Part shown: positions 1 to 36,152 of the stretch, in pieces | Layout: every line of letters starts with the position of its first letter | Position numbering within the stretch: position 1 is the stretch's first letter | Notes under the pieces: generated by a model | The model's database searches: none | Told to the model about the DNA's origin: nothing | The model's input: the letters and a program-made list of their open reading frames with translations, nothing else | Translations under genes and position numbers: made by a program | From: an uncultured Clostridia bacterium | GTDB lineage: Bacteria > Bacillota > Clostridia > Christensenellales > Borkfalkiaceae | NCBI GenBank assembly: GCA_944363255.1 | Contig: CALVTZ010000001.1 | Location: forward strand, 1 to 36,152 | Direction: 5' to 3' | DNA length: 36,152 nucleotides

Positions 1-3000
1 GTTGGCAAGATCCATGATGAGGCGCTCGTCCTCTTTGAGGTCTGCAAGGCGCGTCTCCACTTCCTTCATACGCTCGTACACGTCCTCCGTGTAGACGGTG
101 GGAAGTTCGTAGATGATCGCCTGCAGGTCGCGCACTTCCTTTCTTGCGTTGGCGATGCGCAGCGCCACGATCTGCTTGTAAGAGTCGAGCACGGTGTTGA
201 CCATGTTGTCCCACGCTTCCTGCGTGTAGCCAAAGTCCGTACCGCTCTGCTTGAGCGCGTTGTACGCCGTGACTGCGTTGGAGATGAGCGCCTCGTCTGC
301 CATCGTCACGTTCTCGATGGAGAGCACCTTCTCGGCATAGTCGAGGAAGAGCACGAGGTTGCGCTCGCGCGCCACGTATTCGCTGCGCTCGGCGTCTGCA
401 ACGGCGCCGAAGTACACGAGGTAGACGGTGGAGTCATACCCGTGCAGCTCCTTGTTGGCGGGAAGTACCATCTTGATGGGTTCGTTCTTGCCGAGCAGCG
501 CCTTGAAGTTGTAGTAGGTGAGTTCCAGCCCGAAGAGGTCGAACTGGTTGTGCAGGATCTGGTAGCCGGGATCGGTCTCCTCCAGCCCCTTGACCGCAAG
601 GGCGTTGTTCTCGATGACGCACAGCGGGTAGTAGCGATCGTTGAGCTGGTACATCTCCGCAGCCGACTGCAGCGAAGAGTCGAGCGTGGGTGCGACGGAG
701 GAGCGGAATTCAACGCTCTCCAGATTCTTGTAGCCGTAGAAGGCGAAGCCTGCGATCGTCTTGAGCGAATCGGGGAATACGATGCTCTTGATATTCTCGT
801 TGCCGTTGCCTGCGCCGAAGTCGATGAGTACGGTGCCCTCCTTGACGGTGAGCGTATCCGTCTTCATGCCGCCGGGCACAGCGGAGAGCATGAGCTTGCC
901 GTTTTCCAGCACGGTGTAGAGCACGCCGTTCTCGAGCAGGAGCTTGTCGTTCACCTGCCCGCTCACAGCCTTTTCGCCCGCTGCGTTGAAGTAGGAGAGC
1001 GCCTCCAGCTTGCCGTTGATGTTGAATGCAAGTTCCTCTACGCGCTCGAGCTTGTCACCGAAGGTGAACTGCGTGAGCAAATTGTTGACGAACGCCGCCT
1101 TGCCGATGCTCTTGAGCGCGGGTGCTTCGACCGTGCGCAGCATGGCGTTGGTGAAGGCGTAGTCCCCCACCGTCTCGAGTACGGGGAAGGTAAAGTCGCC
1201 CGAAATACCGCTGCCGTGGAAGGCGTATTCGCCAATGCTCGTCACCTTGGAAAGGTCTGCATAGGCGAGCGAGAGCGTGGAGTAGAAGGCGTAGTCGCCG
1301 ATCTGAGTGACGTTTTCAAGATCGATGTCGTTAAGCGCCTCGCAGCCGAGGAAGGTCTCCAGCCCGATGGACGTGATCGTCGCGGGCAGGGTGACCTTCT
1401 GCAGCGAACCGCACAGCGCGAACACCTGGTTGCCGAAGCTCGTGACGCTGTCGGGAATGGTGACGGCGGTGAGGTTTGCGCAGCCGAGGAAGGCAGCGTC
1501 GCCGATCGTCTCCAACGTATTGGGCAGCGTGATGTGCGTGAACGCAGGGCCGACGCCGTTTTGCAGCGCGCGGGAGAACGCACCCTTGCCGATGGTCACA
1601 ACGTCGGGAACGGTGACGGTGGAGAGCGCAGCGCACTCTGCAAACGCGTAGTCGCCGATCTCGGTCACGCCCGTGAGGTTTGCCTCCGTGAGCGACGTGC
1701 ATCCGAAGAAGGTCTCGTTGCGAATGACGCCGTTCGTCTTGCTCAGATCGATGGTGGCAAGTTTGCTGTCGTATGCGAAGCAGACGGGCCCGAAGGTCAC
1801 GCCGCCCGCTTCGGGCATCGTCACCGTGACAAGGTCAAGGCAGTTTTGGAATGCGCCCAGCCCGAAGGTCGCGTTTGCACCGATGGTGACCTGCGTGAGC
1901 CCGGAGAGGAAGAACGCCCCCTCGCCGTACGTTGCCTCCGCACGAATGGTCGCACTCTTGAGGTTCTTGTTGCGGGCGAAGGCGTAGTCGCCTGCCGAGC
2001 GCACCGCATCCAGCCCCGTGAGGGTGGTGAGCGCGGTGGCCTCCGACTTGTCGGCGTAAGCCTTGAAGTCCTGTCCGTCGAAGGCGTGCGCCCCTACCGT
2101 GACGTTGCCCGTGCCGAAGTTCACTTCGACAAGGTTTTTGCACGCAGCGAAGGCGTAGTCGCCGATCTTGATGTCGCCCCTGAAGGTGAGCTTGGTGATG
2201 TTTGCACCGCTGAATGCGGACGGCGCGATCTCGGTGAAGTTCATGCCGATCGTGTAGTCGCCGTAGTTGTAGGCGGGCGCAGCGAGCGCGATGACCGTGT
2301 TTGCCGATGACGTGAGCGTCAAAAGCGGCGTCTGCGTGCCCGGATTACCGGTTGCGGACTTTGCCGTGTAATAACTGTTGTTGCTGTTTCTCGTATCGAA
2401 GTTGGAGATATTCGTGCCTGCAAGCAGCGAGCCGCTGAGGTTGACGATGCGGGAGTTTTGCTTGAATGCCAGCGTGGTGAGGCTCGTGCAATCGCGGAAG
2501 CAGTTCTCGCCGATGGACATATCGCCGTTGGGCAGCTCGATGTACTCGAGCGCGGTGCAGGCGTAGAACACCTGATTGCCGAAGCTGTTCACGCTTACGT
2601 TGTCGTTATTGCTGCCGAACTCCACCGTGGTGAGCTTGGGGTTCTCGCAGAACGCGCCCTCGCCGATGAGCTTGACGCTGTTGTGGATGGTCACGCTTGC
2701 AAGATCTGCGCACTGTGCAAAGCAGAACGCGGGGATCTCCACTCTCTCGTAAATGTCAACGGAGGTGAGCCCGGACTGTGCGAACATCTCGCGGGAGAGC
2801 TTGCTGTGCTCGTTGAGCTTGACTTCTTTGAGCGCGGTGCAGCCGCGGAAGGCGCGAATGCCCGTGTTGCGCAGCGCGGAGAGGTCGACGTAGGCAAGCG
2901 CCACGCAGTCCTCAAAGCCGCTCTCGCCGATGGCGTAGGTGCGCTTGAGCGCGCCGTCACCCTCCTGGAAGTTGAGGCTGGAGCAGCCCTCGAAGGCGTG

Positions 3001-6000
3001 TGCGCCCACAAGTTCCACCCCGTCGAGGTTGATACTCGTAAGCGACTTGTTGCCGTAGAAGGCGTACTCACGGATGAAGCGCGCCGACTTGGGCAGCACC
3101 ACCCGTTCCAACCCCTCCATGCGGTAGAAGGCATACTTCTGAATGTCCTCTACGCCCTCGGGAATGGTGACCGATTTGATATTTTCGTTGAAGCCGGGCA
3201 CCTTGTTTGCGTCGTAGTCCTCTTCGTCCACGGGAATGGTGTTATCCGTCGTGTACAAGCAGAAGGCGTATGCGCCGATATAGAGGATGCCCTCGTCGTC
3301 GGGAATGACGACGTCGCCGCCCAAGCCCTTGTAGGCTACGAGCATACGATTTTCAATGACGAAGGGATTTTTGACGTTGACGCGCAGCGTCGCACTCAGG
3401 TTGGAACCCTCCACGCGCAGCGTGATGGTCGCCGAGCCCTCGCGCAGCGCAGAGAGCACGCCCTGCTGCGTGACGGAGACGACGTCGGGCGAACCCGAGC
3501 TGTACTCCACCTTCGTGTACCTGTCCGCAACGTACCAGGGCGTCATCTCATAGGAGAGCTGGATGCGCTCGCCGGGGTACATGGAGACCTGGTGTGTGGT
3601 GCTGTTGGTCGTGGAGGAGTACACGGGCAGGGCGGAGATGTACATGGTCGCGCCCGTCGTGCCGATCTCGCTCTGCTGTGCGCCTCTGTCGTGGGCGAAC
3701 AGCGTCTTGAAGTAGGTGAAGCGAATGGATTGCAGTCTGCTGTTCTCGATGTCCTCTACGTCATTCTGCGAGAAGGGCGAAGCGGAGAAGGTGGCAGGCT
3801 CTGCGAGCGTTGCCGTGTCACGCGCTACGACGGTGACGCGGATGGTCGCACTTTTCAGCTCCGTCATGTAGTCCTGAACCTTGACCGTGGTGTTGCCCTT
3901 GCGCACACCGAGCACCTGGCCTTCCTTGACCAGCGCATAGCGCTCGTTTCCGACCGACCAATTCAGGTGCTTGAGGTAGTCCTTATCTGCGTCCACCGTG
4001 CTGTCGCTCGTGTACAGGTACTGCGTGAGGTCGACGATCTCGCCCTCGCGCACGGTGATCGACTTGAGCTCTTCGCTGTCTGCCGTGCCGTCCTGCGTGA
4101 ACTTGAAGTCGCCGCGGGTGCCGGGCAGCTCACACACGAAGATATTCTGGTTGAGTGCGTAGTCCTCCACCGCAAAGCCGATGGCGCTGGGAATGAGCTG
4201 ATCGTACTTGAGGTCGTTGAGGTAGTTCGTGATCTCGATGCGCACCTTGTTGTCCGTACCCTTTTCGCTGTAAACGGGAATGGGATTCTCGGAGAGGAAG
4301 GCATAGGAGGATTCGGACGTGAACGCAATGGGCGTGAGCGCCATGACGTACTGGTTATCGTACAGGGTGAGGTTGATATAGTAGCGATCCTTCTTGAGCG
4401 TGCGGTCGTACTCCTTCTCGTACGTTGCGCTCTTGATGATGGGCGCCTCGTCGTCGAGGACGAAGTTGAAGGAGAAGGTGTTGCGCGCGTTGGTGTCAAG
4501 CCCGGTGCGTTCGTAGTCGAGCTCGCCCACCATCTTGAACTCGTAGGAGCGGTTGTTGATGAGCCCCTGCTGCGCGCTCTTCATATCCAGCTGCTCGAAG
4601 TAAGGAATGGGGCCGCCGCCCTGGGAGTGCGCCTTGCGCGCGTCCCAAGCAATCTTTTCCCACATGACCTGCCCCGTCACGCTGTCCGTGATGGTGAAGG
4701 TCATCTTCTTTGCGTTGCGCAGAAGTCCCGCGTACACGACGGAGATGCCATCGATGTTGCCCAGCGAATTGGAGATCGCCGCGTGTTCCTGCGTGGCAGG
4801 GATGGGATCGTACGCCGAGGTGTCCATATCATACAGATAGGAGCCGAGCGGGATGATATAGTTGTAGAAGTAGGAGCCGTAAGGCGTGGTCGCGTAGTAG
4901 TCCGCCTTGAGCTTGTCCTCTTCGTCGATGGAGCCGTCGTGTGCCTCCGTCTCCACTTCGTAATACGTCTTATCGAAGAGGGGCGCCTGCGTCCAGTCGC
5001 CGTAGTAGGCAAGGAAGGGAATGTTGAGGTCGATCTCGCCCTGCGCCTTCGCCTTGAGCTTGACGAAGCCCTCTACGTACATACCGTAGGGGAAGAGGTC
5101 GTCGATGAGCTTCTTGTCTGCGTCGGTGAGCGTGTAGGTGACGGTGATCTTCGCCGTCATGTTGGGGGAAACGGTGACGACGCCGTTTGCATACGTTGCG
5201 CCCTCCCCTACCTGTACGGCGTGCGTGCCGCCCAGGATCTGCCCCATCTCTGCAATGCGCTCTTCATCTGCGGTGGAGACGGTCTCCGTCATGCCCACAA
5301 CGGACAGGTCGTATTCGAGCGTCTCTGCGGACATATTCACGACGTTGAAGGACATCGTGTACACGCCCTGGCGCTTGGGATCGTCCTTGAGTTCGAGCTT
5401 GGTGCGGTCGATGCCGTCCACCGTGAGGTATGCCTTGGAGTTTACCACCTTTTCGAGGCTGGCAAGCCCTGCGCCCTGCTTACGGGGCGAGTACGGGTTG
5501 CCCTCTTCGTTGAGCACGATGGTCGCCGTGGACATCATGAGCTGGTTCGCCATGACGGAGATCTCTTTCCACGTTGCCTCGGGGAACTTTTCGCGCAGGT
5601 ATTGACGGATGAGCACGACGATGCCGCAGAGGTTGGGCGTCGCCATGGAGGTGCCGCTCATCTCATCGTATGCGGGATTGCCGTCCCCGTCCACACCGTC
5701 GACTGCGGAGCGGATGGTGCCGCCGTGCGCCGTGATCTCGGGCTTGAGCTCAAGCGAGGGCGTGGGGCCCCAGCTGGAGAAGTCGCTCATGAAGGGGCCT
5801 GCCTGATTCTGGTAGGAGACTTCGAGCGTACCCGTTGCCTGCTGCGCAAGAATGGTGCCCACGCTGCGCGAGAGCGAAGCGGTGGGAATGTGGTCGGATT
5901 TGCCCATGGACATGAGGATATCGCCGTCCACGTTGTTGTAGATGAGGCAGCCGATCGCGCCGTTTGCCTGCGCGAGCTGCGACTTCTCTTCGAAGGTGTT

Positions 6001-7566
6001 GTCGCCGCGGCGCACGAGGGCGATCTTGCCCTTTACCGCGCCCTCAGGCAGGGAGAGGTAACTTCCGCGCACGCCCGAACCGGGAATGGTGATATATTCC
6101 ACCACGTGCTTCTCGGAAGAGTTGATATCCCAACCCTGCGACTCGTACAGTTCCTTAAAGAAATCGTTCTCGTCGCCCGTGATGTCGTTGGATTCGTTGA
6201 AGAACACGACCTCTTCGTTGTTGGCAACGAAGTACTTGCTCTTGACGCCGCTGATGGAGGCGACGGAGAGCGAAGCCGTGTAGGTGGAGGGCGAGCCTAC
6301 CGTGCCCAGATCGGGGTTGGTGACGAGGTTGGTGTTGCCCTGATCGCCGCCGAAGCCGGAGTTGTAGGAGTTGCTCGCCGCCGTGATGAGGCTGATCCCG
6401 CTTTGATCGATGCGGTCGTACACTTCGTTGAGGAAGTCGTCGTCCCCTTCGCGGGAGAAGCCGCAGTCGGAGCCGAGGGACATATTGATGGCGTCTACGC
6501 CCAGCGCGACCGCGTCCTCAAGCCCTGCAAGGATGTCGTCCGTATCTGCGCCGTCGCGTGCGTCGGGGAACACCTTGAGCAGCACGAGCTGCGTATCCAC
6601 CGCAACGCCCGTGATCTCGCTGTCCTTGCCGCCGATGATGCCCGCAACGTGCGTGCCGTGCACGTTTCCGTTGGAGGACACGTCGTAGTCCTTATCGGCA
6701 TAGTCGTACTTGAAGGGGATCTTGTCGCTGTAATGCACGTTGTCGTACGTGAGCCCGGGCGTGAAGCCTGCCGCGCGCGAGTCGGGGAGCATCTCCTCCA
6801 CCTTATCCCGCGTGATGAGCAGGTCACTCCCCTCAATGGGCGTTTGGAATACGGAGTGCGAAACGTCGAAGCAGGAGTCGAGAATGGCGACCGCCGTACC
6901 CTTCCCCGTGTAGGAAACGGAGCTCGAATCGAAGATCCCCGTGGGGTATACGTTGACGTCGTTGACGATGGCGGAGGCGTCCGTCGCCTTGCCCTGCACC
7001 TGCACCGCCTGGGGACGGTTGAACGTCTCCGCAAGGTATGCCTGCTGCGCTCTGCCGATGCCGCCCAGCTGCTTGAAGCTACCGTATGTCGTCTTGACTG
7101 CAACGGCGTTGGTGATGAGCGTGTAGTTGTATTCTACGCTGTCGATGAGCCCTGCATAGCGATACTCCTTGATGAGGTCGTTCTGCATGGACTTGAGGCG
7201 GCTTGCCTGCTGGCGCCCCGCGGGAGACTGCGCGTACTCTGCAACGGAGGCGTATTCGCTGTCCAGCCCGTTGCTGAGATAGGTCTCGGAGAGCGATTCC
7301 TCGTCTAGCGTGATGATGGCAACGACTTCGTCGCCGTCCGAATATCCGCCGTTCTTTTTGAGGTATTCCGCCTTGAGACGGGAGAGCATATCGTCCTGAG
7401 AGATCTTCATGTCGCTCTTGACGACTTTGAGCTGCTGAGAGGAGAGCGGTGCGTCCGTTTGAGGGCGATCCACCGTGTTTTCGCCGCGCTGGGGCTGAAC
7501 CGCACAGCCGGCGCAGAAGCATGCCATGACCGCAGCAAGTGCGATCGCAAGAATGGGTTTACGCAT
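1..7566 (-). CDS. Giant surface subtilisin-like (peptidase S8) probable lipoprotein with a PA-domain insert, a beta-rich middle region and a long BspA-type leucine-rich-repeat C-terminal region. Partial: the C-terminus lies beyond position 1 (>2521 aa inside the window).
   Basis: Own translation of the minus frame from ATG 7566-7564 (SD AAAGGAG at 7571-7577) gives MRKPILAIALAAVMACFCAGCAVQ..., a signal peptide with a lipobox-like Cys. S8 triad motifs are AILDSCFD (Asp codon 6877-6879), HGTHVAGIIGG (His 6658-6660) and SGTSMATPNLCG (Ser 5647-5649). A PA-like stretch, GKIALVRRGDNTFEEKSQLAQANGAIGCLIYNN, lies between His and Ser. The ORF is absent from the track because this frame has no stop before position 1. 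Every listed minus ORF between 306 and 7522 is in one of the other two frames. Spot translations at 1-300, 2281-2460 and 4381-4500 are stop-free and protein-like. Confidence 0.9.
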   Translation of the reverse strand, partial: MRKPILAIALAAVMACFCAGCAVQPQRGENTVDRPQTDAPLSSQQLKVVKSDMKISQDDMLSRLKAEYLKKNGGYSDGDEVVAIITLDEESLSETYLSNGLDSEYASVAEYAQSPAGRQQASRLKSMQNDLIKEYRYAGLIDSVEYNYTLITNAVAVKTTYGSFKQLGGIGRAQQAYLAETFNRPQAVQVQGKATDASAIVNDVNVYPTGIFDSSSVSYTGKGTAVAILDSCFDVSHSVFQTPIEGSDLLITRDKVEEMLPDSRAAGFTPGLTYDNVHYSDKIPFKYDYADKDYDVSSNGNVHGTHVAGIIGGKDSEITGVAVDTQLVLLKVFPDARDGADTDDILAGLEDAVALGVDAINMSLGSDCGFSREGDDDFLNEVYDRIDQSGISLITAASNSYNSGFGGDQGNTNLVTNPDLGTVGSPSTYTASLSVASISGVKSKYFVANNEEVVFFNESNDITGDENDFFKELYESQGWDINSSEKHVVEYITIPGSGVRGSYLSLPEGAVKGKIALVRRGDNTFEEKSQLAQANGAIGCLIYNNVDGDILMSMGKSDHIPTASLSRSVGTILAQQATGTLEVSYQNQAGPFMSDFSSWGPTPSLELKPEITAHGGTIRSAVDGVDGDGNPAYDEMSGTSMATPNLCGIVVLIRQYLREKFPEATWKEISVMANQLMMSTATIVLNEEGNPYSPRKQGAGLASLEKVVNSKAYLTVDGIDRTKLELKDDPKRQGVYTMSFNVVNMSAETLEYDLSVVGMTETVSTADEERIAEMGQILGGTHAVQVGEGATYANGVVTVSPNMTAKITVTYTLTDADKKLIDDLFPYGMYVEGFVKLKAKAQGEIDLNIPFLAYYGDWTQAPLFDKTYYEVETEAHDGSIDEEDKLKADYYATTPYGSYFYNYIIPLGSYLYDMDTSAYDPIPATQEHAAISNSLGNIDGISVVYAGLLRNAKKMTFTITDSVTGQVMWEKIAWDARKAHSQGGGPIPYFEQLDMKSAQQGLINNRSYEFKMVGELDYERTGLDTNARNTFSFNFVLDDEAPIIKSATYEKEYDRTLKKDRYYINLTLYDNQYVMALTPIAFTSESSYAFLSENPIPVYSEKGTDNKVRIEITNYLNDLKYDQLIPSAIGFAVEDYALNQNIFVCELPGTRGDFKFTQDGTADSEELKSITVREGEIVDLTQYLYTSDSTVDADKDYLKHLNWSVGNERYALVKEGQVLGVRKGNTTVKVQDYMTELKSATIRVTVVARDTATLAEPATFSASPFSQNDVEDIENSRLQSIRFTYFKTLFAHDRGAQQSEIGTTGATMYISALPVYSSTTNSTTHQVSMYPGERIQLSYEMTPWYVADRYTKVEYSSGSPDVVSVTQQGVLSALREGSATITLRVEGSNLSATLRVNVKNPFVIENRMLVAYKGLGGDVVIPDDEGILYIGAYAFCLYTTDNTIPVDEEDYDANKVPGFNENIKSVTIPEGVEDIQKYAFYRMEGLERVVLPKSARFIREYAFYGNKSLTSINLDGVELVGAHAFEGCSSLNFQEGDGALKRTYAIGESGFEDCVALAYVDLSALRNTGIRAFRGCTALKEVKLNEHSKLSREMFAQSGLTSVDIYERVEIPAFCFAQCADLASVTIHNSVKLIGEGAFCENPKLTTVEFGSNNDNVSVNSFGNQVFYACTALEYIELPNGDMSIGENCFRDCTSLTTLAFKQNSRIVNLSGSLLAGTNISNFDTRNSNNSYYTAKSATGNPGTQTPLLTLTSSANTVIALAAPAYNYGDYTIGMNFTEIAPSAFSGANITKLTFRGDIKIGDYAFAACKNLVEVNFGTGNVTVGAHAFDGQDFKAYADKSEATALTTLTGLDAVRSAGDYAFARNKNLKSATIRAEATYGEGAFFLSGLTQVTIGANATFGLGAFQNCLDLVTVTMPEAGGVTFGPVCFAYDSKLATIDLSKTNGVIRNETFFGCTSLTEANLTGVTEIGDYAFAECAALSTVTVPDVVTIGKGAFSRALQNGVGPAFTHITLPNTLETIGDAAFLGCANLTAVTIPDSVTSFGNQVFALCGSLQKVTLPATITSIGLETFLGCEALNDIDLENVTQIGDYAFYSTLSLAYADLSKVTSIGEYAFHGSGISGDFTFPVLETVGDYAFTNAMLRTVEAPALKSIGKAAFVNNLLTQFTFGDKLERVEELAFNINGKLEALSYFNAAGEKAVSGQVNDKLLLENGVLYTVLENGKLMLSAVPGGMKTDTLTVKEGTVLIDFGAGNGNENIKSIVFPDSLKTIAGFAFYGYKNLESVEFRSSVAPTLDSSLQSAAEMYQLNDRYYPLCVIENNALAVKGLEETDPGYQILHNQFDLFGLELTYYNFKALLGKNEPIKMVLPANKELHGYDSTVYLVYFGAVADAERSEYVARERNLVLFLDYAEKVLSIENVTMADEALISNAVTAYNALKQSGTDFGYTQEAWDNMVNTVLDSYKQIVALRIANARKEVRDLQAIIYELPTVYTEDVYERMKEVETRLADLKEDERLIMDLAN
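715..3175 (-). repeat. Coding array of BspA-type leucine-rich repeats (LRR_5-like, about 23-25 aa units) within the giant protease gene, split by a non-repeat spacer around 2290-2400
   Basis: Own translation shows reiterated AFxxCxxLxx(V/I)x(L/I)Pxx(V/L)xxIGxxAF units. Examples are PAFTHITLPNTLETIGDAAFLGC (about 1480-1550), VTIPDSVTSFGNQVFALCGSL and KSIVFPDSLKTIAGFAFYGYKNLESVEF (about 720-800). The nucleotide periodicity also shows in the repetitive antisense ORF 442..2310. Confidence 0.8.
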
Positions 7567-7575
7567 AATACTCCT

Positions 7576-7746
7576 TTATTTTAACCAAACGTATATGAGC
7601 AGGCCTGCTACGATAAAACAGGCGATGATGAGCAGCACGCGGGGCATATACACCGAGAGCGCCGCTCGAATGGCTGCACGCCTCTCTTTGCGCGTGAGCC
7701 CCACCTTGTCCTTTTTTTTCACGGCGTACGGATCAAGGTTCTCCAT
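7576..7746 (-). CDS. Possible small tail-anchored membrane protein (56 aa from the ATG), or a frameshifted C-terminal membrane anchor of the upstream ATPase
   Basis: The C-terminal part of track ORF 7576..8238 reads MENLDPYAVKKKDKVGLTRKERRAAIRAALSVYMPRVLLIIACFIVAGLLIYVWLK, a basic segment followed by one clear TM helix. Its stop overlaps the SD of the protease gene. There is no convincing SD before ATG 7746-7744, and the frame stays open upstream across the ATPase stop codon. Confidence 0.35.
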   Translation of the reverse strand: MENLDPYAVKKKDKVGLTRKERRAAIRAALSVYMPRVLLIIACFIVAGLLIYVWLK

Positions 7747-7801
7747 ACTGTACACCGTGTGTCCGTCGTCAACGAACTTCGCTTTCTTCTTTTTCTTCGG
7801 C

Positions 7802-9265
7802 TTAGTCGTCGTAGGGCATTTTTCCTGCGGCAACTGTGTCAAATGCGTCTGCTGCGGGCTTTTCTGCAGGCTGTTCTCCTGCGGCGCGCTCGTCAGGCTT
7901 GACTGCTGCGGGCTCGTCATCGTCGTAGGGCATTCTTCCTGCGGCGACTGCTGCGGGCTCGTCTGCTGCAAGCTCGTCGGCAGGCTGTTCTCCTGCGCCG
8001 TCTGCTGCAAGCTCGTCTGCTGCGCCGCGCTTTCTTGTGAACAGTCCCTTGCACTTGGCTCCTGCTTTTGCAAGTCCGTGCTTACAGCTTGCGAAGGCTG
8101 CGATGATCTTTTGTTTTGCATTCTTTTTCGCCTTTGCCTCCTCTTCCATGCGAAGCCGCGCCTCTTCGAGGTCCGCAAACTCTGCATCGTATTCGTCAAG
8201 ATGCGCCATGACCTCTTCGTCATAGAGATGGCAGGCAACGTGGTGCCCGGGCGCCGCCTCGATGTAGGCAGGCTCTTTGAACTTACACACGTTCATGCAC
8301 TGCGCGCAGCGGGTGTGGAATTTGCAGCCCTTGGGCGGGTTTGCGGGCGAGGGAATGTCGCCCTCCAGAATGATGCGGTTCATCTTCACGTCCGGGTTGG
8401 GAACGGGGACGGCGGAGAAGAGCGCCTTGGTATAGGGATGCAGCGGGTTGGAGAAGATCTCGTCCGTTTCGCCCAGCTCCATCACGTTGCCAAGATACAT
8501 GACGAGGATCTGCTCGGTAATGTACTTGACGACGGAAAGGTCGTGCGAGATGAACACATAGGTGAGCCCGATGTTGTTCTGCAAGTCCTTCAACAGGTTG
8601 ATGATCTGTGCCTGAATGGATACGTCAAGTGCGGAGACGGGCTCATCGCAGATGACGAGTTTGGGCTGCACCGCGAGCGCGCGGGCAATACAGATCCTCT
8701 GGCGCTGTCCGCCCGAGAACTCGTGGGGATAGCGGTCGTAGTACTGCGGAGGAAGTCCGCACTTTTGCATGATGTCGAGCACGTAGTTGTACACTTCCTT
8801 CTTGGGAACGATCTTGTGCACGCGTACGGGCTCTGCGATGATGCTTCCCACCGTCATACGGGGGGGAAGGCTGGAGTAGGGATCCTGGAAGATGAGCTGA
8901 ATATCCGTGCGATATTTGCGCATCTGCTTCTTCTTGAGCTTGGTGAGCTCCTCCCCTTCGAAGAGGATGGAGCCGCCGTTTGCCTCGTACAGTTTGAGAA
9001 TGGTCCTGCCCAGCGTCGTCTTGCCGCAGCCCGATTCCCCCACGACGCCGATGGTCGTGCCCCGCTTGACCGCAAAACTCACATCGTCTACCGCTTTGAG
9101 GTTGACGATGGGCTTGCCGAGCAAGTTCTTCTTGATGGGGAAGTACATCTTGAGGTGATCGACTTTGAGAATGGTGTCGTCCTGCACTTCCGCTTCAAGG
9201 GGAACGTCGGAGAACATATTCGGGTCATTTGCGACCGTTTTCATGTCTTCGTTCAACTCTTCCAT
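7802..9265 (-). CDS. Opp/Dpp-type peptide ABC transporter ATP-binding protein (OppF-like) with a roughly 150-aa low-complexity C-terminal extension
   Basis: Walker A GESGCGKTT, signature FSGGQRQRICIARAL, Walker B LVICDEPVSALD, and the oligopeptide C-terminal motif NPLHPYTKAL...CKFHTRC. Start placed at ATG 9265-9263 (SD AAGGAA 7 nt upstream, 1 nt after the OppD-like stop). The track start 9286 has no SD. Confidence 0.9.
   Translation of the reverse strand: MEELNEDMKTVANDPNMFSDVPLEAEVQDDTILKVDHLKMYFPIKKNLLGKPIVNLKAVDDVSFAVKRGTTIGVVGESGCGKTTLGRTILKLYEANGGSILFEGEELTKLKKKQMRKYRTDIQLIFQDPYSSLPPRMTVGSIIAEPVRVHKIVPKKEVYNYVLDIMQKCGLPPQYYDRYPHEFSGGQRQRICIARALAVQPKLVICDEPVSALDVSIQAQIINLLKDLQNNIGLTYVFISHDLSVVKYITEQILVMYLGNVMELGETDEIFSNPLHPYTKALFSAVPVPNPDVKMNRIILEGDIPSPANPPKGCKFHTRCAQCMNVCKFKEPAYIEAAPGHHVACHLYDEEVMAHLDEYDAEFADLEEARLRMEEEAKAKKNAKQKIIAAFASCKHGLAKAGAKCKGLFTRKRGAADELAADGAGEQPADELAADEPAAVAAGRMPYDDDEPAAVKPDERAAGEQPAEKPAADAFDTVAAGKMPYDD
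7805..8020 (-). repeat. Imperfect tandem duplication (about 113-bp unit plus shorter internal repeats) encoding the Ala/Pro/Asp/Glu-rich tail of the OppF-like protein
   Basis: gtcgtcgtagggcatttttcctgcggcaactg (7805-7836) matches atcgtcgtagggcattcttcctgcggcgactg (7918-7949). caggctgttctcctgcg occurs at 7867 and 7981, and tctgctgcaagctcgtc at 7961 and 8001. At protein level this gives AAG(R/K)MPYDD twice and AAGEQPA(D/E) twice. Confidence 0.8.
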
Positions 9266-9266
9266 G

Positions 9267-10598
9267 TCAATTTCCTTGTTCATCATACAGATAGCAGGAG
9301 ACGTAGTGCGTGTCGCTCACGCGGATCATTTCGGGATAACGCCCTTCGCACGCCTCGGTGCATTGGTTGCAACGGTTTTTGAAATAACAGCAGTCGGGCA
9401 GGTTGATGGGATTGGGCACGCGGCCGGGAATGGAATAGAGCGGCTCGCGCGAATCGGAGGTGAGAAGAGGCTTGCTCTTTTGCAGTCCGATGGTGTAGGG
9501 GTGCATGGGATGATGGAAGATATCCTGCACCGTGCCCCGTTCGATGACCTTGCCCGCGTACATGACGACGACTTCGTCCGCCATCTCTGCGATGACGCCG
9601 AGATCGTGCGTGATGAGCATGATGGAACAGCCCTGCTTGCGCTGCAGATCTTTCAGCAGTTCGAGGATCTGCGCCTGAATGGTCACGTCGAGCGCCGTGG
9701 TGGGCTCGTCTGCGATGATGAGGCGGGGGTTGCCCGCGATCGCCATTGCGATCATCACGCGCTGGCGCATTCCGCCCGAGAGCTCGTGCGGGTAGCTGTC
9801 GTAGGTGTGTTCGGGCATGGAGATGCCCACCTTCTTGAGCATTTCGATGCTGTATGCGCGCGCGTCCTTCTTGGAGATGCCGGGCGTATGCAGGAAGGAG
9901 ACCTCGTCCAGCTGATAGCCGATGGTGAACACGGGGTTGAGGCTGGTCATGGGCTCCTGGAAGATCATGGTGATATCCTTGCCGCGCACCTTGTACAGCT
10001 CTCGCGTGGGCATCTTGGTGATGTCGTACGTCTTCTCCTCCATCTCGAAGAGCGGACGCCCCGCTTCACTCTTTGCCTGCACCTGTTCCATGACGGGGTT
10101 GCCCTCCTTGTCGAACAGGGGCTTGCCCTTCTTGTTCAGTTTCTGGCGCGTCTTGATGACGCGCTCGCCGTCCACTTCCTCATACTCCCAGACGGGGATG
10201 GGCTTGCCCTTTTCGTCCGTCTTGTAGTCCTCTGCGGCGAAGCGAATGGCGCCCTCCACGATCTGCCCCTGCGGGGCCTGGATGAGCTGCATGATGGAAA
10301 GCGACGTAACGCTCTTGCCGCAGCCCGACTCCCCCACGACGCCCACGATCTTGTTCTTGGGAATGTCGAAGGACACCCCGTTGACGGACATGACCGTGCC
10401 GTTGTCCGTGAAGAAGCAGGTTTTCAGCCCCTCGATCTCGACGATGTTGTTCTCGTCGCGCATCTCGGTGGTGTACTCCTCCGGGCTACGCTTGCGCCGC
10501 TTGAGCTTTTCGTAGTAGCGCATCTGCTTGATATTGTAGCGGATGATCTTACGGCTCTCGCGCAGCGATATATAGTTGGTAGTCTTCTTCCTTTTCAT
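9267..10598 (-). CDS. Opp/Dpp-type peptide ABC transporter ATP-binding protein (OppD-like) with a basic N-terminal extension and a roughly 70-aa insertion after Walker A
   Basis: [61 protein letters not shown] and HPYTIGL are present. The insertion [70 protein letters not shown] lies between Walker A and the Q-loop. Confidence 0.9.
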
Positions 10599-10617
10599 AG
10601 TGCCGCTCTTTTAAGTA

Positions 10618-11796
10618 CTATTTTTTCGCCTTGGGATCCATTGCGTCGCGCAAGCCGTCGCCCACGAAGTTGAAGCCGAGCACGGCGATGACGATGAGGA
10701 TACCCGCAGGCAGCCATACGTTGAGGTGATAGTTGAGGACGGCGGGGTCCTTGGAGAGTGCGATCATGGAGCCCCACGCCGCCTTGGGCGCCTGCACGCC
10801 GAGCCCGAGATAGCTGAGCGTCGATTCGTAGAGAATGACGCTGCCCAGCCCCAGCGTCATGGAGACGATGAGCTGCGGCATGACGTTGGGCACGAGGTGC
10901 TTGAAGATCTTGCGCCAGGTGGGAAGTCCCATGACTTCGGTCGCCGTGATATATTCCTGTTCTCGCAGCGATAGGATCTGACCGCGCACCATGCGCGCCA
11001 CGCCGCTCCAACTGAATATCGTTATGATCACCATGAGCACGTATATCTGTTCATCCGCACTCAGGTGCCATGAGTCTATCATTGCCGAGGCGATGAGCAG
11101 AATTGGCAGCGTGGGGATACAGTTGAAGATATCCACGATACGCATGATGATCTGGTCTACCCAGCCGCCGAAGTAGCCCGCCAGCCCGCCGAGGGCAATG
11201 CCGATGAGCGTTTCGAGTATGACGACGATGAAGCCGATCATGAGCGAGATCCTGCCGCCGAACATGAGGCGCACGAATACGTCCATGCCCTGGTCGTCCG
11301 TTCCCAGAAGGTGATCGGAGGAGGGATCTGCATAGCTGTTGAAGGAGTTCTGAATGGTGACCTCTTCCACAACGGTGATGAGCTGCTGATCCTCGCCGTC
11401 GCCCACATAGTGGTCGTAGTGATAGTCGAAGATATTGGTGACGGGCGTTCTGTCGATCTCCGTCTCCCCCCAGCGGCTGTACACCACGGGGCCGAGCACG
11501 GCGAAGAGGAAGAGCGCCACGATCATCACAAGTCCGACGATGGAGAGCTTGGAGCGGAAGAAGCGGCGAAGCACGAGGCGCAGCGGACTCATCTCTTTGT
11601 AAGACTCTGCCGCATCATCCTGCGCGTGCACCGCAAGCGCGCCCCCCTCTTCGGACACTTCCCCTTCGGGAAGAAGCCCCTCTTCTGCGTACACATCCCC
11701 ATCGGGAAGGCGCACGGTCTCCTCCTGCGCTTGGAGCGCCTCGGGCATGACCTCCTCTTCCATGGGCTGAAGTTGTTTGTTCTTGTCTTTTCTCAT
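10618..11796 (-). CDS. ABC transporter permease (OppC/DppC-like) with an acidic N-terminal extension
   Basis: Multi-TM protein with the BPD-transport EAA-type loop (REQEYITATEVMGLPTWRKIFKHLVPN). SD TAGGAG lies upstream of ATG 11796. It sits between the OppB-like and OppD-like genes. Confidence 0.9.
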   Translation of the reverse strand: MRKDKNKQLQPMEEEVMPEALQAQEETVRLPDGDVYAEEGLLPEGEVSEEGGALAVHAQDDAAESYKEMSPLRLVLRRFFRSKLSIVGLVMIVALFLFAVLGPVVYSRWGETEIDRTPVTNIFDYHYDHYVGDGEDQQLITVVEEVTIQNSFNSYADPSSDHLLGTDDQGMDVFVRLMFGGRISLMIGFIVVILETLIGIALGGLAGYFGGWVDQIIMRIVDIFNCIPTLPILLIASAMIDSWHLSADEQIYVLMVIITIFSWSGVARMVRGQILSLREQEYITATEVMGLPTWRKIFKHLVPNVMPQLIVSMTLGLGSVILYESTLSYLGLGVQAPKAAWGSMIALSKDPAVLNYHLNVWLPAGILIVIAVLGFNFVGDGLRDAMDPKAKK

Positions 11797-11806
11797 CGTT
11801 CAGCTC

Positions 11807-12814
11807 CTATTTGGAAAGTTTGACGCGAGGGTCTACGATGGAGTACATGATATCCGAGAACAGCGTTCCGATGACGGAGAGCACTGCAAGGAACATATTG
11901 TAACCCATGATGAAGGGAACGTCGCCGTCGCGCAGCGCCTGATATGCAAGGCGGCCGATCCCGTCGATACCAAAGCATTCCTCCGTGATCATCATGCCGC
12001 CGAAGAGTGAGGGCAGGATGCCCGCGAGCAGCGTTGCAAGGGGAATGAGGGTGTTGCGGAAGGCGTGTTTGTAGATGACCTTGCGCTCCGAAAGTCCCTT
12101 TGCGCGCGCCGTACGGATGTAGTCCGCGCCCAAAACTTCGAGGGTGTTCGTTCTCGTGTAGCGCATGAGACCGCCCAGCGAGAGGATGACCGTGACGAGG
12201 ATGGGAAGGATGAGGTGCTGCAAAATATCGCCAAAGCGCGACATCATCCCCAGGAAGTTATCCGCATAATTTTTGGAGGCGTAGATGAGTCCGTTCGCAG
12301 GCAGAATGCCCAGATCGACTGCGAACACCTTGACGGCGATGGCTGCGAAGAAGTAGGTGGGCAGCGCAAGACCGACCATGGTGAACACCGTTACCGTGTA
12401 GTCGCGCACGGAGTACTGGTGCGTCGCACTCGAAATGCCGAGCGGGATGGCGATGAGGAATTGCAGAATGGTGGCGACGATCGCGATGGCGAAGGAGATC
12501 CACATATTGCTGCTGATGACTTCCCCTACCGGCTTCTCATACTTGAAGGACATACCAAGATCGCCTTGGAAGAGATTTCCAAGCCACTTGAAGTAGCCCG
12601 ACAAGATGCCGACGAAGGAGTTGTCCCCAATGCCGTACAGCGCCTTGAAGTTATCGATGTCTTCCTGCGTGATCGTGCCCTGCGACAGTTGACTTGAAAA
12701 CTTGATGTCAACATAGTCCGTGGGCATGAGGCGCACCATGAAGTAGATGATGATGGACACGCCCAGGAGGACGATGATGGAGATCAGCAGTCGTTTTACG
12801 ATATATTTGAGCAT
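11807..12814 (-). CDS. ABC transporter permease (OppB/DppB-like)
   Basis: MLKYIVKRLLISIIVLLGVSIIIYFMVRLMP is a typical OppB N-terminus. Also present: ADYIRTARAKGLSERKVIYKHAFRN (EAA loop) and a C-terminal DPRVK motif. Confidence 0.92.
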   Translation of the reverse strand: MLKYIVKRLLISIIVLLGVSIIIYFMVRLMPTDYVDIKFSSQLSQGTITQEDIDNFKALYGIGDNSFVGILSGYFKWLGNLFQGDLGMSFKYEKPVGEVISSNMWISFAIAIVATILQFLIAIPLGISSATHQYSVRDYTVTVFTMVGLALPTYFFAAIAVKVFAVDLGILPANGLIYASKNYADNFLGMMSRFGDILQHLILPILVTVILSLGGLMRYTRTNTLEVLGADYIRTARAKGLSERKVIYKHAFRNTLIPLATLLAGILPSLFGGMMITEECFGIDGIGRLAYQALRDGDVPFIMGYNMFLAVLSVIGTLFSDIMYSIVDPRVKLSK

Positions 12815-12829
12815 AGTTTACCCGATTTC

Positions 12830-12858
12830 CGCCGCCGAACCCACAGGGCGCGGCGGCG
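12830..12858 (-). other. Intercistronic GC-rich stem-loop between the binding-protein and permease genes (possible mRNA-stabilising or partial-termination element)
   Basis: cgccgccg (12830-12837) pairs with cggcggcg (12851-12858) around a 13-nt loop. No T-tract follows on the minus strand. Confidence 0.4.
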
Positions 12859-12868
12859 TAATTGTTGT

Positions 12869-15508
12869 TTATTTCTCGATGATGAGCGAGAGTTTGTGAA
12901 TGTCGGCTACAAGCCCCTTGAACGCCGTGCGCTCATCCTTGGGCGTGAACGTCGCCTCGTCGATCTTGTTCGCGTTGTAGGCGAACAGGTCTTTACGCTG
13001 ATAGGTGGGAAGTTCGACTGCCATCTGCATGACGATGTCGAGCGCCTGCGAATACAGCTGCTTACGCGTGGATTGCACCGTCGTCTCGCGTGCCTTGTCG
13101 ATGAGATCGGACAGGTCGTTCAACAGACCGTATTCCACGTTGTACTTGCCGCCATTGTTCTGCTTGATGGCGTTGTAGCCCCAGTTGAGCGTGGACGTCG
13201 CCTTGGACTCCTTGTGGTAGACCTGATACATATCGGGATCGATGGTGGAGCTCCATGCAGCTGCCCAAACGGAGAGTGCACCGGTGGAGAGCTTGGAGAG
13301 CGCCTGCGCATCCGTCTTGACCGTGATGTTGAAGTGGTTGCGGTTGAGCACCTCTTGTGCGTGACGGAATGCCGCCCATGCGGGGTGATCCGTCTCCTCA
13401 CCTGCGACGACGAAGTCGATCTTGAGGGTGTTGGAGCCGTTGGTGTACACGCCGCTTGCATTTACGGTGTAACCTGCGTCCTCCACGAGCTGCTGAATGA
13501 AGGCGTCCTGCTCCACCTGCGTGAGCACGTCGCCCGCCTTCTTGCCAAGTCCGCGTACGTATCTTGCATAGGCGGGGTTTACGACGTCGAGGTTTGCGGG
13601 CACGGGGCCTGCAATGTAGGGATAGTAGGAGGTAGCGTTTTCGGGATAAGCCCAGCTCTCGCTCGACATGGAGCGGTAGAGCGGCGTAGCCTCCGTACCG
13701 TAGTACTCCACGCACTCAAGAATGTTGATGGAGTGCATGATCGCCTGACGTACGCCGAGCGCGGGAACGCGCGCCGCGTTTACGCCGATATAGCCGTAAC
13801 CCATCGTGGTGATGGACTGGTTGCCGATGCCGTCCTTGCGCTTGCCGTTGAGCTCGTCGATCGTCTCGGGCTTTGCGTTGGGTTCGACGAAGTCCATTTC
13901 ACCATTGTAGAGCGCGTTGAGCATATTCTGCGAGGAAACGACCTGATAGCGCAGCTTCTTGATGAGGGGGGTGCCCGTCATGAGGAAGTAAGGGTTGCGC
14001 TCGAAGTAGATAACGCCGTTCTGATAGAAGTCGCCTGCGGAGATCCCCGAGATGCCGCCCGAAGACTTGCTGGCTGCATAGGGGCCTGCGCCCACGGGCA
14101 CGCCGATCTTATTGGACGCCTTGACGACGTTGTTGTAGAAGTCCTGGCTGCCGCGCTCTACGCCGAAGTTGCGCTCGTAGTCGAATGCCGCAACGTGCTC
14201 TGCATCCGAATAGTAGTGCATGGGCGCGATGGGAAGCCCGAAGTTCCAGATCGCCTTGGGGTCGACCTTCTTGATGGTGATGGAGAGCACCTCGTTGCCC
14301 GAAATGACCTGCGTGTTGTTGCTGCCATCCGCATATACGGGCACGCCGTATTCCTTGCCGTTTACGGTGACGGGCTGCGTTCTGTTTGCAAACTTGATGC
14401 CGCTGATGTTGGGATATGTGACTTCGTGCGTTTCGTTGTACTTCGCGAACTCCTCGTTCGTGAGGTAGGTGAACAGCTTGGAGCCCGTCACCCAATAGGT
14501 GAGCACTTCCTCGATGGCGTTGGGGATCTTGTCGTTATACACGAGGTTGATCGCGCGCTCCTTGGTGTACTTCTTGAGCTCTGCCACGTTGTTGGTGAGC
14601 GAGGATTCGAGCTTGGCCTCCTTGCGGTTCCACGTGATATAGCCCTCGTTGTAGAGGAACACTTCCACGTCCGTGGTGAAGAGCCCCTTGTACTCTTCCT
14701 TCTTCTCGTCCTGGAACACCATCGTGTCGTAGGAGTTGAGGGAGTTCGACCAGTCCGTCTCCAGCTCTTCGCGGAAGGAGACGCCGTTGCGCCCGTTTGT
14801 GTCTGCGACGAGGTTGAAGTCGTTTACGATATTTTTGTACGCTTCGCCCTTGCTGTCCTGATATTCCTGCAGCTTTGTGCGGAAGGTAGTAAGATCAAGC
14901 CCTGCCGTGCCCGCTTCCCTGAGAATGTCGTATGCAGCGGTGCTCAGGTTGTCGATACGGCTTCTTGCCGCATTTTCAAACTGCTGCATGAAGGCGTCCT
15001 GCTCGTACTCGTCTGCCTCCTGCGTGCGGTACTCCTGCAGACCGACGATGTCGGTGGAGTAGATGGTGCTCGAGCCCGTGTACACGGGATCGAGATACAC
15101 GTAGAAGTTGAAGAGAACGTCCTTCATGGAGAGGTACACGCCATCCGAGAAACGGATGTTGTTCTTGAGTACGAACTTGTACTCCGTGCGCTGTGCCTCG
15201 CCCTCGCCCGTCGTCTTTTCCTCGTAGTCGAGCACGATGCACGCCTCATCCTCGCCGTAGGCGACGTTGCCGTCCTCATCGCTGGAGAGCATACTCAGCT
15301 GAGTAAGCCCCGTAATGGTGCCGTCCGGGCCCGTCGTGTAGAAGAAGGGATTGAATACTTTATCCACTTCCAGCGTGGAGAACACCACGGGATCGTTTTC
15401 GTTATCGAACGTCTTTGCAGGGCCGCCCTTGCCGCCGCAGCCGACAAAGCTCACTGCGACCGCTGCAGCCAGAAGACCTGCTGTCAATTTCGCTGCCTTG
15501 AATTTCAT
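12869..15508 (-). CDS. Oversized (879 aa) family-5 (OppA/DppA-like) ABC substrate-binding lipoprotein
   Basis: Signal peptide plus lipobox MKFKAAKLTAGLLAAAVAVSFVGCGG. SD AAAGGAGAA upstream. Family-5 SBP-like core (GPYAASKSSGG..., YFERNPYF, MGYGYIGVNA, SSTIDPDMYQVYH). It lies immediately upstream of the cognate permeases. Confidence 0.88.
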   Translation of the reverse strand: MKFKAAKLTAGLLAAAVAVSFVGCGGKGGPAKTFDNENDPVVFSTLEVDKVFNPFFYTTGPDGTITGLTQLSMLSSDEDGNVAYGEDEACIVLDYEEKTTGEGEAQRTEYKFVLKNNIRFSDGVYLSMKDVLFNFYVYLDPVYTGSSTIYSTDIVGLQEYRTQEADEYEQDAFMQQFENAARSRIDNLSTAAYDILREAGTAGLDLTTFRTKLQEYQDSKGEAYKNIVNDFNLVADTNGRNGVSFREELETDWSNSLNSYDTMVFQDEKKEEYKGLFTTDVEVFLYNEGYITWNRKEAKLESSLTNNVAELKKYTKERAINLVYNDKIPNAIEEVLTYWVTGSKLFTYLTNEEFAKYNETHEVTYPNISGIKFANRTQPVTVNGKEYGVPVYADGSNNTQVISGNEVLSITIKKVDPKAIWNFGLPIAPMHYYSDAEHVAAFDYERNFGVERGSQDFYNNVVKASNKIGVPVGAGPYAASKSSGGISGISAGDFYQNGVIYFERNPYFLMTGTPLIKKLRYQVVSSQNMLNALYNGEMDFVEPNAKPETIDELNGKRKDGIGNQSITTMGYGYIGVNAARVPALGVRQAIMHSINILECVEYYGTEATPLYRSMSSESWAYPENATSYYPYIAGPVPANLDVVNPAYARYVRGLGKKAGDVLTQVEQDAFIQQLVEDAGYTVNASGVYTNGSNTLKIDFVVAGEETDHPAWAAFRHAQEVLNRNHFNITVKTDAQALSKLSTGALSVWAAAWSSTIDPDMYQVYHKESKATSTLNWGYNAIKQNNGGKYNVEYGLLNDLSDLIDKARETTVQSTRKQLYSQALDIVMQMAVELPTYQRKDLFAYNANKIDEATFTPKDERTAFKGLVADIHKLSLIIEK

Positions 15509-15544
15509 GCCATTTCTCCTTTCCTTATTTTTATAATCTATCTG

Positions 15545-16783
15545 TCAGTTGCTTGCTGCCGTAAAGTATTCGCCCGTCCTGTCCACGAACTGCGCCGTGA
15601 GGTTTGTGACCGTGGAGGGCTCGCTCTCACTCCTGACGAAGTAGGGCTCTGCCTGCTCTGCAACGACGAGGTTGCCCTGCAAAAAGCCGTTTGGCAGGCG
15701 GGAACAGGTGATCGTGCCGTCCGTCATCGTGACGTTTTTGACCGTACTGTTTCTCATGACGATGCACAGCGGCGCAACATAGACGCCCTGCATTCTCGTG
15801 TTGAAGGTGTTCACGTCGATGGTGTAGCCTGTAAAGGTGACGTTTTCCACCGTGGCGCCCACGAGATTGCGGAAGAGACTGATGGCAAGCACGTTGCTTG
15901 CGCCGAGCTCGGTAATGGTTTGCAGCGAGCTTGCGTCATATCCGATGGTGAAGTTGGAGACGGTGTGTCCGTTCCCACGGAATTCGCCGCGGTAGTTTGC
16001 AGTACCCATCCTGAGCACGCCGCCCTGCATATCGATATCGTTCATCAGATAGACGCTCTCGTACGCCTCAAACGCGTCTTTCAGCTCTTCCGCCGTGCGT
16101 ACGACGCTGTAAATGCCCTTGACATAGTCGGGATACACCTTGATCGCCGTGCTTTCCTCGCCGCCCGGGTGGGTGAAGTCGGGATCCCAAGGGTTGCCCT
16201 CTGCGTCGCGGAACGTACCCAGGAAGGTATATCCCGGCGCGTTGCTCGCATTGTTCAGGCTATCGGAGAACTTCTCGCCCTCTTCCACCTCATAGGAGAA
16301 GAGCACCGTCTCTTCGCCCTCATCGTTGCGGAATACCACGTCGTAGGTGTAGGTGGCGTTGGCGCGCCACTTGGCGTACAGCGTGACGCCTGCGTCGGAC
16401 ACGGTGTCCTTTTTGAAGTCCCAGGGATCGGAATAGTCGTAACGCTGATGCCCTGCCTCGTCCAAAACGGGGTTGCCCTCCATGTCCACACGCGGGGTGC
16501 GCGTCCTGTACCAGCCATCCAGCTGATAGTGCTGGCGCACGGGCTTGGTTCCCGAGAGGCCGCCCAGCTCCACAATGTGGTTTTGCGTGCCTGCTTCGAA
16601 GGGATAGTAGTTGACGACGGGATTCGCGCTGTTGCGATAGGTGCCGCCCTCAAGGTGGAACACGACCTTGACGTACCCCTCCTCCTCATAGTTTATGGAA
16701 GCATCCGAACAAGCCGAAGCCCCCACCATGACGAGCACGGCGGAGAGAACGGTGAACAAGAGGATGAAAAGCTTCCTGCGCAT
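15545..16783 (-). CDS. Probable lipoprotein with Listeria-Bacteroides (InlB B-repeat/Flg_new) repeats and a C-terminal beta-rich domain
   Basis: MRRKLFILLFTVLSAVLVMVGASACS is a signal/lipobox. Repeat signatures include QLDGWYRTRT...WDFKKDTVSDAGVTLYAKW and GYTFLGTFRDAEGNPWD. Start moved to ATG 16783 (SD AAAGGAG 5 nt upstream); the track start 16798 is a TTG. Confidence 0.8.
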   Translation of the reverse strand: MRRKLFILLFTVLSAVLVMVGASACSDASINYEEEGYVKVVFHLEGGTYRNSANPVVNYYPFEAGTQNHIVELGGLSGTKPVRQHYQLDGWYRTRTPRVDMEGNPVLDEAGHQRYDYSDPWDFKKDTVSDAGVTLYAKWRANATYTYDVVFRNDEGEETVLFSYEVEEGEKFSDSLNNASNAPGYTFLGTFRDAEGNPWDPDFTHPGGEESTAIKVYPDYVKGIYSVVRTAEELKDAFEAYESVYLMNDIDMQGGVLRMGTANYRGEFRGNGHTVSNFTIGYDASSLQTITELGASNVLAISLFRNLVGATVENVTFTGYTIDVNTFNTRMQGVYVAPLCIVMRNSTVKNVTMTDGTITCSRLPNGFLQGNLVVAEQAEPYFVRSESEPSTVTNLTAQFVDRTGEYFTAASN

Positions 16784-16880
16784 TGTAACTCCTTTCAAGT
16801 TGATTTTGCGTAATTTGAACTCGCTTTACGCAACTTGCACGAACGCATATTTTCACTGCGCCCATTTTTTCATGAATATC

Positions 16881-16909
16881 ATTATAGCATTTTGGGCTAT
16901 AAAAATCAA
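16881..16909 (-). promoter_or_regulatory. Proximal sigma-A-type promoter of the lipoprotein/Opp/protease operon
   Basis: On the minus strand: TTGATT (16909-16904), a 17-nt spacer, then TGc-TATAAT (16889-16881), an extended -10. It sits about 90 nt upstream of ATG 16783. Confidence 0.6.
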
Positions 16910-16932
16910 ACGATTCTTTGCGCGAATTGTCG

Positions 16933-16961
16933 ATTATACGAAAAAAATACAAGTTTCACAA
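16933..16961 (-). promoter_or_regulatory. Middle promoter-like element
   Basis: Minus strand: TTGTGA (16961-16956), 17 nt, TATAAT (16938-16933). Confidence 0.4.
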
Positions 16962-17045
16962 TTCAAAACATTGCAATTTTTGCCTGCTTTGGGCACTTTT
17001 TCCCGCTTTTTGCGCGGGGCGCGGCGCGCAAAGTTTCACCTTGAA

Positions 17046-17074
17046 AGTATACTCACGGGAAAATGCGCTGTCAA
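17046..17074 (-). promoter_or_regulatory. Distal consensus promoter upstream of the operon
   Basis: Minus strand: TTGACA (17074-17069), 17 nt, TATACT (17051-17046). Confidence 0.5.
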
Positions 17075-17141
17075 ACTTTTTGCAGTCGCTGAATATATAC
17101 ATTCATAATACGGGCTATAAGCTCCGCTTATGGCAGAACGC

Positions 17142-17166
17142 AAAAAACCGCGGCTTGAAGCCGCGG
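17142..17166 (-). terminator. Rho-independent terminator of the SDR/ferredoxin operon
   Basis: ccgcggc (17148-17154), ttgaa, gccgcgg (17160-17166). On the minus strand this is followed by TTTTTT (17147-17142). It lies 50 nt downstream of the stop at 17216. Confidence 0.85.
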
Positions 17167-17215
17167 TCGTATTCCATATTTATTATATAAGCGCGCGTGC
17201 GCAATGTATAAGCAG

Positions 17216-18124
17216 TTACGCGTTGCCGCTGGGCAGGGAACCCTCCTCCACGGCGCTCTCCTGCGTGCAGGAGGGCTGCGCCGCCCCCTCCATCTCGTGG
17301 AAATAGCGCAGGTAGGAGCGGCGGCAGTACCGCCCGATCTCGCTGTCCTGTGCAGATTCCCCCTCGAAGGTGTACGCGCCGTTCACCCGCCATGCGTTGA
17401 GCAGGGAGGTGCGCACCGCGTCCTTGGGGCAGCTGAACGCGCACCCCATGCAGCCCACGCACGAGCCGCCGAACTTGGGGAAGCCGTTCTCCATGCGAAT
17501 GTTGCCACGCGGACACACCTTGGCGCACTTGCCGCAGCCGATGCACTGCGACTTCTTGATGCGGAACGTCCTGCCCAGCACGGGCATGGCGGGGTGTTCG
17601 ATGCGCAGCATGAAGGACGCCATGCGCCGCAGCGCGCCGATCTTAAAGCGCCTGCCGCCCCCCTCCGCCATCTCGCGCGCCGCCGAGGGAAGCCTGCCCT
17701 CCGCCGCACGCCACATACGCGCCGCCACCTTGTCCGAATGGCGGAAGATGATGTCGTAGGGCATGACGAAGGGATATTCCCCGCGCACGTCGTACCCCCG
17801 CTTTTTGAGGATGCGCGCAGGCACGACGCCCGCCGCGTTGTTCAGCTTGAGCGGTTCGCCCGAGGTGCGCACGAGGTAGCAGGGCTTGCCCTCTGCCACG
17901 GGCAGCTTTTTCAAAAAGGTATAGACGGGCTTGGGCGCGTTGAAGGCGTGCACGGGATAGGCGACGATGACGACGTCGTAGGGCGTGGGATCTTCCGCCT
18001 CCACGTCCGCGCGCATCATATTCAGCGTGCCCTCATGCCCGAGCGCCCGCCATTCCTCCATCAGCCGCTCGCACACGCGCCGCGTATTGCCCGTGCCCGA
18101 AAAGACGTAACAGATCGCGTTCAT
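17216..18124 (-). CDS. EFR1-family ferredoxin (flavodoxin-like N-domain plus 2x[4Fe-4S] ferredoxin domain)
   Basis: MNAICYVFSGTGNTRRV is a flavodoxin-like start. Two Cys clusters are present: CIGCGKCAKVCP and CVGCMGCAFSCP. Its ATG overlaps the upstream stop (ATGA at 18121-18124). Confidence 0.8.
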   Translation of the reverse strand: MNAICYVFSGTGNTRRVCERLMEEWRALGHEGTLNMMRADVEAEDPTPYDVVIVAYPVHAFNAPKPVYTFLKKLPVAEGKPCYLVRTSGEPLKLNNAAGVVPARILKKRGYDVRGEYPFVMPYDIIFRHSDKVAARMWRAAEGRLPSAAREMAEGGGRRFKIGALRRMASFMLRIEHPAMPVLGRTFRIKKSQCIGCGKCAKVCPRGNIRMENGFPKFGGSCVGCMGCAFSCPKDAVRTSLLNAWRVNGAYTFEGESAQDSEIGRYCRRSYLRYFHEMEGAAQPSCTQESAVEEGSLPSGNA

Positions 18125-19659
18125 GCGTCCTCCTTGACGGCGTGTGCGCCGTTTTCTTTGTCGAGTTCGTAGGAGAAGTTCTCCTCTTTGTCATGGGAAT
18201 CATACCACACCTGCGCGAAGAATGGTACCGATTTGCTCAAACGGTCGAACTTCCAGGGTGCAGGCTGGCAGCACTTGGGGCACCAATGCCCGCCGCGCAG
18301 CACGGTGAAGGGCGTCATCTTGAAGGTGTGCCCCTCGCTGCAGCGCCAGCTCACCTTGTCGTACGCGCCCGTCATCTCCTGCGCAAGGCATTCGCCGCCG
18401 CGGAACCTGGCAGCCGATCTGAGATCGTCCAGCGTCCACGTTGCAATGGGCTTCTTGTCGTCGAAGCCGTGGTCGAGCACATACGCCTGCGCGCTCTCGT
18501 CCGCGCGCATTTTGTCGTAGTCGCCGAAGTCGCCCTTCGCAATGAGCTTTTGCTCTGCCCAGCTTGCGGGCAGCGCCTTGACGCCCTCTTCTCCCCCGAA
18601 GTACGCCTGCACACGCGCCGCGTCCCCCTGCTTCACCCATTGACGGGGAGAGTTGGGGTGCTTGAGCAGCCTGCGGAAGAGGAAGAAGTGGATGAGCTTT
18701 GCGGGCACGAAGCGCCCCAGCGTAAAGATGCGGTGGTGGGAGGCGATCTCCTGCCAATACCCCTTTACGTCGTCGCGCTGGTAGGAGAAGAGCTCCTCCA
18801 GCTCGTTTGCGTCTGCAAACCACAGTCCGTGGAAGTTGCGCGGGGAGAACCACGCGGGCTGGAAGAACTTCTCCGTCGAGCCGCCGATCATGGCGAAGCC
18901 GTCGTTGAAGGTGTCGTACCCCGTCTCTCTGCCCTTGGCGCCCGCGCCGATGTTGTAGATATTCTTCCAGAAGTGGGGAACTTCCCCCTTGCTGTCCCGC
19001 TCGAGGATGCGCTTCATGAGATAGCCGCTGTCGCGCGAGCTCACCCACTCGAGGGGGGCATTGAGCGTGGTGTGGAACATGAGCCCGTCGCTGATGTTGT
19101 CGTTCATCATGTTGGGGTGCAGCATCGCCGTCTGGCGCAGCACCACCCACTCTTCAAGCCCCGCCTCCAGACAGTAGCGCTCGGCATACAGCTTGTGCAT
19201 GGCGTAGGCGTCGAAGGGGCTGACGAGCAGGGGATCGCCCACTCTGCCCCACGGGTGCAGTTCGTTGCGGTTGCCGTAAAGCGCCACCGTGGAGACGTGC
19301 ACATACTTGGGCTGCCGCTTCTGCCGCTTGATGGCGTCGATGAGCGCGACGCTGCCCGCAAGATTGCACTTGTAGCTGCGCGAAAAGCTCGCGTCGGATG
19401 CGGGCGGGATGACCGCCGCCATGTGCAGAACGTAGTCCATGCCCACGACGAGCTTGTGACACACGCCCCCTTGGGCAAGTTCGCCGCGCACGATCTCCAC
19501 GCGCGAACCGTACTTTCTCTTCAGCTTTTTCGCGAGGCGATCGTTCCCCTTTCTGGGCGTGAGCAGCACGCGCGCAAGGGTGACGTCCTCCAATTCCATG
19601 ATCTGAGCAAGCGCCTCGCGTCCCATATTGCCGCTTGCGCCCGTAAATGCAACTTTCAT
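18121..19659 (-). CDS. NAD-dependent epimerase/dehydratase-family (extended SDR) protein with a C-terminal zinc-ribbon-like tail
   Basis: Rossmann motif KVAFTGASGNMG, YxxxK as YAMHK, and a C-terminal CSEGH...HWCPKCC. SD AGGAGA upstream. Confidence 0.8.
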   Translation of the reverse strand: MKVAFTGASGNMGREALAQIMELEDVTLARVLLTPRKGNDRLAKKLKRKYGSRVEIVRGELAQGGVCHKLVVGMDYVLHMAAVIPPASDASFSRSYKCNLAGSVALIDAIKRQKRQPKYVHVSTVALYGNRNELHPWGRVGDPLLVSPFDAYAMHKLYAERYCLEAGLEEWVVLRQTAMLHPNMMNDNISDGLMFHTTLNAPLEWVSSRDSGYLMKRILERDSKGEVPHFWKNIYNIGAGAKGRETGYDTFNDGFAMIGGSTEKFFQPAWFSPRNFHGLWFADANELEELFSYQRDDVKGYWQEIASHHRIFTLGRFVPAKLIHFFLFRRLLKHPNSPRQWVKQGDAARVQAYFGGEEGVKALPASWAEQKLIAKGDFGDYDKMRADESAQAYVLDHGFDDKKPIATWTLDDLRSAARFRGGECLAQEMTGAYDKVSWRCSEGHTFKMTPFTVLRGGHWCPKCCQPAPWKFDRLSKSVPFFAQVWYDSHDKEENFSYELDKENGAHAVKEDA

Positions 19660-19694
19660 CGTTCTCTCATTCTCCTATCGTAAAAAGCGCCACC

Positions 19695-19724
19695 ATTATA
19701 CAACAATTTATGACAACGTGTCAA
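19695..19724 (-). promoter_or_regulatory. Consensus promoter of the SDR/ferredoxin operon
   Basis: Minus strand: TTGACA (19724-19719), 18 nt, TATAAT (19700-19695). It lies about 35 nt upstream of ATG 19659. Confidence 0.7.
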
Positions 19725-19761
19725 CTGTGTAACGGTTTTGTATGACAATTTCTTTGCGCTC

Positions 19762-19811
19762 CGTCAAAAAAATTGCAAAAGCGCGGGCGGGGAATTGCTC
19801 CCCGCCCGCGC
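19762..19811 (-). terminator. Rho-independent terminator downstream of tex
   Basis: A 13-bp stem, gcgcgggcgggga (19781-19793) with tccccgcccgcgc (19799-19811), loop attgc. On the minus strand it is followed by TTTTGCAATTTTTTT. Confidence 0.85.
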
Positions 19812-19835
19812 GTCGATACCCTCTCTATGCCGCCG

Positions 19836-22013
19836 TCAGTCCATCGACTTGGGCTTTTTCATGGTGAGCGAGATGCGCTTTTTCGCCTCGTCCACGTCCT
19901 TCACCCACACGGTGACGACGTCGCCCACGGAGAGCACCTCCGAGGCGTGGCGAATAAAACGGTCGCTGATTTGAGAGACGTGCACGAGCCCGTCCTGGTG
20001 CACGCCGATGTCGACGAACGCACCGAAATCGATGACGTTGCGCACCGTGCCCTTGAGCTCCATGCCCCGCTTGAGGTCCTTGATCTCCAATACGTCTGTG
20101 CGAAGTACGGGCGCGGGCAGCTCGTCGCGGGGATCGCGGCCGGGCTTTTTCAGCGCCTCTGCAATGTCGAACAGGGTGGGAAGTCCCACGCCGCACGCCT
20201 CCGCCGCGCGCTCTTCGCCGTACTTGTTGAGGCGGCTCATGAGATAGTCCAGCCTGCCCGCCTTCACGTCCTCCTTGGTGTAATCGCACAGGGCGAGCAG
20301 CTTTTCCGCCGCCGCGTACGACTCGGGGTGCACGGAGGTGTTGTCCAGCACCTGCGCGCTCTCGGGCACGCGCAGGAAGCCCGCGCACTGCTCGAATGCC
20401 TTCGCACCCAGCTTGGGCACCTTCATGATCTCCTTGCGGGAGGAGAAGGCGCCGTTTTCCTCGCGGTACTTGACGATATTCGCCGCCGTGCCCGCATTCA
20501 GCCCCGACACGCGGGAGAGAAGGGGCGCGGACGCGGTGTTGAGGTCGACGCCCACGGCGTTCACGCAGTCCTCCACCACGCCGTCGAGCGCCTCGGACAG
20601 CCGCTTTTCGGGCATATCGTGCTGGTACTGCCCCACGCCGATGGACTTGGGATCGATCTTGACGAGCTCGGCGAGGGGATCCTGCATACGGCGGGCAATG
20701 GAGACAGCCGAGCGCAGGTTTACGTCAAATTCGGGGAATTCCTTGGCGGCGAGCGGGGACGCGGAGTACACCGACGCGCCCGCCTCGTTGACGATCATAT
20801 ACGACACGCCCGAACCCCGCCCCAGCGAGGAGATGAGTTCCACCGTCATCTGCTCCGTCTCGCGGCTTGCCGTGCCGTTGCCGATGGCGATGTGGCGCAC
20901 TTTGTGCTTTTTGATGAGCGCGGAGAGGGCGCGGATGCTGCCCGCCTTGCCCGCCTCCCCGTGCGTGGGATAGACGACGGTGGTATCCAGCACCTTGCCC
21001 GTGCCGTCCACCACGGCGACCTTGCAGCCCATGCGGTAGCCGGGATCCAGCCCCATGGTGACAAAGCCCTTGACGGGGCGCTGCATGAGCAGGGGGCGCA
21101 GGTTGAGGGCGAACTGTCCGATCGCTCCCTCGCTCGCCTGTTCGGTAAGCAGGGCGCGCACCTCGCGCTCGATGCTGGGCGCGATGAGACGGTCGTATGC
21201 GTCCTCCGCCGCCTCCTTGACGAACTGCGTGGAGGCGCAGGCGGGCGACTTGACGACGACGCCGTTCACGCACGCGAGGGCGACCTCGCGGTTGATGGCG
21301 ACTTCCGCCTTGAGGATCTCCTCCCGCTCGCCGCGGTTGATGGCGAGCACCTGGTGCCCCTGCACCTTGGAGACGGGCGAGGAGAAGGCATAGTAATTGC
21401 GATAGACGCTGTCCTCGGGCTCCTTCTTTGCGGAGACGCTGTTGAGGTCTCCCCGCTCCAGCGTGAGCGTACGCACGCGCTTGCGCACCTCCGCATCGTC
21501 CGAGATGAGCTCGGCGACGATATCGTGCGCGCCCGCAAGAGCCGCTTCCACGCTCTCCACTCCCTTTTCCGCGTCGACGTACTCCTTTGCCGCCTCCTCG
21601 GGAAGGGGGCAGTCCGCCTCCTGCGCATACAGCAGCAGGGCGAGCGGCTCCAACCCCTTTTCGCGGGCGATGGTGGCACGCGTGCGCCGCTTTTGCTTGT
21701 AGGGACGATAGAGATCCTCCACCTCTGCAAGCGTCTTTGCCTCGTCGATGGCGCGGGCGAGCTCTTCGGTGAGTTTGCCCTGATTTTCGATGGAAGTCTT
21801 GACCTCGCCGCGGCGCGCCTCCAGATTGCGCAGATAGGCAAGGCGGTCTGCAAGGGTGCGGATGGCTTGATCGTCCATTGCGCCGTGCATCTCCTTGCGG
21901 TAGCGCGCGATGAAGGGCACGGTGTTGCCCTCATCCAAAAGGTTGATGACGTTTTCTACGTACTCCTCTTTTTTGCCGAGCTCCTCGGCGAGGATGTGTG
22001 CGATGCTCTGCAT
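19836..22013 (-). CDS. tex: Tex-like transcription accessory protein (YqgF/HhH/S1 RNA-binding domains)
   Basis: The N-terminus IAEELGKKEEYVENVINLLDEGNTVPFIARYRKE is diagnostic of Tex. The C-terminal S1 domain is LKGTVRNVIDFGAFVDIGVHQDGLVHVSQI. Length is 725 aa. Confidence 0.93.
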   Translation of the reverse strand: MQSIAHILAEELGKKEEYVENVINLLDEGNTVPFIARYRKEMHGAMDDQAIRTLADRLAYLRNLEARRGEVKTSIENQGKLTEELARAIDEAKTLAEVEDLYRPYKQKRRTRATIAREKGLEPLALLLYAQEADCPLPEEAAKEYVDAEKGVESVEAALAGAHDIVAELISDDAEVRKRVRTLTLERGDLNSVSAKKEPEDSVYRNYYAFSSPVSKVQGHQVLAINRGEREEILKAEVAINREVALACVNGVVVKSPACASTQFVKEAAEDAYDRLIAPSIEREVRALLTEQASEGAIGQFALNLRPLLMQRPVKGFVTMGLDPGYRMGCKVAVVDGTGKVLDTTVVYPTHGEAGKAGSIRALSALIKKHKVRHIAIGNGTASRETEQMTVELISSLGRGSGVSYMIVNEAGASVYSASPLAAKEFPEFDVNLRSAVSIARRMQDPLAELVKIDPKSIGVGQYQHDMPEKRLSEALDGVVEDCVNAVGVDLNTASAPLLSRVSGLNAGTAANIVKYREENGAFSSRKEIMKVPKLGAKAFEQCAGFLRVPESAQVLDNTSVHPESYAAAEKLLALCDYTKEDVKAGRLDYLMSRLNKYGEERAAEACGVGLPTLFDIAEALKKPGRDPRDELPAPVLRTDVLEIKDLKRGMELKGTVRNVIDFGAFVDIGVHQDGLVHVSQISDRFIRHASEVLSVGDVVTVWVKDVDEAKKRISLTMKKPKSMD

Positions 22014-22101
22014 ACAGGTCTCCTTAACAATATCGCCTTATCTTACCACAATCCGCGGCAATTTGCAAGAGGAAACGCAAAAAAAGCGGGCGGGGCTTTT
22101 T

Positions 22102-22770
22102 TCAGAGCAGCATGATGAGAATGCTGACGAACTGCAGGGTGGTGCCGAGCACGTCGAAGAGGTGCCACACGCTGTGGAAGTAGCGCACCCGCTTGCCCAG
22201 CGCGAAAAAGACGATGCCCGCCGTGTAAGCGACGCCCCCCGCAAGCAGCAGATAAAAACTTGCCGCGGGCACGAGCGCGTGCAGCGGGCGCAGGAAGGCG
22301 AGCGCCATCCAGCCCATGACCACGTACAGCGCCATGGAGACGCCCTTGACAAACTTGTTTTGCATGGCAACGGCGTTCATGGTGATGCCGACTGCCGCCA
22401 GCCCCCATTGCAGCGCGAGGCACACCGTGCCCACCGTCGTGCCGCCGAGCCCGATGACGCAGCAGGGCGTGTACGTGCCCGCGATGAGCAAAAAGATGGT
22501 GCAGTGGTCGAAGATGCGAAAGACGTACTTCGCCCTTCCCGCAGGCAAAAAGTGGTAGAGCGCGGACATGGTATAGAGCAATACGCTGCCCACCCCGAAC
22601 GCGGACACCGCGGCGAGATAGGCGGGCACGGGCGCGGCGTAGTAGAGCAGCACCGCCCAAAAGACGAGCCCCAGCGCGCCCCCTGCAATGTGGGAGACGG
22701 CGTTGAAGATCTCCTCCCCCCTGCTGTAACGAATGAGCCCCGCACGCGCGGGCTTTGCGATCGTTTGCAT
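22102..22770 (-). CDS. trhA: Hemolysin III / PAQR-family membrane protein
   Basis: EEIFNAVSHIAGGALGLVF, seven predicted TM segments, the HSVWHLFV-type C-terminal motif (FHSVWHLFDVLG), and SD AAGGAGG. Confidence 0.85.
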   Translation of the reverse strand: MQTIAKPARAGLIRYSRGEEIFNAVSHIAGGALGLVFWAVLLYYAAPVPAYLAAVSAFGVGSVLLYTMSALYHFLPAGRAKYVFRIFDHCTIFLLIAGTYTPCCVIGLGGTTVGTVCLALQWGLAAVGITMNAVAMQNKFVKGVSMALYVVMGWMALAFLRPLHALVPAASFYLLLAGGVAYTAGIVFFALGKRVRYFHSVWHLFDVLGTTLQFVSILIMLL

Positions 22771-22933
22771 AGACAGCCTCCTTGTTTGAGCTTCCCCTCT
22801 ATTATAGCCGCTGCGCGCAAAAAATGCTCCCTATTCCTTCACTCCCTCGGCGCTATTGAATTTTTGCCCCCTTCTATCCCGCAAACCGCCCGCTCTACCC
22901 TGCGTAGAGCGCCCTCTCCCGCCCCTTTCGCAC

Positions 22934-22959
22934 AAAAAACGGGCGCCCGAAGGCGCCCG
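22934..22959 (-). terminator. Rho-independent terminator after the zinc-ribbon gene
   Basis: cgggcgcc (22940-22947), cgaa, ggcgcccg (22952-22959). On the minus strand it is followed by TTTTTT (22939-22934). Confidence 0.85.
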
Positions 22960-22975
22960 CAAAGCAAAATAGCGT

Positions 22976-23305
22976 TTACTTTTTGTTGAACACGATGAAG
23001 AGGACGATGAACACGACCGCCGCGACGATGCCCACGATGGTGGTGACGAACTTGATCTTCTTCATCTTTTCGGGATCCATGGGCTTGTAGCCCACGGGCT
23101 CCAACTTCCCCTCGCAGTAGGGGCACTTGGTCATGTGATCGAGCACGCTCTTGCCGCAGTGCGGACAGTCGACGGCGTGCTTTTTGAGGCGGGCGAGCCG
23201 CTTTTCACGGCGCGCTTCCGCACGCTCCGCTTCGCGCGCCTCGCGCTCCGCTTCGCGTTCTGCCCGTTCGATCTCCTTCTCTTCCTTGGTGAGTTTTCTT
23301 CCCAT
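22976..23305 (-). CDS. Small zinc-ribbon membrane protein (charged coiled-coil N-terminus, CxxC...CxxC, C-terminal TM helix)
   Basis: EREAEREAREAERAEARREKRLARLKK, then CPHCGKSVLDHMTKCPYCEG, then the TM segment FVTTIVGIVAAVVFIVLFIVF. Confidence 0.7.
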   Translation of the reverse strand: MGRKLTKEEKEIERAEREAEREAREAERAEARREKRLARLKKHAVDCPHCGKSVLDHMTKCPYCEGKLEPVGYKPMDPEKMKKIKFVTTIVGIVAAVVFIVLFIVFNKK

Positions 23306-23311
23306 ACCCTG

Positions 23312-23320
23312 ATTATACCA
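23312..23320 (-). promoter_or_regulatory. Extended -10 element (TGgTATAAT) placed for a leaderless transcript of the zinc-ribbon gene
   Basis: Minus strand TGG-TATAAT (23320-23312). Six nt separate the hexamer from ATG 23305-23303. No SD is present. Confidence 0.35.
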
Positions 23321-23347
23321 CCGATCGCACGCCGAAGCAAGCGTTCT

Positions 23348-23584
23348 TCACATGGATTCGTGAATGGTGCGGGAGATGACGTCGTCCTGCTGCTCCTTGG
23401 TGAGCTTGTTGAAGTTGACGGCATACCCGCTCACGCGCACGGTGAGCTGGGGATATTTTTCGGGATGCGCCTGCGCGTCGAGCAGCGTATCGCGGTTGAA
23501 CACGTTTACGTTGAGGTGATAGCCGCCGTCGCCCACATAGGCGTCGAGCATATTGACGAGGTTTTCCGCTTGCTGTTTGGACAT
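23348..23584 (-). CDS. grcA: Stand-alone glycyl-radical domain protein (GrcA/YfiD-like) corresponding to the missing C-terminus of the adjacent PflB
   Basis: [51 protein letters not shown] carries the RVSGYAV glycyl-radical fingerprint. It has its own SD, AAGGAGGA, 7 nt upstream of ATG 23584. Confidence 0.9.
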
Positions 23585-23606
23585 GATTTCTTCCTCCTTG
23601 AAATAA

Positions 23607-25643
23607 TTAGTCGTCGTCCTTGCCCAGCGAATTGGGCGTGATGGAGAAGGTGTTGGAGATGCCGTCGCGCGAGTAGTCGTACGGGAGCTTGGCGACCGAT
23701 TCGAGGGACGCCAGCGCGCCGTTGTGATCGCGCCCGTGCATGGGATTCGCGCCCGGTGCGAGGGGCTGACCTGCCCGCCGCCCGTCCGGGGTGTTGCCCG
23801 TCTTTTTGCCGTACACCACGTTGCTCGTGATGGTGAGAATGGACATGGTGGGCACCGATTCGCGGTAGGTGAAGTGCGAGCTCACCTTGTTCATGAACGT
23901 CTTGACGAGCCACACGGCGATCTCGTCTGCGCGGTCGTCGTTGTTGCCGTACTTGGGATAGTCGCCCTCGATCTTAAAGTCGGTGACGATGCCCTTCTCG
24001 TTGCGGATGGGGTACACCTTGGCGTACTTGATGGCGGAGAGGCTGTCTGCCGCGCAGGAGAGCCCCGCCACGCCCGTTGCGAAGAAGCGGCGCACCTTGC
24101 TGTCGTGCAGCGCCATCTCCAGCGCCTCGTAGCAGTACTTGTCGTGCATATAGTGGATGACGTTGAGCGTGTTCACGTAAAGCCCTGCGAGCCACGTCAT
24201 CATTTGGTCATACTTTTTGAGAACGTCCTCGTAAACGAGGGCACCATCGCCCAGGACGGGGGCAAATTCGGGGGAAACTTGCAAGGGGTTTCCCGCCTTG
24301 TCGCAGCACAGCTCGTCCTTGCCGCCGTTGATGGCATACAGCAGGCACTTGGCGAGGTTGGCGCGCGCACCGAAGAACTGCATATCCTTGCCCACGCGCA
24401 TACTCGATACGCAGCAGGCGATGCAGTAGTCGTCCCCCATCTCGGGGCGCATGAGGTCGTCGCTCTCGTATTGAATGGCGCTCGTTTGAATGGAGATCTC
24501 CGCGCAGAAGGTCTTGAAGGCGCGGGGCAGCCGCTTGGACCAGAGCACCGTGAGGTTGGGCTCGGGCGCGGGACCGAGGTTGACGAGGGTGTGCAGGATG
24601 CGGAAGCTGTTCTTAGTGACGAGCGTTCTGCCGTCCACGCCCATGCCGCCGATGGATTCCGTCACCCAGGTGGGATCGCCGCTGAACAGTTCGTTGTACT
24701 CGCGGATGCGCATAAACTTGACGACGCGCAGCTTCATGACGAAGTGGTCGATGAGCTCCTGCGCCGCCTCCTCCGTGAGCGTACCCTCGTCGAGGTCGCG
24801 CTGGATGTAGATGTCGAGGAAGGTGGAGTTCCTGCCGATGGACATTGCCGCGCCGTTCTGATCTTTGACGGCGGCAAGATAGCCGAAGTACAGCCACTGC
24901 ACCGCCTCCTGCGCCGTCTCTGCGGGGCGGGAGAGGTCGAAGCCGTAGCACGCCGCCATCTCCTTGAGCTGCTTCAACGCCTTCACCTGCTCGGCGATCT
25001 CCTCGCGGTCGCGGATCTTATCGGGCGTCATGTCGCCCGCGAGCTGCGCCTTGTCCTCCTCCTTCTTTTTGATGAGGTAGTCCACGCCGTACAGCGCCAC
25101 GCGGCGATAGTCGCCCACGATGCGCCCTCTGCCGTAGGTATCGGGCAAGCCCGTGAGGATATGCGCGTGGCGAGCGAGCCGCATCTCGGGCGTGTATGCG
25201 TCGAACACGCCGTCGTTGTGCGTCTTGCGGTACTTGGAGAAGATCTCCTTCACCTCGCCGTCCAGCTCGTAGCCGTACATTTTGAGCGCCTCTTCCGCCA
25301 TGCGGATGCCGCCGAAGGGCATGAGCGCGCGCTTGAAGGGAGCGTCCGTCTGCAGCCCCACGATCTTTTCCAGATCCTTGTTGAAGTACCCCGCTCCGTG
25401 CGAATTGACGCGGGAGACGATCTTGGTGTCCGCGTCGTACACGCCGCCGCGGGCGCGCTCCTCGCGGGTGAGCTCCATCACCTGCGCCCAGAGCGCCTTG
25501 GTCGCCTCCGTTGCGGGCGCAAGGAAGGCGGAATCCCCCTCGTAGGGGGTATAGTTGCGCTGAATGAAGTCCCTTACGTCCACTTCATCCTGCGCCCATC
25601 TGCCGCGCTCAAAGGAGCGCCATGCCCGTTCATTCATCATCAT
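23607..25643 (-). CDS. pflB: Formate C-acetyltransferase (pyruvate formate-lyase) catalytic core lacking the glycyl-radical domain
   Basis: PFL-like throughout, with active-site CC in [23 protein letters not shown]. It ends at ...[13 protein letters not shown]-stop, the position where E. coli PflB continues into the Gly-radical domain. Confidence 0.92.
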
Positions 25644-25681
25644 ACGTTCTCCGTTTTATAGTCTGTGCCGCAGGGCACCTG

Positions 25682-25954
25682 TTATGCCTGCGTCTTTGCG
25701 TCCAGCCAGAGGGCGAGGATCTCTTCGGGCTGAAAGCCCGTGCAGCGCGCCACTTCCTCCCCGTCGCGGCAGACGATGAGGGTGGGAACGCGGTCGATGT
25801 GCAGCGCCGCCACCCGCTCCCCCGTCTCCTCGTTCACTTCGAGGTGTTCCACGTCCAGCCCGCGCTCCGCCGCAAGTTTTTTGACGAGCGGGAGCAGCGT
25901 ATAGCAGTTTGCGCACGACTCCCCGCTCACTTCAAGCAGTGTATAGTTTGCCAT
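25682..25954 (-). CDS. Thioredoxin-fold protein (CxxC = CANC), 90 aa
   Basis: MANYTLLEVSGESCANCYTLLPLV...RVPTLIV (cis-Pro motif). SD GGAGGG. The ATG shares one base with the pflA stop (TAATG at 25952-25956). Only the C-terminal 90 codons of track ORF 25682..26323 look real. Confidence 0.8.
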   Translation of the reverse strand: MANYTLLEVSGESCANCYTLLPLVKKLAAERGLDVEHLEVNEETGERVAALHIDRVPTLIVCRDGEEVARCTGFQPEEILALWLDAKTQA

Positions 25955-26682
25955 TACTCCCTCCCGTACTTGCCCGCGCGCAAAATGCGCTTGGCGTTTT
26001 CCACGCGCTCGCGTTCGGGCGGCTTCACCCCTTCGAGCGGATAGCTGCGCCCCAGCGCTCGGTACTTCTGCTCGCCCATGGTGTGATAGGGCAGCACCTC
26101 CACCTTCTCCACGTTGGAGAGGGTGTCGAGGAACGCCCGAAGGCGCAGCAGCGCCCCGTCGTCGTCCGTCAGCCCGGGCACGAGCACGTGCCGCACCCAC
26201 ATGGGCTTGCCCCGCTCGCTCAAAAAGCGGGCGAAGGCGAGGGGCGCCGCGTTCTCCCGCCCCGTGAGCTGCCTGTGCGCGTCCGCGTCGATGTGCTTGA
26301 TGTCGAGCAGGACGAGGTCGCACACCGCAAGCAGCTGCTCGTAGCGCGCGTCCCCCTGCTCAAAGCAGATGCCCGAGGTGTCCAGACAGGTGTGCACGCC
26401 CTTTTTTTTGAGCAGCGTGAACAGCTCGATGAGAAAATCAAGTTGGAGCAGCGGTTCGCCCCCCGTTGCGGTGACGCCGCCCCCGCCCGTGAAGTAGCTC
26501 TTATAGCGCATTGCCTCGAACGCGACTTCCTCGGCGGAGAGCATCTTGCCGCCCACCACCCAGGTATCGGGATTGTGGCAGTACTTGCAGCGCATGGGGC
26601 AGCCCTGAAAAAAGACGACGAACCGAATGCCCGGCCCGTCTACCGTGCCGAAGGATTCATAAGAATGGATATTCCCCGTCAT
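25954..26682 (-). CDS. pflA: Pyruvate formate-lyase activating enzyme (radical SAM)
   Basis: GTVDGPGIRFVVFFQGCPMRCKYCHNPDTW contains the CxxxCxxC motif. Start moved to ATG 26682 (MTGNIHSYES, SD GGAGGG 4 nt upstream). Confidence 0.9.
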   Translation of the reverse strand: MTGNIHSYESFGTVDGPGIRFVVFFQGCPMRCKYCHNPDTWVVGGKMLSAEEVAFEAMRYKSYFTGGGGVTATGGEPLLQLDFLIELFTLLKKKGVHTCLDTSGICFEQGDARYEQLLAVCDLVLLDIKHIDADAHRQLTGRENAAPLAFARFLSERGKPMWVRHVLVPGLTDDDGALLRLRAFLDTLSNVEKVEVLPYHTMGEQKYRALGRSYPLEGVKPPERERVENAKRILRAGKYGRE

Positions 26683-26715
26683 ACGCCCTCCCCTCTCTGC
26701 CCGCCCCGCGCGTGC

Positions 26716-26757
26716 GGGGAACAAAGGGCAGTTTCTACCTTACGATAAAAACTGCCC
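26716..26757 (-). terminator. Terminator-like hairpin inside the pfl leader (possible attenuator)
   Basis: In the minus-strand RNA, GGGCAGUUU (26757-26749) pairs with AAACUGCCC (26734-26726) around a 14-nt loop, followed by UUUGUU. It lies about 35 nt upstream of the pflA ATG. A second hairpin, CCCCGC-ACGC-GCGGGG (26719-26704), abuts the SD. Confidence 0.45.
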
Positions 26758-26842
26758 AGACGAACGGCTGTAACTTGGGATACGGTTCCATTGCGGTGCT
26801 CCGCAGCTTCGTCAGTTGCCGCATCCCCTTTCACTTGCCCCT

Positions 26843-26871
26843 ATCATAGCACACCGCCGCCATTCTGTCAA
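26843..26871 (-). promoter_or_regulatory. Consensus promoter of the pfl operon
   Basis: Minus strand: TTGACA (26871-26866), 17 nt, TGc-TATGAT (26850-26843). The predicted leader is about 155 nt. Confidence 0.7.
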
Positions 26872-26910
26872 GCGATGCGCGCAAGATTTCACGGGGAAGT
26901 TTTGTATGTT

Positions 26911-26959
26911 CCACAAAATATTGTGCCGTGGTATTGAATTTTCACAAAATGTTGTGCCG
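26911..26959. promoter_or_regulatory. Two direct copies of an 18-bp element, each containing a CACAA-N4-TTGTG palindrome, upstream of the pfl promoter (candidate operator pair)
   Basis: ccacaaaatattgtgccg (26911-26928) and tcacaaaatgttgtgccg (26942-26959). The centres are 31 bp apart, and the sites lie 40-90 bp upstream of the -35. Confidence 0.5.
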
Positions 26960-26961
26960 CA

Positions 26962-29481
26962 TCAGAGCGCGAACACGATCTCATACCCGCCGTCCACGTC
27001 CATGGGGACGGAGACGAAGAGCACGGCGGCGTCGGGCGCCTGCCCCGTGGAGAGCGGGAACGCCCCCTCTGCGCGGCGGCTCTTGCAGAATGCCGCGTCC
27101 CGTCCGTTTACCGTGATGCGGCGGATCTTGTCCGCCTCGGGCAGCAGGTGGAAGCGGATGAGCGCCTCGCGCTCGGTGACGGCGCGCGCCCCCGAGAACG
27201 TCCCCTCTGCGGGAGCAAAGTTGAGCACGAAGGCGTTTTGCGCCTCGTCGAAGCGGGCGGTGAAGGCGCTCTTGCGCAGCGCGCCCGTCTTGTAAGCGAC
27301 GCTCTCGCCGTCGTCCTCATACAAATACCCCGCGCCCTCCTGCGTGCGCGAAGGGTAGTAGTCGAACACCAGCCTGTCCCAGCTCTGCTCGCGCGTGTTC
27401 TTCGCCTCGTACGCGAGCGGGATGAGCGCGCCCAGCCGCACGAAGAGGGGCATGGCGTGCAGGGGGTATTCCTTGACGACGGTGCGCCCGCCGCGGTAGA
27501 TCTTGCCGTCGAAGAGATCCATCCAGCTCCCCTCGGGCAGGTAGACGTGCCGCTTGTCGTCGCGGTGCGCCCTGCCGCAGTACAGCATACACGTCGCCTC
27601 GCCCTCCGCCTGGAAGTACTCGATGACGACATGGTGCGAAACGCCGGGCGCGAGGTTGCCAAGGCGCAGGTCGGATGCGGCGTGGCAGGACTTGTCCTCC
27701 ACCACCTTTACGCCGTCCACCCACACCGTTGCGCCGTCGTCGCTGCGCAGGATGAGCTCCGTCTCCTCCTCAAAGCGCAGCTGCGTTTCGAAGCGGGCGG
27801 AGAAGTTGTACACGGGCACGCCCTCCTCGGGCGCGGTGTGCGAGCAATACAGGGAGAGGGTGGGATATTCCGCCCTGCACACAGCCTCGCCCGCAAGCTC
27901 CGTCCCATTAAAGTACGTCGCCTGCACGGGCGCAACGTAGCAGCGGCCGTGCACGGGGCGGGGCGGGGTGCCCGCAACGGGCGCAACGAGCAGATCGCCG
28001 ATGAGGTATTCCCCCATCTCCTTGAGCGCGCGCTTGTCCTGCGGGTATTGCATTCCCAGCGGGCGGCAGATGGGCAGCCCCTCCTCATAGCTCTCGTACG
28101 CATAGCGATAGAGCAGCGGAAGCAGCCGATAGCGCAGGTTGTAGTATTCGCGCACGATGCGCAAGGTCTCCTCGTCGTAAGCCCACGGCTCGCGGAAGCG
28201 CACCACGTCCTTGGTGCAATGCGGGCGGAATACGGGCGAGAGCGCGCCAAACTGCATCCAGCGGATAAACGTCTCCTTGTCGGGATTGCCCGTGTGTCCG
28301 CCGCAGTCGGCATTCACGTAGGGAATGCAGTTGCTCCCCCCGCGCAGCAGGTTTTCCACCTCCGTTGCGATGGAATCCATGCCGCTGGGGATATCCCCCG
28401 TCCACTGAACGGAATAGCGGTGGCTCGCGGGGCTGTTGATGCCCTGATAGCTGCCGTTTGCGATGTTGTCCACGTTGCCCATGACGACGGGGCGGCGGCT
28501 CGCCCTGCCCTCCGCCGTGCGCTCGTAGAAGTGCTTGGTGATCTCATGGAAGAGGTACAGCCCCAGCGTCTCGGGGTGCACGCCCTTGGCAGGGCTGATG
28601 AGGCGCGTGATCCAGTTTCTGTCGTACCACCACGTATCCAGCCCCAGCTCCATGAGGGCGGTGAGGTTTTGCTCCCTGTACCTGACTTCCGCAGGCGAGA
28701 ACACGCTCTTCGCCCCCTCCACGGGCTCCGGGTGATCGTTGAACATGATCTCCACGCCGTGGCTGTGCGCGAACGCCAAAAAGCGCTTCATATCGGGGAA
28801 GAGCTGCGTATCGATGTCATAGCCGATGCCGCGGTCGGACGCCTTGCGCCAATCGGTGTCGATGACCAGATTGTCGAGGGGAACGTCGTGCGCCTCGTAG
28901 TCGAGAATGACCTGCTTCGCGCTCTCCTCGCTGTATGCAAAGTACTTGGAATTCCAGCTTCCGAGCGTGGCAAGGCGCACCAGCTCCGCCCTGCCCGTGA
29001 GCTGCACAAAGAGTTTGCGCAGCAATTTCGCGTCCCCTTCGCTGAGCAGCAGATATACGTCCTGTACCCGTTCTTCCACAACGTATCCGCTATCCTTGAC
29101 TCTGCCGCGATAGGTGTACCCGCCCTTGGGCAGGCGGATGCGCGGGGCGTCCGCCACGGGGAACACCGCGGGCGTTGCCGAGAGCGCGGGCAATTCGCCG
29201 CTGCTGCCCTTCCTGCGGAAGCGATAGACGCACTCGCCCTCCTTCCACAGCGCGATGCCGTTCAGCCCCCGTTCCCCCTCCGGGACGACGAGGGTGTACG
29301 CGCCGAAGAGCAGCTTGTTTTCGCGCTGCTCCACCTGGGGCGCCGCCTCCGCAAATTGCGCACGGCAGGGCACGACGAGGGTGTCCTCATCGCAGAACTT
29401 CCCGCCCTTTGCTGCCTCCAGGCGCACGATCCTCTCGTCGAGGAACTGCACCCGAACCTTTCCGAACAAAAATGCTTTCAT
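26962..29481 (-). CDS. Glycoside hydrolase family 31 (alpha-glucosidase/alpha-xylosidase type) with a C-terminal PA14-like domain
   Basis: GH31 signatures are GLDTWWYDRNW (nucleophile region) and YSVQWTGDIPSGMDS. The PA14-like stretch is LRSDDGATVWVDGVKVVEDK...VVIEYFQAEGEATCMLY. Confidence 0.85.
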   Translation of the reverse strand: MKAFLFGKVRVQFLDERIVRLEAAKGGKFCDEDTLVVPCRAQFAEAAPQVEQRENKLLFGAYTLVVPEGERGLNGIALWKEGECVYRFRRKGSSGELPALSATPAVFPVADAPRIRLPKGGYTYRGRVKDSGYVVEERVQDVYLLLSEGDAKLLRKLFVQLTGRAELVRLATLGSWNSKYFAYSEESAKQVILDYEAHDVPLDNLVIDTDWRKASDRGIGYDIDTQLFPDMKRFLAFAHSHGVEIMFNDHPEPVEGAKSVFSPAEVRYREQNLTALMELGLDTWWYDRNWITRLISPAKGVHPETLGLYLFHEITKHFYERTAEGRASRRPVVMGNVDNIANGSYQGINSPASHRYSVQWTGDIPSGMDSIATEVENLLRGGSNCIPYVNADCGGHTGNPDKETFIRWMQFGALSPVFRPHCTKDVVRFREPWAYDEETLRIVREYYNLRYRLLPLLYRYAYESYEEGLPICRPLGMQYPQDKRALKEMGEYLIGDLLVAPVAGTPPRPVHGRCYVAPVQATYFNGTELAGEAVCRAEYPTLSLYCSHTAPEEGVPVYNFSARFETQLRFEEETELILRSDDGATVWVDGVKVVEDKSCHAASDLRLGNLAPGVSHHVVIEYFQAEGEATCMLYCGRAHRDDKRHVYLPEGSWMDLFDGKIYRGGRTVVKEYPLHAMPLFVRLGALIPLAYEAKNTREQSWDRLVFDYYPSRTQEGAGYLYEDDGESVAYKTGALRKSAFTARFDEAQNAFVLNFAPAEGTFSGARAVTEREALIRFHLLPEADKIRRITVNGRDAAFCKSRRAEGAFPLSTGQAPDAAVLFVSVPMDVDGGYEIVFAL

Positions 29482-29552
29482 GATCTCACTCCGATCTCTC
29501 TCTTATATTTACCGCTTGCGCGATATTTTCTCTTATTCTTTGCGGGGAACGC

Positions 29553-31493
29553 TCACGCGTTCTCCAATACGAGCACCCCGAAGGGCGCGATCTCTACTCT
29601 GCCCGTGAGCGTTCTCTCCCCGAGCACGTCGTAGCACGTTTTGTCGAGCTGAACATAGCCCGCCTTGCCGCACACCTCCACCGCGATCACGCCGCTATGC
29701 GCCCCCGTGCGGCGGGTGAGCACGAGATTTTCGCTCCCCTCCAGAACGGGCGCAAGCCCTGCAAGGCGGCGCAGCGACTGCGGCGAGGGCAACGTGCCCA
29801 GAAGGATGACCTTGCCCTTGCCCACCCTGCGGCAGGTGGCGGCAGCCAGCCCTTCGAACTCACCGCGGTAGCGGGCGAGCACCTCCGTGCCCTCCTGCGC
29901 CTCGAACGCGTCGTACGTCTTTGCCGCGCCGAAGGGGGTGCCGTCCTCCCATTCCGCCGTGAACACGTCGTTTGCGACGGGCTTTTGATACTTCACGTAC
30001 ACGCCCGCCAGCTCTTCGAGGAAGGAATAGGGCGCATGGGTGTACTTGGAGGCATTGGCGTCCATCACGTCCGTCATGGGGCCGACGATCCACGTGCCCC
30101 CCTCCTTCACCCACGCGATGACGCGCTCCTTCAGCCCGTTTTCGTCCGCCGTGGTGAGGAAGGGCGAGAGCAGCACCTTGTACCCTTCGAGCGCGTGCGG
30201 GGTGTCGATGACGTCCACGTTGTAGTGGCGGAAGGCGGCGTGCACGCCGTCTGCGACTTCCGCGCGGTAGTCGAAGTTTTTGAGGATGGGCGCGTTTTCA
30301 AAGTTGACCGCCGCCGTATTCGAATAGTGCAGCGCGATGTCCGAGCGCACGAAGCTGCCCTGCAGGAACTCAGCAGCCCGCTGCAGCTCTTCGCTCGCGC
30401 GGGCGACCTCCTCCGAGACGCGGTACGGCCTTCCCGCCGTGGTGAGGAGCGCGCCGTGCGCCAGCTCGTGCCCTGCGGGGTGTGCGCGGAAGAGCCAATA
30501 CAAGTTCATTTCCGCCCCGCGCGCGATGGGCAGCCAGGTGTTTGCATAACAGTTTCCCGTGGAACGGTACCCAAATTCCGCAAACGTACTGCCATTCCAG
30601 CCCACTTGCGTCTCCGTCACCCAATAGGGCTTGTCCTTGACGCAGCGCATGAAGTCGTGATCGAACGTAGTGCGGGGCAGCTCTTCCTGCGGGTTGTAGT
30701 GGTTGTACTGCACCACGTCGAGCGACTCGTTGATCTTGTAGTAGTCGAGCAGCGGCGTCTGCATCATGTCCGTACCCACGTTCTTGCAGCCGTAGCGGTG
30801 CAGGATGTCCGCCTGTTCCTTGCAGTAGGAAAAGATCTGCCCGCTCTGGAAGTGCCACCACGCCGTGCGCAGCGAGGGGTGCCGCCACTCGCCCGGGTAG
30901 GGCGGCTCGATCTCATCGAAGTTGTCGTAGTCGAGCGACCAGCGCGCCATGCCCCACGCGCGGTTGAGCGCGGCAATGTCGCCGTAGCGCGCCTTGAGAT
31001 GGTCGCGGAAGGCGCGCTTGCACTGCGGGCAGTAGCAGCCGTCGCCGTAGGGGAAGAACTCGTTGTCGATCTGCCAGCCGATGATGGCGGGGTGCCCTGC
31101 GAGCGCCTTTGCCTCCTCTTCCACGATGCGGCGGTTCTTTTCGCGCATGACGGGCGAGGTCTTGCAGGGGTGGCAGCGGGAGGAGATCTTCGTCCGCTCG
31201 CCAAGGGGCGTCACCGCGCGCGTCTCCTCGTACTTGTGAAAGAGCCAGCGCGGGGGCGTGCAAGTGGGCGTACAGAAGATGACGGAAATGCCCGCCCCAT
31301 ATAATTTGTCGAGCACGCGCGCGAATTTTTCAAAGTGGAACTCCCCCTCTTTCGGCTCCATCGTGCTCCACGCAAACTCCCCGATGCGCAGGGTGTTCAC
31401 GCCAAGTTGCTTGCAGCGGGCGATGTCGCGCTCGACTTCGCTCTCCTCCCAAAGTTCGGGATAGTACGCTGCGCCGACGTAAATTTTACTCAT
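29553..31493 (-). CDS. Glycoside hydrolase family 42 beta-galactosidase
   Basis: MSKIYVGAAYYPELWEESEVERDIARCKQLGVNTLRIGEFAWSTMEPKEGEFHF is a typical GH42 N-terminus. Also present: WQIDNEF (acid/base Glu) and the zinc-type Cys cluster CHPC...CYCPQC. Start moved to ATG 31493 (SD GGAGAA); the track start 31589 lies inside the promoter region. Confidence 0.88.
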   Translation of the reverse strand: MSKIYVGAAYYPELWEESEVERDIARCKQLGVNTLRIGEFAWSTMEPKEGEFHFEKFARVLDKLYGAGISVIFCTPTCTPPRWLFHKYEETRAVTPLGERTKISSRCHPCKTSPVMREKNRRIVEEEAKALAGHPAIIGWQIDNEFFPYGDGCYCPQCKRAFRDHLKARYGDIAALNRAWGMARWSLDYDNFDEIEPPYPGEWRHPSLRTAWWHFQSGQIFSYCKEQADILHRYGCKNVGTDMMQTPLLDYYKINESLDVVQYNHYNPQEELPRTTFDHDFMRCVKDKPYWVTETQVGWNGSTFAEFGYRSTGNCYANTWLPIARGAEMNLYWLFRAHPAGHELAHGALLTTAGRPYRVSEEVARASEELQRAAEFLQGSFVRSDIALHYSNTAAVNFENAPILKNFDYRAEVADGVHAAFRHYNVDVIDTPHALEGYKVLLSPFLTTADENGLKERVIAWVKEGGTWIVGPMTDVMDANASKYTHAPYSFLEELAGVYVKYQKPVANDVFTAEWEDGTPFGAAKTYDAFEAQEGTEVLARYRGEFEGLAAATCRRVGKGKVILLGTLPSPQSLRRLAGLAPVLEGSENLVLTRRTGAHSGVIAVEVCGKAGYVQLDKTCYDVLGERTLTGRVEIAPFGVLVLENA

Positions 31494-31543
31494 CCTGTTT
31501 TCTCCGTGCGGCGGCTGAATTTCGATATGCCTTTGCGCCCTCC

Positions 31544-31573
31544 ATCTTACCACTTTCGCCCCGCTTCTGTCAA
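31544..31573 (-). promoter_or_regulatory. Promoter of the GH42/GH31 genes
   Basis: Minus strand: TTGACA (31573-31568), 18 nt, TGg-TAAGAT (31552-31544). Confidence 0.55.
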
Positions 31574-31623
31574 GACGGAAAAGGAACATTTCCGCCCGAA
31601 ACGGGCAAATTTCCGCACCCCTC

Positions 31624-31652
31624 TTGCAAGGGGCGCGCGCATCTGTTATAAT
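31624..31652 (+). promoter_or_regulatory. Promoter of the HEPN-like/CBS gene
   Basis: TTGCAA (31624-31629), 17 nt, TATAAT (31647-31652). SD GGAGGAGAG follows, before ATG 31670. Confidence 0.7.
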
Positions 31653-31669
31653 GGCGTTGGAGGAGAGAG

Positions 31670-32416
31670 ATGAACAAGAACAACGCGACGCGATTTTTGA
31701 AAAGTTACAACCGCATCGAGGCGCAGCTCAAGCTGCTGTACAACTGCAATACGCGCGCCAACATGAGCTTTACCGACCTCGTGAAGCGGTGCAGCGACCT
31801 CGACATCACGGTGCGCCGCTACGCCGCCGAACTCATCGACTACGGCAAACTGCGCAACGCCATCGTGCACCGCGAGGTGGACGGAGATCGGGAGACGGTG
31901 ATCGCCGTGCCCTGCGACGAGGTCGTCTCCACCATCGAATTTATCGAGGCGATGCTCTGCCGCCCGCCCCGCCTCATCGACGCCATCAAGGTGAAGAAGG
32001 TCGCCTCCGTGTTTGCCGATCACCCCGTGCTCGACGCGGTGTCCGCCTTCCGCGAAAATTGGCAAAAGACGCTCATCGTGTACGACCACGGCAAAATGAT
32101 CGGCGTCATCAATTCCTACGGGCTGTATGCAGAGATCGAGGCGCGCGTGAAGGGCGGGGCGGACCTTGCGCACTTCTTCAAGGAGACGCTGTGCCGCGAC
32201 ATCGTGCACCCCGCCGAGATGGAGAAGTACCGCGTGATGGCAAAGGACGCCACCGTGTTCGAAGTGTTCGTCGCCTTTGAAGAGCAAAAGCACCTGCTCG
32301 CCGTCATTGTCACCGAGACGGGCACCTTCGGGGAGAAGGCGCTCAGCATCATCACCCCCTCCGACTTCCCCCGCATCAACCGCTTCCTCGAAAACTACAA
32401 CGTAAAGCCGTTTTGA
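31670..32416 (+). CDS. Two-domain protein: an N-terminal alpha-helical domain with a HEPN-like Rx4H motif (Swt1-like HEPN candidate) fused to a C-terminal CBS pair
   Basis: The N-domain reads FLKSYNRIEAQLKLLY...ELIDYGKLRNAIVHRE. Arg62 is at 31853-31855 and His67 at 31868-31870, with Asn following Arg as in many HEPN RNases. The C-terminal half is CBS-like (IKVKKVASVFADHPVLDAVSAFRENWQKTLIVYDHGKMIGVINSYGL ... MAKDATVFEVFVAFEEQKHLLAVIVTETGTFGEKALSIITPSDF). Strong promoter and SD. Confidence 0.8.
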   Translation: MNKNNATRFLKSYNRIEAQLKLLYNCNTRANMSFTDLVKRCSDLDITVRRYAAELIDYGKLRNAIVHREVDGDRETVIAVPCDEVVSTIEFIEAMLCRPPRLIDAIKVKKVASVFADHPVLDAVSAFRENWQKTLIVYDHGKMIGVINSYGLYAEIEARVKGGADLAHFFKETLCRDIVHPAEMEKYRVMAKDATVFEVFVAFEEQKHLLAVIVTETGTFGEKALSIITPSDFPRINRFLENYNVKPF

Positions 32417-32488
32417 GGTCGTTTTTCGGGGTTTGGGCAGAAAAAGAAAAAAAGTTGCAAAAAATTAAAATTTTTTTCAGAAAAAGTA

Positions 32489-32516
32489 TTGACAAATGAA
32501 AATTCTGTGCTATACT
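32489..32516 (+). promoter_or_regulatory. Near-consensus promoter with an extended -10 and an upstream A/T-tract (UP-like) region, driving the orphan RNA
   Basis: TTGACA (32489-32494), a 16-nt spacer, then TGc-TATACT (32508-32516). It is preceded by aaaaagaaaaaaagttgcaaaaaattaaaatttttttcagaaaaag (32441-32486). Confidence 0.75.
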
Positions 32517-32521
32517 GTAAG

Positions 32522-33159
32522 CACAACAAGGGAGCAAGCCCTAAGGAAGCCCCCCAAACGGAGTTCAAACGGAACGGATCCGGGACAACTTCCCACATCA
32601 AAACCGCAGCGGCTCACACGACCATATCTTCTGCAGGACGGGAAACCGTATATGGCACGGTAAGACAAAACGGTGGCGACGAAGAACGTTGAAAGGGAAA
32701 AGGACTGTGGAAGACGAAGGGCGGGAGACGAAGAGCGTTCCACCTGCAGACAAACGTTTGTCGTACGCAAACGACCGGGAAAGCAAGTGCCGAGAAAGCG
32801 AGCTTCTGTACGTTGCGTAGATTTGCATCGTCCACTCATCAGACGGATTTTTGTTCTAAGCTGCGCGGCGCAAACCGTTGTCCCCTATCGCGATGTAACG
32901 AGGTAGATAAGGATAGTCGGAGAGAATGCGCGCAATTCCCCTAATCAGGAACAGAGGCGTAGGAAGAGGGAGGCAGGCGCAAAAGGAAAAGAAACCCTTC
33001 TTTTCAAAGATTTGGAGTTTAACCAACAAGAACGAAAGTGATTTCGGTTAAAAGCGTAAGTGGATCTTAGAAAAGGACTTTTCGGAATCAACGATCTGTA
33101 TCCGATGAAAATGCTACGAAATAACGGCGGCGCACCGAAAGGTGCGCCGCTTATTTGTT
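32522..33159 (+). ncRNA. Candidate large (about 630 nt) structured noncoding RNA of unrecognised class
   Basis: Bounded by the promoter above and a strong intrinsic terminator. No ORF has an SD or protein-like composition. The sequence is purine-rich with many GNRA-capped hairpins, including ACGG-GAAA-CCGT (32638-32649) and TTAACC...GAAA-GTGA-TTTC-GGTTAA (33019-33051). There is long-range complementarity between TCTGCAGG (32630-32637) and CCTGCAGA (32743-32750). The 5' end is estimated at +/-4 nt. Confidence 0.55.
33127..33159 (+). terminator. Rho-independent terminator (first 3' end of the orphan RNA)
   Basis: A 10-bp stem, gcggcgcacc (33127-33136) with ggtgcgccgc (33141-33150), GAAA tetraloop, followed by TTATTTGTT. 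Confidence 0.85.
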
Positions 33160-33164
33160 CACAA

Positions 33165-33192
33165 ATTTTCTCGCAAAAAGTTGCGAGAAAAT
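33165..33192. other. 12-bp perfect hairpin (ATTTTCTCGCAA-AAAG-TTGCGAGAAAAT)
   Basis: 33165-33176 pairs with 33181-33192. It belongs to the GCAAA...TTTGC hairpin family reiterated through 33165-33524. Confidence 0.6.
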
Positions 33193-33210
33193 TTCGTGAG
33201 GGTAAAAGAC

Positions 33211-33256
33211 AACCCGCGGGCACGCCAAAGGGCTGACCGCGGGTTTTTCTTTCTTG
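33211..33256 (+). terminator. Second (backup, possibly bidirectional) intrinsic terminator
   Basis: aacccgcgg (33211-33219) pairs with ccgcgggtt (33237-33245), followed by TTTCTTTCTT on the plus strand. Confidence 0.7.
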
Positions 33257-33337
33257 GCGCGAATTTTTAGGGGCTTCCGATTATACTTCGCGCCAATTCA
33301 ATCTTTCCGCATAAGCGCAGGTATGCGCAAATGCTGT

Positions 33338-33386
33338 GCGCGGGCGCAAAAGCGTGGTTTTGCTTGCGCAGTTATTTAGAGCGAAA
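33338..33386. repeat. Copy 1 of a roughly 50-nt intergenic repeat containing a conserved hairpin
   Basis: gcgcgggcgcaaaagcgtggttttgcttgcgcagttatttagagcgaaa, with hairpin GCAAAA-gcgtgg-TTTTGC at 33346-33363. Confidence 0.7.
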
Positions 33387-33498
33387 GGCATCGCAAAAAG
33401 ATTTGCGTAGCAAAGATTTTTGCGAAGAGAAGCGGCAGGCATAAAAACGCACCCGCAAGCGGAGCGCGCGGGTGGTAACGATTGCCTTGCCGCGACGA

Positions 33499-33548
33499 GC
33501 GCGGGCGGAAAAGTGTGATTTTCCTTGCGCTAGTAATTTAGAGCGAAA
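33499..33548. repeat. Copy 2 of the roughly 50-nt intergenic repeat
   Basis: gcgcgggcggaaaagtgtgattttccttgcgctagtaatttagagcgaaa, with hairpin GGAAAA-gtgtga-TTTTCC at 33507-33524. It differs from copy 1 by a compensatory C:G to G:C swap in the stem. Confidence 0.7.
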
Positions 33549-33581
33549 AAATAACGCAAAAGAACTCCGCGGGGCGGAGTT
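33548..33581 (-). terminator. Intrinsic terminator of the asparaginase operon
   Basis: aactccgc (33563-33570) pairs with gcggagtt (33574-33581), immediately after stop TAG (33589-33587). On the minus strand it is followed by CTTTTGCGTTATTTTTT. Confidence 0.75.
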
Positions 33582-33586
33582 TTTTC

Positions 33587-34567
33587 CTAAAAAATATCGT
33601 GTTGGATGGGCGTGAGGAAGCGGGAGGCTACCCCGTCTTTGTCGCCTGCGAGCGCCCACATGAGCTTGCACGTTGCCGCCTCCAGCGTCATGCTGCGCGC
33701 CTCCAGCACGCTGCCGCAGGAGAGCAGCTTTCTGCCCACCTCGTAGCGGTCGAGCGCGCTCCCCTCCCGCTCCACCTGCGTGGTGCACAACACCGTGCCG
33801 CCGCCCGCGAGGTACTCCTTCAGGCGCGAGAAGAAGGCGTCGTTCTCATAGTTGGGCAGCCCGCCCGAGCCGAAGGACTCGATGATCAGCCCCTTGCACC
33901 GCTTGATATAGTCGAAGATATCCGTCTTGAGCCCGGGGATCATTTTGAGCACGAACACGCTGTCCTCCAGCTGCGAAAAGAACTTGGGCGGGCCCTTGGG
34001 CTTTTCCGTGAGGTAGTACACGGGCGCACCGTCGCGCATGATGGCGGTATCCGGATAGTCGATGCCCGAAAAGGCATTGTAGCTGCGCGTGCGCGTCTTT
34101 TTGGCGCGCGTGCCCAGGATCACCTTGCCGTCGAACACGATGTGCACGCCGCCCGCCCCGTCGTCTGCGCAGAAGGCGAAGGCGTTGAAGAGGTTGTCGC
34201 GCGCGTCCGTATCGCGCAAATACACCGACTTCTGCGAGCCCGTGAGCACGACGGGCTTGGGCGAATCCTGCACGAGGTAGGAGAGCGCCGCCGCCGTGTA
34301 CGCCATGGTGTCTGTGCCGTGCGTGACGACGAAGCCGTCGTAGCGGTCGTACTCCCGCGCAATGATGCCCGCAAGTTCCAGCCAATGTTTGGAGTAGATA
34401 TTCGTGCTGTCCAGGTGAAAGGGCTGCACCGCGTCCACCTTGGCGACGCCCGCGATCTCCGGCACGTAGGAGAGCAGTTCCTCGGGCGAAATGCGGGGCG
34501 CGAGCCCCGCCTCCGTGGGTTTGGAAGCGATCGTCCCGCCCGTTGCGATCAAGAGAATGTGTTTCAT
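33587..34567 (-). CDS. ansA: Type I L-asparaginase
   Basis: MKHILLIATGGTIAS (Thr nucleophile motif), VVTHGTDTMAYTAAALS. Length is 326 aa. SD GAAGGAAG. Confidence 0.9.
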   Translation of the reverse strand: MKHILLIATGGTIASKPTEAGLAPRISPEELLSYVPEIAGVAKVDAVQPFHLDSTNIYSKHWLELAGIIAREYDRYDGFVVTHGTDTMAYTAAALSYLVQDSPKPVVLTGSQKSVYLRDTDARDNLFNAFAFCADDGAGGVHIVFDGKVILGTRAKKTRTRSYNAFSGIDYPDTAIMRDGAPVYYLTEKPKGPPKFFSQLEDSVFVLKMIPGLKTDIFDYIKRCKGLIIESFGSGGLPNYENDAFFSRLKEYLAGGGTVLCTTQVEREGSALDRYEVGRKLLSCGSVLEARSMTLEAATCKLMWALAGDKDGVASRFLTPIQHDIF

Positions 34568-34577
34568 GGTTCTTCCT

Positions 34578-35135
34578 TCAAAGCAGTCTTTTTAAGATGG
34601 CGTCGAGCTGTGCTTGCGTTGCGCCCAGCCGCAGCAGCGCTTCCCGCGCGCCCCCTTCCCCGCGGCAGAGGGCGATGAGCAGCGTTCCCAGCCCCTCTGC
34701 GCCCCGTCCGTAAAAGAGCACGCATCCCCGCTCCCGCGCGAGCACGGGCAGGGCGTCCTCCGCGGGCACGCACGCCGTCACGCCGTACGCCGCAAGCGCG
34801 GCGCGTTCGGGCAGCACTTCCGCCGCCAAGCCCACCTGAAAGCGGGTGTAGCGCTTGTTGTCGTACCGCACGCCGCCCAGCTCGCAGCACGCGACGCCCG
34901 CCGCGACCAGCTTTCTCGCACCCGCAGGCGCGGCGACCTCCTTGAGCAGCGCCCGATCGTACGGGGGCGTATCCCCCTCGTACACGCGCTCGACGCGCCC
35001 GAGTTGCAGACAATTTCTGCTGCCCACGGGGGCGAGCAGCAGCGCCCCTTGTCCGGCGGGAAAGGGACAGCCGTACCAGTATGTACGGTCTACGATATTT
35101 TCATCCTCCACGAAGCGGAGGGCAACGCAGCGCAC
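34578..35135 (-). CDS. Hypothetical protein (185 aa), translationally coupled to the upstream nucleotidyltransferase
   Basis: A GTG start at 35135 lies 4 nt after the NTase stop, with a GGTGAGG SD inside the NTase 3' end. Composition is protein-like (MRCVALRFVEDENIVDRTYWYGCPFPAGQG...). I recognise no motif. Confidence 0.55.
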   Translation of the reverse strand: MRCVALRFVEDENIVDRTYWYGCPFPAGQGALLLAPVGSRNCLQLGRVERVYEGDTPPYDRALLKEVAAPAGARKLVAAGVACCELGGVRYDNKRYTRFQVGLAAEVLPERAALAAYGVTACVPAEDALPVLARERGCVLFYGRGAEGLGTLLIALCRGEGGAREALLRLGATQAQLDAILKRLL

Positions 35136-35139
35136 CGCC

Positions 35140-35997
35140 TCACCACTCGTTGGGGAAGGGCGGGCGTTCGCGCGTCCACCAATCCTCGTAAAACTTCACG
35201 TACTGCGAGCAGTTCTCGCTCACGTCAAAGGTGAGCGGCAGGCTCGTCTGCTGCAAGAACGCCCCCACGAACGCCTCGCACCGCTCCTCCGTGACCTCGC
35301 GCAGGAAGTCCGCACCCAACTGAAGAATGTTTTCGGGGCGATGGGCGCAGGCGCGCACCGTCTCCTCGAGGCGGCGGTTGCAGGGAAAGAGCGTCTCGTT
35401 CTCCAACAGGATGAGGCGGTACACGCTGTACACGATCTCCTGCGCGAGATGGGCGCGCATATACGCGTTTTCCGCAGGCACGCACTTGAGAAAGTACCCG
35501 CGGTTGAGGGCGAGATTGGCGTTGAAGCACCTGCGCTTCTCCTCCTTCTCCCCCACGGGATAGGCGGCGATCGCCTGCACGATGGCGGGGATGTCCTCGT
35601 CCGTGGTGTAGATGACCTGCGCCTTGACGAAGGCGTTGCGCGTGGGCTCGCTGCCCCCCGCTGCGGCGGCAAGCAGCTGTTCCTTGGTCTTGAACTTCAC
35701 GTCGAAGTACCCGCCCTCGTAGGTGCAGTGCCCCGTGACGACCTCTGCAAGCCGCCCCGCCGCGGCGAGGGCGCGGTGGCGCTCCTGCGAGACGACGATG
35801 ACCGCGTCCACGTCCGAATCGACGCGCGCGCCCCCTTTGACGATGGAGCCGTCCAGAACGATGGCGATGAGATCGGGCATGGTCGCAAGGTAGTATTCCC
35901 TGAGTTTTTCGATGGACTGCTGATGGTGCTTGTACCATGCCGTTGACCAGCTTTGCGGGGGCGTCTTCCCCTTTACACAGGCAGCCGAGCGAGGCAA
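35140..35997 (-). CDS. Pol-beta-superfamily nucleotidyltransferase (KNTase/ANT-like two-domain architecture); start uncertain
   Basis: LDGSIVKGGARVDSDVDAVIVVS is a GS-x10-DxD motif, with a third acidic residue in GGYFDVKF and a helical C-terminal domain. No in-frame ATG lies upstream of the helix HHQQSIEKLREYY; the only candidate is the TTG at 35997. Confidence 0.7.
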   Translation of the reverse strand: MPRSAACVKGKTPPQSWSTAWYKHHQQSIEKLREYYLATMPDLIAIVLDGSIVKGGARVDSDVDAVIVVSQERHRALAAAGRLAEVVTGHCTYEGGYFDVKFKTKEQLLAAAAGGSEPTRNAFVKAQVIYTTDEDIPAIVQAIAAYPVGEKEEKRRCFNANLALNRGYFLKCVPAENAYMRAHLAQEIVYSVYRLILLENETLFPCNRRLEETVRACAHRPENILQLGADFLREVTEERCEAFVGAFLQQTSLPLTFDVSENCSQYVKFYEDWWTRERPPFPNEW

Positions 35998-36152
35998 GCA
36001 GCAGCCCCGCGCGCACGGCGAGCGCGTTCTGGCGGGAGCTGCCGGCGATGATCGCCCCGCCGATGAGCTCCGCGTGCTTTTGGATGAACGACTGGGTCAG
36101 GAAAGAGCCGTAGGAAAAGCCGAACAGCACATACTTGACGCCGGGGTAACGG
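35941..36152 (-). pseudogene. Alpha/beta-hydrolase fragment: it enters from the right edge and loses protein-like sequence about 60 aa after the nucleophile elbow
   Basis: Own translation gives RYPGVKYVLFGFSYGSFLTQSFIQKHAELIGGAIIAGSSRQNALAVRAGLLLASLGCLCKGEDAPAKLVNGM, where GFSYG is the GxSxG motif. Downstream the same frame turns into Arg-rich shadow sequence over the NTase gene, so the Asp and His parts of the triad are missing. Confidence 0.5.

Follow-up and report, generated by a model that had tools for sequence, protein, structure and literature searches.

A split pyruvate formate-lyase conserved in a gut bacterium and many related anaerobes

Pyruvate formate-lyase (PFL) is the founding glycyl radical enzyme. 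In an uncultured Clostridia bacterium, the pflB gene ends before the segment that bears the radical glycine, and a small open reading frame (ORF) encodes that segment immediately downstream. Does this locus represent a broken gene or an enzyme evolved to consist of two polypeptides? We analyzed a stretch of 36,152 nt (the window) together with related genomes. Judged from sequence comparisons, the split PFL is a conserved design in this gut bacterium and many related anaerobes rather than a broken gene. The region very likely constitutes an operon for a PFL built from a 678-aa core and a 78-aa radical-bearing protein of the GrcA3 type.

All elements of the region are on the minus strand and, on direct reading of the sequence, at the coordinates given in the initial annotation. 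The sequence also bears out the ORFs, the SLGKDDD end of the core, the 22-nt spacer with its Shine-Dalgarno (SD) motif, the 78-aa ORF with RVSGYAV and the differing frames described there. The features are as follows.

26843..26871, minus strand: promoter-like site TTGACA-17-TGnTATGAT upstream of pflA, with 11/12 consensus matches and an extended -10 TG
25954..26724, minus strand: pflA, pyruvate formate-lyase activating enzyme, radical SAM; longest ORF, with the probable true start at the ATG at 26682
25682..25954, minus strand: small gene of putative thioredoxin fold, 90 aa, SCANC in the product; start codon overlapping the stop of pflA (TAATG)
25643..23607, minus strand: pflB core, large subunit, 678 aa, C-terminus ...SLGKDDD
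23606..23585, minus strand: intergenic spacer, 22 nt, ttatttcAAGGAGGAagaaatc, carrying the SD AAGGAGGA
23584..23348, minus strand: small subunit ORF of the GrcA3 family, 78 aa, with RVSGYAV and the C-terminus ...HESM
22976..23305, minus strand: gene for a small zinc-ribbon protein of 109 aa, separated by 42 nt from the small subunit gene upstream, with weak Pfam Zn_ribbon matches
22939..22960, minus strand: terminator-like hairpin and T-run from a consensus scan, with a 9-bp stem (8 G-C pairs) followed by TTTTTT

The SD AAGGAGGA is placed 7 nt ahead of the small-gene ATG. This ATG lies 25 nt past the first base of the core stop codon, hence the core and the small gene are in different frames. 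The activase gene pflA is located two genes upstream of the core, and its product scores 309 bits against TIGR02493 PFLA (cut-off 231.75) with Pfam matches to Radical_SAM and Fer4_12. As pattern matches, the promoter-like site is a candidate operon promoter and the hairpin a candidate end of the transcription unit. The zinc-ribbon gene may belong to the same transcription unit as the small subunit gene, and a similar gene comes after the small subunit gene at another locus (L001).

The core and the small product are exactly complementary over the PFL profiles, without gap or overlap. Pfam Gly_radical positions 2-50 fall on the core and 51-106 on the small ORF, while TIGR01255 (profile length 744) is divided into positions 1-664 and 665-744, respectively. 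In the alignment to E. coli PflB, core D678 corresponds to E679, small-protein M1 to V680 and small-protein G53 to G734. The core shares 65% identity with E. coli PflB, matches Pfam PFL-like at E=1e-211 and scores 1079.1 bits on its own against TIGR01255, above the cut-off of 994.2. Core residues C410-C411, R174 and R427 align with E. coli C418-C419, R176 and R435, and the E. coli residues W333, F327 and F432 are also conserved. The radical glycine motif RVSGYAV is absent from the core polypeptide and is found on the 78-aa product, with G53 as the radical glycine. The conserved catalytic residues in the core and the equivalence of G53 and G734 were both counted in favor of a two-polypeptide PFL.

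The small subunit represents PFL residues 680-759, consisting of an N-terminal helix, strand beta10, the radical loop RVSG53YAV and a C-terminal helix. Its alignments extend over residues 684-759 of PDB 1H16 and residues 68-127 of YfiD. The cut falls in the middle of the Pfam Gly_radical model, some 14 residues before the structured, YfiD-like radical domain begins (PFL 693), and the small protein therefore also bears the preceding helix (PFL 684-692). An AF2 model of the core alone built with 55 more diverse sequences reached a pLDDT of 83.6 and a TM of 0.90 to 2PFL, where 16 near-identical sequences had given a pLDDT of 42. Low-confidence parts (603-610, 628-648, 661-663 and 670-678) are all within the last ~75 residues, and these would be expected to pack against the missing segment.

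Taken alone, the window might be read as showing an ordinary pflB in decay, a pseudogene interrupted by a recent nonsense or frameshift mutation or by an assembly error, as a gene that is normally continuous has a stop codon in its interior. The junction, however, differs from fused PFL by an insertion that brings in a stop codon together with an SD and a start codon, and not by a point change. The initial annotation suggested checking the stop and SD in reads. Metagenome contigs assembled from five independent DNA runs (X1-X5) span the junction with zero substitutions or indels in the stop, spacer and start, and one RNA-seq contig (X8, 23491-23618) spans it with 0 differences. RNA-derived contigs cover both the core and the small gene, and stem from assembled metatranscriptomes of two RNA runs in which DNA carry-over is possible.

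The split extends well beyond the window. Among 80 related species-level genomes, taken from the best genome matches, 76 have the cut at the identical residue, and the search for the same split proposed in the initial annotation recovered it from distant Bacillota as well. The same cassette of pflA, thioredoxin-like gene, core and small gene is present in Amygdalobacter, Breznakia and Traorella. The best 120 core homologues are 672-688 aa long and all end in ...LGK[DE][DE], and the best 120 homologues of the small gene are mostly stand-alone proteins of 76-79 aa. When representative sequences were searched exhaustively for the 78-aa protein, the matches were for the most part fragments and miscalled ORFs (65-440 aa), which makes the search unusable for counting independent stand-alone families. 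We compiled 79 non-redundant split loci, comprising the resolvable loci of the related genomes, the window and other lineages. Their spacers range widely from 9 to 628 nt, and an SD-like motif precedes the small gene at every locus (79/79). Estimated dN/dS values of 0.11 (core) and 0.05 (small gene) point to strong purifying selection on both parts. The comparative data already refute a lesion or assembly error, to which we attach next to no probability. The earlier proposal of an evolved two-polypeptide enzyme rather than a nonsense mutation is strongly supported by the conserved cut, the varying spacer lengths and frames, the SDs of the small genes, the dN/dS values and the intact catalytic residues.

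A split at the DNA level could still yield a single polypeptide through programmed frameshifting, read-through across the spacer or protein splicing. The short 22-nt spacer and the different frames of the two ORFs would resemble some recoding sites. The orthologous loci make such a product highly improbable. Each of the three frame offsets occurs about equally often (28/28/23 across the 79 loci), and one further locus (L013) has a spacer exceeding 795 nt. With such variable spacers and all three frames in use, no single recoding event could be conserved. Each small gene also has a canonical SD and ATG, and a spacer of only 22 nt leaves no room for an intein.

Alternatively, the small protein might serve only as a spare part for a full-length PFL encoded elsewhere, with the adjoining truncated core being inactive or otherwise employed. 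The name of the NCBI family, autonomous glycyl radical cofactor GrcA3, implies such a role, and YfiD is known to bind truncated PFL poorly in E. coli. The sequence at hand is also a single 36-kb contig of the genome, and a second, full-length pflB may lie outside it, as may be the case in the formate-producing Amygdalobacter strains. The initial annotation regarded the small ORF as the only radical domain, which holds within the operon, the scope of the statement being this contig rather than the whole genome. We consider a mere spare part unlikely given several observations that run counter to it. Core and small protein partition PFL exactly, whereas a YfiD-type spare part overlaps with oxygen-cleaved PFL. 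The core retains all catalytic residues under a dN/dS of 0.11. Across orders of Bacillota, the core and the small gene remain adjacent and downstream of pflA. No second PFL locus was found in any of the 80 best genome matches, a list that would not include more distant paralogues.

We suggest that the two products form one enzyme. The barrel would come from the core, along with the substrate sites and Cys410-Cys411, and the small protein would contribute the short helix, the tenth barrel strand, the G53 radical loop and the C-terminal helix. All genes would be transcribed from one promoter, with the small gene translated from its own SD. PflA would then take a hydrogen from G53, with the small subunit either still free or already in the complex. 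The small subunit would dock non-covalently into the core and place the radical beside Cys411, and catalysis would follow the course known from the E. coli enzyme. PFL is destroyed by oxygen through cleavage of the chain at the radical glycine. After such damage, replacement could be limited to the 78-residue subunit, which would be a rationale for the module replaceable by design that the initial annotation proposed.

Evidence from other systems bears on this model. Amygdalobacter strains excrete formate, growth of A. nucleatus is inhibited by the PFL inhibitor hypophosphite, and Amygdalobacter PFL peptides were seen in vivo (PMC11318147, PMC12208373). By analogy, the formate and hypophosphite data indirectly support a pyruvate-to-formate function of the cassette. 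An artificial E. coli pair of truncated PFL(1-695) and YfiD has wild-type activity once activated (PMC8683613), and shows by analogy that a two-piece PFL would be feasible. The truncated E. coli enzyme is however poor both in YfiD binding and in activation (PMC8683613). Efficient assembly in the natural enzyme would hence depend on putative features such as the additional N-terminal helix of the small subunit.

The thioredoxin-like gene is present at 83 of 85 split loci and at none of four fused loci, and on this distribution it is linked to the split state. Its product matches TIGR01068 at E=1.6e-8 and 34.6 bits, below the cut-off of 96.8, hence the small CxxC protein is not a canonical thioredoxin. 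The CxxC, a proline at the thioredoxin cis-Pro position and a G[YF]QPEEI..W motif are each kept in at least 95% of the 83 orthologues. The thioredoxin-like protein may re-reduce oxidized active-site cysteines or serve in activation. A broader possibility is that the cassette encodes a PFL built for repair, with a disposable radical subunit that is charged by PflA off the enzyme and swapped after oxygen damage, and a thioredoxin-fold protein that resets the oxidized cysteine pair of the active site. We raise this tentatively and regard it as rather doubtful. Complex formation, activation in trans, exchange of the damaged subunit and the role of the thioredoxin-fold protein are all parts that we infer.

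Fused PFL forms are rare and nested inside the split clade, and for this reason look like re-fusions. From their placement, the split design appears to be evolutionarily reversible. The thioredoxin-like gene is missing from the fused forms and also from the two split relatives nearest to three of them. If true, this pattern would link the function of the thioredoxin gene to the split state. We also found a second class of cores that is without the glycyl-radical segment and has extra C-terminal tails. We considered whether a cysteine-rich tail replaces the thioredoxin-like gene in this class, and dropped the idea as several tails have no cysteine. The 53-residue tail of PDB 38lb gave no alignment with a tail-type core.

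Literature searches for split, two-subunit or separately encoded PFL recovered neither a natural split nor a description of an obligate two-subunit PFL, and the names GrcA2 and GrcA3 were not found in any paper. Newly added here are the linkage of the thioredoxin-like gene to the split, the nested fused forms and the second, tailed class of cores. How the activase gains access to the barrel-buried glycine and how YfiD docks onto the damaged enzyme are questions still argued from artificial constructs. A natural two-piece PFL offers a clean system for both, with a free radical domain, a cut defined by evolution and fused close relatives as controls. For the question of how such enzymes withstand oxidation, the linked thioredoxin-like gene provides a new lead. 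Annotation is affected as well. Hundreds of "formate C-acetyltransferase" entries from Bacillota of the gut and vagina need the neighboring "GrcA" to be complete, and counting GrcA-type genes as marks of oxygen-tolerance repair in facultative anaerobes would mislead. Amygdalobacter (BVAB2) is one of the carriers, and its PFL is a proposed target for drugs against bacterial vaginosis (PMC12208373), therefore the true subunit composition is relevant to work on inhibitors and structures.

NCBIfam already has an entry for the small protein under the name GrcA3. The protein scores 158.7 bits against NF038360, a narrow margin over the cut-off of 158, and covers profile positions 2-78 of 78. The small orthologues of Amygdalobacter and Breznakia fall just under this cut-off (154-155 bits), and orthologues in public MAGs carry a GrcA3 or GrcA annotation. 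The family name denotes a stand-alone cofactor, and we found no statement of a neighboring PFL lacking the radical segment or of obligate pairing. Against TIGR04365 (GrcA/YfiD), the small ORF reaches 97 bits (cut-off 170) and covers only profile positions 65-126. The comparison with GrcA/YfiD made in the initial annotation was apt. Like the protein of the present locus, E. coli GrcA/YfiD and phage T4 Y06I are separate small proteins with an RVSGYAV loop. They can be activated by PflA and complete the active site of a PFL body without a working radical segment (PMC8683613, PMC13450708), as proposed for the small subunit here. The small ORF is identical to YfiD residues 68-127 at 43 of 60 positions and has no counterpart of YfiD residues 1-60. 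E. coli makes a full-length PFL, on which the spare part acts only once oxygen has cleaved it, whereas the adjoining PFL gene here never encodes the segment. YfiD has 127 aa, a disordered N-terminal stretch of 60 residues and an overlap with residues 693-733 left on the damaged enzyme. The protein described here has 78 aa, starts with the equivalent of PFL 680-692 and abuts the core exactly. Its hosts are strict anaerobes, unlike the facultative hosts of the E. coli type.

The artificial PFL(1-695) with YfiD of Andorfer et al. 2021 (PMC8683613) is likewise a two-piece enzyme with the radical domain in trans. It was cut 16 residues further downstream, and YfiD binding was too weak to measure with poor activation (PMC8683613). 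With the natural cut, the helix PFL 684-692 stays with the small piece, an arrangement kept by selection. A natural core with the same cut is found in PDB 38la, the formate acetyltransferase of Amygdalobacter nucleatus, which has 666 aa ending in ...SLGKED and a 21-residue tag. Its host belongs to Oscillospiraceae, a different family from the one studied here. The core chains of 38la match our query, and no matching small-subunit chain is among the matches listed, therefore the entry gives no record of co-purification. The structure was probably released later than 8 April 2026, as both 38la and 38lb are absent from the Foldseek PDB entries first released up to 2026-04-08, and we did not find an associated paper for 38la. 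Other glycyl radical enzymes also need small extra polypeptides, as is the case for benzylsuccinate synthase (alpha-beta-gamma) and 4-hydroxyphenylacetate decarboxylase with its small subunit (PMC13450708). In these enzymes, the large subunit retains the radical glycine, and the small subunits are accessory proteins that often carry Fe-S clusters. In contrast, the small subunit of the split PFL is the radical-bearing segment itself.

The pyruvate formate-lyase (PFL) of this contig is encoded in two pieces, a catalytic core and a small radical-bearing ORF, which lie on the minus strand among the following features.

26871..26843, minus: promoter-like site (pattern match only)
25954..26724, minus: pflA, upstream of the core (TIGR02493, 309 bits)
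25682..25954, minus: thioredoxin-fold gene, 90 aa, between pflA and the core (weak profile matches)
25643..23607, minus: core ORF, 678 aa, then TAA (read from the sequence)
between core stop and small ORF, minus: spacer, 22 nt, ttatttcAAGGAGGAagaaatc (read from the sequence)
23584..23348, minus: small ORF, 78 aa (read from the sequence)
22976-23305, minus: gene for a 109-aa zinc-ribbon (CPHC...CPYC) protein, 42 nt downstream of the small gene and before the terminator-like hairpin
22960..22939, minus: terminator-like hairpin beyond the small zinc-ribbon gene (pattern match only)

The two ORFs tile the Pfam and TIGR01255 profiles exactly. The large ORF matches Pfam PFL-like (E=1e-211) and Gly_radical positions 2-50, and the small ORF matches Gly_radical positions 51-106. 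In NCBIfam TIGR01255 (formate C-acetyltransferase), positions 1-664 fall to the large and 665-744 to the small ORF. Core and small part are each 65% identical to E. coli PflB in a global alignment. Cysteines C418/C419 of PflB align with core C410/C411, and R176, R435, W333, F327 and F432 have identical residues in the core. The last core residue (D678) corresponds to E. coli E679, the small M1 to V680, and the small G53 to G734. The initial annotation had described a split PFL with a core, a spacer and a separate radical ORF, which is correct by ORF coordinates, profile tiling and the PflB alignment. The frames of the two ORFs differ in the window sequence. The cut precedes the YfiD-like structured radical domain by ~14 residues; the small protein thereby also bears the helix equivalent to PFL 684-692.

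The stop codon and spacer, which the initial annotation had marked for checking, are identical in independent data. In five independent DNA metagenome runs (chicken, bird and other gut samples as well as one synthetic community), assembled contigs cross the junction with stop codon, spacer and start codon unchanged and without indels. One RNA-seq contig (run X8, 23491-23618) reaches across the spacer without a single difference, and RNA-derived contigs cover both genes. Expression and co-transcription of the core and the small gene are thus likely, though short of proven because DNA can be present in metatranscriptome assemblies.

The split is shared by related genomes. The best 120 core matches in the database all have lengths of 672-688 aa and end in ...LGK plus one to a few mostly acidic residues, and the best 120 matches to the small ORF are mostly stand-alone proteins of 76-79 aa. 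Several of the latter, in Clostridia MAGs, carry the NCBI names autonomous glycyl radical cofactor GrcA3 or GrcA. A genome scan with one genome per species yielded 80 best loci (80-89% identity) from Candidatus Gallimonas (closest listed, 89%), Coproplasma, Scatosoma and Christensenellaceae-labelled MAGs, with chicken, mouse, human, rabbit and deer gut as sources. The same cut, which the initial annotation had proposed to seek in relatives, occurs in 76 of these 80 species-level loci. Among 79 non-redundant split loci, core and small gene stand 9 to 628 nt apart (median spacer 49 nt), the frame offset is 0, 1 or 2 in 28, 28 and 23 loci, respectively, and the small proteins measure 76-80 aa. 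A Shine-Dalgarno (SD)-like motif lies at most 18 nt from the small-gene ATG in all 79. Pairwise dN/dS has a median of 0.11 in the core and of 0.05 in the small gene, with dS ~0.8. The conserved cut, varied spacers and frames, own SD motifs and low dN/dS exclude a recent lesion, and the preference for an evolved split over a nonsense mutation is borne out. Error or decay at this locus is likewise countered by the identical junction in five DNA runs and is the least credible reading of all. Recoding that joins the two ORFs would be only marginally less implausible, as the same variation in spacers and frames and the universal SD motifs exclude a conserved mechanism of this kind. Both readings are effectively excluded. 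An obligate two-subunit PFL is the best explanation and a probable one. The main rival holds that the small protein is a spare part for a full-length PFL elsewhere in the genome, which is the role YfiD/GrcA has for oxygen-cleaved PFL in E. coli; we consider this improbable.

Individual spacers and small proteins show further variation. Seven Gallimonas-type loci (L008, L009, L013, L017, L018, L022, L083) carry a conserved hairpin, TTCACG..TTTCTTTT / AAAAGAAA..CGTGA, right after the core stop, with spacers starting at about 5020-5035 in each locus. The hairpin is absent from the window spacer. Beyond it, the Gallimonas-type spacers are expanded to 200-800 nt by repeat-like, GC-rich palindromic blocks. 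For the hairpin, a role as an attenuator governing the core-to-small ratio is conceivable; alternatively, the palindromic blocks could be small mobile repeats. L013 has no small gene in the 795 nt between the core and the contig end. The top-scoring match to the small ORF, database protein P0121, is 111 aa long and only 54% identical yet has the highest bit score (174); it may be an atypical radical-domain protein or one with a partial duplication.

Fused, one-piece PFL genes occur at four related loci (L027, 3001-5250; L034, L053 and L063, each 3001-5253). These encode 760-771 aa at 81-85% identity, and the thioredoxin-like gene is absent from all four. A bootstrapped neighbour-joining tree (200 replicates, rooted on E. 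coli as one distant outgroup) nests all four within the split clade, and they fall outside the split crown in 0/200 replicates. L027, L034 and L053 join the only two split loci without the thioredoxin-like gene in 197/200 replicates, and L063 joins Coproplasma-type loci in 181/200. The sister lineages Amygdalobacter and Erysipelotrichaceae are all split. The L053 linker (...SLGKDDD-GTTD-QQAENLV...) resembles the product of joining a split pair end to end. The simplest reading of these distance trees, with their one distant outgroup, would be an old fission and, after it, two or more re-fusions.

The thioredoxin-like gene tracks the split state. Of the 85 split loci, 83 carry it between pflA and the core, and the four fused loci all lack it (Fisher p = 6e-6, shared ancestry of loci ignored). 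In the window, its ATG overlaps the pflA stop codon (TAATG). A CxxC motif, a proline at the thioredoxin cis-Pro position and G[YF]QPEEI..W are each found in at least 95% of the 83 orthologues (e.g., L001 3713-3997; L085 3421-3750; L087 3556-3894; L088 3601-3927), and the protein scores far below the canonical thioredoxin profile cut-off. G[YF]QPEEI..W is a C-terminal motif of its own. A part for this protein in split PFL is a hypothesis. Unrelated neighbourhoods (L001, L003) show the order pflA, thioredoxin-like gene, core and small gene again, as do cultured members of other lineages, namely Amygdalobacter nucleatus (Oscillospiraceae), Breznakia and Traorella.

The pfl operon is flanked by Tex and HlyIII-family genes both in the window and in L001, where a zinc-ribbon gene likewise follows the small gene. 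The 109-aa zinc-ribbon protein of the window has a charged N-terminal half and a hydrophobic C-terminal stretch. Genes at 9267-15508 and 26962-31589 (both minus) are ordinary for gut Clostridia, including an Opp-type peptide ABC transporter (ATPase, two permeases and an 879-aa binding protein) and a GH42 beta-galactosidase with an adjoining large ORF. Three long ORFs lie on the opposite strand.

442-2310, plus: 622 aa, no Pfam match at E<=1e-5
2458-7308, plus: 1616 aa, no Pfam match at E<=1e-5
7526-9382, plus: 618 aa, no Pfam match at E<=1e-5

No minus-strand ORF of at least 250 aa overlaps the first two in the window, and all three may be real uncharacterised large proteins.

Predicted and deposited structures bear on the core. 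A model of the core alone (55-sequence alignment) reached pLDDT 83.6 and pTM 0.87 and superposes on E. coli PFL with TM 0.90 at 64% identity. Confidence falls in segments 603-610, 628-648, 661-663 and 670-678, which would be expected to pack against the missing C-terminal segment; this might weakly point to a need of the core for the small subunit. PDB entry 38la is a 687-residue chain that combines a 21-residue tag with a native sequence ending in ...SLGKED, 99-100% identical to a natural 666-aa A. nucleatus protein, so a structure of a natural split core exists. In a PDB sequence search, the small subunit matched no chain. A second class of cores without radical segment has 14-35 extra residues after ...ALGK[DE][DE] (P0441, P0486, P0487, P0495, P0412, P0413, P0471, P0494; locus L090, 3501-6719). 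Some of these tails end Cys-rich (e.g., ...VFMGDLNIQLDAGCCESNIN) and others lack cysteine; the closing clusters, present in many, are of the GCCE and CxC types. L090, the one locus examined, encodes a core, a 78-aa GrcA3 and then pflA, without the thioredoxin-like gene. Chain 38lb_A (739 residues), another PFL, has 53 residues after ...ALGKS that match neither the small ORF nor the radical segment; it may belong to this class. We found no paper for 38la or 38lb. The former was probably released after 8 April 2026, since it is absent from the Foldseek set of entries up to that date, and 38lb is likewise missing from this set.

The gene arrangement is solid and often found among anaerobes of the gut and vagina. 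The two type strains of Amygdalobacter both excrete formate (PMC11318147), and A. nucleatus is among formate producers inhibited in growth by the PFL inhibitor hypophosphite, with Amygdalobacter PFL peptides detected in vaginal samples (PMC12208373). These data are consistent with an active split enzyme but fall short of proof, since the formate could come from a second PFL in those genomes. The small protein scores 158.7 bits against NCBIfam NF038360, autonomous glycyl radical cofactor GrcA3 (cut-off 158), and thus belongs to a family already catalogued. The name GrcA3 was not found in any paper of the searchable literature, and our search, of incomplete coverage, returned nothing that describes PFL as an enzyme of two subunits in nature. 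In a 2026 review of glycyl radical enzymes, YfiD is the only spare part discussed for oxygen-cleaved PFL (PMC13450708), and a 2025 review assigns cofactors of this kind to some facultative anaerobes (PMC12288474). The two-piece arrangement is a form of the PFL plus GrcA system, widespread and not peculiar to the window. Its radical-bearing small subunit would, hypothetically, be a replaceable module, and a natural two-piece PFL gives access to open questions about repair and about how the radical is installed. The feasibility of a two-piece PFL was shown with E. coli PFL(1-695) and YfiD, which have wild-type activity once activated, with poor binding and activation (PMC8683613). In contrast to this artificial pair, the natural cut leaves PFL 680-695 on the small piece.

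Follow-up and report, generated by a model that had tools for sequence, protein, structure and literature searches.

A candidate ligand-gated HEPN ribonuclease carrying a CBS pair, encoded next to a structured RNA in Clostridia

A 36,152-nt stretch of DNA from an uncultured Clostridia bacterium, called the window below, contains a gene for a small protein that joins a helical domain with an arginine–histidine motif to what looks like a CBS pair. A large structured RNA follows directly on the same strand. This arrangement poses two questions: whether the protein is a ribonuclease switched by a small ligand, and whether the neighbouring RNA has anything to do with it.

The gene, its family and its neighbourhood

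The coding sequence occupies positions 31670–32416 of the plus strand and encodes 248 aa from an ATG start. A ribosome-binding site, GGAGG, can be read 6 nt 5' of the ATG (31659–31663, plus strand), and a consensus scan predicts a promoter-like site, TTGCAA-17-TGnTATAAT, at 31624–31652 on the same strand, with 10 of 12 positions matching and an extended -10 TG. The initial annotation, made from the sequence alone, had called this reading frame at exactly these positions, had given it a promoter of its own, and had described a helical N-terminus of about 100 residues, a KLRNAIVH motif with Arg62-x4-His67 and a C-terminal CBS pair; each of these features was found again by the analyses described here. 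The frame is a real gene and no chance frame, since it has 156 full-length homologues (top non-self match, E = 7e-128) and a deep search recovered 2,092 clusters at 50% identity. The family ranges over Bacillota, cyanobacteria, Acidobacteriota and Thermotogota. Databases name its members merely "CBS domain-containing protein", and several sources, JGI among them, label them 'predicted transcriptional regulator'.

The window's neighbourhood, which comprises GH42, GH31 and asparaginase genes, is no defence island. GH42 lies on one side of the gene, and the RNA, then asparaginase, on the other. The gene and the RNA had been described as the only plus-strand unit of the window and, as far as this can be tested, that is correct: the Pfam-supported genes are all on the minus strand, and the long plus-strand frames at 442–7308 shadow a giant gene on the minus strand, which leaves the window at its left edge. 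There are no convincing direct or inverted repeats at the flanks of the unit. No protein-coding neighbour is conserved across the loci examined and the flanks vary among relatives; flank sharing is confined to subclades, and the window's own flanks are absent near the gene in every relative examined. In the clade formed by Gallimonas and Borkfalkia, a lineage of gut bacteria to which the window's gene belongs, the gene looks vertically inherited, among ordinary metabolic genes.

Outside this clade the neighbourhoods are variable and of a defence or mobile type. Distant members lie beside genes for McrB-like AAA_5, HSDR_N, transposases, PIN/VapC and zeta-like proteins, and a few plasmids carry family members. 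A PHROGs scan for the family returned nothing, and two tblastn matches fell in unannotated 'UNVERIFIED_ORG' records, which are not informative on phage carriage.

The N-terminal domain

We asked whether the first ~100 residues (31670–31969, plus strand) form a HEPN domain. The AF2 model of the window protein (pLDDT 87) is essentially all-helical over residues 1–100, with helices at 3–23, 34–42, 46–50 (short), 52–65 and 83–97 and two 3-residue strands at 66–68 and 75–77; a second model (pLDDT 77) agrees on a HEPN-type helix layout. The predicted catalytic motif, R62-N-A-I-V-H67, is encoded at 31853–31870 on the plus strand (R62 by 31853–31855, H67 by 31868–31870). In the model it closes helix 52–65, the third helix, and extends into the loop that leads to helix 83–97. 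The signature of the HEPN superfamily is Rx4-6H with a polar residue (N, D or H) directly after the arginine (PMC3710099), and the window protein has N63 in this place. R62, N63 and H67 are invariant in alignments of 30, 129 and 109 sequences, as is L61, and among the 109 sequences, which share 23–43% identity, the sole invariant columns are L61, R62, N63, H67, A79 and P81. Further upstream, E17-A-Q-L-K21 (31718–31732, plus strand) fits E-x3-[KR], an acidic motif that HEPN domains typically have (PMC3710099). E17 is invariant within the clade; in the family consensus the stretch becomes I-E-x-x-L-R, some members carrying D.

Profile searches with the N-domain consensus gave matches to HEPN families that were all sub-threshold. 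The top Pfam match was HepT-like (E 3e-4, 20.9 bits against a cut-off of 23.5), followed by RiboL-PSP-HEPN (1.5e-3), Cthe_2314-HEPN (3e-3) and Apea-HEPN (3.7e-3), and the sub-threshold Pfam matches together span five HEPN families. NCBIfam HepT_toxin scored 16.9 bits against a 60-bit cut-off (4.4e-3), and PADLOC's best model, named CARF_HEPN, was matched over its C-terminal part, also sub-threshold (3.2e-4). Searches of PDB sequences with the protein itself and with N-domain profiles as queries gave no significant N-domain match; the best, to the HepT toxin 6m6w, aligned LRNAivH on LRNIAVH. Structure searches of both halves had been proposed at the outset, and the outcomes divided: the full model returned CBS-pair structures, as described below, and the N-domain model searched alone with Foldseek returned no match with E<1. 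Among its matches at E>1, the sacsin HEPN domain 3o10 ranked second (TMq 0.46), and the HEPN toxin 7ae6/7ae2 also appeared (TMq 0.38).

Since the profile matches are all sub-threshold and the N-domain structure matches are not significant, the assignment rests on the motif, the predicted topology and the convergence of weak matches. No profile or structure search put the N-domain in a non-HEPN family or suggested a competing fold. When the N-domain profile alone was used to look for other Pfam-labelled architectures, most of what came back were truncated pieces of the HEPN-CBS family itself. A HEPN-type N-domain, as originally suggested, is supported by the motif and its invariance down to 23% identity, by where the model puts the motif, at the end of helix 3, by the E-x3-K motif and by the convergent profile matches, and we describe it as a predicted minimal HEPN domain. 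The affinity to Swt1-like and abortive-infection HEPN proteins that had been proposed along with it did not emerge from these searches; the best (weak) N-domain matches were HepT-like and RiboL-PSP-HEPN, not HEPN_Swt1.

These matches bear on the possibility that the protein is the toxin of a conventional HEPN toxin–antitoxin pair (HepT/MNT, type VII) whose antitoxin gene has been overlooked. HepT-like and HepT_toxin are its best Pfam and NCBIfam matches, and the best PDB sequence match, Shewanella SO_3166 (6m6w), is itself a HepT toxin, a small HEPN protein of similar size whose Rx4H region aligns motif on motif. The scores, however, fall far below the cut-offs (16.9 against 60 bits and 20.9 against 23.5 bits), and the window gene has neither an MNT antitoxin gene nor any other conserved protein-coding neighbour; it is flanked by GH42 and by the RNA and asparaginase, and the flanks change from relative to relative. 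The protein also differs from HepT in its fused C-terminal CBS pair, and the fusion of a sensor to the HEPN domain speaks for intramolecular control. We consider this explanation very improbable.

The protein might instead be a non-catalytic regulator, in which the helical domain binds DNA, RNA or a partner under CBS control, as in CcpN, and the arginine and histidine serve in binding. The database label 'predicted transcriptional regulator' points this way, as do the existence of CBS pairs fused to helical DNA-binding domains (the CBS domains of CcpN are among our Foldseek matches), the sub-threshold level of the HEPN profile matches and the fact that some HEPN domains are non-catalytic binders (PMC3710099). 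Yet no profile scan found a helix-turn-helix or other DNA-binding family, conservation across the family peaks at the exact catalytic signature, R-N-x3-H, and inactive HEPN domains are those that lack the motif (PMC3710099). A purely regulatory protein seems unlikely to us, if less so than a HepT toxin, and we return to a HEPN ribonuclease as the preferred reading.

The CBS pair and a predicted ligand-gated mechanism

Residues ~105–245 (31982–32404, plus strand) fold in the AF2 model as a beta/alpha CBS pair, or Bateman module, the predicted ligand sensor, and Pfam, Foldseek and hhalign place it there as well. The Pfam CBS model scores 26 bits on the window protein, against a cut-off of 24; on the family consensus it finds two repeats (E 2.3e-22), and all 109 of the 109 members match. 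A Foldseek search with the full model, which is dominated by the CBS half of the protein, returned CBS-pair structures only (282 at E<=0.001, the best ~50 of them between 1e-6 and 1e-5), including TTHA0829, AcuB, AMPK-gamma and CbpB (E ~1e-6 to 1e-5 over 134–158 columns). Identity with CbpA or CbpB, the c-di-AMP binders of Listeria, was considered and rejected: the NCBIfam models CBS_CbpA and CBS_CbpB gave weak matches confined to the CBS region, and we found no link in the literature.

In CBS motifs, ribose and phosphate binding is marked by a terminal signature, h-h-[TS]-x-x-[DN]. The second CBS motif carries it as I-I-T229-P-S-D232, in which T229 is conserved in 93% and D232 in 94% of sequences; the first is degenerate in the window protein (G-V-I-N-S-Y). 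Where the family consensus reads ySQiPVy, the window protein has WQKTLIVY, and both the aromatic residue and the family-wide proline are missing from it and from its clade.

The initial annotation knew of no characterised HEPN-CBS fusion, a statement that is out of date. Fusions of HEPN and CBS domains were predicted by Anantharaman et al. in 2013, with ligand-regulated RNA cleavage as their proposed function (PMC3710099), and one anti-phage protein of this kind, DS-11 of E. coli (WP_000257686.1; NCBIfam NF053863, 'CBS domain-containing anti-phage protein'), was reported in the DefensePredictor study and validated by mutagenesis in 2025–26 (PMC13092281). DS-11 is a one-protein CBS and HEPN system, and its phage defence is lost with R330A, H335A or the CBS mutation Y157A (PMC13092281); the HEPN arginine and histidine and the adenine-contact residue of the CBS pair are all required for function.

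Like the window protein, DS-11 is a single polypeptide with a CBS pair, an Rx4H HEPN domain and no partner gene, and hhalign aligns the two CBS pairs at 96.7% probability (E 4.6e-10). The order of the domains is reversed, however: DS-11 (365 aa) has an N-terminal extension, its CBS pair at 134–241 and its HEPN domain at 287–362, whereas the window protein has HEPN at 1–100 and CBS at 105–245. Apart from the motif, no relationship between the two HEPN domains could be detected (E 0.18); that of DS-11 was assigned to SAV2148-like HEPN. DS11_antiphage is the top NCBIfam match of our family consensus, at 42.1 bits against a 260-bit cut-off and over the CBS region only, and the window protein has no match to NF053863. 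DS-11 comes from accessory DNA of E. coli, whereas the window gene looks vertically inherited in Clostridia and is paired with an RNA. Y157 of DS-11 aligns with the first consensus residue of ySQiPVy, where the window protein has Q132; as the clade has neither this aromatic residue nor the family proline, ligand sensing may be altered or lost there.

The fusions predicted in 2013, some of them HEPN-CBS-HD, belong to the Abi2/Swt1 clade, for example alr3009 and gi 118580987 of Pelobacter propionicus, and follow the same predicted logic, in which an active HEPN RNase is regulated by a CBS module that detects some nucleotide derivative (PMC3710099). Compared by description, they differ in being listed under Swt1-like HEPN and, in some cases, in having an extra HD domain. 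The idea of a HEPN-CBS protein is not new, then; the present family differs from DS-11 in domain order, HEPN subtype and model score.

We conclude that the window protein is probably a stand-alone ligand-gated HEPN endoribonuclease. The four-helix N-domain would hold a metal-independent RNase centre made of R62-N63-x3-H67, aided by E17-x3-K21, and the CBS pair would be its sensor. If the general workings of HEPN RNases and Bateman modules apply, the protein would act as a homodimer, and the two HEPN domains would change orientation as an adenine-containing nucleotide enters or leaves the cleft of the CBS pair, making or breaking a composite active site contributed by the two Rx4H motifs. A metabolic or infection signal could in this way switch on RNA cleavage. 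That the protein cuts RNA and dimerises, what kind of ligand it binds and what it does for the cell are all inferred.

Known enzymes of comparable design are Csm6/Csx1 (CARF-HEPN, responding to cyclic oligoadenylates) and RNase L (responding to 2-5A), in which a sensor binds an adenine-based messenger and activates a dimeric HEPN RNase allosterically. Their sensors are a CARF domain and an ankyrin-kinase module, respectively, in place of a CBS pair, and the HEPN-CBS gene has no CRISPR or cyclase context. [quoted passage not shown] For the family outside the Gallimonas/Borkfalkia clade, where the neighbourhoods are variable and of a defence or mobile type, abortive-infection-type defence like that of DS-11 is the most likely role.

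The adjacent structured RNA

The RNA immediately downstream, which the initial annotation had also reported, is real. A near-consensus promoter, TTGACA-16-TGnTATACT (11 of 12 matches by scan), lies at 32489–32516; a structured non-coding RNA of ~640 nt, syntenic with the HEPN-CBS gene, spans 32523–33160; and an intrinsic terminator with an 11-bp GC-rich stem and a T-run was found by scan at 33126–33151, all on the plus strand. The terminator stem covaries across loci. Compensatory changes were seen at 10 of 22 pairs in one analysis and at 14 of 22 in another; in one covarying helix, 32630–32637 (TCTGCAGG) pairs with 32743–32750 (CCTGCAGA). The RNA matched no Rfam family, OLE, ROOL and GOLLD included, either at the gathering threshold or with the limit relaxed to E<=1, and it was not recognised as a tRNA or tmRNA.

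Of 80 species loci from the Gallimonas/Borkfalkia clade, 70 have an RNA homologue, about 600–750 nt long in the clade, directly downstream of the gene and in the same orientation, and the two are adjacent in 25 of the 41 true metagenome matches to the RNA. Of 80 related loci, 68 have a promoter of the form TTGACA-N16-TGnTATAAT within 300 nt 3' of the gene. The relation seen between gene and RNA is one of conserved adjacency, and any functional link is hypothetical.

Do the two nevertheless form a functional pair, with the RNA as substrate, ribonucleoprotein partner or inhibitor of the protein? The RNA might be a dedicated substrate that the protein matures or turns over or, by analogy with type III toxin–antitoxin systems, it might inhibit a toxic RNase. 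In favour of a pair are the frequency of the adjacency in species and metagenome loci, the near-perfect RNA promoter kept in 68 of 80 loci and the clear structure of the RNA. Flanking genes are common to subclades only and those of the window are absent near the gene in relatives, gene and RNA are the only plus-strand element in the window, and a scan detected no terminator between the stop codon of the gene and the RNA promoter. Several observations speak the other way: the RNA is equipped with a promoter and a terminator of its own; inspection of reading frames in at least three contigs puts an ABC-transporter gene, in place of HEPN-CBS, before it; outside the clade, family members leave too little downstream space for such an RNA; and adjacency within one bacterial family could be mere inherited synteny. 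On balance we regard a functional pair as doubtful.

In type III systems of the ToxIN kind, a tandem-repeat antitoxin RNA lies upstream of a toxin of the ToxN/AbiQ fold and is co-transcribed with it, whereas the window RNA lies downstream, has its own promoter and has no conserved tandem repeats (one imperfect 29-nt repeat is specific to the window), and the candidate toxin is a HEPN protein, not ToxN. OLE RNA, a structured RNA of ~600 nt from anaerobic Firmicutes, is encoded beside its protein partners OapA, OapB and OapC. The likeness to OLE concerns the RNA neighbour only, in its similar size and its adjacent candidate protein partner, and the window RNA has no Rfam match to OLE at E<=1.

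On the reading as a ligand-gated HEPN ribonuclease, the enzyme may in the clade act on the neighbouring RNA or be controlled by it. More tentative still than a functional pair in general is a new kind of protein–RNA module in the Gallimonas/Borkfalkia clade, moved between genomic contexts as a unit, in which the nucleotide-sensing RNase would be restrained by, assembled on or engaged in processing a large, highly expressed structured RNA. If true, HEPN enzymes would have an RNA-antitoxin or ribonucleoprotein partnership of a kind so far undescribed for them, and this would possibly be the first case in which such an enzyme is tied to an RNA of its own. The clade-specific pairing also offers an experimental handle on an orphan RNA.

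For the family as a whole, if the prediction holds, it would represent a second, independently assembled solution beside DS-11 in which a CBS sensor controls a HEPN RNase. Once defined, the family would be available to annotation pipelines as a new HEPN subfamily, and it would reveal how domain order affects the allosteric control of HEPN dimers. At 240 aa, it would also be a compact system in which to seek the adenine-derived signal.

Domain architecture and HEPN assignment

The plus-strand open reading frame 31670..32416, which an initial annotation had read as a candidate ligand-gated RNase with a helical, HEPN-like N-terminus and a C-terminal CBS pair, is a real gene. It opens with ATG, encodes 248 aa and carries a ribosome-binding GGAGG 6 nt 5' of the start; a consensus scan placed a promoter-like site (TTGCAA-17-TGnTATAAT) at 31624-31652 (+). 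The motif K-L-R62-N-A-I-V-H67 was read from the sequence just as annotated. In an AlphaFold2 model built with 30 homologues (mean pLDDT 87), the N-terminal third is helical (residues 3-23, 34-42, 46-50, 52-65 and 83-97) and the C-terminal half is beta/alpha. Foldseek searches with the full model returned CBS-pair structures only (E about 1e-6 to 1e-5, 134-158 columns), including TTHA0829, AcuB with AMP/ADP/ATP/Ap4A, AMPK-gamma, a CBS regulatory domain with SAM, and CbpB with c-di-AMP. Pfam also recognized a CBS domain, just over threshold (26 bits against a cut-off of 24). Together these matches establish a CBS pair at the C-terminus, and the model agrees with the annotated helical N-terminus.

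Profile and structure searches recovered no non-HEPN family for the N-terminal domain, and its HEPN matches were sub-threshold. In Pfam, the window's protein gave a weak RiboL-PSP-HEPN match (E 0.006, under the cut-off), individual family members matched RiboL-PSP-HEPN, HepT-like and EcoEI_R_C below threshold, and the best five matches of the family consensus, all sub-threshold, were HepT-like (3e-4), DUF6548 (6e-4), RiboL-PSP-HEPN (1.5e-3), Cthe_2314-HEPN (3e-3) and Apea-HEPN (3.7e-3). Two further sub-threshold matches of the consensus were NCBIfam HepT_toxin (4.4e-3) and a PADLOC model that bears the name CARF_HEPN (3.2e-4), the latter within its C-terminal part (positions 323-388 of 410). 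The top PDB sequence match was a HepT toxin (E 0.62, sub-threshold), with LRNAivH falling on LRNIAVH. Foldseek with a model of the N-domain only (pLDDT 77) gave no significant match; the sacsin HEPN and a HEPN toxin appeared only at E>1.

Thirty close homologues (52-83% identity) all carry D57-Y-G-K-L-R-N-A-I-V-H67 unchanged. Among sets of 129 and 109 relatives, drawn from profile-search clusters and 23-43% identical to the query, R62 and H67 remain invariant; across its full length the protein has just four more such positions (L61, N63, A79 and P81), which marks the catalytic-type Rx4H motif, as judged from the alignments, as the most conserved feature of the family. The domain also agrees well with the features that the reference survey of HEPN domains (PMC3710099) sets out: Asn follows the Arg of Rx4H, the motif falls at the end of predicted helix 3, helices 2 and 3 are separated by a short insert, and an acidic E-x3-[KR] lies upstream (E17-AQL-K21; family consensus I-E-x-x-L-R). 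We conclude that it is probably a divergent, hitherto unclassified HEPN subfamily. The HEPN-like reading stands on the invariant motif, the survey features and the convergent weak profile matches, while the specific Swt1 or abortive-infection affiliation proposed earlier was not confirmed.

A large family related in design to DS-11

The fusion had been annotated as having no characterised precedent, which needs correction. [quoted passage not shown] 2013, PMC3710099). DS-11, a one-protein E. coli anti-phage system of CBS plus HEPN, has since been validated (DefensePredictor study, bioRxiv 2025; Science 2026, PMC13092281): R330A, H335A and the CBS mutant Y157A each abolish phage defence, and the AF3 dimer is predicted to bind ATP (PMC13092281). 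A DS11_antiphage equivalog model is now in NCBIfam.

For direct comparison we took the DS-11 sequence (WP_000257686.1, 365 aa) from that study's supplement. A relationship between the two CBS pairs is supported by hhalign (96.7%, E 4.6e-10), whereas the HEPN domains show no detectable relation beyond the motif (E 0.18) and the domain order is reversed, CBS then HEPN in DS-11 and HEPN then CBS here. DS11_antiphage is the best NCBIfam match of the family consensus, yet with 42 bits it stays below the 260-bit cut-off, and the alignment covers the CBS region only. On this evidence the two module types were joined independently in the two cases; the family shares a design with DS-11 but is not a member of the DS-11 family. 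A literature search found no paper on the HEPN-then-CBS order. Table S10 of the DefensePredictor study (PMC13092281) includes WP_001532511.1, an E. coli "CBS domain-containing protein" of 263 aa, among the predicted defensive proteins (log-odds about 5); its size, the single feature compared, is in keeping with the present family.

With clusters drawn at 50% identity, a full-database profile search recovered 2,092 at E<=1e-3, of which 1,119 reach E<=1e-10; almost all span the full length (230-250 aa). Members that have a name carry no label beyond "CBS domain-containing protein" or "predicted transcriptional regulator". Hosts include Bacillaceae, Paenibacillus, Erysipelothrix, cyanobacteria, Thermoanaerobaculia, Kosmotogaceae, Dethiobacteria and Halanaerobiales, and a few members are plasmid-borne (Chlorohelix, Rhodococcus). 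The surroundings of four distant members, examined on long contigs, differ from one to the next and have a defence-like or mobile character: an MTES_1575-type helicase, McrB-like AAA_5 and HSDR_N protein (L082); transposases and a STAND-like ATPase (L083); a PIN/VapC pair (L084); and a zeta-like kinase (L085). No conserved protein partner was found in the loci examined, which fits a self-contained sensor-effector.

The neighbouring RNA and the genomic setting

Downstream of the stop codon, a near-consensus promoter (32489-32516, +) precedes some 640 nt of non-coding sequence that includes a strong terminator at its end (33126-33151, +) and matches no Rfam family, even at E<=1; promoter and RNA together span 32489-33160 (+). 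Among 80 related loci, 68 carry TTGACA-N16-TGnTATAAT within 300 nt 3' of the gene, and in 70 iterative nhmmer detected a homologous RNA (580-780 nt) immediately 3', on the same strand; at least one of the loci lacking a match (L075) has the same layout of promoter, about 660 nt and terminator. RNAalifold predicted 22 pairs from 32 full-length copies, 10 with compensatory double changes, including a long-range helix (32630-32637 with 32743-32750), and in the 3' domain 14 of 22 pairs covary across 27 copies, divergent ones included. It looks like a new class of large non-coding RNA in Gallimonas/Borkfalkia-type Clostridia.

The RNA is very purine-rich (AT skew +0.21, plus strand). An imperfect 29-nt direct repeat (76%; 32662-32690 and 32711-32739; AAGACnAAnnGnGGnGACGAAGAnCGTT) lies in its poorly conserved A/G-rich part, and no counterpart is visible in the matching region of the 32-sequence alignment. 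The 430 nt of non-coding DNA that separate the RNA terminator from the asparaginase gene contain a direct repeat of about 49 nt (33338-33386 and 33499-33548, 88-94% identical, 161-162 nt apart), each copy of which includes a small hairpin.

Not one of the 80 loci has any of the window's flanking genes near the HEPN-CBS gene. Flank clusters are shared inside subclades but not between them (the largest cluster accounts for 34 of the 80 loci), so the adjacency of gene and RNA has survived rearrangement of its surroundings. No flanking repeats mark the unit as a cassette. We detected no terminator between the stop codon and the RNA promoter (32417-32488), so transcription of the gene may continue into the RNA; a terminator does occupy that position in some relatives (for example 4805-4835 in L075). 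A metagenome pattern search yielded 41 true RNA homologues with the gene upstream in only 25; 10 others lack upstream sequence. On at least three metagenome contigs the RNA instead follows an MsbA/MdlB-like ABC-transporter gene (L090, gene 634-2406, RNA 2631-3215; L133, gene 2028-3827, RNA match 4226-4577; L140, gene 12-542, RNA match 1687-2017), with the same 3'-domain fold. Outside the clade, none of the four distant members examined has such an RNA 3' of the gene. The adjacency is striking, not obligatory, and a functional link is possible, though we consider it rather improbable.

Clade-specific peptide patterns identified 92 species in the genome scan, all of them gut MAGs, mostly from chicken (Candidatus Gallimonas, placed by NCBI in Clostridia incertae sedis, Borkfalkia, Protoclostridium and unnamed Clostridia). 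In this clade the gene lies outside any defence island. In the window it is flanked, together with its RNA, by minus-strand genes for a GH42 beta-galactosidase and an asparaginase, and further minus-strand genes encode GH31, radical-SAM, HlyIII, ferredoxin-type and Opp ABC proteins. Its annotation as part of the only plus-strand unit was borne out, since the long plus-strand frames at 442-2310 and 2458-7308 (1,616 aa) are shadow frames of a giant minus-strand gene. That gene (1-7308, more than 2,400 codons) runs off the left window edge and is therefore absent from the ORF listing; it has normal composition, no stop in the 500 codons checked, and no Pfam or PDB match for the fragments tested. 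A ZMP/ZTP riboswitch (26747-26829, -; 58 bits, cut-off 39) lies immediately 5' of the radical-SAM/Fer4_12 gene (25954-26724, -).

Proposed function

The first CBS motif differs in this clade. At residues 127-138, W-Q-K-T-L-I-V-Y replaces the family-wide ySQiPVy in the window's protein, and likewise in most of the clade; the Tyr of ySQiPVy aligns with the essential Y157 of DS-11, and its Pro is 96% conserved. The CBS2 signature, T229 and D232, is retained. From this replacement, ligand sensing in the RNA-bearing clade may be modified, or the ligand site altered or absent.

These results support a putative ligand-gated HEPN RNase with a CBS sensor, a kind already known. The sequences themselves give the domain composition, the invariance of the motif, the size of the family and the lack of a partner protein. 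By analogy with DS-11, the 2013 prediction and what is typical of HEPN RNases and Bateman modules, the protein would dimerise; an adenine-containing ligand in the CBS cleft would determine how the two HEPN domains lie relative to each other; and the paired Rx4H motifs would form an active, metal-independent RNase cleaving cellular or invader RNA. Outside the window's clade, the role is likely abortive-infection-type defence. Within it, a role built around the neighbouring RNA is conceivable, given the housekeeping-like setting, the changed CBS1 site and the RNA itself. The protein differs from the one validated example, DS-11, in domain order and HEPN subtype, and its family is large and unannotated; coupling to a new structured RNA, if true, could raise the interest of this family.

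Follow-up and report, generated by a model that had tools for sequence, protein, structure and literature searches.

What lies in the gene-free interval at positions 32417-33586 of the 36,152-nt stretch of DNA analysed here, which we call the window? The interval is flanked by a gene for a 248-residue CBS-domain protein on the + strand and by an asparaginase gene (33587-34567, - strand). Its GC content is 0.40-0.54, against 0.60-0.68 in the flanks, and it has a strong purine excess with an AT skew of up to 0.48. The preliminary description had proposed that an orphan unit without an ORF runs here for some 630 nt from promoter to terminator and specifies a large structured RNA. Every element it listed, from the gene-free, low-GC stretch and the purine excess to the promoter, the terminators and the pairings, is present where it was placed, and conservation in more than 80 loci, the lack of a coding signature and covariation now bear the proposal out. 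The best explanation, to which we assign a probability of roughly 0.6, is that 32523-33160 (+ strand) is the gene for a stand-alone non-coding RNA, about 640 nt long and highly structured, that is unmatched in Rfam 15. Judged by sequence comparison, this RNA is best read as a new class of structured non-coding RNA, and a search of the literature found no report of such an RNA.

Positions 32440-33160 (+ strand) are predicted to form a self-contained transcription unit, the transcript and both of its ends being predictions from sequence. Transcription would run from the RNA's own strong sigma-70-type promoter, equipped with an UP element, to a conserved intrinsic terminator (Table 1); the RNA would start near 32523, and termination at 33126-33160 would form its 3' end. 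Promoter-like sites number 3 in 3.2 kb, against 0.9 expected. The UP tract and the -35 and -10 hexamers are the best conserved columns of the element across homologues, and the promoter is retained at a locus, L136, where the RNA is not adjacent to the protein gene. The terminator stem is 94% paired, and 8 of its 11 pairs have changed on both sides in a comparison of 57 sequences. Two terminators had been described: both hairpins are present in the window and the first is conserved, but the second, a hairpin with a T-run at about 33213-33255, lies outside the conserved unit because it is absent as a conserved feature in relatives.

Homologues of the RNA are found collinear, directly downstream of the protein gene and on the same strand in 74 of the 81 usable species-level loci, which come from Candidatus Gallimonas/Borkfalkia, Protoclostridium and relatives; they range from 583 to 931 nt. 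A metagenome scan that started from an RNA motif, independently of the protein, used a loose pattern and added at least 12 true copies among the 120 loci listed. Of these 12, ten directly follow the gene, another is truncated, and the last (L136) stands apart from the gene but keeps its promoter. The same pattern picked out 96 viral contigs, none of them with a true copy. Searches of phages, plasmids and viral contigs found no copies of the RNA, and we rejected a mobile-element, phage or plasmid origin for lack of matches in those sequence sets. The RNA has a narrow range, a single family of gut Clostridia, and its hosts are mostly uncultured bacteria of the chicken and human gut.

The evidence that this RNA is structured is comparative and does not come from thermodynamic stability. 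Single-sequence minimum free energies are not above chance relative to shuffles (z = -0.9 for the + strand and -1.45 for the - strand), and RNAalifold on full-length nhmmer or MAFFT alignments recovered only the pseudoknot, the terminator and parts of the 3' rod. Helices were identified by G-test/APC ranking combined with clade-by-clade inspection, and compensatory changes back about 15 of them. In the 3' domain (57 sequences), pairing is 85.1%, against 72.8% in shuffles and 36-54% in slid controls, and two-sided changes affect 377 cells, where shuffles give 140. The corresponding values for the 5' domain are 90.0% against 84.7% and 35-47%, with 64 cells changed on both sides against 24.8. In each domain none of 500 shuffles reaches the observed values, with the shuffled and slid controls correcting only partly for phylogeny. 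As expected of structured non-coding RNAs in general, compensatory pairs exceed the controls. Additionally, G-U pairs are more numerous than A-C pairs (206:132 and 42:24), a bias in favour of the + strand.

Table 1. Positions, in the window, of the predicted RNA, its signals and the gene upstream of it
Feature	Position	Strand	Remarks
248-aa protein gene	31670-32416	+	N-terminal helical HEPN-like domain (LRNAIVH), C-terminal CBS pair
UP-like tract	32440-32488	+	A/T-rich, 5' of the -35 hexamer; among best conserved columns of a 74-sequence alignment
Promoter	32489-32516	+	-35 TTGACA (32489-32494), 16-nt spacer, TG-extended -10 TATACT (32511-32516); 11/12 consensus
P1, 5' strand	32524-32535	+	CAAC, then AAGGGAGC; pairs with 32802-32815
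P2', 5' strand	32545-32548	+	GGAA; pairs with 32738-32741 (TTCC)
P2, 5' strand	32550-32555	+	CCCCCC; pairs with 32719-32725
Pa stem	32622-32627/32650-32655	+	Encloses PK 5' strand and hairpin Hp1
PK, 5' strand	32630-32637	+	TCTGCAGG; pairs with 32743-32750; crosses Pa, P2 and P2'
Hp1 hairpin	32638-32649	+	ACGG-GAAA-CCGT; inside Pa
Asymmetric loop	32727-32737	+	Conserved, consensus ACGAAAC; GACGAAGAGCG in the window; between P2 and P2' 3' strands
PK, 3' strand	32743-32750	+	CCTGCAGA; partner of 32630-32637
Hp2 hairpin	32755-32773	+	Stem 32755-32760/32768-32773; conserved loop uCGUACg
GGGAAAG	32777-32783	+	Near-invariant, without a covarying partner
P1, 3' strand	32802-32815	+	Partner of 32524-32535
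LR, 5' strand	32816-32824	+	CGTAG..TT; pairs with 33110-33118
Linker	32826-32973	+	Hypervariable; length and sequence not conserved
3' domain	32974-33097	+	Long irregular rod; its pairs top the G-test/APC ranking
D1	32974-32980/33091-33097	+	
D2	32986-32991/33078-33083	+	
D2b	32998-33005/33070-33077	+	
D3	33007-33013/33062-33068	+	
D4	33018-33024/33046-33052	+	
LR, 3' strand	33110-33118	+	Within the conserved tail (consensus GAUGAAAAUGCCACGAAAUAAC)
Intrinsic terminator	33126-33160	+	11-bp GC stem 33126-33136/33141-33151, GAAA loop, U-rich tail

The alignments predict a 5' domain, a hypervariable linker and a 120-nt rod, with the LR helix returning the conserved tail at the 3' end to the first of these. 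P1 would close the 5' domain, which spans about 290 nt, and a pseudoknot, PK, would lock it. P1 shows compensatory variants between clades (CAAACAG/CTGTTTG, CAAACAA/TTGTTTG and ACAACGAAAC/GTTTTGTTGT), is 87.6% paired in alignment A4 and has a duplex energy of -9.2 kcal/mol (shuffles: -4.8 kcal/mol; median z over 70 sequences: -2.4). P2' and P2 are 90% and 71% paired in the same alignment, with complementarity also checked sequence by sequence, and the pair 32553:32724 (AT19 GC15 TA12 CG8) ranks third in covariation strength across the entire RNA. Pa is 95% and Hp1 87% paired, and three pairs of each have changed on both sides; a constrained minimum-free-energy calculation gave a spanning Pa stem in 32 of 65 sequences, against 31% of shuffles, with an anchor pattern that sometimes fell on the wrong strand, so that the case for Pa is taken from the alignment instead. 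PK, the 8-bp pairing already proposed, is real and covaries: it is 99.4% paired in 20 sequences, 90-100% in 40 and 69-94% in all 71, with two-sided exchanges of C:G to U:A and of A:U to G:C. The helix thought to be nested within it (GAACG/CGTTC, 32684-32688 with 32736-32740) did not hold up, as it is complementary in the window but only 25-61% paired in relatives, and its 3' strand overlaps the better-supported P2'. The motif GACGAAG does occur at 32678, 32713 and 32727, as had been noted, but only the third copy falls in a conserved element. Hp2 is 98% paired, and three of its five pairs have changed on both sides (stem variant, for example, GTAAGTC/GAGCTTAC). The GGGAAAG that follows it is possibly a site of tertiary or protein contact.

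LR, as predicted, would join the tail at the 3' end to the point where the chain leaves the 5' domain; its complementarity is kept in six versions: CGTGG/CCACG, CATGG/CCATG, CGTAG/CTACG (that of the window), GACGGATA/TATTCGTC, GTGGTTTTT/AAAAATCAC and CATGAT/ATCATG. Most of the size range among homologues comes from the linker. The internal loops of the rod are conserved and purine-rich, and include AAAAG, a GAAAGAAA bulge, AAAAGnGUAAG and GGAAU. A role as a CsrA-type protein sponge, which the frequency of GGA sites had brought to mind, is unlikely because the conserved GGA motifs are mostly base-paired inside covarying helices.

The protein encoded upstream offers a candidate partner. Its C-terminal part matches the Pfam CBS family (E 1.2e-5; 26 bits against a cut-off of 24), PDB profiles match too, and the two motifs fold as a pair; a full AF2 model (pLDDT 85.6) matches the fold of CBS pairs with probability 1.00 in a search that the CBS pair dominates. 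Several of the matched CBS-pair structures were solved with AMP, ADP, SAM or c-di-AMP bound. We propose that the protein may be prone to dimerise and that its CBS pair may sense adenine nucleotides. The preliminary description had called the protein a putative HEPN RNase. In favour of that label, the protein carries RNxxxH (R62-N-A-I-V-H67), an instance of the conserved Rx4-6H motif of HEPN domains, which never varies among 26 close homologues or among a set of 20 ranging down to 28% identity, and HEPN_RiboL-PSP matches below threshold in 18 of 26 family members (best E 3.5e-4). Against it, the match of the protein itself (E 0.006, 16.9 bits) is below the cut-off of 28.4, and Foldseek with the helical N-terminal model (pLDDT 84.5) found nothing significant, the best hits being the HEPN toxins 7ae9 and 5yep (TM 0.43-0.49, E above 5). 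The HEPN assignment is thus plausible but below curated thresholds, and the protein may well be an RNase. PADLOC gave no match of note for it (E 0.0022), and NCBIfam gave nothing useful.

The family to which the protein belongs is large (1024 cluster representatives at E below 1e-10). Family members are found across Clostridia and, where named, are annotated only as CBS domain-containing proteins. Distant homologues adjoin genes for SRP RNA, tRNA, rnpA, ileS and rRNA modification, and a large SRP RNA gene lies next to them in three contexts; no RNA of the kind described here was found beside them. Because the protein family is far wider than the RNA and its distant members are without it, the protein does not generally need the RNA.

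Within the one gut Clostridia family, the link between gene and RNA is tight. Roughly 90% of loci keep the two adjacent despite repeated reshuffling on either side, with 19 clusters of upstream neighbours among 71 loci and 33 of downstream neighbours among 61. No terminator-like hairpin separates the stop codon from the RNA promoter in 64 of 71 linked loci, which suggests read-through co-transcription, and the gene ends with a strong terminator in five of the seven loci where it has no RNA downstream. The RNA lacks the protein gene upstream at a single locus, L136. Because the RNA almost always directly follows the gene, the two may work together, and the functional pair that had been suggested is to this extent supported at the level of genetic linkage. 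The RNA would then act with the product of the upstream gene, whether by scaffolding it, by gating or inhibiting it, or by serving as a substrate reserved for it, a partnership to which we give somewhat less than an even chance; through the CBS pair, RNase activity might follow the cell's nucleotide state. We infer protein binding and a physiological role for the RNA in this conditional sense. Adjacency could also be inherited synteny.

A genuine new non-coding RNA that works independently of the neighbouring protein, as an RNA-only assembly or as the core of a ribonucleoprotein with other proteins in the manner of OLE, ROOL and GOLLD, is the strongest competitor, though we consider it on the doubtful side. 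It would account for a conserved strong promoter and a terminator of the RNA's own, for the detached copy at L136 and for genes that occur without the RNA, both among close relatives and across the much wider protein family; the near-invariant unpaired GGGAAAG, GUAAG and GGAAU could bind any factor. It fits less well with adjacency that survives the reshuffling of both flanks and with the probable read-through from gene to RNA.

HEPN RNases are frequent toxins, and a separate strong promoter would supply RNA in excess over protein, as one would expect if a HEPN-like toxin were neutralised by the RNA. The CBS+HEPN protein DS-11, moreover, protects E. coli from phage (PMC13092281), so that a related defence or abortive-infection module might be envisaged. 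We judge a toxin-antitoxin or defence role improbable nonetheless: protein identity tracks genus, which looks like vertical descent and not patchy mobile spread, the RNA lies downstream and not upstream of the gene, and distant homologues sit in housekeeping RNA and translation neighbourhoods. The absence of notable PADLOC matches and of phage, plasmid or viral copies points the same way. A type III toxin-antitoxin-style repeat RNA was rejected, since TRF at a minimum score of 30 found no tandem repeats in the RNA.

Far less probable still is that the element is no RNA gene of its own but belongs to the mRNA of the CBS protein as a long 3' UTR or cis-regulatory tail, or else is the mRNA of a small protein or a decayed pseudogene. 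The likely read-through and the presence in the window of ORFs of 55-109 amino acids could be read in this way. These ORFs are chance ORFs, however; no ORF is conserved among homologues, just 20% of the gaps between pairs of sequences have a length divisible by three, and substitutions across homologues show no lag-3 periodicity, so that coding potential was rejected on gap lengths, substitution pattern and ORF conservation together. The codon-like conservation that the preliminary description had named as a possible refutation was looked for and not seen, and the element in this respect has the lack of coding signal typical of structured non-coding RNAs. Its helices covary, and its best conserved part is an internal promoter that is kept when the element is detached, both of which speak against this reading.

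The RNA was described as belonging to no recognised class, and this holds against Rfam 15: the window gives no family match at the gathering score, nor at E up to 10 with permissive filters over 32300-33700, none of 24 homologous loci has a match, and permissive cmscan found none in seven diverse homologues. Models for OLE, ROOL, GOLLD, raiA, HEARO and SRP RNA (RF00169 and RF01854) all failed to match the window or homologues, and ARAGORN found no tRNA or tmRNA genes in the window. A divergent SRP RNA came into consideration through the SRP RNA genes beside distant protein homologues and was rejected, as the RNA carries no SRP signal; the same search readily finds the SRP RNA at those distant loci. 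That the RNA is a diverged or expanded known one (SRP RNA, OLE, ROOL, GOLLD, RNase P or a group II intron remnant) missed by Rfam is suggested by those neighbouring SRP genes and by a size in the OLE/ROOL range. The probability of this reading is nevertheless close to nil: permissive searches gave not even a weak match, ARAGORN found nothing resembling a tmRNA or tRNA, homologues conserve no motif like that of SRP domain IV, and the RNA is placed and oriented differently from SRP RNA with respect to the protein gene.

Few bacterial RNAs of very large size and intricate fold are known (OLE, ROOL, GOLLD and some others), and each of them has opened unexpected biology such as RNA-only cages and stress-response ribonucleoproteins. 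The new class would combine a pseudoknotted architecture of two domains with numerous near-invariant unpaired nucleotides, and it comes with a specific candidate for a protein partner. As this partner joins a nucleotide sensor (CBS) to a probable RNase (HEPN-like), it makes the function of such RNAs testable and raises the questions of whether the RNA binds, inhibits, guides or is cut by the protein and of which nucleotide is in control. Beyond this locus, the finding draws attention to a large CBS/HEPN-like protein family whose members across Clostridia lie in RNA and translation neighbourhoods. More tentatively, and in our view rather unlikely in its entirety, RNA and protein would constitute a novel ribonucleoprotein in which a pseudoknotted 640-nt RNA gates, scaffolds or targets a nucleotide-sensing RNase, and which evolved within a single family of gut Clostridia out of a housekeeping RNase lineage that is widespread and elsewhere lies next to genes for SRP RNA, tRNA and rRNA modification.

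Several known systems invite comparison. Type III toxin-antitoxin systems (ToxIN-like) place a short tandem-repeat RNA antitoxin upstream of an endoribonuclease toxin gene, with a terminator between the two. Like them, the locus described here tightly links an RNA gene to a putative endoribonuclease gene, with a likely excess of RNA; unlike them, its RNA is 640 nt long, has a complex fold and no repeats, and lies downstream, without an intervening terminator-like hairpin in 64 of 71 loci, and its inheritance looks vertical. Structured RNAs beside the gene of the nuclease they serve are also known from HEARO/omega RNA with IscB and omega RNA with TnpB. The resemblance is that an RNA with a defined fold, some hundreds of nucleotides long, adjoins a putative nuclease gene, but here we find no RuvC/HNH protein, transposon ends, HEARO match or evidence of a guide segment.

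ROOL and GOLLD are large ornate RNAs that form RNA-only multimers (PMC12286853). Large size and an ornate multi-domain secondary structure are shared with the present RNA, which matches neither model and has no prophage, phage or tRNA context. DS-11, found with DefensePredictor, is a single-protein CBS+HEPN anti-phage system in which both domains are needed for defence, and its authors propose that nucleotide binding by the CBS domains controls the HEPN nuclease (PMC13092281). Both domain types occur together in one small protein here as well, a likeness by domain description only; the available text on DS-11 mentions no RNA partner (PMC13092281), and the neighbourhood of our locus looks housekeeping and not defence-related.

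OLE RNA (RF01071), which forms a ribonucleoprotein with OapA/B/C and for which multimers have been seen, differs in that its model does not match, in that the candidate partner here is a soluble CBS/HEPN-like protein and not OapA, and in the restriction of the present RNA to Gallimonas, Borkfalkia and relatives. The two nevertheless have much in common: a length of about 600 nt, hosts among anaerobic Firmicutes, many covarying helices, conserved unpaired purine-rich nucleotides, a promoter and terminator of their own, and a genetic link to the gene of a partner protein.

The sequence at 32523-33160 (+), the predicted gene of an RNA of about 640 nt, is a real, conserved, non-coding and highly structured element with promoter and terminator signals, a conclusion that is firmly supported. 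It lies in a stretch of the window, 32417-33586, that holds no credible gene, is purine-rich on the + strand and drops in GC content to 0.40-0.54, against 0.60-0.68 in the surroundings. A consensus scan placed a promoter with a 16-nt spacer between hexamers and 11 of 12 consensus positions, followed by a GAAA-loop terminator (see table). The preliminary description was accurate, including the gene-free interval, the lower GC and the three positions of GACGAAG. Its second terminator exists as a hairpin with a T-run, but conservation ends at ~33160, placing it outside the unit.

Several other features were noted in and around this stretch. Immediately past the RNA terminator, and outside the part of the unit that is conserved, a perfect 14-bp inverted repeat (33163-33176 / 33181-33194; AAATTTTCTCGCAA / TTGCGAGAAAATTT) resembles an operator or an additional hairpin. 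The remaining intergenic DNA holds two direct repeats of ~50 nt (33338-33386 and 33499-33548; 88-94% identical, 161 nt apart) with hairpins on their flanks, and a terminator-like site on the - strand (33581-33563), the probable end of the asparaginase gene; none of these is conserved with the RNA. Further away are a ZMP/ZTP riboswitch (RF01750, 26747-26829, -; 58.2 bits, gathering score 39) immediately upstream of the ORF at 25954-26724 (-), and a nucleotidyltransferase gene (NTP_transf_2/Polbeta, 35140-35997, -) followed by a 185-aa ORF (34578-35135, -) that has no Pfam match and with which it may form an MNT-type pair.

The upstream protein has ~150 close homologues (52-82% identity), on contigs whose neighbouring genes differ; in each, a gene-free stretch of 1-1.9 kb lies 3' of the gene, and these stretches share collinear conserved blocks (BLASTN). 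Scanning a single genome for each species yielded 80 loci, which belong to Candidatus Gallimonas, Borkfalkia, Protoclostridium and unnamed Clostridia of the chicken and human gut. In 74 of the 81 loci that were usable, iterated nhmmer detected the element, always on the strand of the protein gene, with a predicted start 70-294 nt (median 111) after the stop codon and a unit length of 583-931 nt. A second search, independent of the protein, queried metagenomes with a loose RNA motif pattern; nhmmer selected 12 true copies among the 120 metagenome loci listed, ten with the protein gene directly upstream and one cut by a contig end. In the last (L136), an ABC-transporter gene and a terminator precede the RNA, which retains the same promoter. 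Viral contigs matching the pattern held no true copy, and BLAST found none in phage and plasmid records. In one Borkfalkia locus (L037), the 3' end of a 23S rRNA and a 5S rRNA gene (1-210, 459-574) precede the protein-RNA pair at a distance of ~3.2 kb.

Conservation is highest in the A/T-rich UP tract, the two promoter hexamers, nucleotides 1-12 of the predicted transcript (ACAACAAGGGAG), islands around 32630, 32725-32750, 32760-32785 and 32810-32825, the block 32977-33125 and the terminator stem; 32826-32973 is hypervariable. Single-sequence folding was no more stable than that of shuffled copies (z -0.9). When column pairs of a 71-sequence MAFFT alignment were ranked by an APC-corrected G-test, Watson-Crick-compatible pairs came out on top, and this ranking, with clade-wise alignments, yielded the helix model tabulated here.

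Features of the RNA, its flanks and the SRP RNA genes beside distant protein homologues (locus coordinates for L305-L312)
Feature	Position	Strand	Remark
Gene for 248-aa protein	31670-32416	+	left flank of gene-free stretch
-35 TTGACA	32489-94	+	consensus scan
TG-extended -10 TATACT	32511-16	+	consensus scan
P1	32524-35 / 32802-15		closes 5' domain; variants CAAACAG/CTGTTTG, CAAACAA/TTGTTTG, ACAACGAAAC/GTTTTGTTGT
P2'	32545-48 / 32738-41		
P2	32550-55 / 32719-25		conserved ACGAAAC loop between P2 and P2' on 3' side
Pa	32622-27 / 32650-55		10-nt bulge and Hp1 inside
PK	32630-37 / 32743-50		Pa bulge is 5' strand
Hp1	32638-49		hairpin with GNRA cap
Hp2	32755-73		loop CGUACG conserved
GGGAAAG motif	32777-83		near-invariant; without covarying partner
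LR	32816-24 / 33110-18		six compensating sequence versions
3' rod	32974-33097		helices D1, D2, D2b, D3, D4; purine-rich internal loops conserved
Terminator	33126-33151	+	11-bp GC stem, GAAA loop, T-rich tail (consensus scan); last element of model
Second hairpin and T-run	~33213-33255		3' of first terminator
Asparaginase gene	33587-34567	-	right flank of gene-free stretch
Large SRP RNA gene, L305	3112-3377	-	
Large SRP RNA gene, L306	266-531	-	
Large SRP RNA gene, L307	3032-3298	-	
Large SRP RNA gene, L312	2623-2887	-	

Measured against shuffled and slid controls, which do not completely remove phylogenetic signal, the 3' domain and terminator (57 sequences, 46 pairs) had 85.1% of cells paired versus 72.8% when shuffled and 377 both-side-changed cells versus 140 (0/500 shuffles attained the observed values; slid controls 36-54% paired). 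For the 5' domain in the Gallimonas clade (20 sequences, 42 pairs including PK) the corresponding values were 90.0% versus 84.7% and 64 versus 24.8 (again 0/500; slid controls 35-47%). PK, the 8-bp pairing already picked out by eye, crosses Pa, P2 and P2' and so forms a pseudoknot; across 40 sequences its pairing is 90-100%, and the two-sided exchanges C:G/U:A and A:U/G:C occur. The GAACG/CGTTC helix thought to nest within it is not maintained in relatives. P1 duplex energy averages -9.2 kcal/mol, versus -4.8 with shuffled partners (70 sequences), and the window's LR differs from the consensus by one pair, with A-T in place of G-C (CGTAG/CTACG versus CGTGG/CCACG). A-C pairs are fewer than G-U pairs in the helices, which, together with the orientation of promoter and terminator, favours the + strand. 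In L016, from one Gallimonas species, the segment ACAAATCGTTTCGCGTAC is tandemly duplicated (~5080-5125); it runs from the last part of the PK 3' strand into the beginning of Hp2.

We tentatively propose, with a probability of about 0.4, that the RNA and the CBS/HEPN-like protein form a functional pair, in which the RNA would act as scaffold, gate or inhibitor, or dedicated substrate of the protein, and the CBS pair would provide nucleotide control. At loci with the RNA, the gene-RNA junction is retained while neighbours vary (19 protein clusters upstream at 71 loci, 33 downstream at 61). No terminator-like hairpin separates gene from RNA promoter at 64 of 71 loci, so that the RNA is likely to be transcribed both by read-through from the gene and from a strong promoter of its own; five of the seven RNA-less loci have a strong terminator at the gene's end. 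This persistent adjacency supports, at the level of genetic linkage, the pairing suggested in the preliminary description, but those seven loci, whose proteins are the clade's most divergent (54-58% identity), and the detached RNA copy count against it, and coupling is not universal. The main rival, which we consider somewhat less likely, is that the RNA acts independently and its position beside the gene is inherited.

Distant members of the protein family (~30-43% identity) have no such RNA beside the gene, which shows the RNA to be a clade-specific addition. Some stand divergent from the bacterial large SRP RNA gene, 110-200 nt away, in three genomic contexts; others adjoin three tRNA genes (L311) or rpmH-rnpA-yidC-jag (L309). 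ileS lies 3' of the homologue in L305 and L307, and rRNA methyltransferase, pseudouridine synthase and FtsJ genes form apparent operons with it in L311 (genes after 3801) and L312 (genes after 3714). The protein lineage resides in RNA and translation neighbourhoods, a setting that would fit an RNA-directed activity.

A CBS pair makes up the protein's C-terminal 150 residues; the N-terminal 100, predicted to be helical, contain L-R-N-A-I-V-H, which does not vary among close homologues or among more distant ones of as little as 28% identity. Rx4-6H is the signature of HEPN RNases. The HEPN_RiboL-PSP profile matches the protein at E 0.006 and 18 of 26 family members at best E 3.5e-4, all sub-threshold, and a fold search with the N-terminal model gave no significant match, its top TM scores (0.43-0.49) being to HEPN toxins. 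The earlier HEPN label is plausible, and on this evidence we use the term 'HEPN-like' for the domain. With 1024 cluster representatives (E below 1e-10), the family is large; it is annotated solely as 'CBS domain-containing protein'. A recent report describes DS-11, a single CBS+HEPN protein that protects E. coli from phage and needs both domains (PMC13092281). A toxin-antitoxin or defence module is less likely here, given an apparently vertical, housekeeping-like distribution and an RNA in which no tandem repeats were found.

A 3'-UTR or coding sequence is largely excluded. Coding signatures are absent: when the 74-sequence alignment is projected onto sequence pairs, just 20% of gap lengths are divisible by three and longer gaps become steadily rarer, no lag-3 signal appears in column entropy, and ORFs of at least 30 aa, frequent on both strands as base composition predicts, are never conserved in position or frame among homologues. 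Also largely excluded is a diverged member of a known RNA family; no Rfam 15 family matched the region, either at gathering score or with the E limit raised to 10, and ARAGORN found no genes in a tRNA/tmRNA search of the window. Literature searches found no report of the RNA.

The membership tests that could be run for OLE, ROOL, GOLLD and nuclease-adjacent RNAs placed it in none of these groups, and we rate it as a new class. Known from sequence alone, the class should greatly interest RNA biologists, although its narrow host range tempers this. In size and style it is like OLE, ROOL and GOLLD, and its gene arrangement is similar to that of RNAs encoded beside their nucleases.
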